Assembly: GCA_964448725.1 (NCBI GenBank)
Contig: CAYVAJ010000002.1
Span: 66,587 to 130,586 of the forward strand
Length of the DNA: 64,000 nt
Source: an uncultured Gammaproteobacteria bacterium
GTDB lineage: Bacteria; Patescibacteriota; Microgenomatia; Levybacterales; GWA1-39-11
Direction: 5' to 3'
Part shown: positions 1-64,000 of the stretch, one piece after another
Numbering within the stretch: position 1 is the stretch's first letter
Layout: every line of letters starts with the position of its first letter
The notes under the pieces: generated by a model
Told to the model about the DNA's origin: nothing
The model's database searches: none
What the model saw: the letters and a program-made list of their open reading frames with translations, nothing else
Position numbers and translations under genes: made by a program

Positions 1-323
1 CTAAAAAAGGAAATGTGTTTTCTGTAAATTCTATTCCACGAATATTTCAAGATCGTGATATATCAACACTTATTCGCGAGATTATAGAAGATCTTTCTTC
101 TGGAACTGGTGTTAAAGATATAGATTCATACTCAACTACTATGATTTCTTTCCTTGCTTGCAGAGCAGCTATTAAAGCAGGTGAACGGCTTACAGCGGGT
201 GAAGCAAAGCGCTTAATAGAAAAATTAGAGAACACAAAGAATAATACAACATGTCCTCATGGAAGGCCCACAAGAATAGCGTTAGATCTCATAGAACTGC
301 ATAAGTGGTTTAAGCGTTTGTAA
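1..323 (+). CDS. mutL: DNA mismatch repair protein MutL, C-terminal fragment (5' part outside window)
   Basis: ORF runs to the window edge; C-terminal dimerisation-domain residues with ...TCPHGRPT... near the C-terminus, a hallmark of the MutL C-terminus. Confidence 0.7.
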   Translation, partial: KKGNVFSVNSIPRIFQDRDISTLIREIIEDLSSGTGVKDIDSYSTTMISFLACRAAIKAGERLTAGEAKRLIEKLENTKNNTTCPHGRPTRIALDLIELHKWFKRL

Positions 324-2253
324 AAGTGGTTTTTAGTGGTAATGTAAAATAAAATGTTGCCCCTTTTCCTTTTTTGCTTTTTACCCACATTTGACCACCA
401 TGTTTATGTATAATCTCTTTAGAAATATAGAGCCCCATTCCGAGACCAGGAAATGTTTTTTCTTTCAAATCTCCTATTTGATATAATTTCTCAAATATTT
501 TTTGGTGTTGATCTTTTGCTATACCAATTCCTTGATCTTTAACACTTACTTCAATGTACTTATCTTTCTTTTTTGCTTTAACTATGACTATTGTATTATC
601 AGGTGAATATTTTATTGCATTCGTAAGGAGATTTGTAAATACTTGATAAATTCTGTATTTGTCACATACTATTAATAATTCTTCTTTGGGTTTATATCGT
701 ATTTCATGCGTTGTTGTTGTATAACTGAGATCATCAATTATATCGGTGATAAGCTCATTTAAATCAAATCGAACAGCACGAAAGCGCATTTTACCTGTCT
801 CAATTCTAGAAACATCAAGAAAGTCATTCACTAATCCTGCTAATTTTGCTGTTTGTTGTTTGATTTTTGCTATGAGCATTTTAGTGTTCTCAAAATTTTT
901 TTTCTCTGTCTGTTTTTTGAGCAGTTCGATGAAAAGATTGAGACTAGTGATTGGTGTTTTTAATTCATGGCTTGCCATAGATACAAATTCATCTTTTCTT
1001 TTTTCTATTTCCTTTTTTTCTGTAATATCTATTATTGTTGATACTCCAGCGATGATCTTTCTGTTTTTATCTTTTATTGGCGCACCGTTGACTAATACAT
1101 ATCCCAATGTTTTATCTCCTCGTACTATTTTAATCTCTTCATCTTTTATGATTTTGCCGGTTTTCATAGCCCGTACGACAGGCCATTCTTCAGTCACATA
1201 TTCTTTTCCGTCTGGATGAAACCCCCGGTATTTTTTATAGTCATTATATGAATCTGCGCAAAAATCCTTTTCTCTAAGGATTTTTTTAACTTGTGCATTT
1301 TCCAGTACAAATTTCCCGGTTTTTGCATCTACGATAATAACTCCTGCAGGTAATTGTTCGAGTACTGCTTTAAACTGATGTAAAATGTATTCCTTTTCTG
1401 CTTCAGCTTTTTTTCTATCTGTGATATCACGAAAGTTTGCAACAATTGCCTGAACTGCAGGATCATGCAAAAGATTTACTCCAACTCCTTCCATCCAACG
1501 ATATTCACCCTTTTTGTGTTTTATGCGGTAGGTAAAAGGTATAGTTTTACCTGGGTATTTGAGTGTTTTTTGTATTTTATTTTTGAATTCTTTTTTATCT
1601 TTAGGGTGGATAAATGTGGTGATTTTGTGATTTAGATATTCCTTCATTGAATATCCAAGAATACGTTTTGTTGAAGGGCTGGCATATAGTATCTTTCCTT
1701 TTGCATCAATCATTCGTACCCCATCTGAGCTATTCTCAGTAATAGATTGAAATCTTTTTTCTATTTCCTCACTTTTTTTACGATTGGTCAGATCACGCAT
1801 GATTTTTGTAAATCCTCGTAGTTTTTTTTCTGGGTCATAGAGTGGATATACTCGGCCGCTTCCCCAAAATCGGGATTTGTCGCGTCGTACATGCCACCGT
1901 TCATTTATAGCTAGACCTTTTTGTGCTGCAGTATTTAATTCTTTTTTGGGTTCACCTTTTCTTCTGTCTTGAGGGGTAAAGAGTATTGCTGAGTTTTTTC
2001 CAATTATTTCTTTTTCTTTGTAGCCTAAAATTTTTGCCGCACCAGTATTCCAACTACTTATCCTTCCGAGCGTATCAGTGGTAAATATGGCATATTCATC
2101 AAGACTATCAATGATTTGTTGGAAGAATGTATTGCTTGTGCGAAAGCTCTCGTGGAATCCGCTACGGGGTTTGTCTGAAAGCCGAGATGTATATTCACCA
2201 GTCTGGAAGATTGGCTTTTTTTTACTCCCCAGATATGATTTTGGAGCTTTCAT
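310..2253 (-). CDS. cytoplasmic multi-PAS sensor histidine kinase
   Basis: H-box HELKTPITSL; HATPase_c C-terminus (GLGMGLYISKEIIHKHGG); several PAS-like repeats; no TM segments. Confidence 0.85.
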   Translation of the reverse strand: MKAPKSYLGSKKKPIFQTGEYTSRLSDKPRSGFHESFRTSNTFFQQIIDSLDEYAIFTTDTLGRISSWNTGAAKILGYKEKEIIGKNSAILFTPQDRRKGEPKKELNTAAQKGLAINERWHVRRDKSRFWGSGRVYPLYDPEKKLRGFTKIMRDLTNRKKSEEIEKRFQSITENSSDGVRMIDAKGKILYASPSTKRILGYSMKEYLNHKITTFIHPKDKKEFKNKIQKTLKYPGKTIPFTYRIKHKKGEYRWMEGVGVNLLHDPAVQAIVANFRDITDRKKAEAEKEYILHQFKAVLEQLPAGVIIVDAKTGKFVLENAQVKKILREKDFCADSYNDYKKYRGFHPDGKEYVTEEWPVVRAMKTGKIIKDEEIKIVRGDKTLGYVLVNGAPIKDKNRKIIAGVSTIIDITEKKEIEKRKDEFVSMASHELKTPITSLNLFIELLKKQTEKKNFENTKMLIAKIKQQTAKLAGLVNDFLDVSRIETGKMRFRAVRFDLNELITDIIDDLSYTTTTHEIRYKPKEELLIVCDKYRIYQVFTNLLTNAIKYSPDNTIVIVKAKKKDKYIEVSVKDQGIGIAKDQHQKIFEKLYQIGDLKEKTFPGLGMGLYISKEIIHKHGGQMWVKSKKGKGATFYFTLPLKTTFTNA

Positions 2254-2422
2254 CTACCTGATGTGGTCAATATAGCAGAAGAATAATAAGTGTGCAAGAG
2301 ATAAAATTGCAGGTTCGGAAAGACCTGCGCGTGAACCATTAAAATGAATATCGTTTACTTTGTGTGACCATTTGTGGTTTTATATACAGTACCAAATATA
2401 TTCGTGGTAAAATGAGAGAATT

Positions 2423-2788
2423 ATGAAGCAAGAAAATATGAAAAACCATCGGATTTATTCCATGAGTGTATCAAGTGTCTATACTTTATATATTGCAAAA
2501 GCAGAGAAAAAAGGACGTACAAAAGCAGAAGTAGATGAGATCATTCGCTGGCTGACAGGATATTCTCAAAAAGAGTTAGAGGAGCAGCTTAAAGAACAAA
2601 CAGACTTTGAAACATTTTTTGTTGACGCTCCTGAGATGAATCCTGCACGGAGGTTAATTACTGGTATAATCTGTGGCGTGCGAGTCGAAGATATTAAAGA
2701 GCCAACTATGCAGGAAATTCGCTATCTCGATAAATTAATCGATGAGTTAGCAAGAGGAAAAGCAATGGAAAAGATTTTGCGTAAGTAA
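2423..2788 (+). CDS. DUF2200-family protein
   Basis: about 120 aa; N-terminal pattern ([38 protein letters not shown]) matches my recollection of DUF2200 proteins. Confidence 0.5.
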
Positions 2789-2869
2789 TAGCATACCCCA
2801 GTATTTGAATTATTCAAACGGAGTTGTCTAAATTAGTTTTATATCTGTTATTTTTGATACTAGTTGATA

Positions 2870-3172
2870 CTAGGATTTATTTGTAACTTTATAGACTTTA
2901 CCGTTGCTATCATAGGTTGTCCATTCACCTACACGTTTACCCATGTCAAAATATCCAGATCGTTTTAAGGTTCCGTCTGGGCGATACCATTCCCAGTAAC
3001 CATCTGTTTTACCTTCTACAATTTTTCCTTTTGACCAACGAGTTTTCCCATTTGCGTGATACTTAATGGTATAACCATCTATGATTTCAATTTTCTTCTC
3101 TGTAACACCATTTGGATGAACAATAATGTCACATTTGTTTTCAAGACAGTCGTGTTTATTGGGATCTATCAT
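2870..3172 (-). CDS. MORN-repeat variant protein (YwqK-like)
   Basis: repeated G-x-W-x-x-Y/W...DG units (GKTDGYWEWYRPDGTLKRSGYFDMGKRVGEWTTYDSNGKV). Confidence 0.55.
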   Translation of the reverse strand: MIDPNKHDCLENKCDIIVHPNGVTEKKIEIIDGYTIKYHANGKTRWSKGKIVEGKTDGYWEWYRPDGTLKRSGYFDMGKRVGEWTTYDSNGKVYKVTNKS

Positions 3173-3315
3173 TTTTTGTATTTTAGAATGAATAGAGCGA
3201 ATGCAAACTATATTGAGTATACCAAACGAAATAGGTCATATTACACTGGTTTTCATATTTTCTAATTTCAAAAATTGACAAACACTATTCAAGATCTTTA
3301 AGTATATAAAATGTA

Positions 3316-4377
3316 TTATTTTTCTAATGGTAGTGAGAAGTAAAATGTAGAACCTCTTTTTTTAGAGCTCTCTACCCATATCTTCCCTTTATGTCGATTA
3401 ATAATTTCCTTAGAAATGTATAATCCCAATCCAAATCCAATTTTACTTTTTGCTTTTACTGTGTAATAGCGATCGAAAATTAATTTTTGGTTATTTTTAG
3501 CAATACCGATACCTTGATCTTTTACAGACGTTATGACATGGTTACCCATTACCGTTAATGCAATTGTTATATCTGTACCATCAGGGGAGTATTTCACTGC
3601 GTTTGAAAGAAAATTTAGGAGGACTTGCTCAATTCGTGTTGGATCAGCAATAACTTTTGCGTGAGTAGGTAAGGATTCTATAAAGATTTTATGGTTTTTA
3701 GCATATATTTGTATCTTTTGCACAGCTTTTTTGGTGAGTTCTACCAGATCTATCTCTTCATATGTCATAAATTGTTTTCCTGTTTCAAATCTTGAGCTAT
3801 CGAGCATATCATTTATTAATCGGATAATCCTATCTAATTCTCTATCAATGAGTTGTAATTCACTTGTTTTAATACTGTCTGAACCTTGATTTTTTGCTTT
3901 ACGTAAGTGAGATTGTGTAAGAAGTTTAAGTACTGTAATAGGAGTCTTTAGCTCATGGGCTGAGGCAGATAAAAATTCTTTACGTAGTTCATCTAAACGT
4001 TTCGTGTTAGTGATGTCATGTTGGAGTTGGACATAGCAACACACTTTATTATTCCGTAATACAGGATAGATATTTGATTGTATTTGATACTCTGTCCCGT
4101 TTTTCTTTTTGTTTATGACTTCGTCCGATGTGTAAGTATGTCCGTTTAATAAAACTTGCCACATTTTTTTAAATACTCTTCTAGGAGTCTTTCCGCTTTG
4201 TAGTATTTTTGGGTTTTTTCCTTTAACCTCTTCTAACGTGTATCCAGTAAGTTTTTCCCACGCAGGATTTACATACACAATTTTTATGTCTTTGGTAGTA
4301 ATAAGAATAGGATCGGGTGAAGAAATAAGTATTTGTGGTAATACTCCACTTTCAGTAATTGGAAATTGAGGTTTCAT
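3316..4377 (-). CDS. PAS-domain sensor histidine kinase (cytoplasmic)
   Basis: H-box HELKTPITVLKLL; HATPase_c (GFGLGLYISKEIINRHKGKIWVES); N-terminal PAS. Confidence 0.85.
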   Translation of the reverse strand: MKPQFPITESGVLPQILISSPDPILITTKDIKIVYVNPAWEKLTGYTLEEVKGKNPKILQSGKTPRRVFKKMWQVLLNGHTYTSDEVINKKKNGTEYQIQSNIYPVLRNNKVCCYVQLQHDITNTKRLDELRKEFLSASAHELKTPITVLKLLTQSHLRKAKNQGSDSIKTSELQLIDRELDRIIRLINDMLDSSRFETGKQFMTYEEIDLVELTKKAVQKIQIYAKNHKIFIESLPTHAKVIADPTRIEQVLLNFLSNAVKYSPDGTDITIALTVMGNHVITSVKDQGIGIAKNNQKLIFDRYYTVKAKSKIGFGLGLYISKEIINRHKGKIWVESSKKRGSTFYFSLPLEK

Positions 4378-4451
4378 GAATGTAGTATAAAAACGTATCT
4401 TAACTCATGCATTGATTATAATCACACATAGTAATCTGATAGAATACAGGT

Positions 4452-5096
4452 ATGGATGAGCATATAGTAAAAAAAATTGAAGAATTTTTTACTCAGTATA
4501 AACATCAGTCATATAAAAAAGGTGAACTTTTGATAAGAGCTGATGATGAACCACCAGGAGTATTCTATCTCAAAGAAGGTTTTGTAAAACAGTATGCTAT
4601 CTCGAAAAAAGGGGATGAGCTCGTCATTAATGTATTTAAACCAATTGCATTTTTTCCTATGTCCTGGGCAATTAACTCAACATCTAACAAATATTTTTTT
4701 GAAGCAATGACGGGTTTGAATATCTATCGTGCACCACGTAAGGAGACGATTAATTTTCTCAAAAACAATCCTGATGTACTTTATGACTTGATGAGTCGAG
4801 TATATAAAGGAGTTGATGGAGTATTGACGCGAATAACATATCTTATGTCAGGAAATGCATATGCACGGCTTGTTGATGAACTGTTGATTTATGCAAAGCG
4901 TTTTGGAAAAGGAGAAAATACCATAACACTAGCTGTCACTGAGAAAGACATAGCATCACAGTCTGGATTAACAAGGGAAACCGTTAGTCGAGAGATGAAA
5001 ATTTTAAAAGATAAAAGAATAATTGTGAGTGATAACCATAAGCTTATTATAAATGATTTACAAAAACTTGAAGATGAACTCGCTGATGGTGTTTAG
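4452..5096 (+). CDS. Crp/Fnr-family transcriptional regulator
   Basis: N-terminal cNMP-binding fold; C-terminal HTH (SQSGLTRETVSREMKILKDKRII). Confidence 0.75.
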   Translation: MDEHIVKKIEEFFTQYKHQSYKKGELLIRADDEPPGVFYLKEGFVKQYAISKKGDELVINVFKPIAFFPMSWAINSTSNKYFFEAMTGLNIYRAPRKETINFLKNNPDVLYDLMSRVYKGVDGVLTRITYLMSGNAYARLVDELLIYAKRFGKGENTITLAVTEKDIASQSGLTRETVSREMKILKDKRIIVSDNHKLIINDLQKLEDELADGV

Positions 5097-5491
5097 TGTG
5101 TAGATTTTGTGATTATTTCATGTGTCGGAATTATCCTGTTTCTTTTTTTCTTATCAGATGGCAGTCCTGTTGGGAGCAAATACCCTTGCCAAACGCTTTC
5201 TCCAGCTAATAACTCTAAATGATTTAAATCAGTTAATTTGGGCTCATCTTTTACTTCATAGAGTCTATATTTCCCTACTGCAAGGATACAATCAGTTTTG
5301 TGAGTATTATGAGTTGTAACAAGAATTTCTCCTATATCTGCTGCATTAACCCATGCAAAACTCTTTTTCCTATCAAGTATTAGAATTTTTGTCTGTCGTT
5401 TGGTTTCTATAAGTTGATATGAACCTTCTTGGATTACTTTAATCATATTTACTATATTAGATGATTTCGTTGAGTATGTAAGTGATTTCAA
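5093..5491 (-). CDS. hypothetical protein
   Basis: ORF only; no recognisable motif. Confidence 0.35.
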   Translation of the reverse strand: MKSLTYSTKSSNIVNMIKVIQEGSYQLIETKRQTKILILDRKKSFAWVNAADIGEILVTTHNTHKTDCILAVGKYRLYEVKDEPKLTDLNHLELLAGESVWQGYLLPTGLPSDKKKRNRIIPTHEIITKSTH

Positions 5492-5627
5492 TCAAAGATT
5501 TCAATTGATATATATCACTGCATCTTACAAATTTAGAATGTAATCTAATGTTGATATAAAATTTTTATGGTATGTATATGACAAGTAGAAACAGTTCAAT
5601 ACTCATCAAGGAAAGGAGGGAGAGTTT

Positions 5628-5798
5628 ATGAAAAATAATGCAAGCTCTGGCGCTCTCTATGGAATTGGGGTACTTGGAGCATTGGTATATTTTATTCAAC
5701 ATGCAAGTTCAATTTTGGATGGGTTATTGGGAATTTTTCTCGCGATCTTTTGGCCAGGAGTTATAGTCTATAAAGTGTTAGAGATTTTAAGAATGTAG
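5628..5798 (+). CDS. small hydrophobic protein (56 aa), not in supplied ORF track
   Basis: strong RBS GGAAAGGAGGGAG 7 nt upstream of ATG; MKNNASSGALYGIGVLGALVYFIQHASSILDGLLGIFLAIFWPGVIVYKVLEILRM; two hydrophobic helices; immediately precedes the next gene. Confidence 0.55.
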   Translation: MKNNASSGALYGIGVLGALVYFIQHASSILDGLLGIFLAIFWPGVIVYKVLEILRM

Positions 5799-5806
5799 GA
5801 ATAAGT

Positions 5807-6400
5807 ATGAATGTCCAAGAAAAAATATTAGGTGTAATCAATGATGATCAAGAGAGAAAGATAGTGGTTACACATGTAACAATACGGCAAAGTATAATAA
5901 TACTATTAGTGCGACTTGTTGTATTAGAAATGCTTGCTGCAGTAGGGGTAGTTATATTCCATGCGTTAATTATTTCTACTAACATTACAGATATTGTAAA
6001 TTATGTGAATTCTGAGATTATATTGTTTAATACTTCTCTATTTCTTTTCCTTATTTTTTTAAAAACATGCGTTATGATTTTTATTATCATCCAATGGTTA
6101 AATCAATATTATGAAATTACGCCTAAAGAAATTATCTTCAAGAGAGGATTCATATTTAAGAAGGAAGAACGAAATACGTTAGATCATCTTGGATCTATCG
6201 AGGTGGACCAGGGATTACTGGGTAGGATATTCAATTTTGGAACCATAAAATTATTTAACTGGGCAACAGAGAAGAATTTTCCTCTATACCTTATACATAA
6301 TCCAATGAAATATCATTTTATTTTGCAAACACTTCTTCCTGAAGCGGATAAAAAGAAGAAAGTTTTTAGAGAGCACTTAATTGAGCCAGAGGAATTATGA
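5807..6400 (+). CDS. membrane protein with bacterial PH (bPH_2, YdbS/YdbT-like) domain
   Basis: N-terminal TM helices followed by bPH_2-like segment (IIFKRGFIFKKEERNTLDHLGSIEVDQGLLGRIFNFGTIKL). Confidence 0.55.
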   Translation: MNVQEKILGVINDDQERKIVVTHVTIRQSIIILLVRLVVLEMLAAVGVVIFHALIISTNITDIVNYVNSEIILFNTSLFLFLIFLKTCVMIFIIIQWLNQYYEITPKEIIFKRGFIFKKEERNTLDHLGSIEVDQGLLGRIFNFGTIKLFNWATEKNFPLYLIHNPMKYHFILQTLLPEADKKKKVFREHLIEPEEL

Positions 6401-6428
6401 AAAAGGAAAATTTATAAAACGAATTACC

Positions 6429-6809
6429 ATGTTAGCGGTTTTTGCATTAGAAGGAGTGGGAGCAATTTTAGGAGGTATGTTTCTTGTAATCGCTCCAGAT
6501 GGATATTTTATGAAAATGCCTGTCGATGTGCTGCATGGTGTTTTTCCTAATTTTCTTATTCCGGGTTTAGCTTTAACAGGAATCGGAATAGTAAGTATTG
6601 CAGCATTTTTTGTAGTACTTCAAAGGAATCGTATTGATTGGATTATTGCAGGTACTGCGCTAGTTGGTTTTGTCATTTGGTTTGTAGTAGAAATTGTAGT
6701 CCTTAGAGAGATACTCTGGCTTCATATTGTTTGGGGTGCTCCTGTTCTTGTAGGTATTTGGGCAGCGTTCTCTTTAGTTCCATTTCAAAAAATAAAAAAA
6801 CAAGTCTAA
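6429..6809 (+). CDS. small polytopic membrane protein
   Basis: four hydrophobic helices; the track ORF begins at a TTG at 6381 that overlaps the upstream gene, so the first in-frame ATG (6429) was preferred. Confidence 0.45.
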   Translation: MLAVFALEGVGAILGGMFLVIAPDGYFMKMPVDVLHGVFPNFLIPGLALTGIGIVSIAAFFVVLQRNRIDWIIAGTALVGFVIWFVVEIVVLREILWLHIVWGAPVLVGIWAAFSLVPFQKIKKQV

Positions 6810-6878
6810 GTATTTCTTGACAACACCTTACAAGTTTCTTAGATGGTTTTCTTATACAAGTAATACAATTTTCTACAT

Positions 6879-7271
6879 ATGAAAGGATATGTATTAAATA
6901 TTGAAGATACAACAGAAAAAAATTCTGATTACAGACGGGTACTTTATACTGGACGATATTTACAGCTTGTAGTCATGAGTTTAAAGCCAAGAGAAGAGAT
7001 TGGTCAGGAAATTCACGGACTGGATCAATTTATTCGGATTGAAAGGGGTCTGGCAAAAATAGTACTAAATAATGGAGAAACTGAATACGATTTGAAAGAC
7101 AATTGGGCAGTCATTATTCCCGCAGGAACGTATCACAATGTTATTAATACTGGAGATGAAGATTTAAAGTTATATACTATTTACTCGCTTCCAGCTCACT
7201 TAAAAGATACCCTTCAATCTACCAAAACGGATGAGAAAGAAGATCACTTTGATGGAATAACCTCAGAATAG
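6879..7271 (+). CDS. cupin-domain protein
   Basis: cupin beta-barrel motifs (QEIHGLDQFIRIERG ... PAGTYHNVINTGDEDLKLYTIYS). Confidence 0.65.
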   Translation: MKGYVLNIEDTTEKNSDYRRVLYTGRYLQLVVMSLKPREEIGQEIHGLDQFIRIERGLAKIVLNNGETEYDLKDNWAVIIPAGTYHNVINTGDEDLKLYTIYSLPAHLKDTLQSTKTDEKEDHFDGITSE

Positions 7272-7289
7272 TAAATTATTACTCATTTG

Positions 7290-7871
7290 CTAATGTGAGA
7301 TGACTCCATAATCTTTGCTAACTGGGTCCTGAAAAAGAAAATTTTCCGGAGGGAAAAAGGTAAAATAAACGAATGAAAAAAGTAGTGCCAGAATAATAAA
7401 TGCACCAATTTTTTTTAAATTGAGCCTTTTTTCAATATAAAGTATCCTATATCCTGCATATTGACCGATGAGTATAGAAATTACAAAGATTGCTATATCT
7501 AAAAATAAGTAGTTCTCACCAAGAATTGCTGTGTACACATAAAAAAGAATAGGTATCGAAATACCGTAAGCTGCAATAGTAACAGCTTCGGCAATCACAA
7601 AGTTTTCATTTCTTACCTTAAAGAAATAATATTTAACAAGCATCCAAATAAGAAGTGGCCAAAAACCAAGCTTGATATGCTCCCATGTACTCTCATTAAC
7701 CGCAGCGATTGGTGCAACTATTAGAGAATTATTGCTCCACTCGAAAACAAAGTGTAGTGCTGCACCTAATACTAGGGTAAACAATGATCCTCCTAGAGCA
7801 AGATGTATTGAAAAGTTTTTCATAAGTGAATTGTACCAAAATACATGAATCTCTTTTTTTATTAGTACCAT
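7290..7871 (-). CDS. integral membrane protein (hypothetical)
   Basis: five to six hydrophobic helices; no catalytic motif. Confidence 0.4.
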   Translation of the reverse strand: MVLIKKEIHVFWYNSLMKNFSIHLALGGSLFTLVLGAALHFVFEWSNNSLIVAPIAAVNESTWEHIKLGFWPLLIWMLVKYYFFKVRNENFVIAEAVTIAAYGISIPILFYVYTAILGENYLFLDIAIFVISILIGQYAGYRILYIEKRLNLKKIGAFIILALLFSFVYFTFFPPENFLFQDPVSKDYGVISH

Positions 7872-7899
7872 TTTTTGTTTTCAGTGATAGACTAATAAG

Positions 7900-8436
7900 A
7901 TGAAATATGTTGCGCTTCTCCGAGGGATTAACGTGGGTGGAAATTCTAAAATTGAGATGAAGCGATTAAAAAACGTTTGTGAGTCGCTTGAGTTTGAAAA
8001 TGTCCAAACGTATATTAATTCAGGAAATGTATTGTTTGAAACTACAAAAGATAAGAAACAAATTGCACAAGCTATTGAAGAAGCAATAGTAAAAGAGTTT
8101 GGCTTTGTAGTCCCAGTAGTTGTTAAAAACAGTGAGGCAATCCGAGCAATAGACAAGGAAGTTCCAAAGACTTGGGTAAATAATACTGAGATGAAAACTG
8201 ACGTACTGTTTTTATGGGATGAAATTGATGATAAAAATATTATAAAAGATTTGATTGTAAGACCTGAAATAGACAATATAAAATATATTCAAGGTGCGAT
8301 TATCTGGAATGTAAAGCGTGCAGATGTGACAAAAAGTGGACTTCTGAAAATAATAGGAACCGATCTTTATAAGAAAGTGACGGTAAGAAATATCAATACT
8401 GTAAGAAAGTTACATGAGCTTCTAAATATTACATAA
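7900..8436 (+). CDS. DUF1697-family protein
   Basis: N-terminus MKYVALLRGINVGGNSKIEMKRLK is the characteristic DUF1697 start. Confidence 0.7.
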   Translation: MKYVALLRGINVGGNSKIEMKRLKNVCESLEFENVQTYINSGNVLFETTKDKKQIAQAIEEAIVKEFGFVVPVVVKNSEAIRAIDKEVPKTWVNNTEMKTDVLFLWDEIDDKNIIKDLIVRPEIDNIKYIQGAIIWNVKRADVTKSGLLKIIGTDLYKKVTVRNINTVRKLHELLNIT

Positions 8437-8477
8437 TGAAATTATTTTTCTAGCGAAGCCAGGCGCAGACTTGTGCC

Positions 8478-8551
8478 TGGTTGCCGAGCAGGGATTCGAA
8501 CCCCAATAAACGGATCCAGAATCCGTTGTCCTACCATTAGACGACTCGGCA
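8478..8551 (-). tRNA. tRNA-Gln (anticodon CUG), CCA encoded
   Basis: hand-folded cloverleaf: acceptor TGCCGAG/CTCGGCA with U1:A72 (typical of bacterial tRNA-Gln); anticodon loop TTCTGGA; T-loop TTCGAAT; discriminator A; 3' CCA. Confidence 0.85.
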
Positions 8552-8652
8552 GTGTTGCTGTGCTTCAATGATCAATTTCCAATTAACAAATTCCAAAAAT
8601 AATTTCTGTGATTCGCGTTCTCTATTTTACTAAAGATGGGGGATATTTCAAA

Positions 8653-9834
8653 CTATTTGCGGTTTTTTATGTCATTTCGCATATATCTAAGCTGATTGTG
8701 TCCCCAGAATAATACAAGAAATATTATGATGCCCGAAATATAGTAGGGAAGCGGTAATATGATTTCAGCCATAATTCCTCCTGTAATAGGTCCTACTACA
8801 CGGGCTAACGCTGATGCACTTTGTGCCACCCCCATGACAGCTCCCTGTTCTTCAGGTTTAGATTCAAGAGAGATAAGAGCTTGAATATTTGAATTCATAA
8901 GTGAGAAACCAACAGAGGATATCATACCCGATAGGATAATAAAGATTTCATTGAACGCCAAACCTATTCCAATAGTCGAGATTCCAAAAATTAACATACC
9001 AATTTTTATCAGTCTGGGTTCATCAAACTTTCTCAATAGTAATCTGATCAGAAATGCTTGTGTTACAAACTGACCAATACCTATAGCAACAAAATAATAT
9101 GAGGTTTGTAACTCATTCCAACCGAATCTTGCCTCAGTATATAAAGGTAATATACCTATAATAAGGGCAAGTGATGCGCTGGTTAGAAAGAACAGAAAAA
9201 TTAGGAAAGAAATATTCTTAGGAGTTAGTACCTCCTTTATAACTTTTGTATTTACAATTTCTATCTTGATTTCTTTTTGTAATGCTTTATTTGACTCGGG
9301 TAGAGCAAAGAATACAAAGATTGCATTAACGAGGGACAAGATAGCTGTCAGAAGAAATGGAAAGTGTATTCCGTACTGGTCAGCGGTTACTCCTCCAAGA
9401 AACGGCCCAATAATAAAGCCAAGACCAAACATTGAGTTAATAAGTGCAAGTCTTTTTGTACGTTCTTGGGATTTAGACGTATCTGCGACATATGCATATA
9501 CAACTGGAAGATTTCCTGTTGCTACTCCTCCCAAGATTCGCCCGATCATAATAATCCACAGATTTGGAGCAAGCCAGATGATTCCGTATGCCACAACGTT
9601 AAGTAATAGAGTAATTGCCAGTATAGGTTTCCGACCAAACTTATCAGAAAGTCTTCCCCAAATCGGAGTAAAAATAAATTGGAACAAGGAGTAGAGTCCT
9701 ATCACAACTCCTACAAGAAATGGATTATAACCACTTACGTCTTGAATCAATTGAGGGATCAACGGAATAACAATACCGAATCCGGCCAAGTCAATAAACA
9801 CAATAAATAGTAATATTAATAATTGTTTGTTCAT
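8653..9834 (-). CDS. MFS transporter (drug/H+ antiporter-like)
   Basis: 12 predicted TM helices; MFS signature loop GRLSDKFGRKP. Confidence 0.8.
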   Translation of the reverse strand: MNKQLLILLFIVFIDLAGFGIVIPLIPQLIQDVSGYNPFLVGVVIGLYSLFQFIFTPIWGRLSDKFGRKPILAITLLLNVVAYGIIWLAPNLWIIMIGRILGGVATGNLPVVYAYVADTSKSQERTKRLALINSMFGLGFIIGPFLGGVTADQYGIHFPFLLTAILSLVNAIFVFFALPESNKALQKEIKIEIVNTKVIKEVLTPKNISFLIFLFFLTSASLALIIGILPLYTEARFGWNELQTSYYFVAIGIGQFVTQAFLIRLLLRKFDEPRLIKIGMLIFGISTIGIGLAFNEIFIILSGMISSVGFSLMNSNIQALISLESKPEEQGAVMGVAQSASALARVVGPITGGIMAEIILPLPYYISGIIIFLVLFWGHNQLRYMRNDIKNRK

Positions 9835-10044
9835 AAGGGCGCATTAAACCACATTAGAATAGCGCGGGCTTAGGGAGCTAATAACAATTAGCCTCTTGGG
9901 AAGCTTATTATTGTATCTCTTAATTATCTGAACTGTCAACAGGTATAATGAATGGGTGGAGATATTCTTACGTGTATTTTATATATTATACGTATTATAT
10001 TAACTAATAATTATTGAGAGCTCATTTTCTTACACACATTAATG

Positions 10045-10073
10045 TTGACAATTAGCAAATAAACTGTTACACT
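10045..10073 (+). promoter_or_regulatory. sigma70-type promoter for lon (TTGACA-17-TACACT)
   Basis: TTGACA at 10045-10050, 17-nt spacer, TACACT at 10068-10073, 15 nt upstream of the lon ATG. Confidence 0.55.
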
Positions 10074-10088
10074 GCTAACGTTCAAATT

Positions 10089-12488
10089 ATGAATCTGTCT
10101 AATAAATCCAAAACAAAATTAATTCCTGTAATCCCAATTCGAGACGGCATTGTTTTTCCTCATACAGAAAGTATTCTAACTTTTGGTCGTCCAAAAAGTT
10201 TGGCAGCACTTGAGTCAGCATTCTCTGGTGAGCGTGTTGTCTGTTTTGTTCTACAACGTAATCCTCGTCAAAATGATCCAAATCCTGAAGACCTCTATAG
10301 TATGGGTACTGTCTCACACATTGAACGCATGATTCGTTCTGACGGGGAAGTAAATGCATTAGTCCGCGGACTTACCCGTTCAAAAATTATTTCTTATGAA
10401 GATAAAGGTAACTATTTCCTTGCAGAAATTGAAGAAATAGATGAAGATGATACTGCAAATGCTGAAATTAAAGCACTTACCAATCATTTAATTAGTGAGT
10501 TTAAAAAAGCGCTCAATTATGGCAAACAAGCAGACTTTCTGGTGTTTATGAATATTATGTCTGAGATTACTGCCGGAGAACTTGCTGATCAAATTGCCTC
10601 AACACTTGATATCAAAGGAAGTGAACGTCAGGAAATTTTAGAAACAATCGATGTAAAGAAACGGCTTGAGAAAGTATCAGAATTCCTCTCAAGAGAAGTA
10701 AAGGTGCTTGAGCTCGAGCGGAAAATTGCCTCTAAAACACAAGAACAATTTGAAAAGAATGCAAAAGAAGCGATTCTGCGAGAAAGACTTAAGACAATAG
10801 AAAAAGAGCTTGGTGAATCAGATGAGGGTGGAGAAGTTCGTGAGTTACTTGACAAAATTCGCAAAGCAGGAATGCCAAAAGATGTCGAAGAAAAAGCTCG
10901 CAAAGAACTGCGTAAATTACAACAGACAACCCCATACAATCCTGAAGCAGGATATATTCGTAATTATCTTGAATGGTTAGTCGCACTGCCATGGAGTAAA
11001 AAGACAAAAAGTACTCTTGATATGAAAAAAGCAGAAGAAGTACTGAATGAGGAACATTATGGCCTTGAAAAAGTAAAAGAGCGAATTGTTGAGTATCTCG
11101 CTGTCCATAAACTGTCTGGAAAAATGAAAGGTCCGATTATCTGTTTTGTAGGGCCGCCAGGTGTAGGTAAAACATCTATTTGTAAATCAATTGCAAAATC
11201 ACTGAATCGTAAATTTGTAAAGCTCTCGCTTGGAGGTATCAGAGATGAAGCAGAGATTCGTGGACATAGACGTACGTACGTTGGTGCATTACCAGGACGA
11301 ATTATCCAGGGTATTAAAGATGCAGGCACAAAAAATCCAGTGTTCATGCTTGATGAAATCGATAAAGTTGGCAGTGACTTTAGAGGTGATCCTACGGCAG
11401 CACTTCTTGAAGCGCTTGATCCAGAACAAAACGACAAATTTGGTGATCACTATCTAGATGTAGATTTTGATCTTTCAGATGTAATGTTTATCACCACAGC
11501 TAACATGTTGGATACTATACCACCTGCGCTTCGTGACAGACTTGAGATTATTCGGTTTGCTGGATACACAGAAGATGAGAAGTTCCACATTGCTAAAAAT
11601 TTCTTAGTTAAAAAACAGCGTGAGGCACACGGTCTGAAAGCAGAAGATGTAAAAATGACTGATGATGCACTCAGATATATCATCAGACGGTATACTCGTG
11701 AAGCAGGTGTTCGAAGTCTCGAACGTGAAATTGCAGCAGTGATGCGAAAGGTAGCAAAAGGAGTTGCTGCAGGAAAGAAAGCAAAAGTAGAAGTAACACA
11801 AAGAATTGTAACTAAATATCTGGGTCCTGCAAAATTTGCTTCAACGATTGCTGAGAAGAAAAATGAAGTGGGTATTTCAACAGGACTTGCCTATACTGAG
11901 GTTGGAGGAGATATTCTCTTTATTGAGATTGCGCTCATGCCGGGTAAAGGTAGACTTACTCTTACTGGAAAACTTGGTGATGTCATGAAAGAATCAGCAC
12001 AAGCTGCACTATCTTATATCAGGTCTCGGGCAAAGAAACTTGGACTGGCAGAAGATTTCTATGACAAAATTGATATCCATATCCATGTACCTGAGGGTGC
12101 AGTACCAAAAGATGGACCATCAGCAGGAACAGCAATTACAACTGCTATTGTCTCAGCACTCACCAAAATTCCGACTAACCATTTAGTAGGTATGACAGGT
12201 GAAGTAACTCTGCGCGGACGAGTGCTTGAGATTGGTGGAGTCAAAGAAAAGGTAATTGCAGCACATCGCGCTGGACTAAAGACAATAATCATGCCAAAAG
12301 AGAACAGAAAAGATCTTGAAGATGTACCGAAAGAAGTGATTAAGGACTTACGATTTGTATTCGTTAATCATATGGATGATGTATTAAAGGTAGCACTTAC
12401 CAAACCATTACCGGGATTTAAAGAATTAAAGGGTGAAAAGGAAATGAAAAAAAATCTGACATTACTTCGACCCACTCCAGCTGAATAG
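10089..12488 (+). CDS. lon: ATP-dependent Lon protease (endopeptidase La)
   Basis: Lon N-domain; AAA+ Walker [10 protein letters not shown]; protease Ser-Lys dyad region [10 protein letters not shown]; 799 aa. Confidence 0.95.
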
Positions 12489-12613
12489 CCTGTAATAAAC
12501 TGTTTTATTTGCATCTTTTGTAAGAAAATGCCTGAGAACATCTCGATTATTGTCTATAATGGTTCTCCAGAAAGTAAGTGAATTTTACATAATAATTTAG
12601 TACCTATAGTATA

Positions 12614-12642
12614 TTGACAGAATTAAAATTTCTGGGTATACT
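12614..12642 (+). promoter_or_regulatory. near-consensus sigma70 promoter (TTGACA-17-TATACT), here called P3
   Basis: TTGACA 12614-12619; 17-nt spacer; TATACT 12637-12642. Confidence 0.55.
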
Positions 12643-12646
12643 GAGA

Positions 12647-12703
12647 AGCAACCATATTAAGAACTGGCGAAAGTCAACTTCTTGAGACCGGTTGCTTTTT
12701 TTG
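12647..12703 (+). terminator. stem (AGCAACC/GGTTGCT) plus U7 tract; closes a roughly 55-nt transcript from P3 (candidate sRNA or attenuator)
   Basis: inverted repeat 12647-12653/12690-12696 followed by TTTTTTT at 12696-12703; internal sub-hairpins. Confidence 0.45.
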
Positions 12704-13162
12704 TACCTAAAAATCAGTCTTTTTAGACAGTTCTTTAACAAGATGTTTTATTCAGAAATTATTTTTAAGTAAAGACTGTGAAGAGAGGGCTGATTTTCTT
12801 CAGTGTTCCCTTCGCAGTCTTTGCTTACCGGCTGTGCCGGATGACGGAGGCAAAGTGGAATTGAGAGGAACAATCTTCTATTCGTAACCTTGGGACGTCA
12901 TCCCATAACAACCATTCGATTTCATTGAAAGGTACGGTCATGTTGCTCCCCGACTTTCTCCCCGACGATGTTTACGTAGACCTCATCATTGTGATGAGGT
13001 ACAACGAGATTCTTAAGGAGAAATTTCGGATGGCTGCACGCCGTGCAGTCAATAGAAAATATGAAAGTTTCGCATAGCTGACGTTTCGCTTTTCGTGAAA
13101 GGAGGCGCCTATACGCCTTTCTGTTCTTCAGTGGGGACATCGATTCATTGGAAGGGATCATC

Positions 13163-13468
13163 ATGGACACTGAAAAAAATAGTGCTTACTCCTCCTACAT
13201 GAGAAAGGAGATGGCGTGGTGGTACGAAAAGCTGTCCTCGCTTGAAGAGGAAGTTTTTCATGCACTGCTGCGCGTCTTGCAGACACCCTGCCGGGTGTTC
13301 TCAGAATGGGAAGAGGAAGCTCTTGCCCGTGAGGGGATCTGTGGACCATCTGGGCCTTGCGGATGCGGGACATACACCCGCAGAATGTTTTACCACTCGG
13401 TAGATGCCCTTCGGGCAGTCCTGCCGAGCTTCCACCGCAACAACTTCACAATCAGGTACGCCGCCTGA
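13163..13468 (+). CDS. hypothetical small protein (101 aa) in the GC-rich island
   Basis: RBS GGAAGGG 6 nt upstream of ATG 13163; Cys/Gly-rich segment EGICGPSGPCGCGTYTRR; overlapping antisense ORFs make coding status uncertain. Confidence 0.3.
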   Translation: MDTEKNSAYSSYMRKEMAWWYEKLSSLEEEVFHALLRVLQTPCRVFSEWEEEALAREGICGPSGPCGCGTYTRRMFYHSVDALRAVLPSFHRNNFTIRYAA

Positions 13469-13610
13469 TACACAACTGAATAAAATATTTAACAGCCAAT
13501 GGCTGTACATCGTGCAATAGCACGAAAATGAGCACGGGGTTATCAGGTGACAAGGTATGCTTTGCTGCATAAATGGCTTGTCTCCCGACGACTTTTACTG
13601 CTCATTATTG

Positions 13611-13641
13611 CCGGGCGGGGACACACTACTTCCCCGCTCGG
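13611..13641 (+). repeat. 11-bp-stem hairpin, copy 1 (CCGGGCGGGGA-N9-TCCCCGCTCGG)
   Basis: near-perfect inverted repeat; a second copy lies at 14292-14318. Confidence 0.7.
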
Positions 13642-13688
13642 ATACGCTCATTTCCTACAGTAGATCATTCTCATTTTTTTATTCATTA

Positions 13689-13717
13689 TTGACTCTCTTT
13701 TTGCAAGCAATTATACT
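13689..13717 (+). promoter_or_regulatory. near-consensus sigma70 promoter P1 (TTGACT-17-TATACT)
   Basis: TTGACT 13689-13694; 17-nt spacer; TATACT 13712-13717; lies within a repeat shared with 14360-14388. Confidence 0.55.
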
Positions 13718-13918
13718 GGTGAACAACCATGTAATTGGTTAAAAGCACCTTAAAGTTGAAGTGGTATTATTTCCATAAAATCCTTTAATTATATTCAGAA
13801 TTGCTCATGAGAGGAGAGTGTATAACTCTTTTGTGGTGAGCAATTCTGTTCGTTTAGAGAAAGGAGTTTATATTCGCGGTTTCTGTAGCGGTAGTGGGAT
13901 TACGAAAGGATCTCGATA

Positions 13919-14203
13919 ATGCAGGAGTCTGTTGTTGCAGACGAAGAGACTCAGGTGGGCTTAGTACTTGTCGTTCCTGCTCTGGTGTACGGACATGGTC
14001 GGCATGTAGAGTCAGTTGATGGCTTTGCCCGCCACAAAGACTGTCGTATTGTTCCTATTCCGACAGATCCGAAGAACGTGATCGTTCACTTGGGTCCTTC
14101 TTGGAGGTGTAAAACCTCTGATGGGATTACTTATATCTCTAACAACGATGGGCTCGTGTGCTACTACTGTGGGGAGTCACCTCGCGCCATCTTCTTTCTG
14201 TAG
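13919..14203 (+). CDS. hypothetical small protein (94 aa)
   Basis: AAAGGA 8 nt upstream of ATG; downstream of P1 after a roughly 200-nt hairpin-rich leader. Confidence 0.3.
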   Translation: MQESVVADEETQVGLVLVVPALVYGHGRHVESVDGFARHKDCRIVPIPTDPKNVIVHLGPSWRCKTSDGITYISNNDGLVCYYCGESPRAIFFL

Positions 14204-14291
14204 CACAAGATGAGCACCGGGTAGTCTTGGGAAGAGTAGTGCGCTGAAAGCACAATATCTCGTCTCCTGATAACTTGTACGCTCATCATAC

Positions 14292-14318
14292 CCGAGCGGG
14301 GACTCACTCCCCGCTCGG
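14292..14318 (+). repeat. 11-bp-stem hairpin, copy 2 (CCGAGCGGGGA-CTCAC-TCCCCGCTCGG)
   Basis: perfect 11-bp inverted repeat with the same 3' arm as copy 1. Confidence 0.7.
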
Positions 14319-14359
14319 TATACACATTTCAATATATTTTATAACTGCTTGCTGCGTTA

Positions 14360-14388
14360 TTGACTCTCACATATATTGTCTTTATACT
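14360..14388 (+). promoter_or_regulatory. near-consensus sigma70 promoter P2 (TTGACT-17-TATACT)
   Basis: TTGACT 14360-14365; 17-nt spacer; TATACT 14383-14388; flanking TTATTGACTCTC identical to P1. Confidence 0.55.
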
Positions 14389-14557
14389 TGTCCTCAATTG
14401 GGTCAGAATTTTAGCGTAATAAAGATTGCTTGGTTCTGATTTTATTTTAATTTGTACATTAACAGCTATTTGGAAATGTAATATTTCACAGAATCGCCGT
14501 GAGAGCAGAGTAGTAATACTCTTTTCTTCCGGCGGTTTTGTAAAGAAAGGGGGTACT

Positions 14558-14875
14558 GTGTATCGCTTTGGCATTATTGTCATGATCATGTGTCTTGTGA
14601 TTGCACCACTCATTGTGGCGCATGATGCTGTTGTCGTACTAGCTGTGTTGCTAAGCATGAACCTTCTCTGGCTTGCAGGATTTTTTCAGTCTGCAAAGCG
14701 CACTGCTTCTCGTGCACACCTTGAACAGATATACCAAACATTGGGTGTGCTTACCGGTCCTTGGTATGCAACCAAGTATACTTACGTCCAGATCAAGAGT
14801 CAGAATCATGAGGCAACAAAACCTTTGAGAAAGGAGTATGCCGTATGGCAGTCCAGAAGGTTTAGAACGGTGTAA
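14558..14875 (+). CDS. small membrane protein (about 105 aa, GTG start)
   Basis: RBS AAGGGGG 4-5 nt upstream of in-frame GTG 14558; two hydrophobic helices (FGIIVMIMCLVIAPLIV / AVVVLAVLLSMNLLWLAGFF); the track ORF starts further upstream at 14426. Confidence 0.4.
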   Translation: MYRFGIIVMIMCLVIAPLIVAHDAVVVLAVLLSMNLLWLAGFFQSAKRTASRAHLEQIYQTLGVLTGPWYATKYTYVQIKSQNHEATKPLRKEYAVWQSRRFRTV

Positions 14876-15397
14876 GCCGTTTTGTAGCTTTACTCGAATT
14901 ATTGAAGGGATAACTCATGACAAATCGGAGTAAGGGTGGATATCCAGAAAAGTCTTCTGTTCCGAATGCGCCTCGCAAACTTGTGATCGCAATTCGCGAA
15001 TACCGGAATCGAAGACAGAAGATCAATACTAACCGTAAGGATATGCGTTCAAAGAAGAATCCACTCCTTACCTAGTTCCAGATAGACACTGCGTTGGAGG
15101 ACATGGTAATCACTATGACAGCTGTACAATCGAAATCAATCGCTGAGGTTGATACGCGATCTGCAGTTTTCCTCCAACGCAGATCACATTTTTGATTTCA
15201 ACCTCTTATTTAGGTATAATTCTAGAGCCTTAAGGCGGTTTATGGTTAGTGGATTATGGTCATTAGGCAGTAAATATCTCTTTATTAATAATTCGTAAAC
15301 CATGAATCATTGACGGCCCCATCGTTTCCGATGATGGTATCATTCGGAATCCCGATGGAAACTACCATCGGGGCTAGAGGCTATATATAATACGTAT

Positions 15398-15652
15398 ATG
15401 TACTGTATGTACATTTTACAGAGAGAGGTTGATAATTCCTTTTATATAGGAAGCACGGACAATATTGATAAGAGGATTGATAAGCATAATAAAGGGTATT
15501 CAAGGTACACGAAGAGTAAAAGACCTTGGAAATTAGTGTATAACGAAATTTATAATACTCTTTCAGAGGCAAGAAAACGCGAATATTATTTAAAGTCACT
15601 TAAGAGCAGAACTGCAATAGAAAAGTTAATTAAAATTGGCCCCATCGTCTAG
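15398..15652 (+). CDS. GIY-YIG nuclease-domain protein (YhbQ/UPF0213-like)
   Basis: YILQREVDNSFYIGSTDNIDKRIDKHNKG ... YYLKSL matches the single-domain GIY-YIG family; 3' end overlaps the start of tRNA-Glu by 15 nt. Confidence 0.7.
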   Translation: MYCMYILQREVDNSFYIGSTDNIDKRIDKHNKGYSRYTKSKRPWKLVYNEIYNTLSEARKREYYLKSLKSRTAIEKLIKIGPIV

Positions 15653-15710
15653 AGGCCTAGGACATCAGGTTCTCATCCTGAAAACCGGGATTCGAATTCC
15701 CGTGGGGTCA
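15638..15710 (+). tRNA. tRNA-Glu (anticodon CUC), no encoded CCA
   Basis: hand-folded: acceptor GGCCCCA/TGGGGTC; D-stem GTCT/GGAC; anticodon stem TCAGG/CCTGA with loop TTCTCAT; T-stem CGGGA/TCCCG with loop TTCGAAT; discriminator A. Confidence 0.8.
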
Positions 15711-17160
15711 CTAAAGTTGTTTTATTGCCTGCAAAATCACCGATTAGATTGAAAGGAAGCCCTAAAGTAGCGGTTCCAAATCCTTCGTTGCTAACAGGCA
15801 TGCCACTTGGAAATAACAATGACTGGAACCTTTGTTTGTTCTCCAAATTAGACTCAAACCACAGTGATGCTACATTATCAAAGAGTGTTTCTACTAAAGA
15901 TATTAAGTGGTCTATATTTGTCTCACTCTCTCTGTAGTCTCCACGTTCAATTTCTTTTACAGTAATATTATCGTTTAATTGTTTAACCTGTGATTTATAA
16001 TCCTCATCTGAAACAATACCGTCAAGGTTTTTCTTAAGCAGTTTATCTTTCATATTTTTAAAGTGCATGATTTCTAAATCTATATTTCTAAGAGCTGTCT
16101 CTGCTTCAAGATGTTTCCTCTTCCATACATCACGTACTATTAATTGAAACAGCTTTGAGAGCTCCTGATTTGGCTGTATTGTTTTTATATACTCATAAAA
16201 TAAATTATCTAACTGCTCTTGTCTTACCCTGACAGCTCCGCATATACAATGATAGTAAGAGTATTTTAGACGTCTTCCTTTTGATTTGCTTCCTGTTAGC
16301 CTCTTCCCACAATCTGAACACGTTAGCACGCTTTTAAGTGGAAAGGTGGGATTTTTACTAAAGTGTGGTATAGCTGCTGTAACCGACTTTCCCAAACGTA
16401 TATTGTTTACTGTGTAGAATAATTCTTTACTAACTAATGGCTCGTGGGCTCCTACATGCTCTTCTCCCCACGCTTCAACTACTCCCATGTACAACTTGTT
16501 TGAAAAAATCTTTATCATTAGTTGTGGGGTTATACGTTTATTCTTCTCAGTTCTCAATCCCATCCTATTAAGTTTCTTGCTAATAGAAATGACTGAGTAT
16601 CCACCTTTGGCGTAAGTTTCAAATGCAGTCTTAATATAGGAAGCTCTAGTGTTATCAATAATTAACCCTGCAGGTGAATTTTTATAACCAATAGGAGCTT
16701 TCCAAGGCCAGTGTCCTTGTCGTGCCTTTTCTTTCATACCTTCCTTTGTCCTATCTGAACGAACATCATTGTCAAACTGTGCGATAGAAGAAAAAATGTT
16801 CTCCATTAACTTTCCCGCTGGAGTATCATCAATTTGTTCTGAAACAGACCGGAGTTTTACTCCCACTTTTAGTAATGCTGCTCTTACTGCGCTATGGTCT
16901 GCGGTATTTCTAGAGAACCTATCTAATTTATGGACTAATAAAATGTCTATCTTACCTCTATTTTCGTGACAAAATTTTAGAAGTTTTAGGAGCTGAGTTC
17001 TGTCTGCGGTTTTTGCTGACTCTCCTTGTTCTTGGAATACTTGAACAATATTCCAACCCATTCTCTCTGCGTATTCTTTACACAATTTTTCCTGGTACGT
17101 TAAGCTGTAACCCTCTATTTGTTCTTTTGTGCTGACTCTTGTGTAAAGAATGACATTCAT
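15673..17160 (-). CDS. large serine recombinase (resolvase/invertase catalytic domain, recombinase domain and zinc-ribbon)
   Basis: N-terminus MNVILYTRVSTKEQ with catalytic Ser; ...HKLDRFSRN...; C-terminal CxxC...C zinc-ribbon region; last 12 codons are antisense to the tRNA-Glu T-arm. Confidence 0.85.
   Translation of the reverse strand: MNVILYTRVSTKEQIEGYSLTYQEKLCKEYAERMGWNIVQVFQEQGESAKTADRTQLLKLLKFCHENRGKIDILLVHKLDRFSRNTADHSAVRAALLKVGVKLRSVSEQIDDTPAGKLMENIFSSIAQFDNDVRSDRTKEGMKEKARQGHWPWKAPIGYKNSPAGLIIDNTRASYIKTAFETYAKGGYSVISISKKLNRMGLRTEKNKRITPQLMIKIFSNKLYMGVVEAWGEEHVGAHEPLVSKELFYTVNNIRLGKSVTAAIPHFSKNPTFPLKSVLTCSDCGKRLTGSKSKGRRLKYSYYHCICGAVRVRQEQLDNLFYEYIKTIQPNQELSKLFQLIVRDVWKRKHLEAETALRNIDLEIMHFKNMKDKLLKKNLDGIVSDEDYKSQVKQLNDNITVKEIERGDYRESETNIDHLISLVETLFDNVASLWFESNLENKQRFQSLLFPSGMPVSNEGFGTATLGLPFNLIGDFAGNKTTLVTPREFESRFSG
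15695..15711 (+). repeat. attL-like 17-bp direct repeat (tRNA-Glu 3' end)
   Basis: exact copy of 21704-21720. Confidence 0.7.
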
Positions 17161-17169
17161 AGTATTTAC

Positions 17170-17379
17170 TTAATTCCCATTTTCGCTTTTTAGCTTCAAG
17201 GAGTCAATAACCCCACGTTGTTTTTTGGAACCGTAAGTGTCAATGTATATTTCTGCTAACACCTCCATGCTGTTAATCAGAGAGAGAAGCTCATCATCGG
17301 TAAACTTACTGGCACTCTTTCCTAATATTCTTTTAGCGGTTTTTAAGGTTACTGTTTTCATCCTGCCTATATTAGGCAT
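17170..17379 (-). CDS. hypothetical small protein (element cargo)
   Basis: ORF only. Confidence 0.35.
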   Translation of the reverse strand: MPNIGRMKTVTLKTAKRILGKSASKFTDDELLSLINSMEVLAEIYIDTYGSKKQRGVIDSLKLKSENGN

Positions 17380-17419
17380 ATAAGCTGGATATGGAGATTG
17401 TAATATTTGGGTCTAAAAA

Positions 17420-17851
17420 TTACTCAGTAAATGCCAGTTCTTTATCTTTCTCTTCCATAATTTTCAGTGCATCAGCCAGAATATCAGGCGATACATTGAA
17501 GGTGTTATTCTGTGTGGCTTTTACTAGAGGAGAAGCATCTGTGATACCATGAGAAGCCTTTAAGAGAAATGCTGCAAACCTCGCGTTATATTTGTTGCTA
17601 AGTCCCCCGGAGATGAGCAAGTGTCTTTGAGCGTCACGAAGCATCTCCATCGTCTGCATAAAATCAGAATGCTCCTTCTCCCACTCGTATAATACCCTTG
17701 TTCCTACCCCTAAATAAGACGCTAAATGCTCAATAGTGGGAAATTCATCATTTTGAAGACACTTCTTTGTGTAATGCATTACACGTTTCGGAGTCTCTTT
17801 TGTGTACTTTGTAGGTCTTCCTCTTTTGAGTGTAAATATCTGTTGCTCCAT
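17420..17851 (-). CDS. phage terminase small subunit-like HTH protein
   Basis: GRPTKYTKE...IEHLASYLGVGTRVLYEWEKEHSDF...N..F..FLLK pattern typical of TerS proteins of Firmicutes phages and PICIs. Confidence 0.6.
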   Translation of the reverse strand: MEQQIFTLKRGRPTKYTKETPKRVMHYTKKCLQNDEFPTIEHLASYLGVGTRVLYEWEKEHSDFMQTMEMLRDAQRHLLISGGLSNKYNARFAAFLLKASHGITDASPLVKATQNNTFNVSPDILADALKIMEEKDKELAFTE

Positions 17852-17902
17852 ACTAATATTATCTCACTAATGAAGCTACTTTGTAATGTGATTTCAGTCT
17901 AA

Positions 17903-18574
17903 ATGTACTATAATCCCATCAATGTGTCATATAAAGTAATTCTGGAAAATTCTATAAAAAGTATCTTTGATGACTTTGAGAAAATGGGAGGTCATATAAA
18001 AAACCCATCAATCATTGATAGATACTTAATTGCTGCAACTTATAAAGCTGCTAGACTAACTAACACTCTCATTTTGCTATGTGAGAACGGAAAATGTGAG
18101 GATGCATTAATAATTCTGCGGTCTTTAATAGAACATACTGTAAATATGCGGTGGATTACTACCAGAGATACTAAAACAAGGATAAAAATGTATGTTAATG
18201 ATATTAGCGATAAAGGATTTGGTGCTCAATGGACCGATGTAAATTTATATGACAGAATGAAACAAATTAGTTTTGAAGATAAGGACTATTTTGATTTTTG
18301 TGTAAAGCTAACCTACTCCTATGCCCATGTAAACGCATTGTCACTAAGATGGGGAGAAGTATATGATGACCCCAGGTTAAGAGACGATGATTGGCCTCCT
18401 GATGCAATCTATCAAGTTGCTGCTCAGATGACTGGACATGTAATGCTTGCTTTGAATAAAAACTACAAAGAATATTTTAAGGGTTATGATAGGCTATGGG
18501 AGAGCATTCCGGTTGATAAGGATATCAGAAAAAAATATGAGGAAGTTAAGGAGAAGTTGAAAAATGAACGATAA
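17903..18574 (+). CDS. hypothetical protein (helical; possible defence-associated partner of the downstream HNH gene)
   Basis: ORF overlaps the next gene by 11 nt (operon); no catalytic motif recognised. Confidence 0.4.
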   Translation: MYYNPINVSYKVILENSIKSIFDDFEKMGGHIKNPSIIDRYLIAATYKAARLTNTLILLCENGKCEDALIILRSLIEHTVNMRWITTRDTKTRIKMYVNDISDKGFGAQWTDVNLYDRMKQISFEDKDYFDFCVKLTYSYAHVNALSLRWGEVYDDPRLRDDDWPPDAIYQVAAQMTGHVMLALNKNYKEYFKGYDRLWESIPVDKDIRKKYEEVKEKLKNER

Positions 18575-19319
18575 ACAGAGTTGCGTATTTTGTCATAGTA
18601 CCTCTAATAAGATGTCACGTGAACATGTGTTTCCAAACTGGTTGTGCAATCTATACCCAGAAGAAACAATGATAATAAACCAATTTATTGGTAAATCTCA
18701 AAATATTTGGCCTTCAAAAATATTTCAACATAAAGCAAAAGTAGTATGTGAACCCTGTAATAATGGCTGGATGGCTGACCTGGAAGGTGAAGTTAAGCCA
18801 ATCCTTAGTAAAATGATGCGATTATCACCCTATGTTTTGAATGAAAGAGCCCAGGCTACTTTATCATTTTGGGCTCAAAAAACGCTGTTAATGCTCAATC
18901 AAGCAGTTCCTGGAGACCTCAAGATAACTTCTGACCTGTATGATGATTTATATACCAAGAAATCAGCATCCTCTAAGGTGCTTGTACAAATAGGCTGGAG
19001 AATGCTCAATAGAGGTACAAAAGATGAACCAATCGCAAGTTTTGAATTAAAACAGATACCTTCTGTAGAAGTGCCCCGAGAACTATTAGGGGCTCTTGAA
19101 AAGCAAAAAGACTCAGGAGGCTTTATATGGAAAGCTGTCATTGCGATTGGACCAGTAGTCTTTGAAATGGCTGGTCATAATATGCAGATAACTCTTACAG
19201 TAGGCACGAACAGCAAGGTCTTCATTCCAATAAGGCCTTATAGGCAAGATATAACTTGGCCGCTGGAATGGCCGATAGAAGCTGAGGGTGGGTTACCAGA
19301 GATAAAGAGACGGCAATAA
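18564..19319 (+). CDS. HNH-endonuclease-domain protein
   Basis: N-terminal CVFCHSTSNKMSREHVFPNWL ... CEPCNNGWM (C-x2-C ... EH-x2-P ... C-x2-C-N), an HNH/His-Me finger. Confidence 0.6.
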   Translation: MNDKQSCVFCHSTSNKMSREHVFPNWLCNLYPEETMIINQFIGKSQNIWPSKIFQHKAKVVCEPCNNGWMADLEGEVKPILSKMMRLSPYVLNERAQATLSFWAQKTLLMLNQAVPGDLKITSDLYDDLYTKKSASSKVLVQIGWRMLNRGTKDEPIASFELKQIPSVEVPRELLGALEKQKDSGGFIWKAVIAIGPVVFEMAGHNMQITLTVGTNSKVFIPIRPYRQDITWPLEWPIEAEGGLPEIKRRQ

Positions 19320-19404
19320 ACAATATCTATATCCTTATAAGACCATAGCTTTAGTCCACGCTGGATGCCATCAGGGGAGGTATATGGTTTATGAGTGTGT
19401 ACTC

Positions 19405-20364
19405 CTATGCCATACCCAAGTACTGCATTATTGCTGATGCAATCATTGAGCCTGCTGTATTATTTGCTACAGATATACTTCCTTTACCTATCATAATCAT
19501 GACTCTTGATATCCAACTCGTTGTAGCAGGTCCTGGTTGTTCCTCGGATTTCTCGTCCTTAGACAAAGCGTCTTCTAACTCAGTTATCAGTGCGTCTGTT
19601 ACACCCAATTCCTTAAGAGATTTTTTTAATCCATCAAAGTCCCCTGGGCGTACAACTATATTGTTCTGGGTTGTAGCACCAAAATTACCCACAGAAACGT
19701 TACCCCCGTATATTATGTTATGAACATTTTGAGTAACTTTTTTGTCAGTAGGTGGAGATACTTCAACCTCTTCTTTCCCTTTACTACCCTTAATATCTAA
19801 TTCGTCTTCTATGCTGAGAACAAATTCAAGTACCCGTGTTCTTATTGTATCCAGTATTCCTCCCAACCTAGCTTTGCTAATCACCCTCCAAGCAGAAGCG
19901 AGTACCATGCCTCCACTAAATATCTCTTTGGTTTGATAAAATGCAATAACATCTGCGGGCCAATGTGACGACAGTGTGTCTGTCTTATCTCCTTGTGAGG
20001 ATAATTCTTCCAGTTCTGCAACTGGCTCAGTCATATAGTTTGTGAATAACATTTTCCGATGCTTCTTATCTATAACTGACTGTGGTACTTGTATATTACG
20101 ATATCCACTTCCGAATGGACCTGAGAGATGGCCCATTACCTGTGCTCCAAACTCTCTATAATCAGGTAATCCATCATTAGATGTATACCCATTAAGCTCA
20201 GATTGAGACCATTTCACTAGTTCATCATTTTGCAGCAACTTTCCGAGTCTCATGCAGAGACGCAACACTTCACTCAGAGGAATGTCATGACCAGTTGAGC
20301 CATCTTTAATTTTTTTTATGAGTTCACTGACTTCACTTAAATCTACAGTTTTATTCTCTGCCAT
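19405..20364 (-). CDS. AbiTii-like abortive-infection protein
   Basis: N-terminal LSEVLRLCMRLGKLLQNDELVKWSQSELNGY matches the AbiTii N-domain signature (LRK.KVLA..L.N.E...W...ELNGY). Confidence 0.55.
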   Translation of the reverse strand: MAENKTVDLSEVSELIKKIKDGSTGHDIPLSEVLRLCMRLGKLLQNDELVKWSQSELNGYTSNDGLPDYREFGAQVMGHLSGPFGSGYRNIQVPQSVIDKKHRKMLFTNYMTEPVAELEELSSQGDKTDTLSSHWPADVIAFYQTKEIFSGGMVLASAWRVISKARLGGILDTIRTRVLEFVLSIEDELDIKGSKGKEEVEVSPPTDKKVTQNVHNIIYGGNVSVGNFGATTQNNIVVRPGDFDGLKKSLKELGVTDALITELEDALSKDEKSEEQPGPATTSWISRVMIMIGKGSISVANNTAGSMIASAIMQYLGMA

Positions 20365-20417
20365 TTGTCAGCTATTATAGCACTCCACCGGTGTTTAATG
20401 ATTACACAAAAATGAGG

Positions 20418-21386
20418 TCAATTATAGGCACTGCACTGTTGCTGGTACGCTTCATCGTTCTTAACTTCTTGTTCCATCTTATTTCTAGTTCCTGTCCATA
20501 CACATTCATTGTATTGGGTCTCCGTAAGTGAATTGGCTTCCTTTAATTGCGTACAAGCAACTATGGAGTCTTGAGTTTTTTCCTCTACTGAAAGGGTAAT
20601 CCCCAGTGCGGGGTTCAAGTCTACATCCTCCTTTAATCTAGCAAAAATTGACCTTCTTTCCTCGTCATGCAGCTGATTTAAGAAAATTGACTGTGCCGTA
20701 AAAGCATCAGCCTCCTGTCCAAAACATTCCAATTTTTCTTTAGTCTCACGTTGATATATCTCCTGTCCTACATGTGTTAGCTCATGTATTAAAATAGTAG
20801 CAATTGAGAGGTCATCGTAAGTCTTGTACTGGGGGTGCAGTATAATTTTCAATGCATCTGTTGGGGAATCCGTCATAAATCCTCCTTCTAAGTCCATTTC
20901 AGATGCCTCTTCTGAATACTGAATATCAAGACAGTTTCTGTAATCAAAAGCCCTTCCATAGTACGAGCCGGGGTTATTCTCTATATCCAACCGCTGTGAT
21001 ATCAAATCCAAGGCTCTATTAATTTCTGGCTCTAAAGCGTGTGGAGTACCTCTCAAACAGCGTGCTACTGGTGCTGTTCTCGCACTGTATTCCATATACC
21101 CAACTAACCCTGTCCCTAACAGCCAAAAAATGATTAGAAAGACTGAAACCATCCTAAATCGCTTCTTCCAAAATGTTATTACTGAAAACAAGGCTGTAAA
21201 GACTGCCCATAAGATGACAACCCTCCACATGTTTTCTCCACCAATGGCTGCCCGTTGCTCATAGAGTAACCCGTCCGCGGTTCTCATGAACGGGAACATC
21301 GCTACAAAAAATATCACAGTTACAATTCCCAGAAGAAATAGGCGGGAAAATATCCTTTTAACTGATAGGTTATATCTCTTACTCAT
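20418..21386 (-). CDS. membrane-anchored HExxH zincin-like metallopeptidase-domain protein (DUF4157-like)
   Basis: three N-terminal TM helices; ILIHELTHVGQE motif resembling the DUF4157 HELxHVxQ signature. Confidence 0.45.
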   Translation of the reverse strand: MSKRYNLSVKRIFSRLFLLGIVTVIFFVAMFPFMRTADGLLYEQRAAIGGENMWRVVILWAVFTALFSVITFWKKRFRMVSVFLIIFWLLGTGLVGYMEYSARTAPVARCLRGTPHALEPEINRALDLISQRLDIENNPGSYYGRAFDYRNCLDIQYSEEASEMDLEGGFMTDSPTDALKIILHPQYKTYDDLSIATILIHELTHVGQEIYQRETKEKLECFGQEADAFTAQSIFLNQLHDEERRSIFARLKEDVDLNPALGITLSVEEKTQDSIVACTQLKEANSLTETQYNECVWTGTRNKMEQEVKNDEAYQQQCSAYN

Positions 21387-21703
21387 CTGTTTTCAGTATA
21401 TCTTAAAGAAAGAAAAAAAGTAGCAAAAAAAGAAAGAAAATAATTTTGGTTCATAAATCTACTGGTAGTTATATTGATAGGCTGGGGTGTGGCTGGGATA
21501 TACTACCTCTCTCCACTGGTCTAATGAGGCACGAACTTGGTTCCAATGCAAAAACATTTGGGTCACATAAAAAATATCTCGCAACAGTGCGAGATTTTTT
21601 TGTGGGATTTCACCGTAGGAAATTGAATATTTGTTCGTGCCGCTACGAAGTAGCTAATACCCTTGGGGTACGACACTTCGAAGAAGTTAGTCCTCTTGTA
21701 GGA

Positions 21704-21720
21704 AATTCCCGTGGGGTCAC
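21704..21720 (+). repeat. attR-like 17-bp direct repeat
   Basis: exact copy of 15695-15711. Confidence 0.7.
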
Positions 21721-21808
21721 GATAAACTTATAGCTACTTTGCATCATTTACCTGCTATAATTCACTACTAAGAATAGTCTTGTTCGTTTCCAATTCATAG
21801 GAGGTACC

Positions 21809-22393
21809 ATGACTGACCAAAGTCAGGATCAATTATTGCCTGTCCGCCGAAGTCTTCCTTCCAAAAGAAAAGGTATTACGTGGGAAGGAAGGGTAGCTGG
21901 GCAGAAAGTCTATCTTCGGACAGGGGAGTTTGAAGATGGAACGATCGGTGAGATCTTCATTGACCTCCACAAGGAGGGGATGGCGATGCGGTCCATTATG
22001 AACTGCTTTGCGATAGCGGTAAGTAAAGGGCTTCAGTTCGGTGTTCCTCTTGAGGAGTTCGTGGAAACATTCACCTTCACCCGGTTCGAGCCACAAGGAA
22101 TTGTAGAAGGCCATCCCAACATCAAGATGGCAACATCTATAGTGGATTACGTGTTCCGTGTATTGGGTCATCACTATCTGGGGTGGGAAGACCTCGCTCT
22201 AACATCTGGCACGTCTGAGGTTACATCATCTCCAGTTGGGGAAAGTTACGCTGAACAGAGTATGTTTGCGCATCTTGAAAGGATGATGGGAGAAGCACCC
22301 TTCTGCAGTGTTTGCGGACATATTACAGCACGCAATGGAGCACTTTTCAAGTGTCTGAATTGTGGAAATAGTATGGAGGAGCCAAAAGACTAG
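21809..22393 (+). pseudogene. nrdJ: C-terminal fragment (NrdJb-like, 194 aa) of adenosylcobalamin-dependent class II ribonucleotide reductase
   Basis: [39 protein letters not shown]...TRFEPQG...[16 protein letters not shown] and a C-terminal Cys4 ribbon CSVCGH...CLNCG; no N-terminal 500-plus aa upstream, where the sequence is attR. Confidence 0.6.
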
Positions 22394-22638
22394 GACTTGT
22401 TATTCTATAAGGGCCTTCGGATTTTACCGTAGGCCCTGACTCTATTGAGAAACGATTTTAATAATCAATGGTAGTAAGGAGTGAAGCATGACTAACCTTG
22501 GCTGAACCATCGTCTTCCATTCTCGTAGTGAACCGAGAACTTGGTTCTCCTTCAGAAAATTTCCCATTTCATGGTGTCACAATTCCAAAATACCCCAAGG
22601 GTATTAGCTATCGCATAGCGGCACATTTGGCTCACAAA

Positions 22639-23511
22639 TTACGTCACACTAGTCCTCACATGAATTAGATTATTCCAAGGATCTGGAAAAATTAGTGTAT
22701 CTTTTTTGGAAGTTACCTTAATTTTATATTGTTCAAGTCTCTTGCCAAGTGTATCTACTGCATGTTTGGATGGTAGTAGTAACTCAATACTTTGGAGTCC
22801 TAAAGTTTTGTTTCTCTTGCCAGCACCGTAACTTTGCCAGGAGTTCATACCGAGGTGATGATGATAGCCGCCTACTGATACAAAAAGTGCTTGTGGCATC
22901 TCGGCCGTGATATTAAAACCCATCACATCCACATAGAAATTTTTTGCAGTCTTAATGTCTCCCACTTTCAGATGAACATGGCCCATATGTTTTTCATCAG
23001 AGTCATCTTGAGCAGAGTGTGTATTAATATATGCAATAGGGTCTATGTATTCTACCCCCATTTTTACGAGTCCGTCTTCCCATTCCCATAAGGATCTATC
23101 TCTATCAAAGTACAGCTCTAATTCATTTCCTTCAGGATCAGTGAAATAAAATGCTTCACTCACAAAATGATCAGCACTCCCTATAAATGAGCCAGGATAA
23201 TCCTGGAACAATCGTTTTAATGTATTTGCTAATTGTCCACGCGATTTAAAAACAATAGCATTATGAAATAATCCTGCTGATGTTCTTGGTGAATTAGGAA
23301 GGTCAGGCGCACTACTGAGTGTAATTATTTTTTTATTATCATTTCCTAAAATTATTTCATTGTTCTCATTACTCAGTATCTCAAGCCCTACACCTGAGTG
23401 ATAAAACTGTTGTAATTTAGAAGTATTTTCAATATTAAGAATTGTATTTCCTACTTCAAGTGTTGAAGCAAGAGTATCTCTTTTATCGTATTTACTCATA
23501 TTTGTATTCAT
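22639..23511 (-). CDS. two-domain VOC-family protein (extradiol dioxygenase/glyoxalase-like)
   Basis: two tandem VOC modules; metal-ligand His/Glu pattern (HVHLKV ... YHHHLGM). Confidence 0.6.
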   Translation of the reverse strand: MNTNMSKYDKRDTLASTLEVGNTILNIENTSKLQQFYHSGVGLEILSNENNEIILGNDNKKIITLSSAPDLPNSPRTSAGLFHNAIVFKSRGQLANTLKRLFQDYPGSFIGSADHFVSEAFYFTDPEGNELELYFDRDRSLWEWEDGLVKMGVEYIDPIAYINTHSAQDDSDEKHMGHVHLKVGDIKTAKNFYVDVMGFNITAEMPQALFVSVGGYHHHLGMNSWQSYGAGKRNKTLGLQSIELLLPSKHAVDTLGKRLEQYKIKVTSKKDTLIFPDPWNNLIHVRTSVT

Positions 23512-23608
23512 TATACTCCCATCTAATGACTAAGTGAATCTATACTCTATTAATATACTCTTACACGGCTATAACGTTAGCTGTTTACCTATGTTGTATA
23601 CTTATTAC

Positions 23609-24568
23609 ATGACACAAGGGATTCATCATATAACCGCTATTGCCTCAGATCCACAAAAGACGACTGACTTTTATACGAATATTTTGGGTTTAAGACTCGT
23701 TAAAAAAACAGTCAATCAGGATGATGTAAGTGCCTATCATCTGTTCTTTGGCGACAAAATGGGAAATCCGGGCATGGATCTTACGTTCTTCTTTTTCCGA
23801 CCTGCATTAGAGGGGAAGATTGGGAATGGATTTGTTTCCAAAATATCTCTTGCTGTACCTGAAGAGTCACTCGATTTTTGGTCTGAACGTTTTAAGCGAT
23901 TTAATATAAAACATGACAAACTAACAAAAATATTAGGAAAAAAACGAATACCCTTTTTCGATGTTGATAATTTACCTCTCGAACTTGTAGGACTCACACA
24001 AGCAGAAATGGAAAAAGAACCAGATATTTGGGAAACACAGGAAATCACAAAAGAGAATGCAATCAGGAATTTCTATTCTGCAACGCTCAGTATATCTGAT
24101 GTACGTCTGATGGACCCTATCTTAAAGCACGTATATAATTACGAGCAGTTCAATAACGATGATAATACATATTTATACAAAGTAGCGAATTCCACAAGAG
24201 CAAGTATCTTGGAAGTACACGCTGAAAAATCAGGTGAAATTGGTGAGAGTGGAGCAGGAACTGTTCATCACATTGCATTCCGCGCTCATGATGAAAAAGA
24301 ACAGTTAGAATTTACGCATAAAATATTCGAGCTTGGTCTGTATCCAACAGAAGTAATAAATAGATTCTATTTTAAGTCAGTATATTTTAGAACTCCTGCT
24401 GGTATACTATTTGAGATCGCAACAGATGGTCCTGGATTTACTGCAGATGAAAGTGAAAAAGACCTTGGAAAAAGATTGGCACTTCCTCCTTTTCTAGAAG
24501 GGGAACGAGATATGATTGAAAAAAATCTTTCTCCAATCTCATTTGATTCAGTTGCGCTTTATGCATAA
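23609..24568 (+). CDS. ring-cleaving dioxygenase (MhqO/MhqE-like VOC family)
   Basis: GIHHITAIASDPQKTTDFYTNILGLRLVKKTVNQDD..YHLFFGD matches B. subtilis Mhq-type dioxygenases; start moved to ATG 23609, giving MTQGIHHIT. Confidence 0.7.
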   Translation: MTQGIHHITAIASDPQKTTDFYTNILGLRLVKKTVNQDDVSAYHLFFGDKMGNPGMDLTFFFFRPALEGKIGNGFVSKISLAVPEESLDFWSERFKRFNIKHDKLTKILGKKRIPFFDVDNLPLELVGLTQAEMEKEPDIWETQEITKENAIRNFYSATLSISDVRLMDPILKHVYNYEQFNNDDNTYLYKVANSTRASILEVHAEKSGEIGESGAGTVHHIAFRAHDEKEQLEFTHKIFELGLYPTEVINRFYFKSVYFRTPAGILFEIATDGPGFTADESEKDLGKRLALPPFLEGERDMIEKNLSPISFDSVALYA

Positions 24569-24573
24569 AAATT

Positions 24574-25431
24574 ATGAACCAATTTACCCATATCTATATT
24601 GATAATAATGCCGAGAACACACTTTTTCTTCTCCATGGCTCAGGCGGTACAGAAAATGACTTTCTTTTTTTAGATGAACTTTTAGAAAAAAAATACAATC
24701 TTGTTGGGCTACGCGGCAATATCTTAGAAAAAGGGATGAATAGATTCTTTAGACGGTTGTCAGAAGGTGTTTTTGATCAAGAAAGTATTAATGATGAGAC
24801 TAAAAAACTGCGTTATTTTATAAAAGAGTGGGTAATTGGACATAACCTGACACTCGATGATCTTATTTTCCTTGGATATTCAAATGGTGCAAATATGATC
24901 CTTGCGATGCTTTTTAATTATCCTGACATAATACGGAATAGTGTATTGCTACATCCAATGCTCCGATATAAACCAAGTAAAAATGACCTCGATTTAGAGT
25001 CTCATGTTGCATTCCTCAGTTATGGAAGACAAGACCACCTAATCCCTGAGCAAGAAAGTAAAGATCTTGTCAAACTTTTAACCTCACTGAATATGAATTT
25101 AACCGTTAATGAATATGCCTCAGGTCATGAAATAACGGAAGCAGAAATTAACGATGTTGTCCAGTACTTGCTTACTGTACATTCCTCAGAGCATACTGCA
25201 AATAAACAATCGAAAAAAGAACAGCTTGCAGATGAGTCTGGAACAATCAGTTTGCGAGAGCTGCAAGAGAAAGAGCGTGGGTATGATATGCCAGAACTTG
25301 AAAAGAGTCGCCCACATGTGACTGGTGAACAGTCAGCTGCAGGGAGTATGCCAAATCCTGAATATGTAACTGCAAAAACAACGCTTGAAAAAGCGCGATC
25401 AATGAGAGTCCATAAAAAGCCGCAGAAATAA
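24574..25431 (+). CDS. phospholipase/carboxylesterase-family alpha/beta hydrolase (MhqD-like) with an unusual C-terminal tail of about 85 aa
   Basis: LHGSGGTENDF ... LGYSNGANMI (GxSxG); sits 5 nt after the dioxygenase gene, as in mhqED. Confidence 0.65.
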   Translation: MNQFTHIYIDNNAENTLFLLHGSGGTENDFLFLDELLEKKYNLVGLRGNILEKGMNRFFRRLSEGVFDQESINDETKKLRYFIKEWVIGHNLTLDDLIFLGYSNGANMILAMLFNYPDIIRNSVLLHPMLRYKPSKNDLDLESHVAFLSYGRQDHLIPEQESKDLVKLLTSLNMNLTVNEYASGHEITEAEINDVVQYLLTVHSSEHTANKQSKKEQLADESGTISLRELQEKERGYDMPELEKSRPHVTGEQSAAGSMPNPEYVTAKTTLEKARSMRVHKKPQK

Positions 25432-25512
25432 ATTTCATGCAAAACCTTTGATATCTAAAGATCTACAACTCTTCTAATTCTACTTTGTTTTCTATATAAT
25501 CAACATTTCGAT

Positions 25513-26073
25513 ATGACAGCATATTTTACTGCTTCGGTTGCGGCAAAACAAAAATATATTAAAAATTATTTAAAAATTATTCACGAGCTTCAGGGAATGA
25601 AAATTAATGTGGTGTACGAGCATATCATCAACTCAAGCGAAGCAAAGATTCGGTTGCATACAAAAGAAGAACGACATACGTTTCATGACCAGGTTGCAAA
25701 ATGGATCCAGTCATGTGATTTTATGGTAGTTGATACTTCATTTCCGAGTATAAGTGTGGGTTATGAAATAGCCCATGCACTCCGTATTGGAAAGCCAGTA
25801 CTGTTGTTATATTCTCATGGAGACCCACCTTCACTTCTTGCGTATCATAAAAATGAAAAACTTGTCTGCGAAAAATATACGCTTGAAAGCATAAAACAAA
25901 TTCTTAAAAATTTTATTGAATATGTCCAAGGTAAGCACGACTTGCGATTTACCTTTTTTATTTCACCTGAAATTGCAACATACTTAGACAGTATTGCTGT
26001 TAAAAGAAAGATTCCTAAATCTGTATTTATCCGCCAATTAATAGAAAAAGAAATGGAAAAAGACTCCTCTTAA
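25513..26073 (+). CDS. fusion of a nucleoside 2-deoxyribosyltransferase-like domain and a C-terminal ribbon-helix-helix
   Basis: YFTASVAA...CDFMVVDTSFPSISVGYEIAHALRIGKPVLLLY (NDT/Rcl-like); C-terminus LRFTFFISPEIATYLDSIAVKRKIPKSVFIRQLIEKE (RHH/CopG-like). Confidence 0.5.
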   Translation: MTAYFTASVAAKQKYIKNYLKIIHELQGMKINVVYEHIINSSEAKIRLHTKEERHTFHDQVAKWIQSCDFMVVDTSFPSISVGYEIAHALRIGKPVLLLYSHGDPPSLLAYHKNEKLVCEKYTLESIKQILKNFIEYVQGKHDLRFTFFISPEIATYLDSIAVKRKIPKSVFIRQLIEKEMEKDSS

Positions 26074-26101
26074 TACATATCTGTGGCGCATTGGAGAAAC
26101 T

Positions 26102-26467
26102 TTGAACTCGCGCTATAATTCTTTTGTTGTTCGTATAGATAGTCAGAGAGGACTTCACATGTGTGTCTCAGCTCATTGTGAGAATGCAACTGTGCTTCAT
26201 CTTCGGCAAGCAATCCAATTCTGCTCAAAGGAGCGAAACTGCACAGAGATGGGCTTGGAGGCTCATATCTCGCGTGAATGTAACACAGATTGTGCGCAAA
26301 AGGCTGTTGCCCAGCTCGAGGAGCTTGGGTTGATTACCTTTACAATGAGCGGTGAGATCGGATTCACCGTGAAAGCGAAGCATTTTCTCAATAGAGACAT
26401 GCAACGTCAGCCAGAAATCTTCGAATGTGATGAGATTGTTCTGGCAATGAACCGTCTTTTTGACTAG
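26102..26467 (+). CDS. hypothetical Cys-rich protein
   Basis: ORF followed directly by an intrinsic terminator. Confidence 0.35.
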   Translation: MNSRYNSFVVRIDSQRGLHMCVSAHCENATVLHLRQAIQFCSKERNCTEMGLEAHISRECNTDCAQKAVAQLEELGLITFTMSGEIGFTVKAKHFLNRDMQRQPEIFECDEIVLAMNRLFD

Positions 26468-26487
26468 GACACCAGTCCTCAACGTAT

Positions 26488-26517
26488 CCCGGTTCTCTGA
26501 GAGCCGGGATTTTTTTC
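26488..26517 (+). terminator. rho-independent terminator
   Basis: CCCGGTTCTCTGAGAGCCGGG hairpin followed by TTTTTTT. Confidence 0.8.
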
Positions 26518-26562
26518 TATAGAAAGAACAACGAGGCTAAAAACCCTAGGATCTTTTTACTT

Positions 26563-26601
26563 AAAGAAAAGGTGTGAACCTAAACCACCTGGAAGGTGGA
26601 A
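26563..26601 (+). promoter_or_regulatory. conserved upstream motif, copy 1: AAAGAAAAGGTGTGAACCTAAACCACCTGGAAGGTGGAA, 57 nt upstream of a TATAAT
   Basis: near-identical copy at 38298-38336; contains the palindrome CCACCTGGAAGGTGG; TATAAT at 26658-26663. Confidence 0.6.
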
Positions 26602-26865
26602 TAATAAGATACGAAAGAGAGGTGAGGTAGAAATTTCGCTAGGTAGCAAAATAATCCTATAATATTGATTTTTCACTCTTTTTTTGCTAAAATAATACTG
26701 ATTTATCTAATAGTTGTTGAGTAATTACTTGGCATGAGTATTTGATGAATCAAGTTGCTCTTTAAGAGATTAAGAATCATTAGTACAGTAGATGGCGTAG
26801 TACCTATATTAGCTATATGTAGTACGCCGTCTATTGGCGCAGCAGTTTATTGCATGGAGGCATGA

Positions 26866-27198
26866 ATGTCCTATTTAGACGAGATCGACGAAGGTGGCTT
26901 TAATTCTAATGCACATCGGGCAACGCATGATCGTCCGTACTTTGGACGTCTGCAAGTTCTAAACATTGCAGAAGTCCAGGTAGGGAAGGTATATCAACGT
27001 GTCTACGCTTCAGGATCCGTGATAATCGAGATCCTAGAACCGCCTTTTAAGAAAAAGAACGGTTGGTGGGTAAAGGTCAGAAATCTGACGTACCCACGCG
27101 AAGACACGATATCCTTGGAGGACGCAGGTGTCACTCCATATCAGGGTGATAATGGCCCAGTATGGAATCCTAGAAACCATCTGCTGAGGGTGGAATGA
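26866..27198 (+). CDS. hypothetical protein (first gene of the fibre/ATP-synthase operon)
   Basis: RBS GGAGG; followed by a stem-loop at 27218-27249. Confidence 0.4.
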   Translation: MSYLDEIDEGGFNSNAHRATHDRPYFGRLQVLNIAEVQVGKVYQRVYASGSVIIEILEPPFKKKNGWWVKVRNLTYPREDTISLEDAGVTPYQGDNGPVWNPRNHLLRVE

Positions 27199-27383
27199 TT
27201 TTTTCTCTTTTCATTACTCCCTGCTGGGTTTTAAAAGCTTAGCAGGGAGTCTCTATTTAGAAGTATAAATTTTCATGATCACTGAATAAAAATTTCTTGT
27301 TTTTATGTAAGTATATCTTGATTTTGATTGCAATCTGGTGAAGTAATTGGGTATGATAGAATTGGGCGATTTAACAGTTACGA

Positions 27384-30300
27384 ATGGATCCAGATTCTTT
27401 AACCAGAAGTAAAAAAACTTCATCCTTTTTAAAACTTTACGGTAAGATTGCAGCATACAGCTTGGCTGTTGTGTTTGGAATCATAACTGTAGTGTATATT
27501 ATTGATTGGAACTCAGAGTCGGAAGATCCAACAACTCCTACAAAAACAAATCCAATGCCCGAAGTTTTGGCTGAAGCAGACAGTTTATTTGAGTCAGGGG
27601 GTGTAGTATTTGGTATTCCAACAAATTTTACTGCAGCAGCAACATTTGGTTCAGACATTACCGTTGCTCAAGATACTAATCTTGAAGGGGATTTGTATTA
27701 CAGAGGAGATTTAGTTGATCTTTCAATAATTGTCGATGGATTGGAAATAGACTCAGACTCGCTTTCAACCATCCTGGATGAAGGTGTTGGAATTAGTATC
27801 ACAGGTGATGAAGTACTGCAGATAAATAATACTGGTGTACTGTCATTTAATGGCCTTACCGGTGATGTTGTCTATGAGATTGAAGAACATAATATGTTTA
27901 AAAATATTCTTGTGCCTGGTAATGCCACAATTGTAGCAGATTCAACGAATGATTCGTTAACATTTATTCCTGGTGACGGAATTTCTCTTGCGACAGATGC
28001 GACTGGTAAAAGTATCACAATAACAAGCTCAAGCGCCTCTAGTGGTGTTAATACAATTACTGGCATACCAAATCAAGTTATTGTTACAAGACTTGGTCAG
28101 GATGTTATACTCTCACTCCCTCAAGATTTTCATACAGCTGCGAGTGTTACATTTTCTGAAATGACTTTGGCAGATCCAATTACTTCTGCTAATGTACTTT
28201 CATTTACTTCAAGCGGGCGTATCTCCACATTAAATAATGCTGATTTACTCCTCGGGAGTAATAGTACTGGAAATATACAATTCATATCAAAGGGAGCCAC
28301 ATCATTGTTGCTTAATGGATCAGACTTGGTTGCAAGCGGTTCGCTTACTGGAGTCACAGATTTTAGTGCCTCAGGTGAGATAGAACTTACATCACTTGCT
28401 AATGGAATTGTGCAAGCGCAAGGATATACATTAACCAGTGGACCTATCAATCTTGCAAGCAGTAACCACGTATCAGGAATTTTATCCGCAGAAAATGGCG
28501 GAACTGGTACTGATAAGACACCATTGGATGGACAAATATTAATTGGTAGCGGTCACACAAAAAGTTATGAACCGAGACATTTAAGTGTGGGTACTGGTAT
28601 TTCTGTAACAAGAAACCCCTATTCGTTAACTCTTACAAATAGCGGAGTAACAAAAATTGCTGGAGGAGTGAGGCATATTTTGGTGAATGGATCATATTCA
28701 CCAACAGGACTGACAGGTGATGTTACATTAACATTACCCCAGATACTTGATACTGTAGCCTCACCAACATTTGCAGCGTTGCGGCTCACCTCACATGAAG
28801 ATATTCTTACCTTTACTGCAGAATCAGGAGATTTAGCCTATCTCCAGATAGGTGAGCTTACACAGAATAGGAATTACACTCTCCCAGATGAATCAGGTAC
28901 TTTTTGTCTTACTTCAGGTAACTGTGTTGGAATTGGTGGAGGGCTTGTCGGAACCGGTACTGCCAACTATATTCCTAAATACTCAAATGCAAATACACTT
29001 ACGCCATCACTCATTTATGATGATGGATCAAGTGTGGGAGTTGGAACAACGCTCCCTTTGCTGGGAGTAGCACTTGATGTGAATGGTTCTCTTCGCATTG
29101 GAGTTGCAAGAGGCACATATGACATTTTGAACACTGTACCTGCACAGGGAGATCCATTGGCTTCATTATTCTGGGGAGATAGAACACTCTGTGATTCTAG
29201 TGGGAGTTGTCAGGGGACAGCAGGTGCAGGAGTTGAGAGCATGGGGACAGATGGATATATTGCTCTTTTTTCTAACAGCGGGAATACTCTCGCGAACTCT
29301 CTTATCTATGATTCAGGATCTGCTGTTGGGATTGGGACAACTACACTCACAGGATTTATTACGATTTCAGGAAGTAGTGAAAATTCAGCACTCTCCATCA
29401 ATCAGACGAACTCAGTAGGGGATATTATCAGTGCGTCAATTGAAGGGGAAGAGAAGATGATTCTAACCAGTGTCGGTGATCTGGATTTGGTGAGTGGGGT
29501 ATATAAAAATAAAGGAAATTCAGGTGCAACAGTAGGAGGATATTCTTGTGTAACAACAAGTGGTGGTATTGTTACCGGAAGCGGAGCATGTCCTGTAGAT
29601 CCATCTGCTACGTTGTGGGAATCACAAGGAAGTCTTACCTTTGCAAAAAATACGAATCATAATTTTGCACTTGGTGGTACAACCGTAAATAATGCAAAGT
29701 TCGCAGTATTAAATATAGATTCTGGTGATCCGACTATTTGGTTGAGAAGTTCTCCTACCCAAACTTTGTCAATTACCTCAAGCGGTACTTTTAAAACAAT
29801 TAACGATGCAAATATTACACTCGAATCAGGTGAAGATATTGTACTCAAACCAGGCAGTGGCGATATTGTTGTAGAAGGTAAATTAGTAACTCCAGAAAGC
29901 TCAGATTTGATAGTGGAACCTGAAGGGTCATTTCATGTTAGACCTCACGGACAGCAGGTATTGAGTGTTTCAACAGATGGAGTGGGAGTTAATACTACAA
30001 TTTCGCGTGGGGCATTTACTATAAAAGAACTGTCAAGTTTCCCAACACAAGGAGAAGGGGAGGGAACTCCTGATAATAATTTGATTTTAGATCCTGCAGA
30101 CAGTAATTTCTCATCTAATACTGGACATTGGACCTTATGGTCTGGATGGTCGATTAGTGGAGGAAGATTAACATATAGCGGAGGTATTGCTACTGCATCT
30201 TTAGAAAACCAATATATAGGCAATTATATTGAAGCCGGTAAAACCTATACAGTGAAATTTGATTTATTGGAAACAACTTCTCCAGGGGCGATTGGTATCC

Positions 30301-32168
30301 AAGTTGGGAATGCACAAAGTGGTATGATTTGGGCAGATATGCCTCCATATGATTATGGGACAAAAACATCTGTTATTACTCCCACATCGTCTGGAAATTT
30401 ACATATATATGCAAATAATGGATGGCAAGGCTCAATTACAAATATAAGAATAACTTCCCCAGGTATAGAGCCACCTCCATCTACCCCACCTTCACCAGAT
30501 CCATCAGGACCAGGTCTTGTGCTTGTTAGTAGCGATGGTGCCTTAACCCCACTTGAGATGAGAGCAGGAGGAAGCGGACTATCCAACACATTTGTAGGAT
30601 ACTCTGTAGGTGGATTAAATGAATCAGGAACACATAATGCAGGGTTTGGGGCAGAAGCGCTCTATAGTTTATCACTAGGAGATTACAACACTGCTATTGG
30701 ATCTGAGGCGTTATATAACAATCTCTCAGGTTTGGACAATGTTGCATTAGGATATAAATCAGGATACCACTTAAGTGGTGGATCTGGAAATGTATTTGTT
30801 GGCTCAAATGCAGGGCCATCAAGTTCTGCTGAATTATCTAATCAATTATATATTGCAAATGCTGCAGGAAATCCTCTTATTTGGGGAGATTTCAGTGAAA
30901 AAATGGTGGGAATAAATCTTGCAGATACTACATCTGCAAATAATACGTTAAGTGTTGCTGGTAGTTTGTGTGTAACTGCAACGGGAGTATGTGAAAATAA
31001 TTCTGATGGAACGATTTATACCACCAACACGGTAGTAACAGGGGCAGATGTTGCAGAAAATTATGTGTCTGCTCAGCAGTTACATCCTGGAGATGTCGTG
31101 AGTATGGCTAACAATGGTAATTCTCAAGCAGTAGTAAAAGCACATGCTGCATCCAATACTTTGCTTGGTGTCGTTTCAACAGCTCCTGGTCTCACACTTA
31201 ATTCTGATGCGAGAACAGATAAGGTACATAAATATATATACCCAATCGCTTTAAATGGAAGAGTTCCGACAAACGTAAGTACAGAAAATGGGTTAATTTC
31301 AGTAGGTGACCCGCTTACCGTTGGCTCTACTCCAGGAGTAGCAGTAAAAGCAATAAACTCGGGATATATTATTGGACGTGCACTTGAATCATATTCTGGA
31401 TCAGGGACTGGTACGATAATAGTATATGCTAATGCAGGTTGGTACGCACCGTTGATTGTAAATGGTGATGGAAATATCGTCTCTGATTCTGAACTTGTGA
31501 TGAATACAAATAATGAGTTTTCTCTATTATCTATAAAGGGTCTACCTTCAACAGATGATACATATGAGGAATCACTACAGACTTTGGATGCAAAGATTTC
31601 AGGACTTGAAAAAAAAATCCAAGAGCTTGAAAAAAGTCTGAATCTAATCGAAGAGATTAAAAATTCTGATACAATGCCTCGATCTAAAGAAAGCAGTGAA
31701 TTATTGGATGGATTAGGTGAAATTTCTCTAGAATCTGCTTCTATTGCAGGTTCGTTAAGAGTAGAAGCACTGTATCTTGATGGAAATGGGAGTATTAGTA
31801 CACAAGATACTCCGCTTCGGCTTCAAGCAAATAGTACTCACAATATTGTGATGTTTGATGGAAGTATCATATTTGCTGCAAACGGTGATATTTCAACTTC
31901 AGGTACAGTCAAAGCAAAAAAAATTGACATTGATACAAGTGATGAAGAAGCAGCTTCAATCGGAGTTGGTACAATAAAAGAAGGTGAAAAATCAGTTACC
32001 GTCAACACAAAAGCAGTGACTGAAAAATCAAATATATTTATTACACCAAAGACGTTATTTCCCGGGATGATCGCGGTAACAGAACAGACAGAGAATGAGT
32101 CATTTAAAGTTGAAATAGAAAAAGATGCGACAAAAGATATTCTGTTTAACTGGTGGATAGTAAATTAA
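27384..32168 (+). CDS. giant N-terminally membrane-anchored surface fibre protein (1594 aa) with tail-fibre-like repeats
   Basis: single N-terminal TM (AAYSLAVVFGIITVVYII); long Thr/Ser/Gly/Asn-rich beta-type repeats; Pro-rich linker PPPSTPPSPDPSGPG; NTAIG/NVALG-type tail-fibre repeats; coiled-coil segment; C-terminal domain paralogous to the N-domain of the next gene. Confidence 0.7.
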   Translation: MDPDSLTRSKKTSSFLKLYGKIAAYSLAVVFGIITVVYIIDWNSESEDPTTPTKTNPMPEVLAEADSLFESGGVVFGIPTNFTAAATFGSDITVAQDTNLEGDLYYRGDLVDLSIIVDGLEIDSDSLSTILDEGVGISITGDEVLQINNTGVLSFNGLTGDVVYEIEEHNMFKNILVPGNATIVADSTNDSLTFIPGDGISLATDATGKSITITSSSASSGVNTITGIPNQVIVTRLGQDVILSLPQDFHTAASVTFSEMTLADPITSANVLSFTSSGRISTLNNADLLLGSNSTGNIQFISKGATSLLLNGSDLVASGSLTGVTDFSASGEIELTSLANGIVQAQGYTLTSGPINLASSNHVSGILSAENGGTGTDKTPLDGQILIGSGHTKSYEPRHLSVGTGISVTRNPYSLTLTNSGVTKIAGGVRHILVNGSYSPTGLTGDVTLTLPQILDTVASPTFAALRLTSHEDILTFTAESGDLAYLQIGELTQNRNYTLPDESGTFCLTSGNCVGIGGGLVGTGTANYIPKYSNANTLTPSLIYDDGSSVGVGTTLPLLGVALDVNGSLRIGVARGTYDILNTVPAQGDPLASLFWGDRTLCDSSGSCQGTAGAGVESMGTDGYIALFSNSGNTLANSLIYDSGSAVGIGTTTLTGFITISGSSENSALSINQTNSVGDIISASIEGEEKMILTSVGDLDLVSGVYKNKGNSGATVGGYSCVTTSGGIVTGSGACPVDPSATLWESQGSLTFAKNTNHNFALGGTTVNNAKFAVLNIDSGDPTIWLRSSPTQTLSITSSGTFKTINDANITLESGEDIVLKPGSGDIVVEGKLVTPESSDLIVEPEGSFHVRPHGQQVLSVSTDGVGVNTTISRGAFTIKELSSFPTQGEGEGTPDNNLILDPADSNFSSNTGHWTLWSGWSISGGRLTYSGGIATASLENQYIGNYIEAGKTYTVKFDLLETTSPGAIGIQVGNAQSGMIWADMPPYDYGTKTSVITPTSSGNLHIYANNGWQGSITNIRITSPGIEPPPSTPPSPDPSGPGLVLVSSDGALTPLEMRAGGSGLSNTFVGYSVGGLNESGTHNAGFGAEALYSLSLGDYNTAIGSEALYNNLSGLDNVALGYKSGYHLSGGSGNVFVGSNAGPSSSAELSNQLYIANAAGNPLIWGDFSEKMVGINLADTTSANNTLSVAGSLCVTATGVCENNSDGTIYTTNTVVTGADVAENYVSAQQLHPGDVVSMANNGNSQAVVKAHAASNTLLGVVSTAPGLTLNSDARTDKVHKYIYPIALNGRVPTNVSTENGLISVGDPLTVGSTPGVAVKAINSGYIIGRALESYSGSGTGTIIVYANAGWYAPLIVNGDGNIVSDSELVMNTNNEFSLLSIKGLPSTDDTYEESLQTLDAKISGLEKKIQELEKSLNLIEEIKNSDTMPRSKESSELLDGLGEISLESASIAGSLRVEALYLDGNGSISTQDTPLRLQANSTHNIVMFDGSIIFAANGDISTSGTVKAKKIDIDTSDEEAASIGVGTIKEGEKSVTVNTKAVTEKSNIFITPKTLFPGMIAVTEQTENESFKVEIEKDATKDILFNWWIVN

Positions 32169-32169
32169 T

Positions 32170-32976
32170 ATGAACATGACCTGCCTAATCAAAAAAATTG
32201 TATCAACAAAAAATATTCTTTGTCTCACCGCACTGATACTTCTCAGTATGTCGATGTTTACAATACCAACGCTCGCAACAGTCTCCTATGGAATTGCTAA
32301 CCGTATTACCATAGACGATACCAATGTAAGAACAGGGAGTATTGTTTCATCACGTGGAACAGGGGGATTTATTTTAAGCAGCATTCCCTATGACCCTTCG
32401 ATTGTTGGTGTTGTTACGGATAATCCGGCAATTTTAATTCATCTCAGTAATGCACAAGGAGAATATCCGGTTGTCTCAACTGGAAATGCGATGGTAACAG
32501 TATCACTTGAGAATGGATCAATTAAAAAGGGGGACCCTATTACCACTTCTTCTGTAAAAGGGGTGGGAATGAAGGCGACAAAATCAGGGTATGTAGTAGG
32601 TAATGCAACGCAAGATTTTTCTGGTAACAATCCTAACGAGATGCGGGCAATAAATGTAGCAGTCAATATCCGTTATCAGAATCCTAAAATTGATGTTCAA
32701 TCAAAACTTTCTGATATTGCCAATTTATCTGCGGCTGCAGTTTCAGAAGAACCATTAACCGTTTTTAAGTATGTAGTAGCTGGATTTATTATTATCCTCT
32801 CTTTTATTATTGGTTTTTTGACATTTGGAAGAATAGCAGCACGAGGAGTGGATGCGTTAGGAAGAAATCCTTTAGCCATTAAGAGAATTGGATTTGGAAT
32901 CGCGCTTAATGTTATCATAACAGTAGGCATCATTATCTCAGGAATCGGTATTTCTGTTTTCATTTTAAGAATATAG
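32170..32976 (+). CDS. fusion protein: signal peptide, then an extracellular domain, then a C-terminal ATP-synthase c-subunit-like helical hairpin lacking the conserved carboxylate
   Basis: C-terminal 70 aa VVAGFIIILSFIIGFLTFGRIAARGVDALGRNPLAIKRIGFGIALNVIITVGIIISGIGISVFILRI has the c-subunit topology and the R-N-P polar loop, but Asn where the ion-binding Glu/Asp should be; sits in the c-subunit position of the operon. Confidence 0.55.
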   Translation: MNMTCLIKKIVSTKNILCLTALILLSMSMFTIPTLATVSYGIANRITIDDTNVRTGSIVSSRGTGGFILSSIPYDPSIVGVVTDNPAILIHLSNAQGEYPVVSTGNAMVTVSLENGSIKKGDPITTSSVKGVGMKATKSGYVVGNATQDFSGNNPNEMRAINVAVNIRYQNPKIDVQSKLSDIANLSAAAVSEEPLTVFKYVVAGFIIILSFIIGFLTFGRIAARGVDALGRNPLAIKRIGFGIALNVIITVGIIISGIGISVFILRI

Positions 32977-32977
32977 T

Positions 32978-33667
32978 ATGGAACTTATTGTGCTTTTAAT
33001 TACATTAGTCATTACTGCAGGTTTTATTGCTCTCTTCGTTTTTTGGCGCAAACTTAAAATAAAAGAGAAAAGAATTCAAAGAATTGAGTCTAGACTTCAT
33101 CGCCATTCTGTAAAAACAATGGAACAAGTACATCAAAACTCTGAACAGATTCTCCGCGAGTCATTGAGTAAAGCTTCAGATATTATCAAAGATACGAAAA
33201 CGGTGAAAGAAGAAAATGAGAAAAAGCTCGAGGAAGTCTTACAACAGACTGCAAAGCAACATGTAGATATTTTAGAACAGCAGTTGGGGGAAATTTCAGA
33301 TACGTTCGGTGCAGAGTTTGAGAATCTTGAAAAATTGTATGAAAAACAGGCTAAAAAAACATTGTCTAAGATGGAGTCTACTGGAAAAGTTGGATTGGAA
33401 AAATTGGAAAAGGTTTTAGACAAACAAACAGTTTCATTGCAAAATTATCTTAAGCTGAAAGTAGATTCTGAGTTTGAGAAAGCACAACGTGAGATTGATA
33501 ACTACAAAAGGGCTGAATTGAAAAAAGTAGATAAATCAATTCAAGAATTAGTTAAAAAAACTGTTTCTGAAGTGATTGGAAAAAGTATTCCAATGAGTGA
33601 GCATGAAAAGCTCATTATTGCAGCTCTAGATGAAGCAAAACTCGAAGGTATGTTTAATCATGAATAA
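32978..33667 (+). CDS. atpF: F-type ATP synthase subunit b-like (single TM plus long coiled coil)
   Basis: N-terminal TM then about 200 aa of charged coiled coil; position in the operon. Confidence 0.6.
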   Translation: MELIVLLITLVITAGFIALFVFWRKLKIKEKRIQRIESRLHRHSVKTMEQVHQNSEQILRESLSKASDIIKDTKTVKEENEKKLEEVLQQTAKQHVDILEQQLGEISDTFGAEFENLEKLYEKQAKKTLSKMESTGKVGLEKLEKVLDKQTVSLQNYLKLKVDSEFEKAQREIDNYKRAELKKVDKSIQELVKKTVSEVIGKSIPMSEHEKLIIAALDEAKLEGMFNHE

Positions 33668-34127
33668 AGAGGCTTATATCGAAATACTAAAAAATATATA
33701 TACAAAAAAACAAGCTGACACATTTGTTGCAAATATAGATACGCTTATCGCATCTCTTTACAGTAAGGGAAGAACTCTCAATAAAATACAAGCAACTTTT
33801 TCATTGGAGCTCAGTGAGGAAATTATTGAGGTGATGAGAAAAGAAAAAATCTCGTTCAATGATAATGATGCTTGTAAAAAATTTTTTGAATCATTACGAA
33901 AGATCGTATTGGATATACCTACAATTGATCTCACAATTTCGTTTGATCCAACGCTTTCACAAGTCCAGAAAATTTGCCACTGGATTATCAACAATAAAAA
34001 AGAAAAGCATCTTTTACATATAATTGTTGATCCAGGAATAATCGGGGGTGTACAGATAGGATTGGACGGTCGGTACAAAGATAAATCACTGAAAGCTAAG
34101 CTTGGAGATATGACAATTTCCCTATGA
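33660..34127 (+). CDS. atpH: F-type ATP synthase subunit delta (OSCP)
   Basis: C-terminal ...IVDPGIIGGVQIGLDGRYKDKSLKAKL; start chosen at ATG 33660, which overlaps the atpF stop (ATGAATAA); the track ORF starts at 33630. Confidence 0.6.
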   Translation: MNKEAYIEILKNIYTKKQADTFVANIDTLIASLYSKGRTLNKIQATFSLELSEEIIEVMRKEKISFNDNDACKKFFESLRKIVLDIPTIDLTISFDPTLSQVQKICHWIINNKKEKHLLHIIVDPGIIGGVQIGLDGRYKDKSLKAKLGDMTISL

Positions 34128-35596
34128 ACAATTTTTCTCAATATTTGGAAACAACAGGAGAGTATGGTGTGGTTAAGGAGTTGAAGTCTTCGATTGTAAA
34201 GGCTTCAGGTATTCCCAAAGCAAAACTCCATGAATTGGTACTTTTTGAGTCAGGCAAAATGGGACAGGTTTTTTCAGCCAGTCGGGATATTGTCGAGGTT
34301 CTCACGTTCTCAAAAGAGCCAGTAGCAATCGGTGAGAGATTTGTACGAACTAATAGGATGATTTCTGTGCCAGTAGGGGAAAGTCTGCTTGGTACAATTA
34401 TTGATCCTCTAGGATTACCTTTCCCAAACGTAAAAAACTTTAAGAGACCCAAAGAGATGCGTGAGATTTTTGTTGAAGCGCAAAAAATTGATGTACGTGA
34501 GGCAATCAATAAACCTCTTTTGACGGGTGTGAATATTGTTGATTTGTTGGTTCCTTTAGGTATGGGACAAAAAGAGCTTGTTATTGGTGACAGAAAAACC
34601 GGAAAAACTGCGTTCGTGCAAACTACGATGGTTAACCAAATAAAAAATAACAATTGTATTGTTATTTATGCAGGAGTTGCAAGAAAAACTCATGAGATAA
34701 AAAGACTTCATAACTACCTTCTCACTGAGAAGATAATGGATAAAGTGATAATTGTAGCCTCTGATTCTCAGGATTCACCTAGTCTCATTTATTTAACTCC
34801 ATACACTGCAATGACGATTGCTGAGTATTTTCGTGATCAAGGACAGGATGTCTTATTGATTTTGGACGATTTATCTACTCATGCAAAATTTTATCGCGAA
34901 GTTTCTCTCGTGGGTAAAAGATTTCCAGGAAGAGACTCATATCCAGGTGACATTTTTTATGTACATGCTCGACTTTTAGAAAGGACAGGAAACTTTACGC
35001 ATGCAAAAAAAGGGGCTGTTTCAATATCCTGTCTGCCGATAGTCGAGATAGTGGAGGGCGATTTGGCATCGTATATCGCGACTAATATTATGGGTATGAC
35101 AGACGGACATATACTCTTTGATAGCGGTGCATTTCATGATGGAAGACGTCCTGCTATCACTCCCTCTCTCTCTGTGACGAGGGTAGGAAAACAAGCACAA
35201 TCAAAACTCAGGCGTGAGATTACTCAGACCTTAACTGCGTTTTTAGCAGAATATGAAAAAATGCAAAATTATTCCTACTTTGGAGCGGAGCTTTCGGATA
35301 AAGTAAAAGATTTATTAACTACCGGTGATAAAATGTACCGCTTATTTAACCAATCATATAGGCTCATCGTACCTGAAAAAGTGCAGACTATCTTATTTAT
35401 GCTTACGTGGATGAAAGCATTTAATACGTACACCAATGATCAAATTGAGACAGCAATCACAAATCTTTCACACGTTGCAGAGGAAGGTAAATTAGATCAG
35501 CTTTTTAATGCATTAGAGAAAGTAGAGACACTTAAAGAACTTGAGAAATTAGTTGAGATGAATAAAAGTAAAATTCTCAAATTATGCAAAGTTTAA
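34124..35596 (+). CDS. atpA: F1 ATP synthase subunit alpha
   Basis: P-loop GDRKTGKTA; alpha-type N-terminal beta-barrel and nucleotide-binding domain. Confidence 0.85.
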   Translation: MNNFSQYLETTGEYGVVKELKSSIVKASGIPKAKLHELVLFESGKMGQVFSASRDIVEVLTFSKEPVAIGERFVRTNRMISVPVGESLLGTIIDPLGLPFPNVKNFKRPKEMREIFVEAQKIDVREAINKPLLTGVNIVDLLVPLGMGQKELVIGDRKTGKTAFVQTTMVNQIKNNNCIVIYAGVARKTHEIKRLHNYLLTEKIMDKVIIVASDSQDSPSLIYLTPYTAMTIAEYFRDQGQDVLLILDDLSTHAKFYREVSLVGKRFPGRDSYPGDIFYVHARLLERTGNFTHAKKGAVSISCLPIVEIVEGDLASYIATNIMGMTDGHILFDSGAFHDGRRPAITPSLSVTRVGKQAQSKLRREITQTLTAFLAEYEKMQNYSYFGAELSDKVKDLLTTGDKMYRLFNQSYRLIVPEKVQTILFMLTWMKAFNTYTNDQIETAITNLSHVAEEGKLDQLFNALEKVETLKELEKLVEMNKSKILKLCKV

Positions 35597-36495
35597 AAGA
35601 ACTACGTGAAAATATTGCAGCTGTGGGAACTATGGGAATGGTTGTTCAAGCTATGCAGGAAATCTCAGTTATGAAGATGCAAAAAGAGAGAAATGGTGTG
35701 GTGCAGACCCGTTTTTTACTCGATCGATTAACAGATGTTTTTTATGATGTTAAAACAAATTATAGAAAAAAGATATTACGAATTGTCAGGAAAAAAAATA
35801 AAGATCTTGAAGAACATTCTTCTTTTGTTAAAAACGGAAAATCTGCTGCTGTTTTTCTTTCATCAAATGGAAAGCTTCAAGGAGATATTATTGCCAAAGT
35901 TTATAAATACTATGCAGAGTCGATCAAAAATAAAACAGATGATATTTTTATTGTGGGTAAGGTAGGAAAGGCGATGTATGAAAGTAGCGGATCTAAAAAA
36001 CCGATCCAATACTTTGAAATTCCTGATAGTGATGTGAAAATTGATGACTTAAAAGAGTTAGTATTGAGCTTGATCAACTATCAGAAAGTCGATGTATATT
36101 ATGGAAAATTTGAGAGTATTGTTACTCAAAACCCTACTGTTTCAAATGTTTCAGGGCATAAAACAGAAGATAATATTCAGAACTTACTATACAAAGATGT
36201 TGAGGAAAAAGATAAAAATGGAAAAGAAAAAGATGATTATAAACACTTTCTTTTTGAGCCATCACTTGAAAATATTTTGCAGTTTTTTGAAACACAGGTA
36301 TTTGCCTCTCTATTTAAACAAACAGTAAGTGAGGCACAACTTGCGCGCTATGGGTCACGAATACGTTCTATGGGTGAGGCAATTGGACATATTGAGGGCG
36401 AAAAGAAAAATTTATTAAGCAAAGAAAGGAGGACCAAGCAGATGATCAATAATAAGAAACAGTTAGAAAGGCTATCAGGGGTCATGCTTTGGTAA
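35584..36495 (+). CDS. atpG: F1 ATP synthase subunit gamma
   Basis: N-terminus MQSLKELRENIAAVGTMGMVVQAMQ... matches the gamma N-terminal helix; position between alpha and beta. Confidence 0.7.
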   Translation: MQSLKELRENIAAVGTMGMVVQAMQEISVMKMQKERNGVVQTRFLLDRLTDVFYDVKTNYRKKILRIVRKKNKDLEEHSSFVKNGKSAAVFLSSNGKLQGDIIAKVYKYYAESIKNKTDDIFIVGKVGKAMYESSGSKKPIQYFEIPDSDVKIDDLKELVLSLINYQKVDVYYGKFESIVTQNPTVSNVSGHKTEDNIQNLLYKDVEEKDKNGKEKDDYKHFLFEPSLENILQFFETQVFASLFKQTVSEAQLARYGSRIRSMGEAIGHIEGEKKNLLSKERRTKQMINNKKQLERLSGVMLW

Positions 36496-37881
<1,386 letters not shown>

Positions 37882-37884
37882 CAT

Positions 37885-38268
37885 ATGGAAGAAAATAAGC
37901 CAGTTACAAAACAGAGCACACCTCCTCGTGAAGAATTGGCAGTCAATATTGTGAGTGCTGATGAAAATGTATTTGATGGGACTGTATACATGCTTACATC
38001 AAAAAACAATGAAGGAGAGTTTGATGTATTACCCCTCCATACAAATTTTATTACCTTGATTGAGGAAAAAATAATCTTACACAAAACTTCAAAAGAGAAG
38101 AAGGAAATACCGATAACTAATGGGGTACTCAAAGTAGCAGAAAATCAGGTGAGTATTATCTTAGGACCGTTTGTCGGTGCAGACCTATTACCAGAAGACA
38201 TACTTCAATCGTCAACACGTTCAGTAGGTTCAAAAATAGATAAGATTAAAAAACTGTTTGTTGACTAA
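37885..38268 (+). CDS. atpC: F1 ATP synthase subunit epsilon
   Basis: N-terminal beta-sandwich pattern LAVNIVSADENVFDGTVYMLTSKNNEGEFDVLPLH. Confidence 0.75.
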   Translation: MEENKPVTKQSTPPREELAVNIVSADENVFDGTVYMLTSKNNEGEFDVLPLHTNFITLIEEKIILHKTSKEKKEIPITNGVLKVAENQVSIILGPFVGADLLPEDILQSSTRSVGSKIDKIKKLFVD

Positions 38269-38297
38269 CTCCTTACTCTTTCTCGCTTTTACCATAC

Positions 38298-38336
38298 AAA
38301 GAAAAGGTGTGAACTTAAACCACCTGGGAGGTGGAA
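38298..38336 (+). promoter_or_regulatory. conserved upstream motif, copy 2: AAAGAAAAGGTGTGAACTTAAACCACCTGGGAGGTGGAA, 58 nt upstream of a TATAAT
   Basis: matches 26563-26601 at 37 of 39 positions; TATAAT at 38394-38399. Confidence 0.6.
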
Positions 38337-38470
38337 CTTTTAATACCAAAATTGAAGTGATGAATATAATATCCGCTCCTGTAGATATAAACCTATAATA
38401 TTGTGGAAAATATTCTTTTAGTGTATAATACCCGCTATTGCTCGTTAACAGTATAGTTTAAGGAGGGATC

Positions 38471-39196
38471 ATGAATCCAATACTAAAGACCCTTCTGGCT
38501 GTTGTGTCTTTAGTCCTATCCTATTTCACATGGAAATGGATGTTTGGAGGCAATGTGTCGCTGGCAGTGATTGTTGGGGTAAGTGTAGTGCTCCATGAGA
38601 TTGGACACGGAATAGTACTTCGGTACTATGGACACCGCTTCAAGATGGTGTTTTTGCCAATTGGAGCTGCTGTCATTCCTGATAATACACAGGCTCTGCG
38701 TGAATCTCCCTTGGGTCAGCAAGCGAAAGTATTTCTCGCTGGTCCACTGGTAACCGTAGTATTAATTCTTGCCGGATTAGCGCTCGCTGTGAGTCCTCAG
38801 TGGTACAGGGAGGGAATTGCATTAGCCGCAATAAATGCTGCTCTTGGTGCAATGAATTTAATCCCCTGGGGGAAGTGGCTTGATGGCGGCGTATTTATTC
38901 GGATGCTCTTTCGGAGCATGACGAAGGATCAGCGTACCAAAATGAAGAATATCATTATTGGCGCGTGCGTCATCTGTGGCATATTCCATAGTTTTGGATA
39001 TGTCACTCTGATTCTGGGCCTATCAATTCTTGGAGTAGTAAAGGAGTCAAAGAGGGAAACTTTTTCTGACTCCCAATCTTCCGCACTAATAGGCCCTGCG
39101 CAAGGGATGAGACTATTTGTTTTATTTCTTGCGATGCTGTCAATCTCTTTGTTGGTAGCAGGTTTAACCCTGCCACTGAGAGAACTATACTTGTAG
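38471..39196 (+). CDS. M50-family (site-2-protease-like) intramembrane zinc metalloprotease
   Basis: HEIGHG within a TM helix plus the second M50 motif NLIPWGKWLDGG; strong RBS AAGGAGGG. Confidence 0.75.
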   Translation: MNPILKTLLAVVSLVLSYFTWKWMFGGNVSLAVIVGVSVVLHEIGHGIVLRYYGHRFKMVFLPIGAAVIPDNTQALRESPLGQQAKVFLAGPLVTVVLILAGLALAVSPQWYREGIALAAINAALGAMNLIPWGKWLDGGVFIRMLFRSMTKDQRTKMKNIIIGACVICGIFHSFGYVTLILGLSILGVVKESKRETFSDSQSSALIGPAQGMRLFVLFLAMLSISLLVAGLTLPLRELYL

Positions 39197-39405
39197 CAAA
39201 CATAGCAAAAAAAGCACCGTAAGGTTAGACCACATATGATGTGGCAAAAAGCCACGTTTGACTTGGCAAAAAGCCACATTTGACGTGGTGAGAAAGGAAT
39301 GCCTATGGCACACTTCCTGCACATGCAGGACGAAGAAAGTGACTAAGGGCTCCCAGTCTTAATAACCCCAAGGTGCTTTCTTCGTGATTAGTGCAAAAAA
39401 TATAC

Positions 39406-39825
39406 TTACGAGTTAGCTTTTGGACTGGTAATATTTACCATCCAATCAATACCGAATTTATCAGTAAGCATACCAAAAGTATCACCCCACGGAGCTTTTT
39501 CAAGAGGCATTACCTGAGTACCACCTTCAAGAAGCTTAGTCCAGTAATCACGCAGTTCTTCTTCATTCTCACCACTGAGTGACATACTAAAGTTCTTTCC
39601 TGGCTTATATTCCATATTACTTGGAGTATCAGAAGCCATAAAGGTTATGCCATTCTCAGCTTCTAGCATAGCATGCATAATTTTATTCTCATCGCTTGGA
39701 TCTTGTGAGACATTAAATTCTTTAAATGTGCTCATATCAAGTTTGCCACCAAAGACAGATTGGTAAAATTCCATTGCTTCACGGGTAGTATCTCTAAAAT
39801 TGAGATATGGAGTTAATCTTGTCAT
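39406..39825 (-). CDS. VOC-family protein (PhnB-like)
   Basis: start moved to ATG 39825, 6 nt after a strong RBS AAAGGAGGTG, giving MTRLTPYLNFRD; VOC fold motifs. Confidence 0.65.
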   Translation of the reverse strand: MTRLTPYLNFRDTTREAMEFYQSVFGGKLDMSTFKEFNVSQDPSDENKIMHAMLEAENGITFMASDTPSNMEYKPGKNFSMSLSGENEEELRDYWTKLLEGGTQVMPLEKAPWGDTFGMLTDKFGIDWMVNITSPKANS

Positions 39826-39978
39826 AGTTACACCTCCTTTCAACAAAATACTATTCTCTTTTTCGATTATATCACGCAATTTAATTACATACTTTGTATC
39901 TGGAAAATATCTTTACAATCAAAATACTTAACTCTTATAGAACGTTTAAGAGGAGAGGATAGAATTGGGGATAGTAGT

Positions 39979-41016
39979 ATGAAGGTTTTTACTCTTTTTA
40001 TTCTTTTTTTCTTCAGTGCTTTTTTTACCGCTACTTTGGTTATGACAGTACACACAATGAGTAAGTCTGTAATGAGTGATAATTCACAAAATACTACAGA
40101 TTTAGATCCACTGTCGATTGAGTATCTTCGTAATATTGAGTATGACGGAAGTGAACTGCACATAGAAGAAAAATTAAAATCTGAAAATGACTATGAAGAA
40201 TATATTGTTTCGTATCTATCGGAAGGCTTGAAGATTTACGCACTTTTATCAATTCCAAAAGGTATAGAACCAAGAAATGGATGGCCAGCAATTATTGTCA
40301 ATCACGGCGATATTCCACCAAGCCAGTATAGAACAGAAGAGAAGTATGTCCCTCATATAAACAGTCTTGTATCAAACGGATATATAGTTTTGAAACCTGA
40401 TTATCGAGGACATGGTAACTCACAGGGAATAGCAATTAACGCATATTCAGTTCCGGATTATACAATAGATGTTTTGAACGCTATTGCTTCTTTGCGCAAA
40501 TTTTCAAAAGTTGATTCAAAAAGGATTGGCCTTTGGGGTCATTCCACCGGCGGGCATATAACATTGCGTGCAATGGTTGTAGATCCTCATATAAAAGCGG
40601 GTGTGATCTGGGGTGGTGTCGTAGGTTCATATGAGGAACTTCTTGAAGAATGGCCATCATATTGGGAGATAACAAATACACCTGTTCCAGCAGATGATAC
40701 AAAAAATCCTTTGCAAAATTGGCGTTCATATCTTGTGTCAACATATGGACAACCTACAGAAAATTCGGATGAATGGAACGCAATCTCTGCAACCACATAT
40801 CTCAGTGATATCTCAGGTCCTTTACAATTACATCATGCACAAAGCGATACGTGGGTACCTGTTGTATTATCAGAATTACTGCATGAAAAAATGGATCAGC
40901 ACAATAAATATTCTCAACTTTTCAAGTACCAGGAAGATGATCACAATCTCACAGCAAATTATGCAGTAGCAATGGAACGATCAGTGCAGTTTTTTGATCA
41001 GTATGTAAAAGAGTGA
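39979..41016 (+). CDS. secreted alpha/beta hydrolase (S9/dienelactone-hydrolase-like)
   Basis: signal peptide; nucleophile elbow GLWGHSTGG; His-Asp region. Confidence 0.7.
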   Translation: MKVFTLFILFFFSAFFTATLVMTVHTMSKSVMSDNSQNTTDLDPLSIEYLRNIEYDGSELHIEEKLKSENDYEEYIVSYLSEGLKIYALLSIPKGIEPRNGWPAIIVNHGDIPPSQYRTEEKYVPHINSLVSNGYIVLKPDYRGHGNSQGIAINAYSVPDYTIDVLNAIASLRKFSKVDSKRIGLWGHSTGGHITLRAMVVDPHIKAGVIWGGVVGSYEELLEEWPSYWEITNTPVPADDTKNPLQNWRSYLVSTYGQPTENSDEWNAISATTYLSDISGPLQLHHAQSDTWVPVVLSELLHEKMDQHNKYSQLFKYQEDDHNLTANYAVAMERSVQFFDQYVKE

Positions 41017-41028
41017 TTTATTTTTAGA

Positions 41029-41856
41029 TCAGACATAAGGTAAAGAACCAAGAGAGGAATAATGCTCGTTAAGCTCGGAAAGCTTCTGCATATCATCATC
41101 ATCTATCTTAAAGTCAAAGACATTGATATTTTCTTCTAAATGTTCTATTTGATTCGCTTTTATAATTGGGACACTACCTATCTGTAAATTCCATCGGATT
41201 AAAATTTGTGCTGGTGATTTTTGATATTTTCCTGCAAGTTGAGTAAGCGTATCGTCATCAAGTCGTGTAGTTCTGGTTAATGGGCTATATGCCTGTATAA
41301 CAATGTTCTTTTCTCGACAGTAATGGATCATATCATCACTATAACCAAACGGACTCCACTCAATCTGATTAACTGTTGGAGTCTCACCACTGGCTTCAAT
41401 AAGCTCATCTATCAGTACAGTGGAGTAATTACTTACTCCAATATCCCGAGTATATCCTTCATTTTTTGCTTGAATTAATCCTTCCCATAATTCTATACCT
41501 GCTCCTGTTGGAGGAGGGCGATGGATGAGCATTAAATTAACGTACTCAAGACCTATTTCTTTTATATATGCTTTCGTTGCTTCATATGCATTATCGGTTT
41601 CTTCCACTTTTGTTACTACATAAATGCTTTCGCGATTAATAGTGCTATTTCTCATTGCCTCACCAATACTAGTTTGGGTGCCATAATCGCTCGAAGTATC
41701 AATAAGACGATAACCCAGTTCTAACGCATTGGTAACAGTATCTACAGTATTTGTTGAGAGTTGCCAAGTTCCTAAGCCAAGAACAGGCATAGTATTTCCT
41801 GTATGGAGTGATATAGTTGAATTTTTATCCATACATTTATGGTAAAGACAGCGCAT
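41029..41856 (-). CDS. aldo/keto reductase
   Basis: MPVLGLGTWQ ... IDTSSDYGT ... IEWSPF (AKR signatures); the true start may be the internal ATG at 41832. Confidence 0.8.
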   Translation of the reverse strand: MRCLYHKCMDKNSTISLHTGNTMPVLGLGTWQLSTNTVDTVTNALELGYRLIDTSSDYGTQTSIGEAMRNSTINRESIYVVTKVEETDNAYEATKAYIKEIGLEYVNLMLIHRPPPTGAGIELWEGLIQAKNEGYTRDIGVSNYSTVLIDELIEASGETPTVNQIEWSPFGYSDDMIHYCREKNIVIQAYSPLTRTTRLDDDTLTQLAGKYQKSPAQILIRWNLQIGSVPIIKANQIEHLEENINVFDFKIDDDDMQKLSELNEHYSSLGSLPYV

Positions 41857-41903
41857 AAATCCACTGTCTATGTGTAGTAAGAAAGCTGCAAGAGTGTACA
41901 GTA

Positions 41904-42443
41904 TTAAGCTTTTTGAAGTTTTCGTATAACTACCTGAATGATATTTGCGGTTAGCGCGTCATTAATTTCTCCTGTATCAATCATAGAGAGTGCTTCGGTA
42001 AAACTCACAAACTTTTGTTCAACTACAAGCTCGCTCGATTCTGATTTTTTTGTTGTTACGGTTGTTGATGGGATCTGGGTATAAAAGAGAGTAACACTTT
42101 CGGTATTGAAGCTATTAAGCGGATAAAATACTCCTATTTCTTCTAATTTCTCAACTGTTATTCCGGTCTCTTCATATAACTCTCTTATTGCTGCTTGTTC
42201 TGGAGTTTCACCCTCATCTATTCCGCCTCCAGGAACTTCCCAGCTATATTGGTCTATGACATATCGATATTCGTAATTAAGCAGGATTTTATTGTCAGTT
42301 GTTACAACAACAATACCGACACCATTCTTACGATTTACCCATGCGTAGGTTCCCGTTGATCCATCAGGAAATTCTATCTCGTCTTGATATAAAGTCAGCC
42401 ATTCATCCTTATACTTCTCTTTTTGCTTTATTCGTTTGAACAT
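41904..42443 (-). CDS. NUDIX hydrolase
   Basis: Nudix box [23 protein letters not shown]. Confidence 0.8.
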
Positions 42444-42538
42444 AGTTGCAGTATACCTTATTCTGATAACTGATGGTAGGAGATAGCAAATCGTAAATGT
42501 TAGAATATTGAAACTAGAAAACTCGAGGTCTCATATTG

Positions 42539-43615
42539 TTATCCGTATTTTTTTTTAAATATTTCATATATTTCATTGGCTCTGTCTAAAGTAGTAGTTT
42601 TTTCAGTCCCTATATCAACTTCTCTTGTATATCTGATTATTCTTTGAAGGATTTCATGTCTACATGCTTGAATAATTGCGTCTTCATTAGTAATTCCATC
42701 CATTACTTTATTTACTGACATTGCGGTAGGATTATTCATGGCATCTACTGGATTATTTTCCTTTTTGCCATATATTTCAAATATCTTTTTTAGCAAATTA
42801 TAATTTTCAATATCTTTATCATACGTTGTCATACTTTTTGCTTCTGAACTCAGTGAGACTACGCGGTTTTGTAAATCAGCCGTTGCAGCCTCAAATGCGA
42901 GATTGAGTGCATGATCTGGTTCAGCTTCAAAAACTGGGAAAGTTTCAAACTTTATAAAATTCGGATTGTGACCGTTACGTAATGCGTGATATATCTCCGA
43001 GAGTAAAAAACCAAATTTTCCACTTCCACCTCCAGGACTGAATGCAATAAGATGATTATTTACTTCATGAACAACATCATTTCTACTAAAAATACTTTCT
43101 GCGTTCTCAAGTATGGAGGTATCAGGGTACTGAGGAATTTCAAAATGGCTATGCATATATACTCCCTCTTTAAATAAATTTTCTCGGAAGTGATCCAACA
43201 TACGTTTATCTGTTTCAGAAGGGTTAACAGGTGAAACGCTAACAACAACATCTTTAATATCAAATTCTAATTCTCTAGCTTTATGAATAAGTCGTATGGT
43301 CTCAAAATCATACCTGAGTTGTGAGTCACCTCTAAAACGCCCGTTCAATGTCCTCCCATATGGAGGAGGAAGTATATCTCGTGCATTAACAACCATTACG
43401 ATTTTCCCTACTGGTAACAATTCTGCAAGTAATTGTGCTTTACAATCAGGTTCATATCCTGGCAGTACTCTTTCTGCATGATGGTCTTCGAAAGGTTTGC
43501 CACCAAATTCCATAAATACTTGATCTCTATTAAACTGGTTTATTCTTTCTCGAATAGAAGAAGATTGGAATTCGATGTATTTTTTAGTATCAAAACCAAT
43601 TTCTTTGGTAGTCAT
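42539..43615 (-). CDS. UPF0371/DUF1846-family protein (shortened C-terminus)
   Basis: FGGKPFEDHHAERVLPGYEPDCKAQLL, GGGSGKFGFLLSEIYHA and FETFPVFE...LNLAFEAATADL match UPF0371 proteins; 358 aa against my recollection of about 490 aa. Confidence 0.6.
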   Translation of the reverse strand: MTTKEIGFDTKKYIEFQSSSIRERINQFNRDQVFMEFGGKPFEDHHAERVLPGYEPDCKAQLLAELLPVGKIVMVVNARDILPPPYGRTLNGRFRGDSQLRYDFETIRLIHKARELEFDIKDVVVSVSPVNPSETDKRMLDHFRENLFKEGVYMHSHFEIPQYPDTSILENAESIFSRNDVVHEVNNHLIAFSPGGGSGKFGFLLSEIYHALRNGHNPNFIKFETFPVFEAEPDHALNLAFEAATADLQNRVVSLSSEAKSMTTYDKDIENYNLLKKIFEIYGKKENNPVDAMNNPTAMSVNKVMDGITNEDAIIQACRHEILQRIIRYTREVDIGTEKTTTLDRANEIYEIFKKKYG

Positions 43616-43618
43616 AAA

Positions 43619-44257
43619 TTATTGATCTTTGATATGATGAAAAGATAATAAATGGTCAATAATCTCATAAGCGATTTGTTGAGGGTTTAAATAGGTTGTA
43701 TCAAGTTGGATAGCCTTTCCAATTTTTCGTAACTCAGATGAATGTTCCAGTAAGAAATTTTCAAAAAAATCTAATCTACTGCCTGTATTGCGTATTTCTT
43801 TGTCTTTCCAATCTATTTCTTCTCGTTGTTTTATTCTTTCTTGACGTACCTCTTCATCGATGGTAAGTATTACTCTTAAGTCAGGTTGAACAATTGGAAA
43901 TAATTGAGAAATTTGTACAACATTTTTTACACCTAGGTGGGCATGGTGTGCCAACACATCGTCAATATAACGACTCTTTACTACAGAATATCCTAACTGT
44001 AAAAGCTCTTCTATTCTTTCACTATGAAATACATTTGATCCTAAGTAAAATGCGAGCTGAGACGTTGGAGATGTTTCTGTTAATACTCTTTTTTTTAAGG
44101 AAGAAAAAGGGTTGTCTATCTGTTCAGTTTCATAAATATCATAGTTTATATTATTAAGACCAATTTGTGTTAATTCTTGAGAGAGCACGTTTGAGGTGGT
44201 TGTTTTTCCAGTACCATCTATCCCATGGACAGTTATAAAAACTGGTTTCTCTTTCAT
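43619..44257 (-). CDS. thymidylate/(d)NMP kinase-family protein
   Basis: P-loop HGIDGTGKTT at the N-terminus; Tmk-like length. Confidence 0.5.
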   Translation of the reverse strand: MKEKPVFITVHGIDGTGKTTTSNVLSQELTQIGLNNINYDIYETEQIDNPFSSLKKRVLTETSPTSQLAFYLGSNVFHSERIEELLQLGYSVVKSRYIDDVLAHHAHLGVKNVVQISQLFPIVQPDLRVILTIDEEVRQERIKQREEIDWKDKEIRNTGSRLDFFENFLLEHSSELRKIGKAIQLDTTYLNPQQIAYEIIDHLLSFHHIKDQ

Positions 44258-44817
44258 AAAAAGTTTGATACCTCTTGATACACTTTGTTTATTGTTTCAT
44301 ATCGTTTTGTAATACGGTCTTTATACTCGGGAAATAGTATTTTTTTATATCCTTTTTCAAGATATTTTTGACCCCATGCAAGTTTTTCAGTGTATGTTTG
44401 CTTTTTACATAGAAGCATAAATGCTTCATGGTATACGACTTTAGAGGCAGCATCTGCTGTAATAACAATTTTTTCTTCGAGTGAATATTCAGGCAATATT
44501 TTATTGTGGTTTTTTACACAAGCAACTATTATTGATTTTTCATTTTTGGATATAGGCAGGTTCTCTAAGATTTTAGTTGATATTCTTGCACCTGCGTCAG
44601 CATGATCTTCTTCTCCTTCTTCATGATCGCGCCCTATGTCATGGAGTAGGCAACTCAATTCTATTACTCTACTATCTACATTATGAGTTCGAGATAATTT
44701 CAATCCAAGTTTTACTACAAACTGAATATGACAGTAATATTCTTTCTCTTTTTCGTTGAGTAGCCTTTGAATGATTTCCTTCTTTGCATTATTAAATTGA
44801 GATGTATTCATATGCAA
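44254..44817 (-). CDS. HD-domain phosphohydrolase
   Basis: H...HD motif (LLHDIGRDHEEGEEDHADAG); 4-nt overlap with the kinase gene. Confidence 0.65.
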   Translation of the reverse strand: MHMNTSQFNNAKKEIIQRLLNEKEKEYYCHIQFVVKLGLKLSRTHNVDSRVIELSCLLHDIGRDHEEGEEDHADAGARISTKILENLPISKNEKSIIVACVKNHNKILPEYSLEEKIVITADAASKVVYHEAFMLLCKKQTYTEKLAWGQKYLEKGYKKILFPEYKDRITKRYETINKVYQEVSNFL

Positions 44818-44909
44818 TAGATGTTTGGAGTGATTATATTGCGATTAAAATTAAAAAACAAGGTACAATCGATTATCTGTATGGTTGGGTTTTATAATTG
44901 CTGTTGTAA

Positions 44910-45281
44910 TTATTTGGATAATGACGAAATATTTTTTTTCACAATTTCTACTAGTTCACTTGTCTCAAAAGGTTTTGCGATAAAATCATTCGCTTCAGAT
45001 TGTAGTGCATCAAGTTTAGCAGAAGGGTGTGCAGACATGAGCACAATGGGAATATGTTTTGTGCTTTCTTGACTCTTCAGAATTTTACAAATTGTTCTTC
45101 CGTCATTTCCTGATAAGAGAATATCTAATAGGATAAGATCAGGTTTAAATGTGTCTATATTTTTATATGCCTCATCTCCTTTTTCAGTTGTACAAATTAC
45201 ATATCCTTCAGCTTCTAAAATCAAAGAAATTGGTTCTAATATATCGTGGTCGTCATCAATAATGAGTATTCTCTTTTTCAT
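44910..45281 (-). CDS. single-domain response regulator (CheY-like receiver)
   Basis: ILIIDDD ... phospho-acceptor Asp in LILLDILL ... conserved K; no output domain. Confidence 0.8.
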   Translation of the reverse strand: MKKRILIIDDDHDILEPISLILEAEGYVICTTEKGDEAYKNIDTFKPDLILLDILLSGNDGRTICKILKSQESTKHIPIVLMSAHPSAKLDALQSEANDFIAKPFETSELVEIVKKNISSLSK

Positions 45282-45291
45282 CGGTATGTTC

Positions 45292-47157
45292 TTAAGGGTT
45301 TATAGGCAGGCTGAAATAGAATGTTGATCCTTTCCCTTTTTTACTTGTTAACCATATTTTTCCTCCGTGTCTTTCAACAATATCTTTTGATATGAATAAC
45401 CCTAATCCAAGACCTGGAAATGTTTTCTCAGTGGGGTCTGATACTTGGTAAAGGCGATCAAATATTTTAGTCTGCTTTTCTTTTGCAATGCCAATTCCAT
45501 AATCTTTGATACCTACAATTACCTGACTATCATTTTTTTCCAGTGTGATTTTGATTTTTTTATTGTTAGGAGAATACTTAATAGCATTAGTTATAAGATT
45601 AACAAGTACTTGATACACTCGATACCTATCTGCTGATACAAAAATCTTTTTTCTATCTTGTATAAGTAGGGTATGGTTTGTTGTTGCCTGTAATCCTTCT
45701 ACTGTATCTTGCACTAATTCATGTAAATCGAAGAGCTCTTTATGAAGCTGTAATTTTCCTGTTTCAATACGTGAAACATCAAGGAGATCATTTGTGAGTT
45801 CTGTTAAACGATATGTCTGATCTTTAATTCTTTTCGTAAAGTATAATGGTTTCTCTTGTTTTTCTTTCTGTAATTCTTTGTACAAAAGGTCTACGAACAT
45901 TTTCATACTCGTAATTGGTGTCTTGAGTTCGTGTGAAGCCATACTTAAGAAATCACTTTTTTCTTGTTCAAGTTGCTTGTGCTGTGTAATATCAGTTGTT
46001 GCTCCAAGCATCCTTGTTGGTTTTCCATTTTTGTCATACGTAACGACTGCTTGGGTTTCGACCCAGCGTACGGTTCCACTTGGAGGAACAATTCTAAACT
46101 CAATATAAAATTGGGTTTTATTTTGTAAACTTTTTTCTATTTCTTGTAAAACTCTTGCTCTATCATCAGGATGAATAAGTTGCTTAAAATTATCGAATGT
46201 TACGATAAAATCTTTTTTACTGACATCATGAATGGTATATACATTATCTGTCCATGTTAATGTATTGTTATCTATTTCCCAATCCCAAACTCCAATTTTA
46301 CCTGCATCAAGCGCTATTTTTAGTCGTTCCTCGTTTTGTCGAATTAATTCTTCTGACTTTTTCTGATTCGTTATATCGCGTGCTATTTTTGAGGCTCCAA
46401 TGATTGCGCCATTTTTTCCTTTTATGGGGGATATACTGAGCGAAACATCTATTAATTGTTTGTGTTTCGTTATTCGTACGGTATGAAAATGATGTATTCG
46501 TTTTCCTTTTTTTAATTTATTAATAATATCTTCTTCTTCTTTTCTCCGCTCAGGTGGAATGATAAGTGTGATTTTTTCCCCAAGTGCTTCTTTGGCTGTA
46601 TACCCAAATAATTTTTCAGCACTTTTATTCCAGCTAGTAATATTTCCATCTAAAGTTTTACTGATAATTGCATCATCAGATGACGCAACGATTGCTGCGA
46701 GTCGGGCATTGATTTCATCTGCTTCCATTCGTTCAGTTATGTCTTCGTGTTGAAGTACGACATATGCAAGATTTCTTTTTTGATCACGGATAGGATACAT
46801 ATGTCCAGAAATCCAGCGGTATGGGACCTGTCCATTTATTTGCACTGTTTTAGAAGGATCATATCGGATAGGGGGAAGATAAACAATTTTTCCGTTAAAT
46901 CCACGTTTTATATAGTGCATTGATCCAGATGCAATTAATTGCTTGTCTTTGAGAATATTATATGACCCTACGTGCTTGTATTTAACATTCCACAGTTTTT
47001 CCCATGCTTTATTGACAAAAATTATTTCTCCGTCTGGGGTAAAAATTTGAGTACTTATCGGATTTTGATCAAAAATGGTTTTAAAAAGCTTGATTCCTCC
47101 CTCTTCGATGGTCAGATTTATCATAATAAACCAATAAAGTATACCATAGATATACAA
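45292..47157 (-). CDS. multi-PAS sensor histidine kinase (cytoplasmic)
   Basis: H-box HELKTPITSMKMF; HATPase_c (GLGLGLFISKDIVERHGGKIWLTS); three PAS-like repeats. Confidence 0.85.
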   Translation of the reverse strand: MYIYGILYWFIMINLTIEEGGIKLFKTIFDQNPISTQIFTPDGEIIFVNKAWEKLWNVKYKHVGSYNILKDKQLIASGSMHYIKRGFNGKIVYLPPIRYDPSKTVQINGQVPYRWISGHMYPIRDQKRNLAYVVLQHEDITERMEADEINARLAAIVASSDDAIISKTLDGNITSWNKSAEKLFGYTAKEALGEKITLIIPPERRKEEEDIINKLKKGKRIHHFHTVRITKHKQLIDVSLSISPIKGKNGAIIGASKIARDITNQKKSEELIRQNEERLKIALDAGKIGVWDWEIDNNTLTWTDNVYTIHDVSKKDFIVTFDNFKQLIHPDDRARVLQEIEKSLQNKTQFYIEFRIVPPSGTVRWVETQAVVTYDKNGKPTRMLGATTDITQHKQLEQEKSDFLSMASHELKTPITSMKMFVDLLYKELQKEKQEKPLYFTKRIKDQTYRLTELTNDLLDVSRIETGKLQLHKELFDLHELVQDTVEGLQATTNHTLLIQDRKKIFVSADRYRVYQVLVNLITNAIKYSPNNKKIKITLEKNDSQVIVGIKDYGIGIAKEKQTKIFDRLYQVSDPTEKTFPGLGLGLFISKDIVERHGGKIWLTSKKGKGSTFYFSLPINP

Positions 47158-47250
47158 CTGACAATTTTGTGTGTCTCATTATACTCTTACAGACCTATAG
47201 AGTATTTTTAATACGATTTTACGAAAATATTGTTACTGGAGGTGGTAATT

Positions 47251-47463
47251 GTGAATGATATACAAAATGCAGTAACACATTTAAGAGAGCATCAAGAGTA
47301 TCCTGCGACAAAACAGGAGTTAGTAGAATCATGCAATAATCTATCAGATTTTTCTGAAGATGATAAAAAATGGTTTGAATCTAATTTGCCAGAGGGTACC
47401 TATAACTCAGCAGATGAGGTCATGCGTGCGCTCAATATAATGCAGGGAGAAATGGCTGCCTGA
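47251..47463 (+). CDS. DUF2795-family small protein (GTG start)
   Basis: RBS GGAGGTGG 5 nt upstream of GTG 47251; HLREHQEYPATKQELVESCNN resembles DUF2795; the track ORF uses an upstream TTG. Confidence 0.5.
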   Translation: MNDIQNAVTHLREHQEYPATKQELVESCNNLSDFSEDDKKWFESNLPEGTYNSADEVMRALNIMQGEMAA

Positions 47464-47468
47464 GTACT

Positions 47469-48038
47469 CTATGACTGTACTTCTTTGAGTAGTTCTTCAG
47501 TTAATTGCAGTGGAAGTCCGGTTATACTATTGATATCTCCTTCAATATAATCGATGTATGGTTGGAGCAGCGGGTGCTCAACGATAAATCCACCTGCTGT
47601 ATGCATAACCAGACCTTCTTGTACGACTGTATCAATAACTGAGGAAGGAATTTTTTTAAAATAGGCGAGTGCTGTATCTACTGCCTCTGCTTGTTTCCCG
47701 GTGACAGTATTTGTCACCACAATTGCTGTATGTGTCTGAGCAGGGTACTGATAGTAACTTTCTAAGTACTGTATTGCTTGTTGGGTACTTTCTGGTTTTT
47801 CACGCAGCTCACCGTTATACAGTACTACTTGATCAGAAGTGATAAGAAGAGCAGGTTCATGAATTTTGGGAATAAGTGCATCTGCTTTTGCTCGTGCAAT
47901 TAGGAGTGGGAGTTGTTCAAAATCATCTGATCGTATAGCTTTTTCATCAATATCAGCAATAAGTACATCAAATGTATATCCTGCATCTTCGAGCACTTTT
48001 TTCCGCCCAAACGATTGTGACCCAAGAATTATCTTCAT
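47469..48038 (-). CDS. maf: Maf-like nucleoside triphosphate pyrophosphatase
   Basis: MKIILGSQSFGRKKVLEDAGYTFDVLIADIDEK matches the Maf N-terminal signature. Confidence 0.8.
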   Translation of the reverse strand: MKIILGSQSFGRKKVLEDAGYTFDVLIADIDEKAIRSDDFEQLPLLIARAKADALIPKIHEPALLITSDQVVLYNGELREKPESTQQAIQYLESYYQYPAQTHTAIVVTNTVTGKQAEAVDTALAYFKKIPSSVIDTVVQEGLVMHTAGGFIVEHPLLQPYIDYIEGDINSITGLPLQLTEELLKEVQS

Positions 48039-48104
48039 AGAAAAAGTATACCACCCTCTTTACATTTCTTCATTTTTTTGCAATGATGCAATAGATTGAT
48101 CTCT

Positions 48105-49082
48105 ATGTCAAAAGAGACGCAGCAAGCATTCATATTCCCCGGACAAGGAAGCCAAAAAGTTGGTATGGGGGAAGGTCTCCTCAAACATCCGTATCCTGAT
48201 CTTGCGCAAATTGCTCAGCGAACATATGAAGAAGCACAGGATGTATTAGAGATGGATTTTGCAGAAATCTGCCAAAACGATCCAGAAAATCAACTTGACT
48301 CCACACGTATAACTCAGCCAGCTCTTCTCGTAACAAGTATTGCAGCATTTCGTATGCTTAATCATCTTGACTATAAACCAGATGTAGTTGCTGGTCATAG
48401 TATGGGTGAGTACTCAGCAGTAGTTGCTGCAGAGGCATTGAGTTTTGAGCAAGCATTACGACTAGTGAAAGCACGGGGAGAATTTATGGAAGAGGCAGGA
48501 GAGATAAATCCTGGTAAAATGGCAGCTATTCTTAGATTACCAGTTGAACAAGTGGCACAGATATGTGAAGAGTCAGGGGCGCAATTAGCGAATATAAATT
48601 CTGAGCAGCAAATTGTTATTTCTGGAAGTAATGAAACAGTAACCTATGCAAGTAGATTAGCTGCAGATAAAAAAGGAAAAGTAATTGGATTGAATGTAAG
48701 CATAGCCGCACACTCAAGCCTCATGGAGCCAGCACAACAACAGATGGAGATGTTGCTCTCAACACTTGATGTTGCTGATCCTACAGTTCCATTTGTTGCA
48801 AATGTGCATGGAAATTATATGCATACCGCAGATGAAGTACGGCGAGGATTGGTTAATCAGATGACCGGAAGCGTATTGTGGCTTGATAGTGTAAAACGTA
48901 TGATAGGTGATGGAGTCGGGTCTTTTATAGAAGTAGGTCCTGGAGAAGTACTTTCTAACATAATAAAACGAATTGATAAAACAGTCGACACACAAAATTC
49001 AGATACTATTTTGTCAAAAATAGTACCAGGAAAATCAGAAGAAGTGATCCTTATTGAAAACACCTCAGCTGATAATAGGTAA
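48105..49082 (+). CDS. fabD: malonyl CoA-ACP transacylase
   Basis: FIFPGQGSQ ... GHSMGEYSA active-site Ser; the track ORF begins at TTG 48096 and the first ATG is at 48105. Confidence 0.9.
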   Translation: MSKETQQAFIFPGQGSQKVGMGEGLLKHPYPDLAQIAQRTYEEAQDVLEMDFAEICQNDPENQLDSTRITQPALLVTSIAAFRMLNHLDYKPDVVAGHSMGEYSAVVAAEALSFEQALRLVKARGEFMEEAGEINPGKMAAILRLPVEQVAQICEESGAQLANINSEQQIVISGSNETVTYASRLAADKKGKVIGLNVSIAAHSSLMEPAQQQMEMLLSTLDVADPTVPFVANVHGNYMHTADEVRRGLVNQMTGSVLWLDSVKRMIGDGVGSFIEVGPGEVLSNIIKRIDKTVDTQNSDTILSKIVPGKSEEVILIENTSADNR

Positions 49083-49131
49083 TTTGCTGGATTTTTATCT
49101 CATCACTAATTTTGTATAATAAACCGAGTAT

Positions 49132-49884
49132 ATGCGAAAAAAGTTCCTCTCCGTTATTATCCCATCATATAATGAAATGGCAAACTTGCAAAAAGGTACC
49201 CTTGATAAGGTGCAGCGATACCTTGATTCACAGTCCTATGGATATGAAGTTATTGTGGTAGATGATGGTTCAAATGATGGGAGTAAAGAATTTGTCAAAA
49301 AGTTCGTGAAGGACAATACAAAATTTCGTCTGATTGAAAATCACCATACTGGTAAAGCAGGTGCTGTTACTGCAGGAATGTTGTCCGCAGATGGTGAGTA
49401 TGTATTATTTACTGATATGGATCAGGCAACTCCAATCGAGGAAATTGAAAAAATGATTCCGTTTCTAAAAAAAGGATTTGATGTAGTGATCGGGTCACGA
49501 AAAGAACGCAAGGGAGCTCCCTTTTCCCGCAAAATTATGTCTCAAAGCGCAATATTACTGCGTAAAACAATAGTAGGACTATCTGAGATACAAGATACTC
49601 AGTGTGGTTTTAAGGTATTTAGTCATGCTGCAGCACAGGATATTTTTAAAAAGATTAAAAAAATTCATGACGGATTTAAAGAAATCAAAGGTTCAGCAGT
49701 TACCTCAGGTTTTGATGTAGAAGTGCTCTATCTCGCTCAACAGGCTAATTACTCAATAAAAGAAGTGCCTGTTCGCTGGCTATATGTAGAGACTCGACGG
49801 GTTAATCCAATTAACGACTCAATCAACGGAGTAAAAGACCTGTTTAAAATTAGATACAATATTAGTAAAGGAATATATAAATAA
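49132..49884 (+). CDS. family 2 glycosyltransferase (Dpm1/polyprenyl-phosphate sugar synthase-like)
   Basis: SVIIPSYNE ... VIVVDDGSNDGS ... DMDQ. Confidence 0.8.
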   Translation: MRKKFLSVIIPSYNEMANLQKGTLDKVQRYLDSQSYGYEVIVVDDGSNDGSKEFVKKFVKDNTKFRLIENHHTGKAGAVTAGMLSADGEYVLFTDMDQATPIEEIEKMIPFLKKGFDVVIGSRKERKGAPFSRKIMSQSAILLRKTIVGLSEIQDTQCGFKVFSHAAAQDIFKKIKKIHDGFKEIKGSAVTSGFDVEVLYLAQQANYSIKEVPVRWLYVETRRVNPINDSINGVKDLFKIRYNISKGIYK

Positions 49885-49984
49885 ATAAGGTAAATGTTTA
49901 AAATTAAAAATCAAAATTACTGCAAATTATCAATAAAAAGTAATCAATAATAAATAACTCAACAACTATGAACTTATTCATATT

Positions 49985-51154
49985 ATGATCACCAGACTAT
50001 TGCTTCCCGCATGGATATTTGCCGCTGGACTTCTTGTGCTTTACTCTTTTACTCAAGTAAGTTTGAGTCTTACTCTCACACAGGTTTCTATATGGCAGGA
50101 GATTCAGCAGGCATTTCAGTATATTGGATATTTTAATAGACCATTATCAGTATTTCTGTATGTAGCATTACTTGCATTGCTGTTTTTACTCTATGTTTTG
50201 ACACTGCGAGTTATCAAAGCAAAACAGCTCTCAGTAAAGCACGTTACTAGAATTATTGTGGCAGTAAGTGTGATTGTTTTTGTGTCATATAATGCGTTTT
50301 CATTTGATATTTTTAATTATATATTTGATGCAAAAATAGTTACCGAGTATGGCGATAACCCATATGCTAAGAAAGCCTTAGATTATCCTGGTGATCCCAT
50401 GCTTTCTTTTATGCAGTGGACTCATCGCACGTATCCGTATGGTCCTCTATGGCTTGGGATAACTATTCCCGTATCGTATCTTGGTTTTCAATACTTTCTG
50501 CCAACCTATTATTTATTTAAATTACTTGCAGTTGGAGCATATCTTGGTACTGCATGGGGTATTTATAAAATTGTTTCCTTACATACCAAGAAAAATGCAT
50601 TGTATGCAGCTGCTTTTTTTGCATTGAATCCGCTCATGATAATTGAGTTTCTCGTTTCAGCACACAATGATATTGTGATGCTGTTTTTAGCTGTTCTTGG
50701 AATATATGCACTGCTCAATAAAAAGAAAGTCGTTTCTGCAGTACTGTTAATACTTTCATCAGGAGTAAAATATGCGACAGGGTTCCTTGCTCCAATGATT
50801 CTTTATCTTTTGATACGACCAAGACAATGGGAAAAAGCAGTTGGAATAGGAATAGTTTCTATGATTGCAGCTGTGATTGCTGCATCACTGAAAAGCGGTA
50901 ATTTTCAACCATGGTACTTATCATATATTTTTGTCATTGCATCGTTCATCTCGTTCCGTTCATATATTGCAGTGCCATTAGGATTACTCTCGTTTTTTGC
51001 GTGCTTACATTACGTGCCATATTTATATACTGGCACATGGGATGCGCCAATTCCTTTTCTTTTATCTACTGGTCTGTGGCTTGCAATAGGAGTTTCATTT
51101 ATTGCTTTTATGTATTATTTTTTTCTTCCTATCGTGAAACGAAGTGAGGTATAA
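49985..51154 (+). CDS. polytopic membrane protein, putative GT-C-type glycosyltransferase (DUF2029-like); paralog of 54335-55579
   Basis: 10-plus TM helices; shared motif FNYIFDAKIVTEYGDNPY..KALDYPGDP...WTHRTYPYGPLWL. Confidence 0.5.
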   Translation: MITRLLLPAWIFAAGLLVLYSFTQVSLSLTLTQVSIWQEIQQAFQYIGYFNRPLSVFLYVALLALLFLLYVLTLRVIKAKQLSVKHVTRIIVAVSVIVFVSYNAFSFDIFNYIFDAKIVTEYGDNPYAKKALDYPGDPMLSFMQWTHRTYPYGPLWLGITIPVSYLGFQYFLPTYYLFKLLAVGAYLGTAWGIYKIVSLHTKKNALYAAAFFALNPLMIIEFLVSAHNDIVMLFLAVLGIYALLNKKKVVSAVLLILSSGVKYATGFLAPMILYLLIRPRQWEKAVGIGIVSMIAAVIAASLKSGNFQPWYLSYIFVIASFISFRSYIAVPLGLLSFFACLHYVPYLYTGTWDAPIPFLLSTGLWLAIGVSFIAFMYYFFLPIVKRSEV

Positions 51155-52652
51155 TGTATTCATGCGCTTTGTTAACCATTCATTTTTTGCTGTAGGTGCA
51201 CTTATATTTTTGTATTTTCTCACCCGTCTGGAAAACCTTACTATTTTGCCTATTTTTACTGATGAATCAATCTATATTTATTGGGCAAAAGTTATTGAGT
51301 CAACTCATTCTCAATGGTTTATTTCTTTAACCGATGGCAAACCACCATTACTCGTCTGGACGACTGCATTTTTTCTCACAATTTTACCAGATGCTTGGTA
51401 CTTAATTGCGGGTAGACTGCCTGCAGTGATAGCAGGAGCATTCAGTGTATTTTTTATTTTTAAGTTATCTGAGCTTTTGTTTGCCAACAGAATAGTTGCA
51501 ATCGCTGCAAGCGTTTTGTATATCATTTTTCCGTTTACGCTGATTTATGATCGAATGGCATTATATGATCCATTACTTCAGGCGACTCTTTTATCTTCTA
51601 CTTATTTTGCAATCAAAACTGCAAAAACACTGGAGGTTAAATATGCAGTACTTTGGGGTCTGAGTTTGGGCTTGGCATATTTATCAAAACCAACGGCGTT
51701 ACTATTTGTCGGATTATTGCCTTTAATATATGTATTATTTACTTGGGAAAAATTAAAAAAGCAATGGAAGAGAGTGATAGGGCTTGCTGTATTTGCAGTA
51801 ATAATTGCGGAAGTCATTAATAACCTCCAAAGACTATCAAGTGTTTATTTTATGGCGGGAATGAAAAATGCTCAGTTTCAGCAACCGATCGAGGAGTTGT
51901 TGAAAGATCCATTTGCACTAACATTTAGTAATTTACAAGGATTTTACACTTGGATTTTGGGGTATTATACATTGCCAATTTTGTTACTGGGAATAATAGG
52001 ATTTGCAGTCTTGTTATTTACAAAGTTCAGAATAGGTGTTCTATTGCTCTCACTCTGGTTAATTCCGATTGTAGCACTTGCAACTATTGGCCGAGAAATA
52101 TTTCCGAGATATATTTTATTTACAGCTCCTTATTTTCTCATTTCTCTTGCATATCTATTTTCAAAAGCAATTTCTTATGCAAAGAAGAAATGGTGGATTG
52201 TCGGTATAACTACTTTACTATTGATTATTCCGCTAGTGAGAACCGACTACTTTATTCTTACTGCACCTGAAAAAGCTAACTTACCCAAAACAGATTATGA
52301 TCAGCTCGTAGCAACACACCCTTCTGGATATGGTTTGAATGAGATATATGAGTTTCTGAATAAAGAACTTGATAATGGTCAGAATATAACGCTTGTTACA
52401 CAGGGAACATTTGGACTATATCCGTATGCTTTCGATCTTGAATACTGGGATAATCCAAGTATTAATATTCTTCCTAGATGGCCACTCGATACAATTGATG
52501 AGGAAATACAACAGGCAAGAGAGAATACTGACGTAATTATTTTATTAAAGGAACATGAATCAATTCCTCAGACATTACCGTTAAATTTGGTCAAGAAAGT
52601 AGAGAAGCCTGGAGGAGCCTATCCAATTCTTATAACAGAACTAGAACAATAA
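51144..52652 (+). CDS. GT-C fold glycosyltransferase (ArnT/PMT family 39/83-like)
   Basis: TDESIYIYWAK loop (DE motif) after TM1; polytopic N-terminal half; large C-terminal soluble domain. Confidence 0.6.
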   Translation: MRYNVFMRFVNHSFFAVGALIFLYFLTRLENLTILPIFTDESIYIYWAKVIESTHSQWFISLTDGKPPLLVWTTAFFLTILPDAWYLIAGRLPAVIAGAFSVFFIFKLSELLFANRIVAIAASVLYIIFPFTLIYDRMALYDPLLQATLLSSTYFAIKTAKTLEVKYAVLWGLSLGLAYLSKPTALLFVGLLPLIYVLFTWEKLKKQWKRVIGLAVFAVIIAEVINNLQRLSSVYFMAGMKNAQFQQPIEELLKDPFALTFSNLQGFYTWILGYYTLPILLLGIIGFAVLLFTKFRIGVLLLSLWLIPIVALATIGREIFPRYILFTAPYFLISLAYLFSKAISYAKKKWWIVGITTLLLIIPLVRTDYFILTAPEKANLPKTDYDQLVATHPSGYGLNEIYEFLNKELDNGQNITLVTQGTFGLYPYAFDLEYWDNPSINILPRWPLDTIDEEIQQARENTDVIILLKEHESIPQTLPLNLVKKVEKPGGAYPILITELEQ

Positions 52653-52653
52653 T

Positions 52654-54351
52654 ATGAGATCTTTTTTCTTTATTTGCAGTCTTTTACTGCTTACTGTTTT
52701 TTCTTTACTCCCTTTTTTACAGCCTGGATTTTTTTCAATGCACGATGACACGCAGGTCGCTCGAGTTCATCAAATGACGCAATCACTACAAGACGGAATG
52801 TTCCCAGTACGCTGGGTACAGGACCTGGGATATGGATACGGATATCCAATTTTTAATTTTTATGCTCCATTTCCCTATTATTTTGGAAGTATGTTTGCGA
52901 TTGTGACAGATGTATTGCTTGCGACAAAAATAGCATTTATTGCAGCAATTGTATTATCAGGGATCGCGATGTATTTATTCATGAGCGCATTTTTTTCTCG
53001 TCTATCAGCGCTTGTTGCAGCAGTCGTATACATCTATTTTCCGTATCATGCGGTGAACATCTATATACGCGGAAATTTAAATGAAGTATTTGCTTATGCT
53101 TTCCTCCCACTCGTACTACTTGGGTTTTTTAAATTGTACTATCTTAAAAAAACAGCACCTATTCAAAACAGAATAAACTGGATTATCCTAACTGCTATAA
53201 GTAGCGCACTTGTGATAACTTCGCATAACCTTACTGCACTTATGCTTGGCCTTATTCTTTTCCTGCTTACATTTATACTCTTGTTCTTTTCTAATCATAA
53301 AAAATATTTTTTAATATCAGTTATAAGCACCGGAGTACTGACGATAGGAGCAAGTGCATTTTATTGGATTCCGGCTCTCCTTGAGATGCAATATACCAAT
53401 GTCTTATCGCAAGTTGGAGGAACAGCTGATTTTCGTGATCATTTTATTTGTGTATCACAATTATGGAATAGCAATTGGGGTTTTGGAGGTTCAGGTCCAG
53501 GGTGTATTGATGGAATGAGCTTCAAACTGGGAAAGATAAATATTGTGGCAGCACTTGGTGCGTTTGTACTATTTATTTTTCTCTTGTTTAAGCAAAAAAA
53601 ACAGAATTTTGTGCTTCTTCAGGTAGTACTGTATGGGTTGCTGATCTTTTCAGTTTTTATGTCTACACAGTACTCAGCAATCATTTGGAATATTATACCT
53701 GGTCTTGAATTTCTACAGTTTCCATGGAGATTTCTTAATTTTGTAGCATTATGTATATCAGCAGTAATTGGATTATTTGTATATTATATTTCAAGTACTC
53801 GCAACAAGTATATTACCAGTATCGTAGCTTTTGTGTTGATAGCAAGTACGTTAGTATTACATGCAAAACTTTTTGTACCGCAAACATACTATAGCAACCA
53901 AGATGAAGCGTATTATTCAAAAAAAGAAAATATTCAGTATAAAGCATCATCATTGACTGATGAGTATTTACCAAAGGGTTTTATAAAGCCTCAGAGTGAA
54001 GATGAGTTACCAAAAAATCGTCTAGAAGTGGTCCAAGGTCAAGCAGAAGTAAATGAGGTTATTTCCCGAACTGGGTACTTTTCAGCATTGATAGATGCAA
54101 GCACAAAGGTACAAATACATCTTAATATTGCTTATTTTCCAGCATGGACGCTCTTTATTAATGGAGAAGAAGCAGAGTATGATACAACTAACAAAGGAAT
54201 TCAGTTTAGTCTTTCTCCAGGGCAGTCAGATATTGCAATGCAATTTATTCAAACACCTATTCAAAAATCAGCTAATGTGATCTCACTGATTACACTCGTA
54301 AGTATTGTTGGTGTTTATATAAGGTTTAAAAATTATGGTAAAAAAGAGTAA
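52654..54351 (+). CDS. YfhO-family membrane glycosyltransferase-like protein
   Basis: N-terminal FFSMHDDTQVARVHQMTQSLQDGMFPVRWVQDLGYGYGYPIFNFYAPFPYY resembles the YfhO signature; polytopic. Confidence 0.55.
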   Translation: MRSFFFICSLLLLTVFSLLPFLQPGFFSMHDDTQVARVHQMTQSLQDGMFPVRWVQDLGYGYGYPIFNFYAPFPYYFGSMFAIVTDVLLATKIAFIAAIVLSGIAMYLFMSAFFSRLSALVAAVVYIYFPYHAVNIYIRGNLNEVFAYAFLPLVLLGFFKLYYLKKTAPIQNRINWIILTAISSALVITSHNLTALMLGLILFLLTFILLFFSNHKKYFLISVISTGVLTIGASAFYWIPALLEMQYTNVLSQVGGTADFRDHFICVSQLWNSNWGFGGSGPGCIDGMSFKLGKINIVAALGAFVLFIFLLFKQKKQNFVLLQVVLYGLLIFSVFMSTQYSAIIWNIIPGLEFLQFPWRFLNFVALCISAVIGLFVYYISSTRNKYITSIVAFVLIASTLVLHAKLFVPQTYYSNQDEAYYSKKENIQYKASSLTDEYLPKGFIKPQSEDELPKNRLEVVQGQAEVNEVISRTGYFSALIDASTKVQIHLNIAYFPAWTLFINGEEAEYDTTNKGIQFSLSPGQSDIAMQFIQTPIQKSANVISLITLVSIVGVYIRFKNYGKKE

Positions 54352-55579
54352 ATCTTTCATATATAGTGTAAAAAATATTCATTTCTGGATGCTGAGTATT
54401 GGGTATGGCGTATTTTGTCTTGCTCTTTTCTTGTACTCATTCTCACAGATGGATCTCAATTTAACCCTCATTAATCATCCACTTTTTCTGAATTTCCAAA
54501 AACCATTTATAACGCTTGGGTATTATTATCGGTTAGAGTCTACGATTATATACACAGTACTCATGCTTGGTCTTTGTGTCCTCTATGGATTAAGCATAAT
54601 TTTTATTACAAAAAAGAAACTGCAAATAAGACAGTTAGTACTGATGGTCGCACTTATTGTGGGTGTGCTCTTTTTTTCATATCCTGCATTTGTATCTCAT
54701 GATATTTTTAACTATATGTTTGATGCGAGAATTGTGACTGAGTATGGACAAAACCCCTACCTCCACAAAGCGCTTGATTATCCCTCTGATCCTTGGATTC
54801 GATTCATGCATTGGACTCATCGCACATATCCCTATGGTCCTGTTTGGCTTGTAGTAACAATTCCGCTTACCTTTATTGGAGGAGGAAAATTTTTAATTAC
54901 GCTGTATCTTTTCAAAGCCTTGGTTATTGGATCGTATATTGCAACTTCTATTTTTATCTATAAAATACTGAAAAAAATATCTCCTTCTCATGCACTTGCC
55001 GGAGCTGCATTTTTTGCACTTAATCCATTAGTGATTATTGAGGGTATTATGTCTGCACATAATGATATGGTAATGATTTTCTTTGCAGTGTTAGCAGTAT
55101 ATTTTTTAACACTCAAAAAAAGAATATATGCATCTCTACTAGCTGGTTTATCTATTGGAGTAAAATTTACCACTATATTTCTTGCTCCTTTTGTCATCAT
55201 TGGCTATAGACCTTTTCTTGCATTTGTTTTTGCGATGCTTACTTTTGCGGGAATAGCATATCAAATTGGTATTCAGCCGTGGTATTTTTTGTGGGTAATG
55301 CCATTTGCTGCACTTGCGTACCAATCTGTTTTAGTAAGAATTATTGTGTTTAGCATGACAGTATCGTTATTACTTCGATATTTGCCGTATCTTTTAAGTG
55401 GTTCCTGGTATCCTTCAGCTGTTCCTTTTCAGTACTGGATCACGGTTGTTGCAGTTATAATAAGTATTGTTTTGTATTCGATCTTCTTAGTACGAGGCAA
55501 GTTCTGGATCAAACTGCGTACTATTACGTGGAATCGTGCAAATATGCTTGATATAATCAGTGCAAGAGATAAAAAATAA
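54335..55579 (+). CDS. polytopic membrane protein, putative GT-C-type glycosyltransferase (paralog of 49985-51154)
   Basis: FNYMFDARIVTEYGQNPY..KALDYPSDPWIRFMHWTHRTYPYGPVWL. Confidence 0.5.
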   Translation: MVKKSKSFIYSVKNIHFWMLSIGYGVFCLALFLYSFSQMDLNLTLINHPLFLNFQKPFITLGYYYRLESTIIYTVLMLGLCVLYGLSIIFITKKKLQIRQLVLMVALIVGVLFFSYPAFVSHDIFNYMFDARIVTEYGQNPYLHKALDYPSDPWIRFMHWTHRTYPYGPVWLVVTIPLTFIGGGKFLITLYLFKALVIGSYIATSIFIYKILKKISPSHALAGAAFFALNPLVIIEGIMSAHNDMVMIFFAVLAVYFLTLKKRIYASLLAGLSIGVKFTTIFLAPFVIIGYRPFLAFVFAMLTFAGIAYQIGIQPWYFLWVMPFAALAYQSVLVRIIVFSMTVSLLLRYLPYLLSGSWYPSAVPFQYWITVVAVIISIVLYSIFLVRGKFWIKLRTITWNRANMLDIISARDKK

Positions 55580-56295
55580 TGAGTACTCTTTCGGAATTAT
55601 CAATTTTTTTTCCATTTTGGAATGAAGAAAAAAATGTAGAACGTGTGGTATCAGATGCGATATCTGTTGCAAAATCTGTTGCTCAAAAATGGGAAATAAT
55701 ATTAATAAATGACGGATCAACAGATAATACACTTACAATTGCAAAAGAATTAGCGCGAAAAAATAAAAATATTCGTGTTATTTCACATACTCCTAACAGA
55801 GGATATGGGGCAGCACTGCGGGAAGGTTTCTCTGCTGCGCAATATAAATATATTGTTTTTGCTGATGGAGATGGACAATTTGATTTTTCTCAGGTCTCAC
55901 AGCTTATTGATGCAATACGGGGAAATGATATGGCAATTGGATATAGAAAAAAGAGACGAGATACAAAAATTGTGATTAGATTGCTGCTCATGTATTTATT
56001 AAAAATTTGGGCTTTTGTCTTATTTAGATTTTATGTAAAAGATATTGATTGTGGTTTTAAGATGTTTAAGAAATCTGCAATTGATCAACTAATGCCACTC
56101 CGATCTGAGGGGGCAATGATAACGACTGAGATTTTAGCAAAAGCAAAAGCACGAAATTTAAAAATTGCACAAGTTGGTGTGGATCATTTTCCTCGGAAAC
56201 ACGGTGAACAGAGTGGAGCAAACATACAAGTGGTAACACGGGCTATATTTGAGAGTTTAATATTATGGTGGGATATAAAAAATAACCGATTTTAA
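55579..56295 (+). CDS. family 2 glycosyltransferase (polyprenyl-phosphate sugar synthase-like)
   Basis: LINDGSTDNT ... NRGYGAALREGF ... DGDGQ. Confidence 0.8.
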   Translation: MSTLSELSIFFPFWNEEKNVERVVSDAISVAKSVAQKWEIILINDGSTDNTLTIAKELARKNKNIRVISHTPNRGYGAALREGFSAAQYKYIVFADGDGQFDFSQVSQLIDAIRGNDMAIGYRKKRRDTKIVIRLLLMYLLKIWAFVLFRFYVKDIDCGFKMFKKSAIDQLMPLRSEGAMITTEILAKAKARNLKIAQVGVDHFPRKHGEQSGANIQVVTRAIFESLILWWDIKNNRF

Positions 56296-56297
56296 AT

Positions 56298-57746
56298 ATG
56301 GAAGAAATTGATATTAAATCAGTTGCGAAAAAATCAATTCATGGAGTTTTCGTATTGATCTCTCGACAAATGCTTCTTAATATTATCTCTTTTGTGGCAT
56401 TTCTTATTGTTACCTCTATTCTTGCTCCGCGTGATATTGGAATTTTTACTGCAGTAATCGCGATTCAGCGAATTATTAGCTTTTTTACTGATTTTGGATT
56501 TGGTGCTGCACTTATTCAAAAGAAAAGTGATTTGACGCAGAAAGATATCTCGACAACATTTACTTTGCAGGCAGGAGTAACACTGTTTATTTTTGTCCTT
56601 GTTTTGCTGTTGCAGGACATAATCGCAGGCATTTTTGGCTTTTCAGATCAGGGTAAGTATCTGCTGCTTGCTCTTGTCTTTTCAATCTTTTTATCATCAT
56701 TTAAGACAATTCCTGCGGTGTTACTGGAAAGAAGTATTAATTTTGGGAAATTAGTAATTCCTCAGATTGCAGAATCAATAGTGTTTAATACTCTCTTGGT
56801 TATTTTGGTAATTCAAGGATTTGGGATTGCAAGCTTCTCATGGGCATTTTTTGTCTCAGCCATTGTCGGAATTCCTTTTTATTATTTTGTGTCTCCATGG
56901 AAAATAAGCTTGGGGATTTACCGAGAGTCATTACAGCATCTAAAGTTTGGTATTCAGTTCCAGGCAAAGAGTATATTAGCAACAATAAAAGATGATCTCC
57001 TTACTGCATTTCTACCCCGATTTATTTCATATGCAGAAATTGGATATATTGGATTTGCACAGAGACTTGCATTTTTTGTATATCGATATGTTGTTGATAG
57101 TTTAACAAAAGTAACGTTTTCTACATACTCTCGTATGCAGGATAATACTGAATTTCTACGCAAAGCAATTGAAAAATCACTCTTTTTTGTAAGTACTACA
57201 ATGTTTCCTCTTCTGATAGGATTAATTATTACAATTCCCTTCATAATTGAATATTTTCCTGGATGGGATAATAAATGGGAACCAGCAGTAATCAGTGTTA
57301 TTTTTTTCTCTTTGAATGCATTGTTATCATCACTGTCGGGAGTACTCATAAATGTATTGGATGCTACGGGAAAAGTAGGTACCACTTTACGCTTGATGGG
57401 CGCGTGGACAATACTTACATGGATTCTAACTCCACTAGCTATTGTTTTATTTGGATATAACGGAGTATCAATTGCATCCTTTGTGATTGCGTTAAGTCTT
57501 ATCTATACCATATATTTGGTTCGAAAGCAGATCGTATTTAGTGTGATCAGGCCAATATTAAAACCAACTGTTGCAGTTGTGATTATGGGAATTATTGCAT
57601 ATGCTGGAGGACAAATCTTTGTCAATAATTTCTTATCACTGATTGTTCTTGTACTCATGTCGGGAATGATATATGGATCAATACTGTATCTTATTGCAAA
57701 AGATGAGATAATGACCGATATACGTAAATTTATTTTGAAGCGATAA
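56298..57746 (+). CDS. oligosaccharide flippase (Wzx/MOP superfamily)
   Basis: about 12 TM helices; polysaccharide-biosynthesis-protein architecture; sits in the glycosyltransferase cluster. Confidence 0.65.
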   Translation: MEEIDIKSVAKKSIHGVFVLISRQMLLNIISFVAFLIVTSILAPRDIGIFTAVIAIQRIISFFTDFGFGAALIQKKSDLTQKDISTTFTLQAGVTLFIFVLVLLLQDIIAGIFGFSDQGKYLLLALVFSIFLSSFKTIPAVLLERSINFGKLVIPQIAESIVFNTLLVILVIQGFGIASFSWAFFVSAIVGIPFYYFVSPWKISLGIYRESLQHLKFGIQFQAKSILATIKDDLLTAFLPRFISYAEIGYIGFAQRLAFFVYRYVVDSLTKVTFSTYSRMQDNTEFLRKAIEKSLFFVSTTMFPLLIGLIITIPFIIEYFPGWDNKWEPAVISVIFFSLNALLSSLSGVLINVLDATGKVGTTLRLMGAWTILTWILTPLAIVLFGYNGVSIASFVIALSLIYTIYLVRKQIVFSVIRPILKPTVAVVIMGIIAYAGGQIFVNNFLSLIVLVLMSGMIYGSILYLIAKDEIMTDIRKFILKR

Positions 57747-57748
57747 GT

Positions 57749-58666
57749 ATGGCAAAAATTTCAGCAGTTATAATAGTCCGAAATGAAGCATCTGTGATAG
57801 ATGAATGTCTTTCATCACTGAGCTGGGTTGATGAAATTGTGGTTGTTGATGATTCTTCAACTGATGATACTGCACAAATTGCAAAAAAGTATACAAAGCA
57901 TGTATATGCTCATAAAAGTGTTGGCTATGTTGAGCCAGTGAGAAATTTTGCGATTGAGAAAGCAAGCAATGAGTGGATATTATTGCTTGATGCTGATGAA
58001 AGAATACCAAAGAGTTTAGCCGAGCACATTACAGCGCTGTTGAATGCTAGTGATCCATCAGATGCGTACTCAATCCCCAGGAAAAATATTATTTTTAATA
58101 AATGGATTCAGCATACTGGGTGGTGGCCTGATCATAACATCAGACTTTTCAGAAAAGGAAAAGTAACCTGGTCAAATATCATCCATAGTAAGCCTGAGGT
58201 ACAGGGAGAGCTAATCGAGCTTGAGCCAAAAGAAGAGTTGGCAATTACTCATTTAAATTACACAACAGTCGCACAATTTTTGGAAAAAATGCTTCGATAT
58301 ACTGATGTTGAGGCACAAGAATATTATCGCAGTAATAAAAAAATTTCCGTGGGTACTTTTATTACACTGCCTGCACAAGAATTTCTACGCAGATTTTTTG
58401 TAGGAAAAGGGTATAAAGATGGAGTTCATGGACTGGTACTAAGTATATTACAGTCAGTATCGGTATTTCTTATGGTAGTAAAAGTATGGGAAAAGCAAGG
58501 ATTTGAGCCAAAAGAGGAGACAAATATTCTAGGTGCTGTACAGAAAGAAGGAAATGGAATGTATAAAGAATTTATGTACTGGTTCGCAAATGAATTACTG
58601 AAAACAGAAAAAAATGCTATCAGAAAAGCAAAACTTAAATTAATACGAAAACGTTCTCAAAAATAA
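57749..58666 (+). CDS. family 2 glycosyltransferase
   Basis: SAVIIVRNEAS ... VVVDDSSTDDT ... LDADE. Confidence 0.8.
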   Translation: MAKISAVIIVRNEASVIDECLSSLSWVDEIVVVDDSSTDDTAQIAKKYTKHVYAHKSVGYVEPVRNFAIEKASNEWILLLDADERIPKSLAEHITALLNASDPSDAYSIPRKNIIFNKWIQHTGWWPDHNIRLFRKGKVTWSNIIHSKPEVQGELIELEPKEELAITHLNYTTVAQFLEKMLRYTDVEAQEYYRSNKKISVGTFITLPAQEFLRRFFVGKGYKDGVHGLVLSILQSVSVFLMVVKVWEKQGFEPKEETNILGAVQKEGNGMYKEFMYWFANELLKTEKNAIRKAKLKLIRKRSQK

Positions 58667-58670
58667 CTGT

Positions 58671-59621
58671 ATGGCAACGACTGCAATCATTCTTCTCAAC
58701 TATAACAGTACTGATGATACTGTAGCCTGTATTAAGTCATTATATACAACACCGCACACGAGTAAAGACGCCATGATAATAGTGGTTGATAATCATTCAA
58801 AAAAAAGTGAAGTACAAAAACTTACTCAATATATTGATACGATTTCAAAACAGAAAAATAATATAATTCCAATTCATTTTATTAAGAATGATAAAAATCT
58901 TGGTTTTTCCGGAGGAAATAATGTGGGTATAGAATATGCGCTTAAAGAAAATGTAGAGAATATATTGATTCTTAATAACGATACAATTGTAGATAAAAAT
59001 TTTTTACAGAAAATGACAGTAGAGATGGAAAAAGATTCAAAGATTGGAGTTGTTGTTCCGAAAATTTACTTCGCGCCAGGTCATGAATATCACACGCAAC
59101 GATATACAAAAGAAGAGCTTGGAAAAGTCATATGGTATGCAGGAGGGACTATAGACTGGAAAAATGTTATAGGACACCATGAGGGAGTAGATGAGGTAGA
59201 TACGGATCAGTATACAGTCCATAAAACAACTGAATATGCAACTGGTGCGTGTATGTTAGTCCGTGCATCTGTTTTTCAAAAAATCGGTATGTTTGATACT
59301 GACTATTTTCTTTACTATGAGGATAGTGATATCAGTATGCGAATAAAAAAAGCTGGATATACAATTAATTTTAATCCAGATAGTATAATTTGGCATAAAA
59401 ATGCAGGTTCTACTGGCGGATCAGGATCTGATTTGCAGGATTATTATATTACTCGAAATAGACTTATCTTCGGATTTAGGTATGCGCCACTTCGTGCAAA
59501 ACTCGCATTACTCAAAGAAGCAGGCAAGCAGCTGATCACCGGACGTACATGGCAAAAGAAAGGAATACGAGATTTCTTTATACATAAATTAGGAAAAGGA
59601 AGTTATCCAATTTCTGACTAA
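58671..59621 (+). CDS. family 2 glycosyltransferase
   Basis: AIILLNYNS ... LNNDT ... YYEDSD. Confidence 0.8.
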   Translation: MATTAIILLNYNSTDDTVACIKSLYTTPHTSKDAMIIVVDNHSKKSEVQKLTQYIDTISKQKNNIIPIHFIKNDKNLGFSGGNNVGIEYALKENVENILILNNDTIVDKNFLQKMTVEMEKDSKIGVVVPKIYFAPGHEYHTQRYTKEELGKVIWYAGGTIDWKNVIGHHEGVDEVDTDQYTVHKTTEYATGACMLVRASVFQKIGMFDTDYFLYYEDSDISMRIKKAGYTINFNPDSIIWHKNAGSTGGSGSDLQDYYITRNRLIFGFRYAPLRAKLALLKEAGKQLITGRTWQKKGIRDFFIHKLGKGSYPISD

Positions 59622-59729
59622 AGTCAGAAACAGTTTAGGGTTTATAGTTAGTAGATCATAGCAAAGAAGATTGAAGTGTCTGTCGCCAAGAACCAATAAC
59701 CATAAACCAATAACTATAAGCAAACAGAT

Positions 59730-60479
59730 ATGTTATCCGTTATCATTCTTACTAAAAACTCTGAATTAACATTAGCTGATTGTATTGGGAACATTAAGCC
59801 TATTGCAGGTGAAGTTATTGTGGTTGATTCTGGGTCATCAGATCGTACTGGAGAAGTTGCAAAGCTGGCAGGTGCGCGATTTATAGAACATCCGATGAAT
59901 AACTTTGCAGACCAGCGAAATTTTGCTTTTAAGCAGGCTAAAGGTACTTGGGTGCTGTACTTGGATTCAGATGAGTTTGTGACAAAGCGTTTTTGCCAAG
60001 AAGTAAAACAAATTATTGATGAATATACTCCAGATTCTGATATTGGAGGATATTATCTGAAAAGAAAAACATATTACTATGGACGTGACTGGGATTTAAC
60101 AGATGAAGTACAACGGTTGTTTGTAAAAGAAAAATTTATAGAATGGCGTGGTGTAGTACATGAGACTCCTCATATCCAAGGAAAATATGGACATATTACA
60201 AATCCAGTCCACCATTTTACCCATCAAAATTTATCTCAAATGCTTACTAAAACAATTGAATGGTCAGAACATGAAGCACAGTTACGGTATGAGGCAAAAC
60301 ATCCTACAATGAATACACTGCGATTTATGCGAGTCATGATTACAGGATTTCTTGATTCATATATCAGAGGGAAAGGATATAAAAACGGTACAGAAGGTTT
60401 TATTGAAGCAACCTACCAAGCATACTCAATGTTCATCACCTACGCAAAACTATGGGAGAGGCAAAAGAATAGCACGTAA
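59730..60479 (+). CDS. family 2 glycosyltransferase
   Basis: LSVIILTKNSE ... VVVDSGSSDRT ... LDSDE. Confidence 0.8.
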   Translation: MLSVIILTKNSELTLADCIGNIKPIAGEVIVVDSGSSDRTGEVAKLAGARFIEHPMNNFADQRNFAFKQAKGTWVLYLDSDEFVTKRFCQEVKQIIDEYTPDSDIGGYYLKRKTYYYGRDWDLTDEVQRLFVKEKFIEWRGVVHETPHIQGKYGHITNPVHHFTHQNLSQMLTKTIEWSEHEAQLRYEAKHPTMNTLRFMRVMITGFLDSYIRGKGYKNGTEGFIEATYQAYSMFITYAKLWERQKNST

Positions 60480-60491
60480 GTGCTATTCTTT

Positions 60492-60520
60492 GTTCATAGT
60501 TATTGGTTCACGGTTCACAG
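60492..60520 (+). repeat. left inverted repeat flanking the four-helix-bundle gene (GTTCATAGTTATTGGTTCACGGTTCACAG)
   Basis: its reverse complement CTGTGAACCGTGAACCAATAACTATGAAC matches the right-flank repeats. Confidence 0.65.
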
Positions 60521-60862
60521 CAAGGAAGATTTTAGCGCATTGATTTTCTTTGAGAGAATATTTAATCGCTCGTATAACTCATTATATCTCTGTTCCGTAA
60601 TATATTTTTGGTTTTTTGATATAGCAAGAATCGCAATACATTCATAACAGGACCCACGAGCAATATCTAGAAAGTGACGGAAATCTTTTTTAGTCCTGCT
60701 TGTTCCTTCTGCAATATTTAATGTAATTGATACTGCAGCTCTCCTCATTTGATCAGTTAAACCAAAAGTTTCAGATTTGGGAAAAGTTTGAGAAACTGTA
60801 TAGATTTCATTACAAAACAGTAATGAATCTTGGTACACCCGCAAATCCTCAAATTTAAACAT
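60515..60862 (-). CDS. four-helix-bundle protein (23S rRNA intervening-sequence protein family)
   Basis: FEDLRVYQDSLLFCNEIYTVSQTFPKSETFGLTDQMRRAAVSITLNIAEGTSR...FLDIARGSCYECIA matches the TIGR02436-type family. Confidence 0.8.
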   Translation of the reverse strand: MFKFEDLRVYQDSLLFCNEIYTVSQTFPKSETFGLTDQMRRAAVSITLNIAEGTSRTKKDFRHFLDIARGSCYECIAILAISKNQKYITEQRYNELYERLNILSKKINALKSSLL

Positions 60863-60869
60863 TTTAATT

Positions 60870-60966
60870 TACTATGAACCGTGAACAATGAGCTAATAAA
60901 TATGAGCCGTGAATTTTAAACTGTGAACTAATAACTGTGAACTAATAACTGTGAACCGTGAACCAA
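60870..60966 (+). repeat. right-flank GTGAAC repeat array (ATGAACCGTGAACAA; GAGCCGTGAAT; 2 x CTGTGAACTAATAA; CTGTGAACCGTGAACCAA)
   Basis: tandem and inverted copies of the left-flank sequence. Confidence 0.65.
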
Positions 60967-60967
60967 C

Positions 60968-61228
60968 CTACTTCTTTGAAGTAGGTTTCTTCTGTACCCA
61001 TCCTCGGACTTCGTCTAGGGTAAGAGGTTTTTTTGCAAATTTTGAGAGGTAGATGACATCAATAAGTCCTCCTAAATTTAAGAATGGGATAAGCAATAAG
61101 AAGGCAATAAAAAGCGCAACAAACCAATTCTTCTGGTCAGACTTTGCAGCTCTCCATAATGCAATTCCTTTAACACTGAGAGAAAAAATAGCAAGTGCAA
61201 ATGCGAGTACAGATTGTATATCAACCAT
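60968..61228 (-). CDS. small two-TM membrane protein
   Basis: two hydrophobic helices; basic C-terminal tail. Confidence 0.4.
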   Translation of the reverse strand: MVDIQSVLAFALAIFSLSVKGIALWRAAKSDQKNWFVALFIAFLLLIPFLNLGGLIDVIYLSKFAKKPLTLDEVRGWVQKKPTSKK

Positions 61229-61368
61229 TTCTTCATTATCACATAGCTTTTTTTAATATGCAAGCTTAGGTTAAATGTGAATTGTTAGATTGTTGTATTG
61301 CTAAATTGCTATAATAAGCTTGCTAAGCATTATTTTGTGCTTTGAGCTTTACATTTTTAATTTGAGAT

Positions 61369-62430
61369 ATGAAAATTGCATTGTATGATCCATATTTAGA
61401 TGCGCTTGGCGGAGGAGAGAAGTATATGCTGACAGCAGCCGAGTGTCTGTCAAAAAAGCATGAGGTATCAATTTTATGGGATGATGTTCAGGATATAGAA
61501 CGTGTCGAAGAACGATTTGATCTTGATTTATCGAAGGTCAAGATTTCAAGAAATATATTTGGGCCACAAGTATCATTTATCCAGCGTTTGTTACAAAGCA
61601 GACAGTATGATGTAATACTGTATCTAAGTGATGGCAGTATTCCGCTCGTTCTTTCTAAAAAACTAATTCTCCATCTTCAGTTTCCTATTGAGTGGGTAAA
61701 ATCTGATATTAAAACTAAAGTAAAACTTAAAAAAGTACATTCTGTTATATGTAACTCACAGTTTACGAAAGAATTTGTCGATAAAAAACTGGGAATTGCG
61801 AGTACTGTTCTCTATCCACCAGTGGAAATCAAGCGAAAAGAAATACCAAAAGAAAATATTATTTTGCATGTCGGAAGATTTATGCAAACAGATAAAGATG
61901 GTGATGATTATAAAAAGCAGTATTTTATGATTGAGACCTTTAAGCAGCTGATAGATGAAAAATTAGCAGATTGGAAATTTGTAATCGCAGCAAGTGTACG
62001 GACACGCGACCTTGCACAGTTCCAAAAAATGCAGGCAACAGCAGCAGGATATCCGATTTCATTTATTGTGAATGCGACAAATGATGATTTATGGAAAGAA
62101 TACAATAGAGCAAAAATATATTGGCATGCATCAGGCTTTGGGGAGAATATTGAAAAAAATCCGGAGCGCGCAGAACACTTTGGTATCTCAACTGTTGAGG
62201 CGATGGGAGCAGGAGCAGTACCGGTGGTTATCAATGCCGGGGGGCAAAAAGAAATTATTAATGATGCAGAAAACGGGGTACTTTGGGATACACAAGCAGA
62301 ATTGAAAGAAAAAACACTCGCATTAATCCGTGATGATAAAACATTGAAAAATTTATCATCACAAGCACAGAAAGATGTACAAAACTTTAGTAAAGAAGAA
62401 TTCTGCAAGCAATTAGATGCATTAATGTAA
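61369..62430 (+). CDS. family 4 (GT-B) glycosyltransferase
   Basis: C-terminal EHFGISTVEAMGAGAVPVV (E-x7-E-like GT4 motif). Confidence 0.8.
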   Translation: MKIALYDPYLDALGGGEKYMLTAAECLSKKHEVSILWDDVQDIERVEERFDLDLSKVKISRNIFGPQVSFIQRLLQSRQYDVILYLSDGSIPLVLSKKLILHLQFPIEWVKSDIKTKVKLKKVHSVICNSQFTKEFVDKKLGIASTVLYPPVEIKRKEIPKENIILHVGRFMQTDKDGDDYKKQYFMIETFKQLIDEKLADWKFVIAASVRTRDLAQFQKMQATAAGYPISFIVNATNDDLWKEYNRAKIYWHASGFGENIEKNPERAEHFGISTVEAMGAGAVPVVINAGGQKEIINDAENGVLWDTQAELKEKTLALIRDDKTLKNLSSQAQKDVQNFSKEEFCKQLDALM

Positions 62431-62431
62431 T

Positions 62432-63382
62432 ATGAATATAAGTGTAGTTATCCCAAATTACAATGGAGAAAATATTCTTGAAGCAAATCTATCTCGTGTT
62501 ATAGAAGTACTTAAAAAGTATACAAACGGAAAAAAAGAAATAGTTATTGTTGATGATGCATCAGTTGATAAGTCATGGGAGATCTTGCAAGAGATTCAAA
62601 AAGAATATTCTACAAATGATCTATCAATCTCAGTATATCGCAATCAATACAATAAAGGGTTTGCTACAACGGTTAATACGGGTGTGGGTTATGCAAAAGG
62701 TGATATTGTCTTATTGCTGAATACTGACATAATTCCCGAAGATGGTTTTATTGAACCACTTATCACTCATTTTAAAGACGAAAAAGTTTTTGCAGTGGGC
62801 TGTATGGATAAAAGTATTGAGAATGAACGCGTTACGTTGAGAGGAAGAGGATTGGGAAAGTGGCATAAAGGACTTTTTACCCATAAAAAAGGTGACGTAA
62901 CAAAGACAAATACGCTATGGGTGAGCGGAGGAAGCGGAGCATTCAGACGTGACGTCTGGAATACATTAGGTGGACTTGATTCAATCTATAATCCTTTTTA
63001 TTGGGAGGATATTGATCTTTCGTATCGTGCAGTAAAATCTGGATATACTGTCTTGTTTGAACCAAATAGTATTGTGGTACACGAACATGAAAAAGGTTCT
63101 ATCAAAACTCAAAACTCTCGAAAAAATATTACTACGATCTCATATCGTAATCAATTTATTTTTATCTGGAAAAATATTACAGAACCGTTGTTTATTGTTG
63201 AACATGTACTGTGGTTGCCTGTGCATATAGGAAAAGCAGTGCTAAGAGGTGATACAGCATTTTTTCACGGAGTAATTGCAGCGCTCCGGAAATTGCCTGC
63301 AATACTTAAATCTCGCAATCGTGCAAAGAAGTTATTTACTCTAACAGATACGCAAGTAATTGCGCGTGCTTCTAGTACGTAA
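62432..63382 (+). CDS. family 2 glycosyltransferase
   Basis: ISVVIPNYNGE ... IVIVDDASVDKS ... YWEDID. Confidence 0.8.
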   Translation: MNISVVIPNYNGENILEANLSRVIEVLKKYTNGKKEIVIVDDASVDKSWEILQEIQKEYSTNDLSISVYRNQYNKGFATTVNTGVGYAKGDIVLLLNTDIIPEDGFIEPLITHFKDEKVFAVGCMDKSIENERVTLRGRGLGKWHKGLFTHKKGDVTKTNTLWVSGGSGAFRRDVWNTLGGLDSIYNPFYWEDIDLSYRAVKSGYTVLFEPNSIVVHEHEKGSIKTQNSRKNITTISYRNQFIFIWKNITEPLFIVEHVLWLPVHIGKAVLRGDTAFFHGVIAALRKLPAILKSRNRAKKLFTLTDTQVIARASST

Positions 63383-63983
63383 TCTGAGTAATGTTAAACC
63401 AGTATTTATTCTCTGTCAGTTCTTTATCTGCTTCCCTATAATCAAAAAATCCGTTTGCCTTTCTCATTTCTTCTGGCGTTTTAAGAAACATAAGTATAAA
63501 AGTTGTTGGACTCTTTCGGTACATAATTATATTTTCTGTCTGAATGATCAACTCTTTATTATTAGCTAGCTCCTGTTCGACAATAGTATTCAGTTCATGT
63601 GCATCAGTGAGAAAATCTATGCTTTTGATACGACCTGAATTGAAAAGAAGGAATGGTGTGTTAACTCTTTCATGATTAACAGAAATTCCAAATTCTTTCA
63701 GCACATGATCTACTTCTTTTTGCGGAAGACCTGTCTTACTAAATATAAATGAACCAGGTGAGTAAAATTCTCGGAATTCCCAATAGTCTTCAGCATCGAT
63801 TGCGTTATGAGACTGTGTATTTTCTATAAAGGTATGTAACCGATATTCTGATGCAAACGGAAAAAGTCTTGCAGATACTTTAGGAGTTAAAAGTAGGAAC
63901 AGTACTATAATCACTACAAGATTGAACAGAAGAAATTTATGAGAAATTTTAGTATTGCTTGCTTCGTTTCGTTTTTGTGTCAT
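63372..63983 (-). CDS. N-terminally anchored hypothetical protein
   Basis: single N-terminal TM (FLLFNLVVIIVLFLLL); otherwise no motif. Confidence 0.4.
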   Translation of the reverse strand: MTQKRNEASNTKISHKFLLFNLVVIIVLFLLLTPKVSARLFPFASEYRLHTFIENTQSHNAIDAEDYWEFREFYSPGSFIFSKTGLPQKEVDHVLKEFGISVNHERVNTPFLLFNSGRIKSIDFLTDAHELNTIVEQELANNKELIIQTENIIMYRKSPTTFILMFLKTPEEMRKANGFFDYREADKELTENKYWFNITQITY

Positions 63984-64000
63984 ATTGTATATAATTGGAA

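Follow-up and report, generated by a model that had tools for sequence, protein, structure and literature searches.

Among the closest described counterparts of the protein analysed here is gp12, the tail-spike (pre-neck appendage) of phage phi29, whose D4 domain (MEROPS/Pfam Peptidase_G2, PF11962; structures 3gqh and 3suc) is an intramolecular chaperone and directly follows a fibrous, presumably trimeric passenger. According to a preprint that refers to Xiang et al. 2009 (bioRxiv 10.1101/216911), D4 is required for gp12 trimer assembly. A D4-type domain also occurs in Dpo31 (28nb), the tail-spike of a marine podovirus. It begins at Asp664 and is systematically missing from the expressed protein, which is consistent with cleavage (PMC13317679). 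The endosialidase-type chaperone Peptidase_S74 (PF13884) follows the same logic of a C-terminal, self-cleaving trimerization chaperone. YadA-type trimeric autotransporter adhesins are trimeric fibres with N-x-A-x-G turn repeats and coiled-coil segments, whose anchor is a C-terminal beta-barrel in the outer membrane. In Saccharibacteria, adhesins are required for epibiotic growth (PMC10633639). In the literature searched, no account of giant surface proteins of small-genome or host-dependent bacteria with a G2-type chaperone cassette turned up.

The window, a stretch of 64,000 nucleotides probably derived from an ultra-small, Patescibacteria-type bacterium, contains a genuine cell-surface fibre gene (27384..32168, + strand), whose product is built like a phage tail fibre and is anchored in the cell membrane. 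Like the Saccharibacteria adhesins, it is a large, envelope-anchored extracellular protein of a Patescibacteria-type genome with a plausible role in attachment. The reading favoured here, with moderate confidence, is that of an anchored surface fibre which would be trimerized by a self-cleaving, D4-like C-terminal cassette and would bind glycan in its mature form.

The gene, its membrane anchor and the passenger

The gene is one uninterrupted frame of 1594 amino acids plus stop codon. Its orthologue P0002 (1629 aa, 56% identity) is colinear with it from end to end, which speaks against both a frameshift and a chimeric assembly. The initial annotation had described a giant, N-terminally anchored and predicted extracellular protein that is rich in Thr, Ser, Gly and Asn and contains modules of phage fibres and spikes. 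This outline holds; the placement of the coiled coil and the proposed attenuator had to be revised (see below). The computed composition is 11.9% Ser, 11.6% Gly, 10.2% Thr and 6.7% Asn. A cytoplasmic tail of 21 residues (27384..27446, +) with five Lys/Arg residues, whose MDPD start is kept in P0002 and P0003, precedes a single transmembrane signal anchor (aa 22-40; 27447..27503, +). This segment is the sole strongly hydrophobic 19-mer of the protein (Kyte-Doolittle 2.46; next best elsewhere 1.29), and no small-x-small signal-peptidase site could be read in the sequence after it. The anchor assignment is based on this hydropathy calculation and on conservation. An equivalent segment is found in the relatives P0002-P0006, preceded in P0005 by a cytoplasmic HTH domain, and a strong N-terminal hydrophobic segment occurs in 55 of 78 complete relatives. 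The fibre would be exported in an N-in/C-out orientation and would stay anchored through this single helix. Four close-set Cys pairs in the protein also speak for an extracellular location.

The mature passenger would comprise aa 41-1221. It begins with a beta-rich Ser/Thr/Gly/Asn shaft (aa 41-914; 27504..30125, +), a mosaic of modules common to other giant proteins, which holds three Cys pairs (508/514, 603/609 and 722/736) and is modelled as an AlphaFold monomer with pLDDT below 50. The shaft is followed by a CBM-like jelly roll (aa ~915-1025; 30126..30458, +; AF2 pLDDT 53-74), whose best Foldseek matches are porphyran-binding, hyaluronan-binding and CBM16/4/6/29 modules (E 2e-3 to 3e-2, TM 0.44-0.56). 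This domain is the best candidate for the ligand-binding part, as suggested by a model of moderate confidence and Foldseek E-values of only ~1e-3 to 1e-2. By means of it, the mature fibre would bind glycan exposed by a partner cell or a surface, and an adhesive role can reasonably be proposed. The proline hinge of the initial annotation was located as a proline-rich linker, PPPSTPPSPDPSGPG (aa 1030-1044; 30471..30515, +).

Distal to the hinge lie five N-x-[A/F]-x-G repeats of 17-18 residues (aa 1067-1152; 30582..30839, +), which resemble the turn repeats of tail fibres and YadA heads and for which AF2 predicts one short strand per 17 residues. The tail-fibre-like string quoted earlier falls within them, at aa 1102-1144. 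The repeats match tail-fibre-type proteins (E 1e-22 to 1e-4) and PHROG 4636 'tail spike' (E 1.2e-5), and the modular kinship to phage fibres and spikes, noticed from the beginning, is supported. Several of the matched proteins carry Peptidase_S74 (P0007, P0008, P0013, P0016 and P0018); one of them, P0008, has the LYIAN...GDF neck as well. In the fibre, this conserved neck, LYIANAAGNPLIWGDFSEKMVGIN (aa 1155-1178; 30846..30917, +), follows the repeats. In contrast to these relatives, the fibre protein has no S74 match, and its chaperone is of the unrelated G2/D4 type. Similarly, no YadA-family model matches the fibre, which is held by an N-terminal helix instead of a C-terminal barrel, and no beta-helix catalytic domain as in the virion depolymerase Dpo31 was detected in it.

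The C-terminal cassette and its predicted self-cleavage

The last 373 residues (aa 1222-1594) form a C-terminal cassette that is unannotated and begins with a domain whose homology to D4 had been overlooked. This domain (aa 1222-1362; 31047..31469, +) is homologous in sequence and in its predicted beta-tulip fold to the D4 autochaperone of phi29 gp12. A profile built from 40 sequences of the domain matches the released C-terminal fragment of gp12 (3gqh; E 6.7e-8), full-length gp12 (6qz9; E 1e-7) and the D4 chaperone of Dpo31 (28nb; E 3.9e-6), as well as the pre-mature form 3suc, which has DFAQYF where the others read DFAEYF. In hhalign, the probability of the match to gp12 is 96%. The AF2 model has a pLDDT above 90 over aa 1223-1358; its best Foldseek matches in the PDB are 3suc and 3gqh, and those in BFVD include a 'preneck appendage protein' (E 1e-13). 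The fibre protein itself stays under the Pfam Peptidase_G2 threshold, which is passed by its homologues P0022, P0024, P0026, P0032, P0038 and P0104; its assignment to Peptidase_G2/D4 is therefore one by family profile and predicted fold.

As in gp12, a D-x-x-E motif stands at the N-terminal edge of the domain. It lies within A-D-V-A-E (aa 1221-1225; 31044..31058, +), and in the alignment Asp1222 falls on the first residue of the released fragment 3gqh. Self-cleavage is hence predicted from the motif alignment between Ala1221 and Asp1222. In the fibre, as in most of the family, the cut would be preceded by Ala, but in phi29 this position is Ser. In alignment A2 the Asp is invariant and the Glu at least 90% conserved, and the motif is kept in 196 of 199 D4-like copies. 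It has been lost from paralogues that begin with a signal peptide and lack a passenger which could be released. Two D4-like copies are present in 18 relatives, in 17 of which both copies have D-x-x-E; the motif may therefore also be structural.

Downstream of the D4-like domain, a heptad coiled-coil helix with regular 3-4 hydrophobic spacing (aa 1394-1427; 31563..31664, +), which AlphaFold models as one helix, sits in a linker of low conservation (18-32% identity to the orthologue). The amphipathic coiled coil described in the initial annotation thus exists (its quoted string spans aa 1398-1425), but it belongs to the cassette behind residue 1221 and probably not to the shaft. The protein ends with a beta domain (aa 1443-1594; 31710..32165, +) that closes with the conserved heptapeptide FNWWIVN. 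Its last ~70 residues are K1-lyase_C-like: PF24146 scores 21-25 bits on the fibre against a cut-off of 27, which is passed by the homologue P0023, and pLDDT exceeds 90 for aa 1523-1593. D-x-x-E coincides exactly in the alignment with the site at which phi29 gp12 cleaves itself, so that coiled coil and C-terminal beta domain are probably parts of a disposable assembly module and not of the mature fibre. The part behind residue 1221 would probably be cut off; at the least, its role would lie in assembly and not in the shaft.

The role expected for the D4-like domain is the same as in gp12, i.e., to nucleate trimer assembly and then to cleave itself off. After passage of the C-terminus through the membrane, three neighbouring chains would associate via the cassette, which would set the register, and the fibre would fold from its tip towards the membrane. 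Subsequently, the D4-like domain would employ its conserved Asp/Glu pair to cut the chain between Ala1221 and Asp1222, which would free a fragment of ~40 kDa and expose the tip formed by repeats and neck. Here, the passenger is tethered by its N-terminal helix, whereas that of gp12 is attached to the virion.

Alternatively, the cassette might not be removed, and the D4-like domain, coiled coil and beta-sandwich might form a distal knob that contacts the target, with D-x-x-E being structural. This is possible, albeit clearly less probable than release. It would account for the ~230 residues beyond the D4-like domain, which gp12 lacks as its D4 is the last domain, a difference that also counts against the favoured reading. 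These residues close in a well-folded beta-sandwich that resembles tail-spike C-terminal domains (K1-lyase_C; Pam1 tail-spike, 7eea), and tandem D4-like copies with the motif exist. Furthermore, release of phi29 D4 reportedly requires ATP, and ATP is not expected outside the cell, so that a phi29-style ATP-dependent release is implausible for the fibre. However, the near-universal Asp/Glu pair has been lost from domains without a preceding passenger, and both characterized D4 domains are cleaved off (3gqh; Dpo31, PMC13317679). A receptor-binding tip would also be expected to vary, whereas the D4-like and last beta domains are among the best-conserved parts (64-76% identity to the orthologue) and are nearly unchanged across proteins with unrelated shafts. 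Removal of the cassette thus remains the preferred reading. The cassette is widely distributed: it matches ~24,600 protein clusters, and in the 145 analysed matches with both beta domains it forms the C-terminal end of large proteins, the majority of which, where complete, start with a hydrophobic segment. The loci found with it are mostly from Patescibacteria.

Genomic surroundings and upstream region

Unexpectedly, the fibre gene heads a tightly packed array with the ATP synthase operon. A gene for a 268-aa protein with a signal peptide (32170..32976, +) starts 1 nt past the fibre stop codon and is the first gene of an atpF-H-A-G-D-C array. In the 268-aa protein, a D4-like domain that is paralogous to that of the fibre and lacks D-x-x-E is fused to a two-helix hairpin at the C-terminus. 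This hairpin has a GRNPLA loop and is c-subunit-like but has no ion-binding carboxylate. It has been considered whether fibre, 268-aa protein and F1-type ATPase genes encode one apparatus, such as a membrane dock for the cassette or an ATP-driven surface machine. From 27384 to 38268 genes overlap or stand 1 nt apart, with no terminator-like site before 38320-38334, and the D4-like domains of both proteins are homologous (E 1.7e-21). The gene order is kept in the orthologue locus and in the distant genome L006; in L024 the two units lie 7 kb apart, and in L027 the small protein gene stands between two giant genes. Nevertheless, a common apparatus is improbable, as ATPase genes are missing from the vicinity of P0004 and of most other loci, the hairpin resembles the c subunit weakly (E 0.42), genes for canonical a and c subunits could lie elsewhere in the genome, and the synteny may be mere inheritance.

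That the gene is a prophage or phage tail-fibre or tail-spike gene encoding a virion protein is very unlikely: phage counterparts exist for the repeats, the neck, the D4-like domain and the K1-lyase_C-like end, but a membrane anchor takes the place of a virion-attachment domain, the gene is surrounded by housekeeping genes with no phage structural genes among them, the ATP synthase synteny is kept in the 56%-identity orthologue, and isolated phages were found to have only the D4-like part and never the whole cassette.

Upstream of the gene, a promoter-like element, TTGCAA-18 nt-TATGAT (27328..27362, +), overlaps a TGnTAGAAT extended -10. The orthologue P0002 in L001 is preceded by a matching TTGCAT-18-TATGATAGGAT, so that TTGCA(A/T)-18-TATGATAG(A/G)AT is conserved despite different upstream genes. 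The element leaves a leader of ~15-25 nt without a Shine-Dalgarno site. The reported absence of a ribosome-binding site before the ATG is therefore correct; it is not special to this gene, since a Shine-Dalgarno core precedes only 15 of the 63 ORFs in the window. The stem-loop noticed earlier is a stable 16-bp hairpin (27216..27250, +) located 134 nt upstream of the ATG. The suggestion that it controls fibre expression as a transcription attenuator has hardly any probability left, as the hairpin comes immediately after the stop codon of the gene before it, the conserved promoter-like element lies between hairpin and ATG, its fold z-score is only -2.45, and neither alternative pairing, a leader peptide nor an Rfam match was seen at this site. 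Most likely, the hairpin is the terminator of the 110-aa ORF (26866..27198) and lies outside the fibre transcript, because it stands 18 nt past the stop codon of this ORF and upstream of the promoter-like element.

Build of the fibre protein

The open reading frame at 27384-32168 (+) encodes a membrane-anchored, tail-fibre-like surface fibre of 1594 aa. The frame is intact, as the initial annotation had assumed. Two orthologues, the 1629-aa P0002 (56% identity) and the contig-truncated P0003 (62%), are colinear with it; P0002 aligns along the whole length, the conserved MDPD start and the final residue included. Because of this colinearity, a frameshift or a chimeric assembly of the gene is very unlikely. 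The single N-terminal transmembrane segment was also recovered. Residues 22-40 form the sole strongly hydrophobic segment (Kyte-Doolittle 2.46); they follow a Lys/Arg-rich tail (aa 1-21), and no small-x-small peptidase site was found after them in the protein sequence. The segment is read as an uncleaved signal anchor with N-in/C-out orientation. This reading is supported by equivalent hydrophobic segments in P0002-P0006 (the orthologues and three further relatives), by the strong hydrophobic 19-mer within the first 250 residues of 55 out of 78 complete large relatives, and by the position of a helix-turn-helix domain in P0005. This shaft relative (1307 aa, from an ENA metagenome contig) carries a MerR/excisionase-type helix-turn-helix N-terminal to its membrane helix, on the side read as cytoplasmic. 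P0005 thus combines a tethered DNA-binding domain with a giant extracellular fibre, and a role in one-component signalling from the surface to the DNA is possible.

The composition rich in Ser, Gly, Thr and Asn, which had been noticed before, amounts to 40% of all fibre residues, and four closely spaced Cys pairs fit with an extracellular protein. The shaft (aa 41-914) is a mosaic in which each module is common to a different subset of other giant proteins; a word-based search yielded seven shaft homologues. In an AlphaFold monomer model of aa 41-1023 (seven sequences), the mean pLDDT was 36.7 with values below 50 for aa 41-914, and only the last ~110 residues of this model were used. These residues (aa ~915-1025; AF2 pLDDT 53-74) form, with moderate confidence, a beta-sandwich or jelly roll, for which the top Foldseek matches are almost all carbohydrate-binding modules (CBM4/6/16/29-like; E 2e-3 to 3e-2, TM 0.44-0.56). 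No CBM sequence family matched this region, which is among the less conserved parts of the fibre (~40% identity to the orthologue). It is the best candidate, albeit a weak one, for a ligand-binding element.

The proline hinge and the tail-fibre-like repeats of the initial annotation were located at aa 1030-1044 and at aa 1067-1152, respectively. The repeats comprise five units of 17-18 residues with the pattern N-x-[A/F]-x-G, along which AlphaFold places one short strand per 17 residues, and are followed by the conserved neck LYIANAAGNPLIWGDFSEKMVGIN (aa 1155-1178). The repeat and neck region is all that the fibre has in common with carriers of Peptidase_S74; the S74 domain of such tail fibres (PF13884) was not found in it. 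In contrast to the tail fibres and tail-spikes of virions, the N-terminus is a membrane anchor and not a virion-attachment domain, and unlike phage tail-fibre loci, the gene neighbourhood is not phage structural. The protein also differs from trimeric autotransporter adhesins, since it has no Pfam match to a YadA-type barrel and ends in a soluble beta-sandwich.

A phage-type cassette at the C-terminus

Pfam, NCBIfam and PHROGs searches with the whole fibre and with seven segments gave nothing above threshold, and the coiled-coil and PPR matches of a single-sequence PDB search with the whole protein were judged spurious. Profile and structure comparisons identify aa 1222-1362 as homologous to domain D4 of gp12, the tail-spike of phage phi29. 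In an alignment of the C-terminal region of the fibre and two distant giant proteins (A1), this domain opens with an invariant A-D-x-A-E motif; the corresponding point of gp12 reads ...NTWS-DFAEYF.... The depth of the profile mattered, as four sequences led to marginal gp12 matches (E 0.08) and a profile of 40 sequences (A2) was needed. The latter matched the released gp12 fragment (PDB 3gqh, E 6.7e-8), where the family Asp falls on residue 1, full-length gp12 (6qz9, E 1e-7), 'pre-mature' gp12 (3suc, E 1.5e-6), which reads DFAQYF with the Glu replaced, and the D4 chaperone of the Dpo31 tail-spike (28nb, E 3.9e-6). Comparison of the domain family with gp12 by hhalign gave a probability of 96%. 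Peptidase_G2 (PF11962), described in Pfam as 'IMC autoproteolytic cleavage domain', has no match at E<=1 in the fibre protein alone, and six homologues exceed the Pfam cut-off in a region spanning the A-D-x-A-E motif. An AlphaFold model of aa 1024-1594 is confident (pLDDT above 90) in two stretches, aa 1223-1358 and aa 1523-1593, the first of which displays the D4 (beta-tulip) fold. The top Foldseek matches of the model in the PDB are 3suc (E 1.4e-5) and 3gqh_A (E 1.6e-4, TM 0.57), with capsid decoration proteins of the beta-tulip type next in rank, and a 'preneck appendage protein' is among the best viral structure matches of the C-terminal model.

While domain D4 is the last one in phi29 gp12, it is followed in the fibre by 232 residues with a linker, the coiled coil and then a beta domain. 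The coiled-coil string of the initial annotation was located at aa 1398-1425 (AlphaFold helix aa 1394-1427), within this C-terminal assembly cassette (aa 1222-1594). The coiled-coil linker is poorly conserved (18-32% identity to the orthologue). The final ~70 residues of the conserved beta domain (aa 1443-1594) resemble the C-terminal domain of Klebsiella phage K1 lyase (K1-lyase_C, PF24146). At aa ~1524-1578 the fibre scores 21.1-25.0 bits against a gathering cut-off of 27, and among its homologues P0023 reaches 29.2 bits, while a match at E<=1e-3 is seen for 6 of 31 aligned members. The coiled coil and the C-terminal domain are parts of an assembly cassette that is phage-type and probably self-cleaving. 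This is a known mechanism, the G2-type intramolecular chaperone, in a new form rather than a new kind of system; in the literature covered by the search, no description of G2/D4 chaperones in proteins of Patescibacteria was found.

The cassette occurs with different shafts. P0004 (2204 aa) and P0006 (2631 aa) have the last ~395 residues of the fibre in common and unrelated shafts (A1). When the A1 cassette profile was scored against 1.84 billion cluster representatives, 24,566 proteins matched at E<=1e-3, of which 2,049 reached E<=1e-30, and the best 150 of the 24,566 are 361-5727 aa long. Of 271 analysed proteins, 145 have the first as well as the last cassette domain, and in 137 of these the cassette ends at most 10 residues from the C-terminus. 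The C-terminal heptapeptide is (F/V)(N/D)WW(I/V)(I/V)N. A role of NWWIVN as a sorting signal was considered and rejected, because this sequence forms the final strand of a beta-sandwich that is predicted with confidence. No isolated phage genome contains the whole cassette: none of 14 matching records covers 80%, and only the D4-like part is found.

In species-representative genomes, cassette loci are mostly found in Patescibacteria, comprising Levy-, Roizman- and Gottesmanbacteria, Saccharibacteria, Peregrinibacteria and Moranbacteria, and all relatives with a named phylum belong to the Patescibacteria except for one Nanoarchaeia-labelled MAG (L021). Six cassette-bearing MAGs that are GTDB representatives (L004, L011, L012, L017, L029, L030) are titled 'uncultured Gammaproteobacteria bacterium' and one further MAG (L006) 'Lysobacterales'. 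Since nearly all phylum-named relatives are Patescibacteria, these labels are judged unreliable and resemble placeholders or an erroneous taxonomy. An attached life on other cells is assumed for Patescibacteria, and to our knowledge their means of attachment are poorly understood. The ~24,600 clusters matching the cassette make up a class of giant proteins that is very large, unannotated and mostly patescibacterial, and for the assembly of these proteins at the surface a phage-type chaperone cassette provides a concrete and testable mechanism.

Predicted self-cleavage

The motif of the fibre is A-D1222-V-A-E1225, and a cut between Ala1221 and Asp1222 is predicted with moderate confidence. In A2, the Asp is invariant and the Glu at least 90% conserved; D-x-x-E is retained in 196 of 199 full D4-like copies of giant proteins, and the residue preceding the Asp is mostly Ala across the family, as in the fibre. 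The 268-aa protein encoded directly downstream of the fibre belongs to a family with a paralogous domain in which both Asp and Glu are lost (Y-G-I-A-N and variants) and which is located behind a signal peptide, without a passenger to release. This loss in the absence of a passenger speaks for cleavage, rather than folding, as the reason why the pair is retained in giant proteins. In phage proteins, D4 of Dpo31 starts at Asp664 and is systematically missing from the expressed protein (PMC13317679), and the D4 region of gp12 is regarded as an autochaperone whose removal leads to non-productive trimer assembly, according to a preprint citing Xiang et al. 2009 (bioRxiv 10.1101/216911).

Several points count against a retained cleavage function. 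The D4-like domain is not terminal in the fibre, and relatives with two copies of it have the motif in both copies in 17 of 18 cases. Furthermore, the release of D4 in gp12 is said, after Xiang and colleagues, to be ATP-dependent, which cannot operate outside a cell. Ala1221|Asp1222 is a precise predicted site, and A-D-x-A-E together with the C-terminal (F/V)(N/D)WW(I/V)(I/V)N provides a handle for finding and trimming such proteins and for studying their host-facing mature parts.

Expression and genomic neighbourhood

A hairpin with a 16-bp stem and a weak T-tail (27216-27250) lies 18 nt past the stop of a 110-aa ORF (26866-27198), and TTGCAA-18-TATGATAGAAT is located between this hairpin and the fibre ATG. 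The orthologous locus has TTGCAT-18-TATGATAGGAT at the same place, with a divergent lon gene as upstream neighbour. The simplest reading is that the hairpin would be the terminator of the upstream gene, followed by a dedicated fibre promoter. The attenuator suggested in the initial annotation has no support, as a conserved promoter-like element lies between hairpin and ATG; the features observed in that annotation are confirmed, and its interpretation, with a membrane-anchored, tail-fibre-like protein, is partly right. It is also correct that no ribosome-binding site precedes the ATG, which is not distinctive, as any Shine-Dalgarno core is found for just 15 of 63 ORFs in the window. Many genes of the window (e.g. 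4452, 19405-20364 (-), 39979, 49132) have a TATAAT-like box ~7-20 nt ahead of the ATG and no Shine-Dalgarno sequence, which suggests that very short or leaderless mRNAs are widespread. The exact sequence TAGAATTGGG precedes the fibre gene at 27357 and recurs at 39960, ahead of the gene at 39979.

The small downstream gene (32170-32976 (+)) starts 1 nt past the fibre stop codon. Its product consists of a signal peptide, a D4-like domain homologous to that of the fibre (hhalign 99.4%, E 1.7e-21) and two C-terminal membrane helices, joined by a loop with the invariant sequence GRNPLA. For this hairpin, ATP synthase subunit c is the best match in the PDB, though not a significant one (E 0.42), and Thr or Ile occupies the ion-binding Glu position; an identity as subunit a was tested and ruled out. 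Members of this family (215-273 aa, annotated as hypothetical, without D-x-x-E) are also encoded at L001, the locus of P0002 (14898-15689), and at the relatives' loci L006 (3686-4333), L024 (15182-16003 (-)) and L027 (4834-5640). In the window, the orthologous L001, the distant L006 and L024, the small gene is the first of an atpF-H-A-G-D-C array, which lacks an a or c subunit gene at all four loci. In the window, the genes of this array (subunits b, delta, alpha, gamma, beta and epsilon) follow the small gene 1 nt apart or overlapping. At L027 it is flanked by two giant genes.

The region 27384-38334 holds eight tightly packed genes, with the fibre gene first and a sole terminator-like hairpin at 38320-38334, and because of this arrangement the fibre and ATPase genes may be co-transcribed. 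The P0004 locus and most others show no link of this kind. The association is the basis of a reading of low probability, in which the fibre gene opens an 11-kb unit that continues with a non-canonical F-type ATPase operon, and in which an ATPase-linked membrane ring would serve the fibre as a dock, assemble it or move it. Such an apparatus would be loosely comparable to gliding in Mycoplasma mobile, where an F1-like ATPase drives giant leg proteins, and would, if true, represent a novel type of ATP-coupled machinery at the surface of Patescibacteria. The odd ATP synthase operon may merit study in itself.

The window (~36% G+C, few Shine-Dalgarno sites) contains cellular genes throughout, and the host is probably of the Patescibacteria type. 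Neighbours of the fibre gene encode a glyoxalase, a hydrolase, a nucleoside deoxyribosyltransferase-like protein (weak match), ATP synthase, histidine kinases and Lon. At 15673-17160 (-), a gene for a large serine recombinase extends into the 3' end of tRNA-Glu (15638-15711), G+C is raised to 0.41-0.42 at 12-16 kb, and lon, which directly adjoins the fibre gene at the orthologous locus, is 15 kb away in the window (10089-12488). Thus, the stretch at 12.5-27.4 kb may contain an integrated element or have undergone a rearrangement. Genes of the membrane glycosyltransferase type (PMT_2, YfhO/PTPS-related, polysaccharide biosynthesis/flippase) are located 19-25 kb downstream of the fibre gene (51144-57746), and PMT_2, YfhO, MptA_B, GT2 and GT87 genes lie at most 10 kb upstream of the orthologue (L001 1-5783). 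That the products of these genes glycosylate the Ser/Thr-rich fibre is pure speculation. Three PAS-domain histidine kinases are encoded within the 64 kb (310-2253 (-), 3316-4377 (-), 45292-47157 (-)), which is many if the genome is reduced, as supposed.

Follow-up and report, generated by a model that had tools for sequence, protein, structure and literature searches.

The closest known counterpart of the domain described here is the C-terminal autochaperone of phage phi29 gp12 (PDB 3GQH/3SUC; PF11962, Peptidase_G2, an IMC autoproteolytic cleavage domain). The endosialidase-type chaperones of the Peptidase_S74 type (K1F, T5 pb1) are C-terminal and trimerising, and cut themselves off the fibre (PMC4690869). 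Their logic equals that proposed below for a bacterial fibre domain, but they have another fold and a Ser-Lys catalytic site. PF13884 replaces the domain in some distant homologues of the fibre and is not present in the fibre described here. The fold, a beta-tulip, is also that of capsid decoration and cement proteins: lambda gpD, the base of phi29 gp8.5, the HFTV1 capsid stabilisation protein (8QSY), TW1 gp56 (5WK1) and the Pam3 cement protein. With these proteins the present domain has the fold alone in common. Its own fusion partner is a fibre or a membrane hairpin, and sequence similarity to them is marginal (Phage_cement_2 and XM1_gp53, E~0.005-0.009).

Two further systems are relevant to the neighbouring genes. 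In canonical F-type c subunits, the R-N-P loop is the contact for gamma/epsilon, and the Glu/Asp in helix 2 is essential and binds the ion. In Mycoplasma mobile, an F1-like ATPase powers gliding with the giant surface proteins Gli349/Gli521 (PMC11864180, PMC8406192), a precedent for a proton-channel-free F1-type ATPase driving giant ‘leg’ proteins on the surface of a wall-less or minimal bacterium. The relation of the present locus to this motor is one of analogy and not of membership. The Mycoplasma-type F1-like X0 ATPase has its paralogous alpha/beta in cytoplasmic chains, and has no c-like ring, b, delta, epsilon or beta-tulip link. Delta (OSCP), epsilon, gamma, b-like and c-like proteins are all present here.

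The window, i.e. the whole analysed stretch of 64,000 nucleotides, comes from a Microgenomates (Patescibacteria/CPR) bacterium. It carries a giant fibre gene (1594 aa; 27384..32168, + strand, from the ORF list and translation), followed by a gene for a protein resembling subunit c (c-like, 268 aa; 32170..32976, +), which is the first in a cluster of ATPase genes. The fibre and c-like proteins contain a single homologous domain with a beta-tulip fold. Such a chaperone domain is ordinary in a fibre, and very unusual as an inactivated copy on a rotor-like subunit of an ATPase. No phage capsid context for the domain was found in the window, where it is surrounded by genes of cellular type (the ATPase, a Peptidase_M50 gene, Lon and histidine kinases).

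One beta-tulip domain in the fibre and c-like proteins

The fibre consists of an N-terminal anchor, long beta-rich repeats, tail-spike-like repeats, the beta-tulip domain, a coiled coil and a C-terminal beta-sandwich. The transmembrane anchor (aa 19-40, YGKIAAYSLAVVFGIITVVYII; 27438..27503, +) is predicted from the hydrophobicity of the translation only; related giant proteins likewise have N-terminal hydrophobic segments. A PHROG tail spike match covers aa 1064-1236 (E=1.2e-5), and the homologues P0137, P0138, L005 and L040 are 56-62% identical to the fibre. The beta-tulip domain (aa ~1222-1365; 31047..31478, +) is followed by a long helix or coiled coil (aa ~1393-1427; 31560..31664, +), which is helix 204-238 of an AF2 model of aa 1190-1594 and is of moderate confidence. 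The C-terminal beta-sandwich (aa ~1525-1594; 31956..32165, +) is like the C-terminal domain of K1 capsule lyase tailspikes. Unlike gp12, in which the chaperone is terminal, the fibre, a cellular protein of 1594 aa with a predicted membrane anchor, continues for ~230 residues beyond this domain.

The earlier note had proposed, from an alignment by eye, that the two proteins share a domain of about 130 aa with 35-40% identity. Its coordinates, 31050-31440 and 32281-32680, correspond to fibre aa 1223-1352 and c-like aa 38-170, and all peptide blocks it quoted are found in the translations of ORF 27384..32168 and ORF 32170..32976. BLASTP, HMM and hhalign comparisons bear the proposal out and place the homologous segments at fibre aa ~1222-1365 and c-like aa ~39-172. 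When the whole proteins are compared by BLASTP with compositional adjustment, a single segment is significant (fibre 1259-1339 versus c-like 77-152, E=1e-11), with a core identity of 38% over 82 aa; all other segments have E>2. An HMM trained solely on the N-terminal domains of 16 homologues of the c-like protein finds fibre aa ~1228-1342 (E=3e-20), and hhalign aligns a profile of fibre-type domains with that of the c-like family (65 sequences) over 125 columns (probability 99.7%, E=4.3e-26). The fold and the top structural matches are identical for the two copies.

The domain had been left without a recognised family. It can now be assigned to the beta-tulip intramolecular chaperones of the phi29 gp12/Peptidase_G2 type, and it matches the fold of the gp12 C-terminal fragment. 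The hhalign alignment of the fibre-type profile with gp12 (probability 87.8%, E=3.4e-6, 77 columns) begins right at the cleavage motif, where gp12 ‘WSDFAEYF’ lines up with fibre ‘GADVAENY’; the relative L018 carries ‘SDFAEYF’. A search of Pfam, NCBIfam, PHROGs and PDB sequences gave only sub-threshold hints for the domain, namely Phage_cement_2, XM1_gp53, phrog_6427 and, in relatives, Peptidase_G2. The PF11962 model does not match the window segments, and its matches in the relatives P0126 (24.3 bits versus a cut-off of 25) and P0127 are below threshold.

The fibre motif D1222-V-A-E1225 (31047..31058, +), a predicted autoproteolysis motif, aligns with gp12 S691/D692-F-A-E695 (the slash marks the cut). 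D1222 and E1225 lie opposite D692 and E695, which reportedly are the catalytic residues of gp12 (MEROPS G2; Xiang et al. 2009). D-x-[AMS]-E is kept in 88 of the 91 fibre-type domains. By this alignment, the fibre is predicted to be cut between A1221 and D1222. The domain would nucleate trimerisation and folding of the fibre and then cut itself at this site, setting free aa 1222-1594 in the manner of gp12.

The c-like protein and its ATPase operon

The c-like protein is made up of a signal peptide, the inactivated beta-tulip domain, an amphipathic helix and a helical hairpin similar to that of subunit c. The signal peptide or N-terminal helix (aa 1-36, ending in PTLA, a putative cleavage site; 32170..32277, +) was placed by alignment, and AF2 gives a helix at 4-28. 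AxA-type sites are found at the equivalent place in c-like homologues. The beta-tulip domain (aa ~39-172; 32284..32685, +) is predicted to lie outside the membrane and should face outward, because it comes after the signal peptide and before the hairpin. In the alignment, the equivalent of the D-x-A-E motif is G41-I-A-N44 (32290..32301, +), in which both catalytic residues are replaced. None of the 191 non-redundant members of the c-like family has Asp at the first motif position (G in 175, S in 7, A in 6), and the four commonest residues at the Glu position are N (96), T (25), R (17) and S (14). Judged by its motif, the c-like copy is thus a non-catalytic derivative, homologous to the chaperone yet not a peptidase. 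Compared with gp12, it lacks both catalytic residues and is N-terminal in a membrane protein.

The hairpin (aa 195-268; 32752..32973, +) contains the invariant loop A-L-G-R232-N-P-L-A between the AF2 helices 195-232 and 234-267, and N247 is invariant as well. Similarities to AtpE include the hairpin itself, the polar cytoplasmic loop with its invariant G-R-N-P and the position of the gene ahead of b. Unlike AtpE, the protein has an N-terminal extension of ~170 residues (signal peptide and beta-tulip domain) and no Glu/Asp in helix 2. No Asp or Glu occurs in the transmembrane columns of any of the 191 sequences, and the canonical carboxylate position (R+20) is V, I or L. Among curated subunit c models, Pfam ATP-synt_C does not match and NCBIfam NF005521 gives 16.4 bits, where its cut-off is 122; the PDB profile match is 4bem_A (E=4.1).

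The ATPase genes, assigned by Pfam matches, occupy 32978..38268 and are all on the + strand: b-like (32978-33667), delta/OSCP (33630-34127), alpha (34124-35596), gamma (35584-36495), beta (36505-37881) and epsilon (37885-38268). Walker A (GGAGVGKT), GERTREG and Walker B are all intact in the beta subunit. In 74 of the 79 testable loci, the operon has the order c-like–b–delta–alpha–gamma–beta–epsilon, with the c-like gene first; in five loci that gene is found without ATPase genes. No protein resembling subunit a is encoded in the 64-kb window, and no recurrent multi-TM family or AtpB-like match was found within ±10 kb in 80 loci. Phmmer searches with E. coli AtpB and AtpE and I. tartaricus c returned nothing significant. 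In the literature, of which coverage was incomplete, no account was found of an atypical c subunit or ATPase from Microgenomates/CPR, so an earlier description is possible.

Neighbourhood of the fibre gene and origin of the shared domain

In the window, only 1 nt separates the fibre stop codon from the c-like ATG, and the two genes have no intervening terminator. Immediately before the fibre gene, consensus scans alone place a terminator-like 16-bp stem-loop (27216-27250, +) followed by a promoter-like site (27328-27357, +); after epsilon they place a terminator-like hairpin (38320-38334). Positions 27384-38268 therefore likely form one transcription unit, as far as such signals can be read. 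Co-transcription of fibre and operon is not general, because the orientation of the fibre gene is often divergent or convergent.

Of the 39 loci in which both flanks are testable, 25 have a giant ORF of the fibre family at most 1.5 kb from the operon, in four orientations; the other 14 operons have no such neighbour. Wherever the distal C-terminal region of an adjacent giant can be seen, it contains the fibre-type domain (the window, L005, L040, L001, L007, L013, L018, L087/P0141, L108 and L112).

The module is by no means restricted to this setting. A single-sequence search with the fibre domain, limited by shared words, gave 15 matches; an exhaustive profile search was needed and found the fibre-type module in 30,090 representative protein clusters. 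In a metagenome scan that used a 5-sequence alignment as query, only ~6 of 80 module-bearing loci adjoin ATPase genes. Fibres next to the ATPase show no specific similarity to the c-like type (median 66.6 bits versus 70.6 for non-adjacent fibres). With so widespread a module, and with adjacent fibres no more c-like than others, sharing alone is no proof of contact, and the earlier argument that a module shared by neighbours implies interaction is weak as it was put.

The tie between fibre and ATPase, which that argument was meant to establish, finds independent support in gene order, since the c-like gene so consistently heads the operon and a fibre-family giant so often lies next to it. Because fibre-family genes are conserved neighbours of the operon, it is probable that fibres and ATPase act jointly. 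The best explanation, which we consider likely, is that the domains are homologous beta-tulips, that the fibre copy is a predicted self-cleaving chaperone, that the dead c-like copy was recruited in the distant past and that fibre and ATPase are coupled.

The main competitor, which appears less likely but carries real weight, is common ancestry without contact: the module would be a generic building block of CPR fibres, an old copy of which ended up in the c-like protein, and adjacency would come from genome compaction or from the joint regulation or export of envelope proteins. The abundance of the module, its rarity beside ATPase genes, the lack of adjacency-specific similarity and the frequent divergent or convergent orientations all fit this reading. 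So does the fibre homologue P0139, which adjoins secA and not the ATPase, on a 406-kb contig that also carries a c-like gene. Against it, adjacency in 25 of 39 loci, over four rearranged orientations, is far above chance, for which our rough estimate, assuming 20 giant genes per 1-Mb genome, is at most ~6%. Furthermore, a divergent fibre gene still adjoins the c-like gene of WWE3, where the ATPase genes are absent.

A further reading, which is unlikely, is that the 268-aa protein does not belong to the ATPase. It would then be a beta-tulip protein in its own right, held in the membrane by two helices that only resemble subunit c, and might, for example, help to assemble or anchor fibres; the genes for the true subunits a and c of the ATPase would lie at another locus.

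That the neighbouring genes, whose domain copies are only 1.2 kb apart, recently underwent a local duplication or gene conversion in this lineage is highly improbable. The c-like domain family is conserved over Roizman-, Levy- and Daviesbacteria and WWE3 (45-50% identity) and is marked by a G-I-A-N motif of its own, and the window fibre scores 65 bits with the c-like HMM, no better than unrelated fibres (median 70.6). These findings exclude a local duplicate; the c-like copy belongs to an old, phylum-wide family and stems from ancient recruitment of a very common fibre module. Finally, chance or compositional resemblance of two Gly/Ser/Thr-rich segments has next to no probability, as G, S, T and V are indeed abundant in both proteins but the composition-adjusted and profile-profile E-values, the common fold and the common top structural matches exclude it.

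If fibre and ATPase are coupled, the most economical model of their contact is that the dead beta-tulip domains form a crown on a c-like oligomer and serve as a docking or oligomerisation module. This hypothetical crown could bind the fibre end or the beta-tulip domain of the fibre, mimicking the cleaved chaperone.

Implications for Microgenomates

Four features set the Microgenomates version of the ATPase apart: a c-like subunit without the ion-binding carboxylate, a predicted extracellular phage-type beta-tulip domain on that subunit, the lack of a nearby subunit a and conserved proximity to a giant fibre gene. With them, coupling of the enzyme to the cell-surface fibres by which these epibionts probably hold their hosts becomes a testable alternative. 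The self-cleaving beta-tulip chaperone appears to be a very large module at the ends of giant bacterial fibres that is inadequately covered by current family libraries, and its diagnostic D-x-A-E motif may predict fibre processing sites.

A more far-reaching proposal, which we put forward as speculative and rather doubtful, is that the Microgenomates F-type ATPase has been turned into something other than an ion pump, with an ATP-driven, carboxylate-free rotor that has no subunit a and an outward-facing, dead beta-tulip crown that engages the neighbouring giant fibres as a mimic of their cleaved chaperone. If true, ATP hydrolysis in the cell would be passed on mechanically to surface fibres, for their assembly, tensioning or movement or for host attachment, and the candidate phyla radiation would harbour a new class of rotary surface machine.

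A domain common to the fibre and the c-like protein

The gene of the giant fibre protein (1594 residues, ORF 27384..32168, plus strand) is separated by 1 nt from that of the c-like protein (268 residues, ORF 32170..32976, plus strand), named for a hairpin that resembles subunit c of F-type ATP synthases. An earlier note, made from the sequence alone, had recognised a domain of about 130 residues in both, and the paralogy is real and its coordinates accurate. Whole-protein BLASTP with compositional adjustment returns a single significant segment (fibre residues 1259–1339 and c-like residues 77–152, 38% identity, E=1e-11), all other segments being noise. An HMM derived from 16 c-like homologues, and restricted to their N-terminal domains, matches fibre residues ~1228–1342 at E=3e-20, and profile–profile comparison aligns the two domain types over 125 columns with a probability of 99.7% (E=4.3e-26).

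The AlphaFold2 model of the c-like protein (65-sequence alignment, mean pLDDT 89.5) consists of an N-terminal helix, a β domain (residues 40–170), a short helix and a helical hairpin (195–232 and 234–267). In an independent model of fibre residues 1190–1594 the shared domain is well defined (pLDDT 76–95) and ranks known structures as the c-like copy does, with the C-terminal structure of phage phi29 gp12 first (3gqh_A, 13.2), followed by the HFTV1 capsid stabilisation protein (8qsy_JI, 12.2), 9ocb_H (10.6) and 6qyy_A (9.8). Such folds, the phi29 appendage among them, are classed as β-tulip in a review of decoration proteins and are mostly trimers (PMC7602432); in gp12 the domain works as an intramolecular chaperone and is set free by autoproteolysis (PMC4690869). 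The Pfam model PF11962 does not match the window fibre, and relatives fall narrowly below its cut-off (24.3 vs 25 bits). The fibre copy can best be placed in the gp12-type family, as a divergent member.

Predicted cleavage motif and the c-like hairpin

In the gp12 sequence the chaperone starts at ...TW-S691|D692-F-A-E695-Y-F, where D692 and E695 are the catalytic pair of MEROPS family G2. The aligned position in the fibre reads ...T-G-A1221|D1222-V-A-E1225-N-Y, and related Microgenomates giants carry ADIAEWY, ADYAEYF, SDFAEYF or PDFAEYY. The motif is the exact starting point of the hhalign alignment between the fibre-type profile and gp12 (E=3.4e-6, probability 87.8%), and D-x-[AMS]-E is present in 88 of the 91 fibre-type domains whose N-terminus is covered. 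In the window fibre the domain is followed by a long helix (residues ~1393–1427) and a β-sandwich (~1525–1594) that resembles the C-terminal domain of K1-lyase tailspikes. The protein would be a trimeric surface fibre with an N-terminal membrane anchor, whose β-tulip would act as a chaperone for folding and trimerisation and cut at A1221|D1222. By its motif, the fibre side is a predicted self-cleaving chaperone of the gp12 type, a kind already known.

The c-like protein has G41-I-A-N44 at the positions equivalent to D-x-A-E. Among 191 non-redundant family members the Asp position is occupied by G (175), S (7) or A (6), while at the Glu position N (96), T (25), R (17) and S (14) are the most frequent. 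Judged from these residues, the c-like copy is an inactivated derivative, and its setting is new. It is preceded by a signal-peptide-like segment with AxA-type sites and followed by the hairpin, whose loop A-L-G-R-N-P-L-A is invariant. The termini of c subunits lie outside and the loop inside, so the c-like β-tulip should be extracytoplasmic. In all 191 members both membrane helices (window 32752–32973) are free of Asp and Glu, and N247 is invariant. The c2 subunit of A. woodii is a weak profile match in which Val of the c-like protein takes the place of the ion-binding Glu; none of the curated c-subunit models in Pfam and NCBIfam matches. The protein is a new c-subunit-like variant in which a predicted extracellular β-tulip is present and the ion-binding residue is missing, and its conservation spans a phylum-level group. 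No description of such a protein was found in the literature searched, coverage of which was incomplete. It would serve as the rotor-like element of the ATPase within the membrane, with a crown of non-cleaving β-tulip domains displayed outside the cell.

The ATPase operon and its giant neighbours

Genes for b-like, delta/OSCP, alpha, gamma, beta and epsilon subunits lie downstream of the c-like gene, the beta subunit having intact catalytic motifs. No subunit a was found among those of the window's ORFs that were scanned against Pfam/NCBIfam or flagged as multi-TM. Upstream of the fibre gene are a strong stem-loop (27216–27250) and a promoter-like site; a hairpin follows epsilon, and none lies between the fibre and c-like genes, so that the genes at 27384–38268 appear to form a single transcription unit. 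An intergenic element of ~100 nt occurs twice (26563–26667 and 38298–38402), on either side of the segment made up of ORF110, the fibre and the ATPase. Both copies contain a common ~40-nt block, in which the palindrome CCACCTNCCAGGTGG lies (2 matches against 0 expected), and, ~55 nt beyond it, CCTATAATATTG; the element may combine a terminator with a promoter. A gene for a large serine recombinase (Resolvase/Recombinase/Zn-ribbon, 15673–17160) lies on the minus strand and overlaps tRNA-Glu (15638–15711) at the tRNA's 3' end; it is followed by ~10 kb of mostly hypothetical genes (17.4–27 kb). Together they may represent an integrated element whose end lies immediately ahead of the fibre gene.

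The c-like homologues come from Roizman-, Levy- and Daviesbacteria and WWE3, placing the window organism in the Microgenomates group of Patescibacteria/CPR. Many of the loci L005–L084 stem from MAGs titled 'uncultured Gammaproteobacteria', one from 'Sulfotelmatobacter' and two from 'Saccharibacteria', labels that are probably placeholders or wrong because the gene content fits Microgenomates. A scan with one genome per species returned 80 c-like loci. ATPase genes directly follow the c-like gene in 74 of 79 testable loci, and 54 of these 74 have recognisable b, alpha, gamma, beta and epsilon genes; five loci have no ATPase genes. Neither an AtpB-like protein nor a recurrent multi-TM family was found within ±10 kb in the 80 loci. 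Two c-like genes occur in some MAGs (L032 and L068; L028 and L079), the MAG JBPOIT01 has two complete c-like ATPase operons, and at L055 (1845–7279) an additional c-like gene, on the other strand, directly follows gamma.

In many loci the operon is flanked by giant ORFs whose homology to the window fibre extends to its N-terminal region (residues ~50–212). At distances of up to 1.5 kb, such an ORF is present upstream at 20 of 59 testable loci, downstream at 13 of 48, and on one side or the other at 25 of the 39 with both flanks testable; by our rough estimate, chance adjacency would be ~6% even with 20 giant genes per 1-Mb genome. All four orientations occur: upstream co-directional (window, L005, L040), upstream divergent, downstream co-directional and downstream convergent. 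Every such neighbour whose distal part falls within the DNA analysed carries the β-tulip (window, L005, L040, L001, L007, L013, L018, P0141/L087, L108 and L112). In WWE3 (L003/L022, JAAXWF010000001.1, 1–3678) a c-like gene, annotated at NCBI as 'ATP synthase F0 subunit C', and a divergent fibre-family giant are 128 nt apart, with no ATPase genes near.

In one subclade, one or two ORFs of ~610–665 residues occupy the fibre's place immediately upstream of the c-like gene (L044 7891–9864; L072 6146–9952; L058 4630–8482; L059 5936–9772; L070 5949–9744); Pfam scans of four of these ORFs, from L044, L072 and L058, find GH130 (β-1,4-mannooligosaccharide phosphorylase) domains. At L013 (1–9786) and L039 (3–9457, minus strand) the giant neighbour appears as three abutting long ORFs (e.g. 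1745 + 1117 + 396+ residues) with the β-tulip in the last; they could be separate fibre genes in a row, or a single gene that frameshifts or errors of assembly have split.

Sharing of the module and probable coupling to the ATPase

The fibre-type profile matches 30,090 representatives among 1.84 billion proteins (24,726 at E<=1e-10), many of which run to thousands of residues and carry the domain close to the C-terminus. ATPase genes adjoin only about 6 of 80 metagenomic loci with this domain, and a homologous 2204-residue fibre on a contig with a c-like gene neighbours secA instead. Against the c-like HMM, ATPase-adjacent fibre domains score no higher than others (median 66.6 vs 70.6 bits). 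Since the module is ubiquitous and shows no adjacency-specific similarity, its presence in both proteins reflects ancient recruitment of a common fibre part and is by itself no argument for interaction. The functional tie proposed in the earlier note is supported by synteny, not by the shared module, and the note's interpretation holds in part. At some loci two or three fibre genes follow one another in tandem, every one of them with a β-tulip chaperone domain, and some single giants have two copies (L094, L100, L139/L140; L093, L104, L135, L144).

Speculatively, the c-like crown might dock fibres by mimicking the released chaperone. The gliding motor of Mycoplasma mobile, in which an F1-type ATPase serves giant surface proteins (PMC11864180, PMC8406192), offers a precedent by analogy, with no family assignment implied. 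With neither the carboxylate nor, within ±10 kb, a subunit a gene, the enzyme is unlikely to carry out canonical ion translocation, and the F-type ATPase of Microgenomates does not look like a canonical ion pump.
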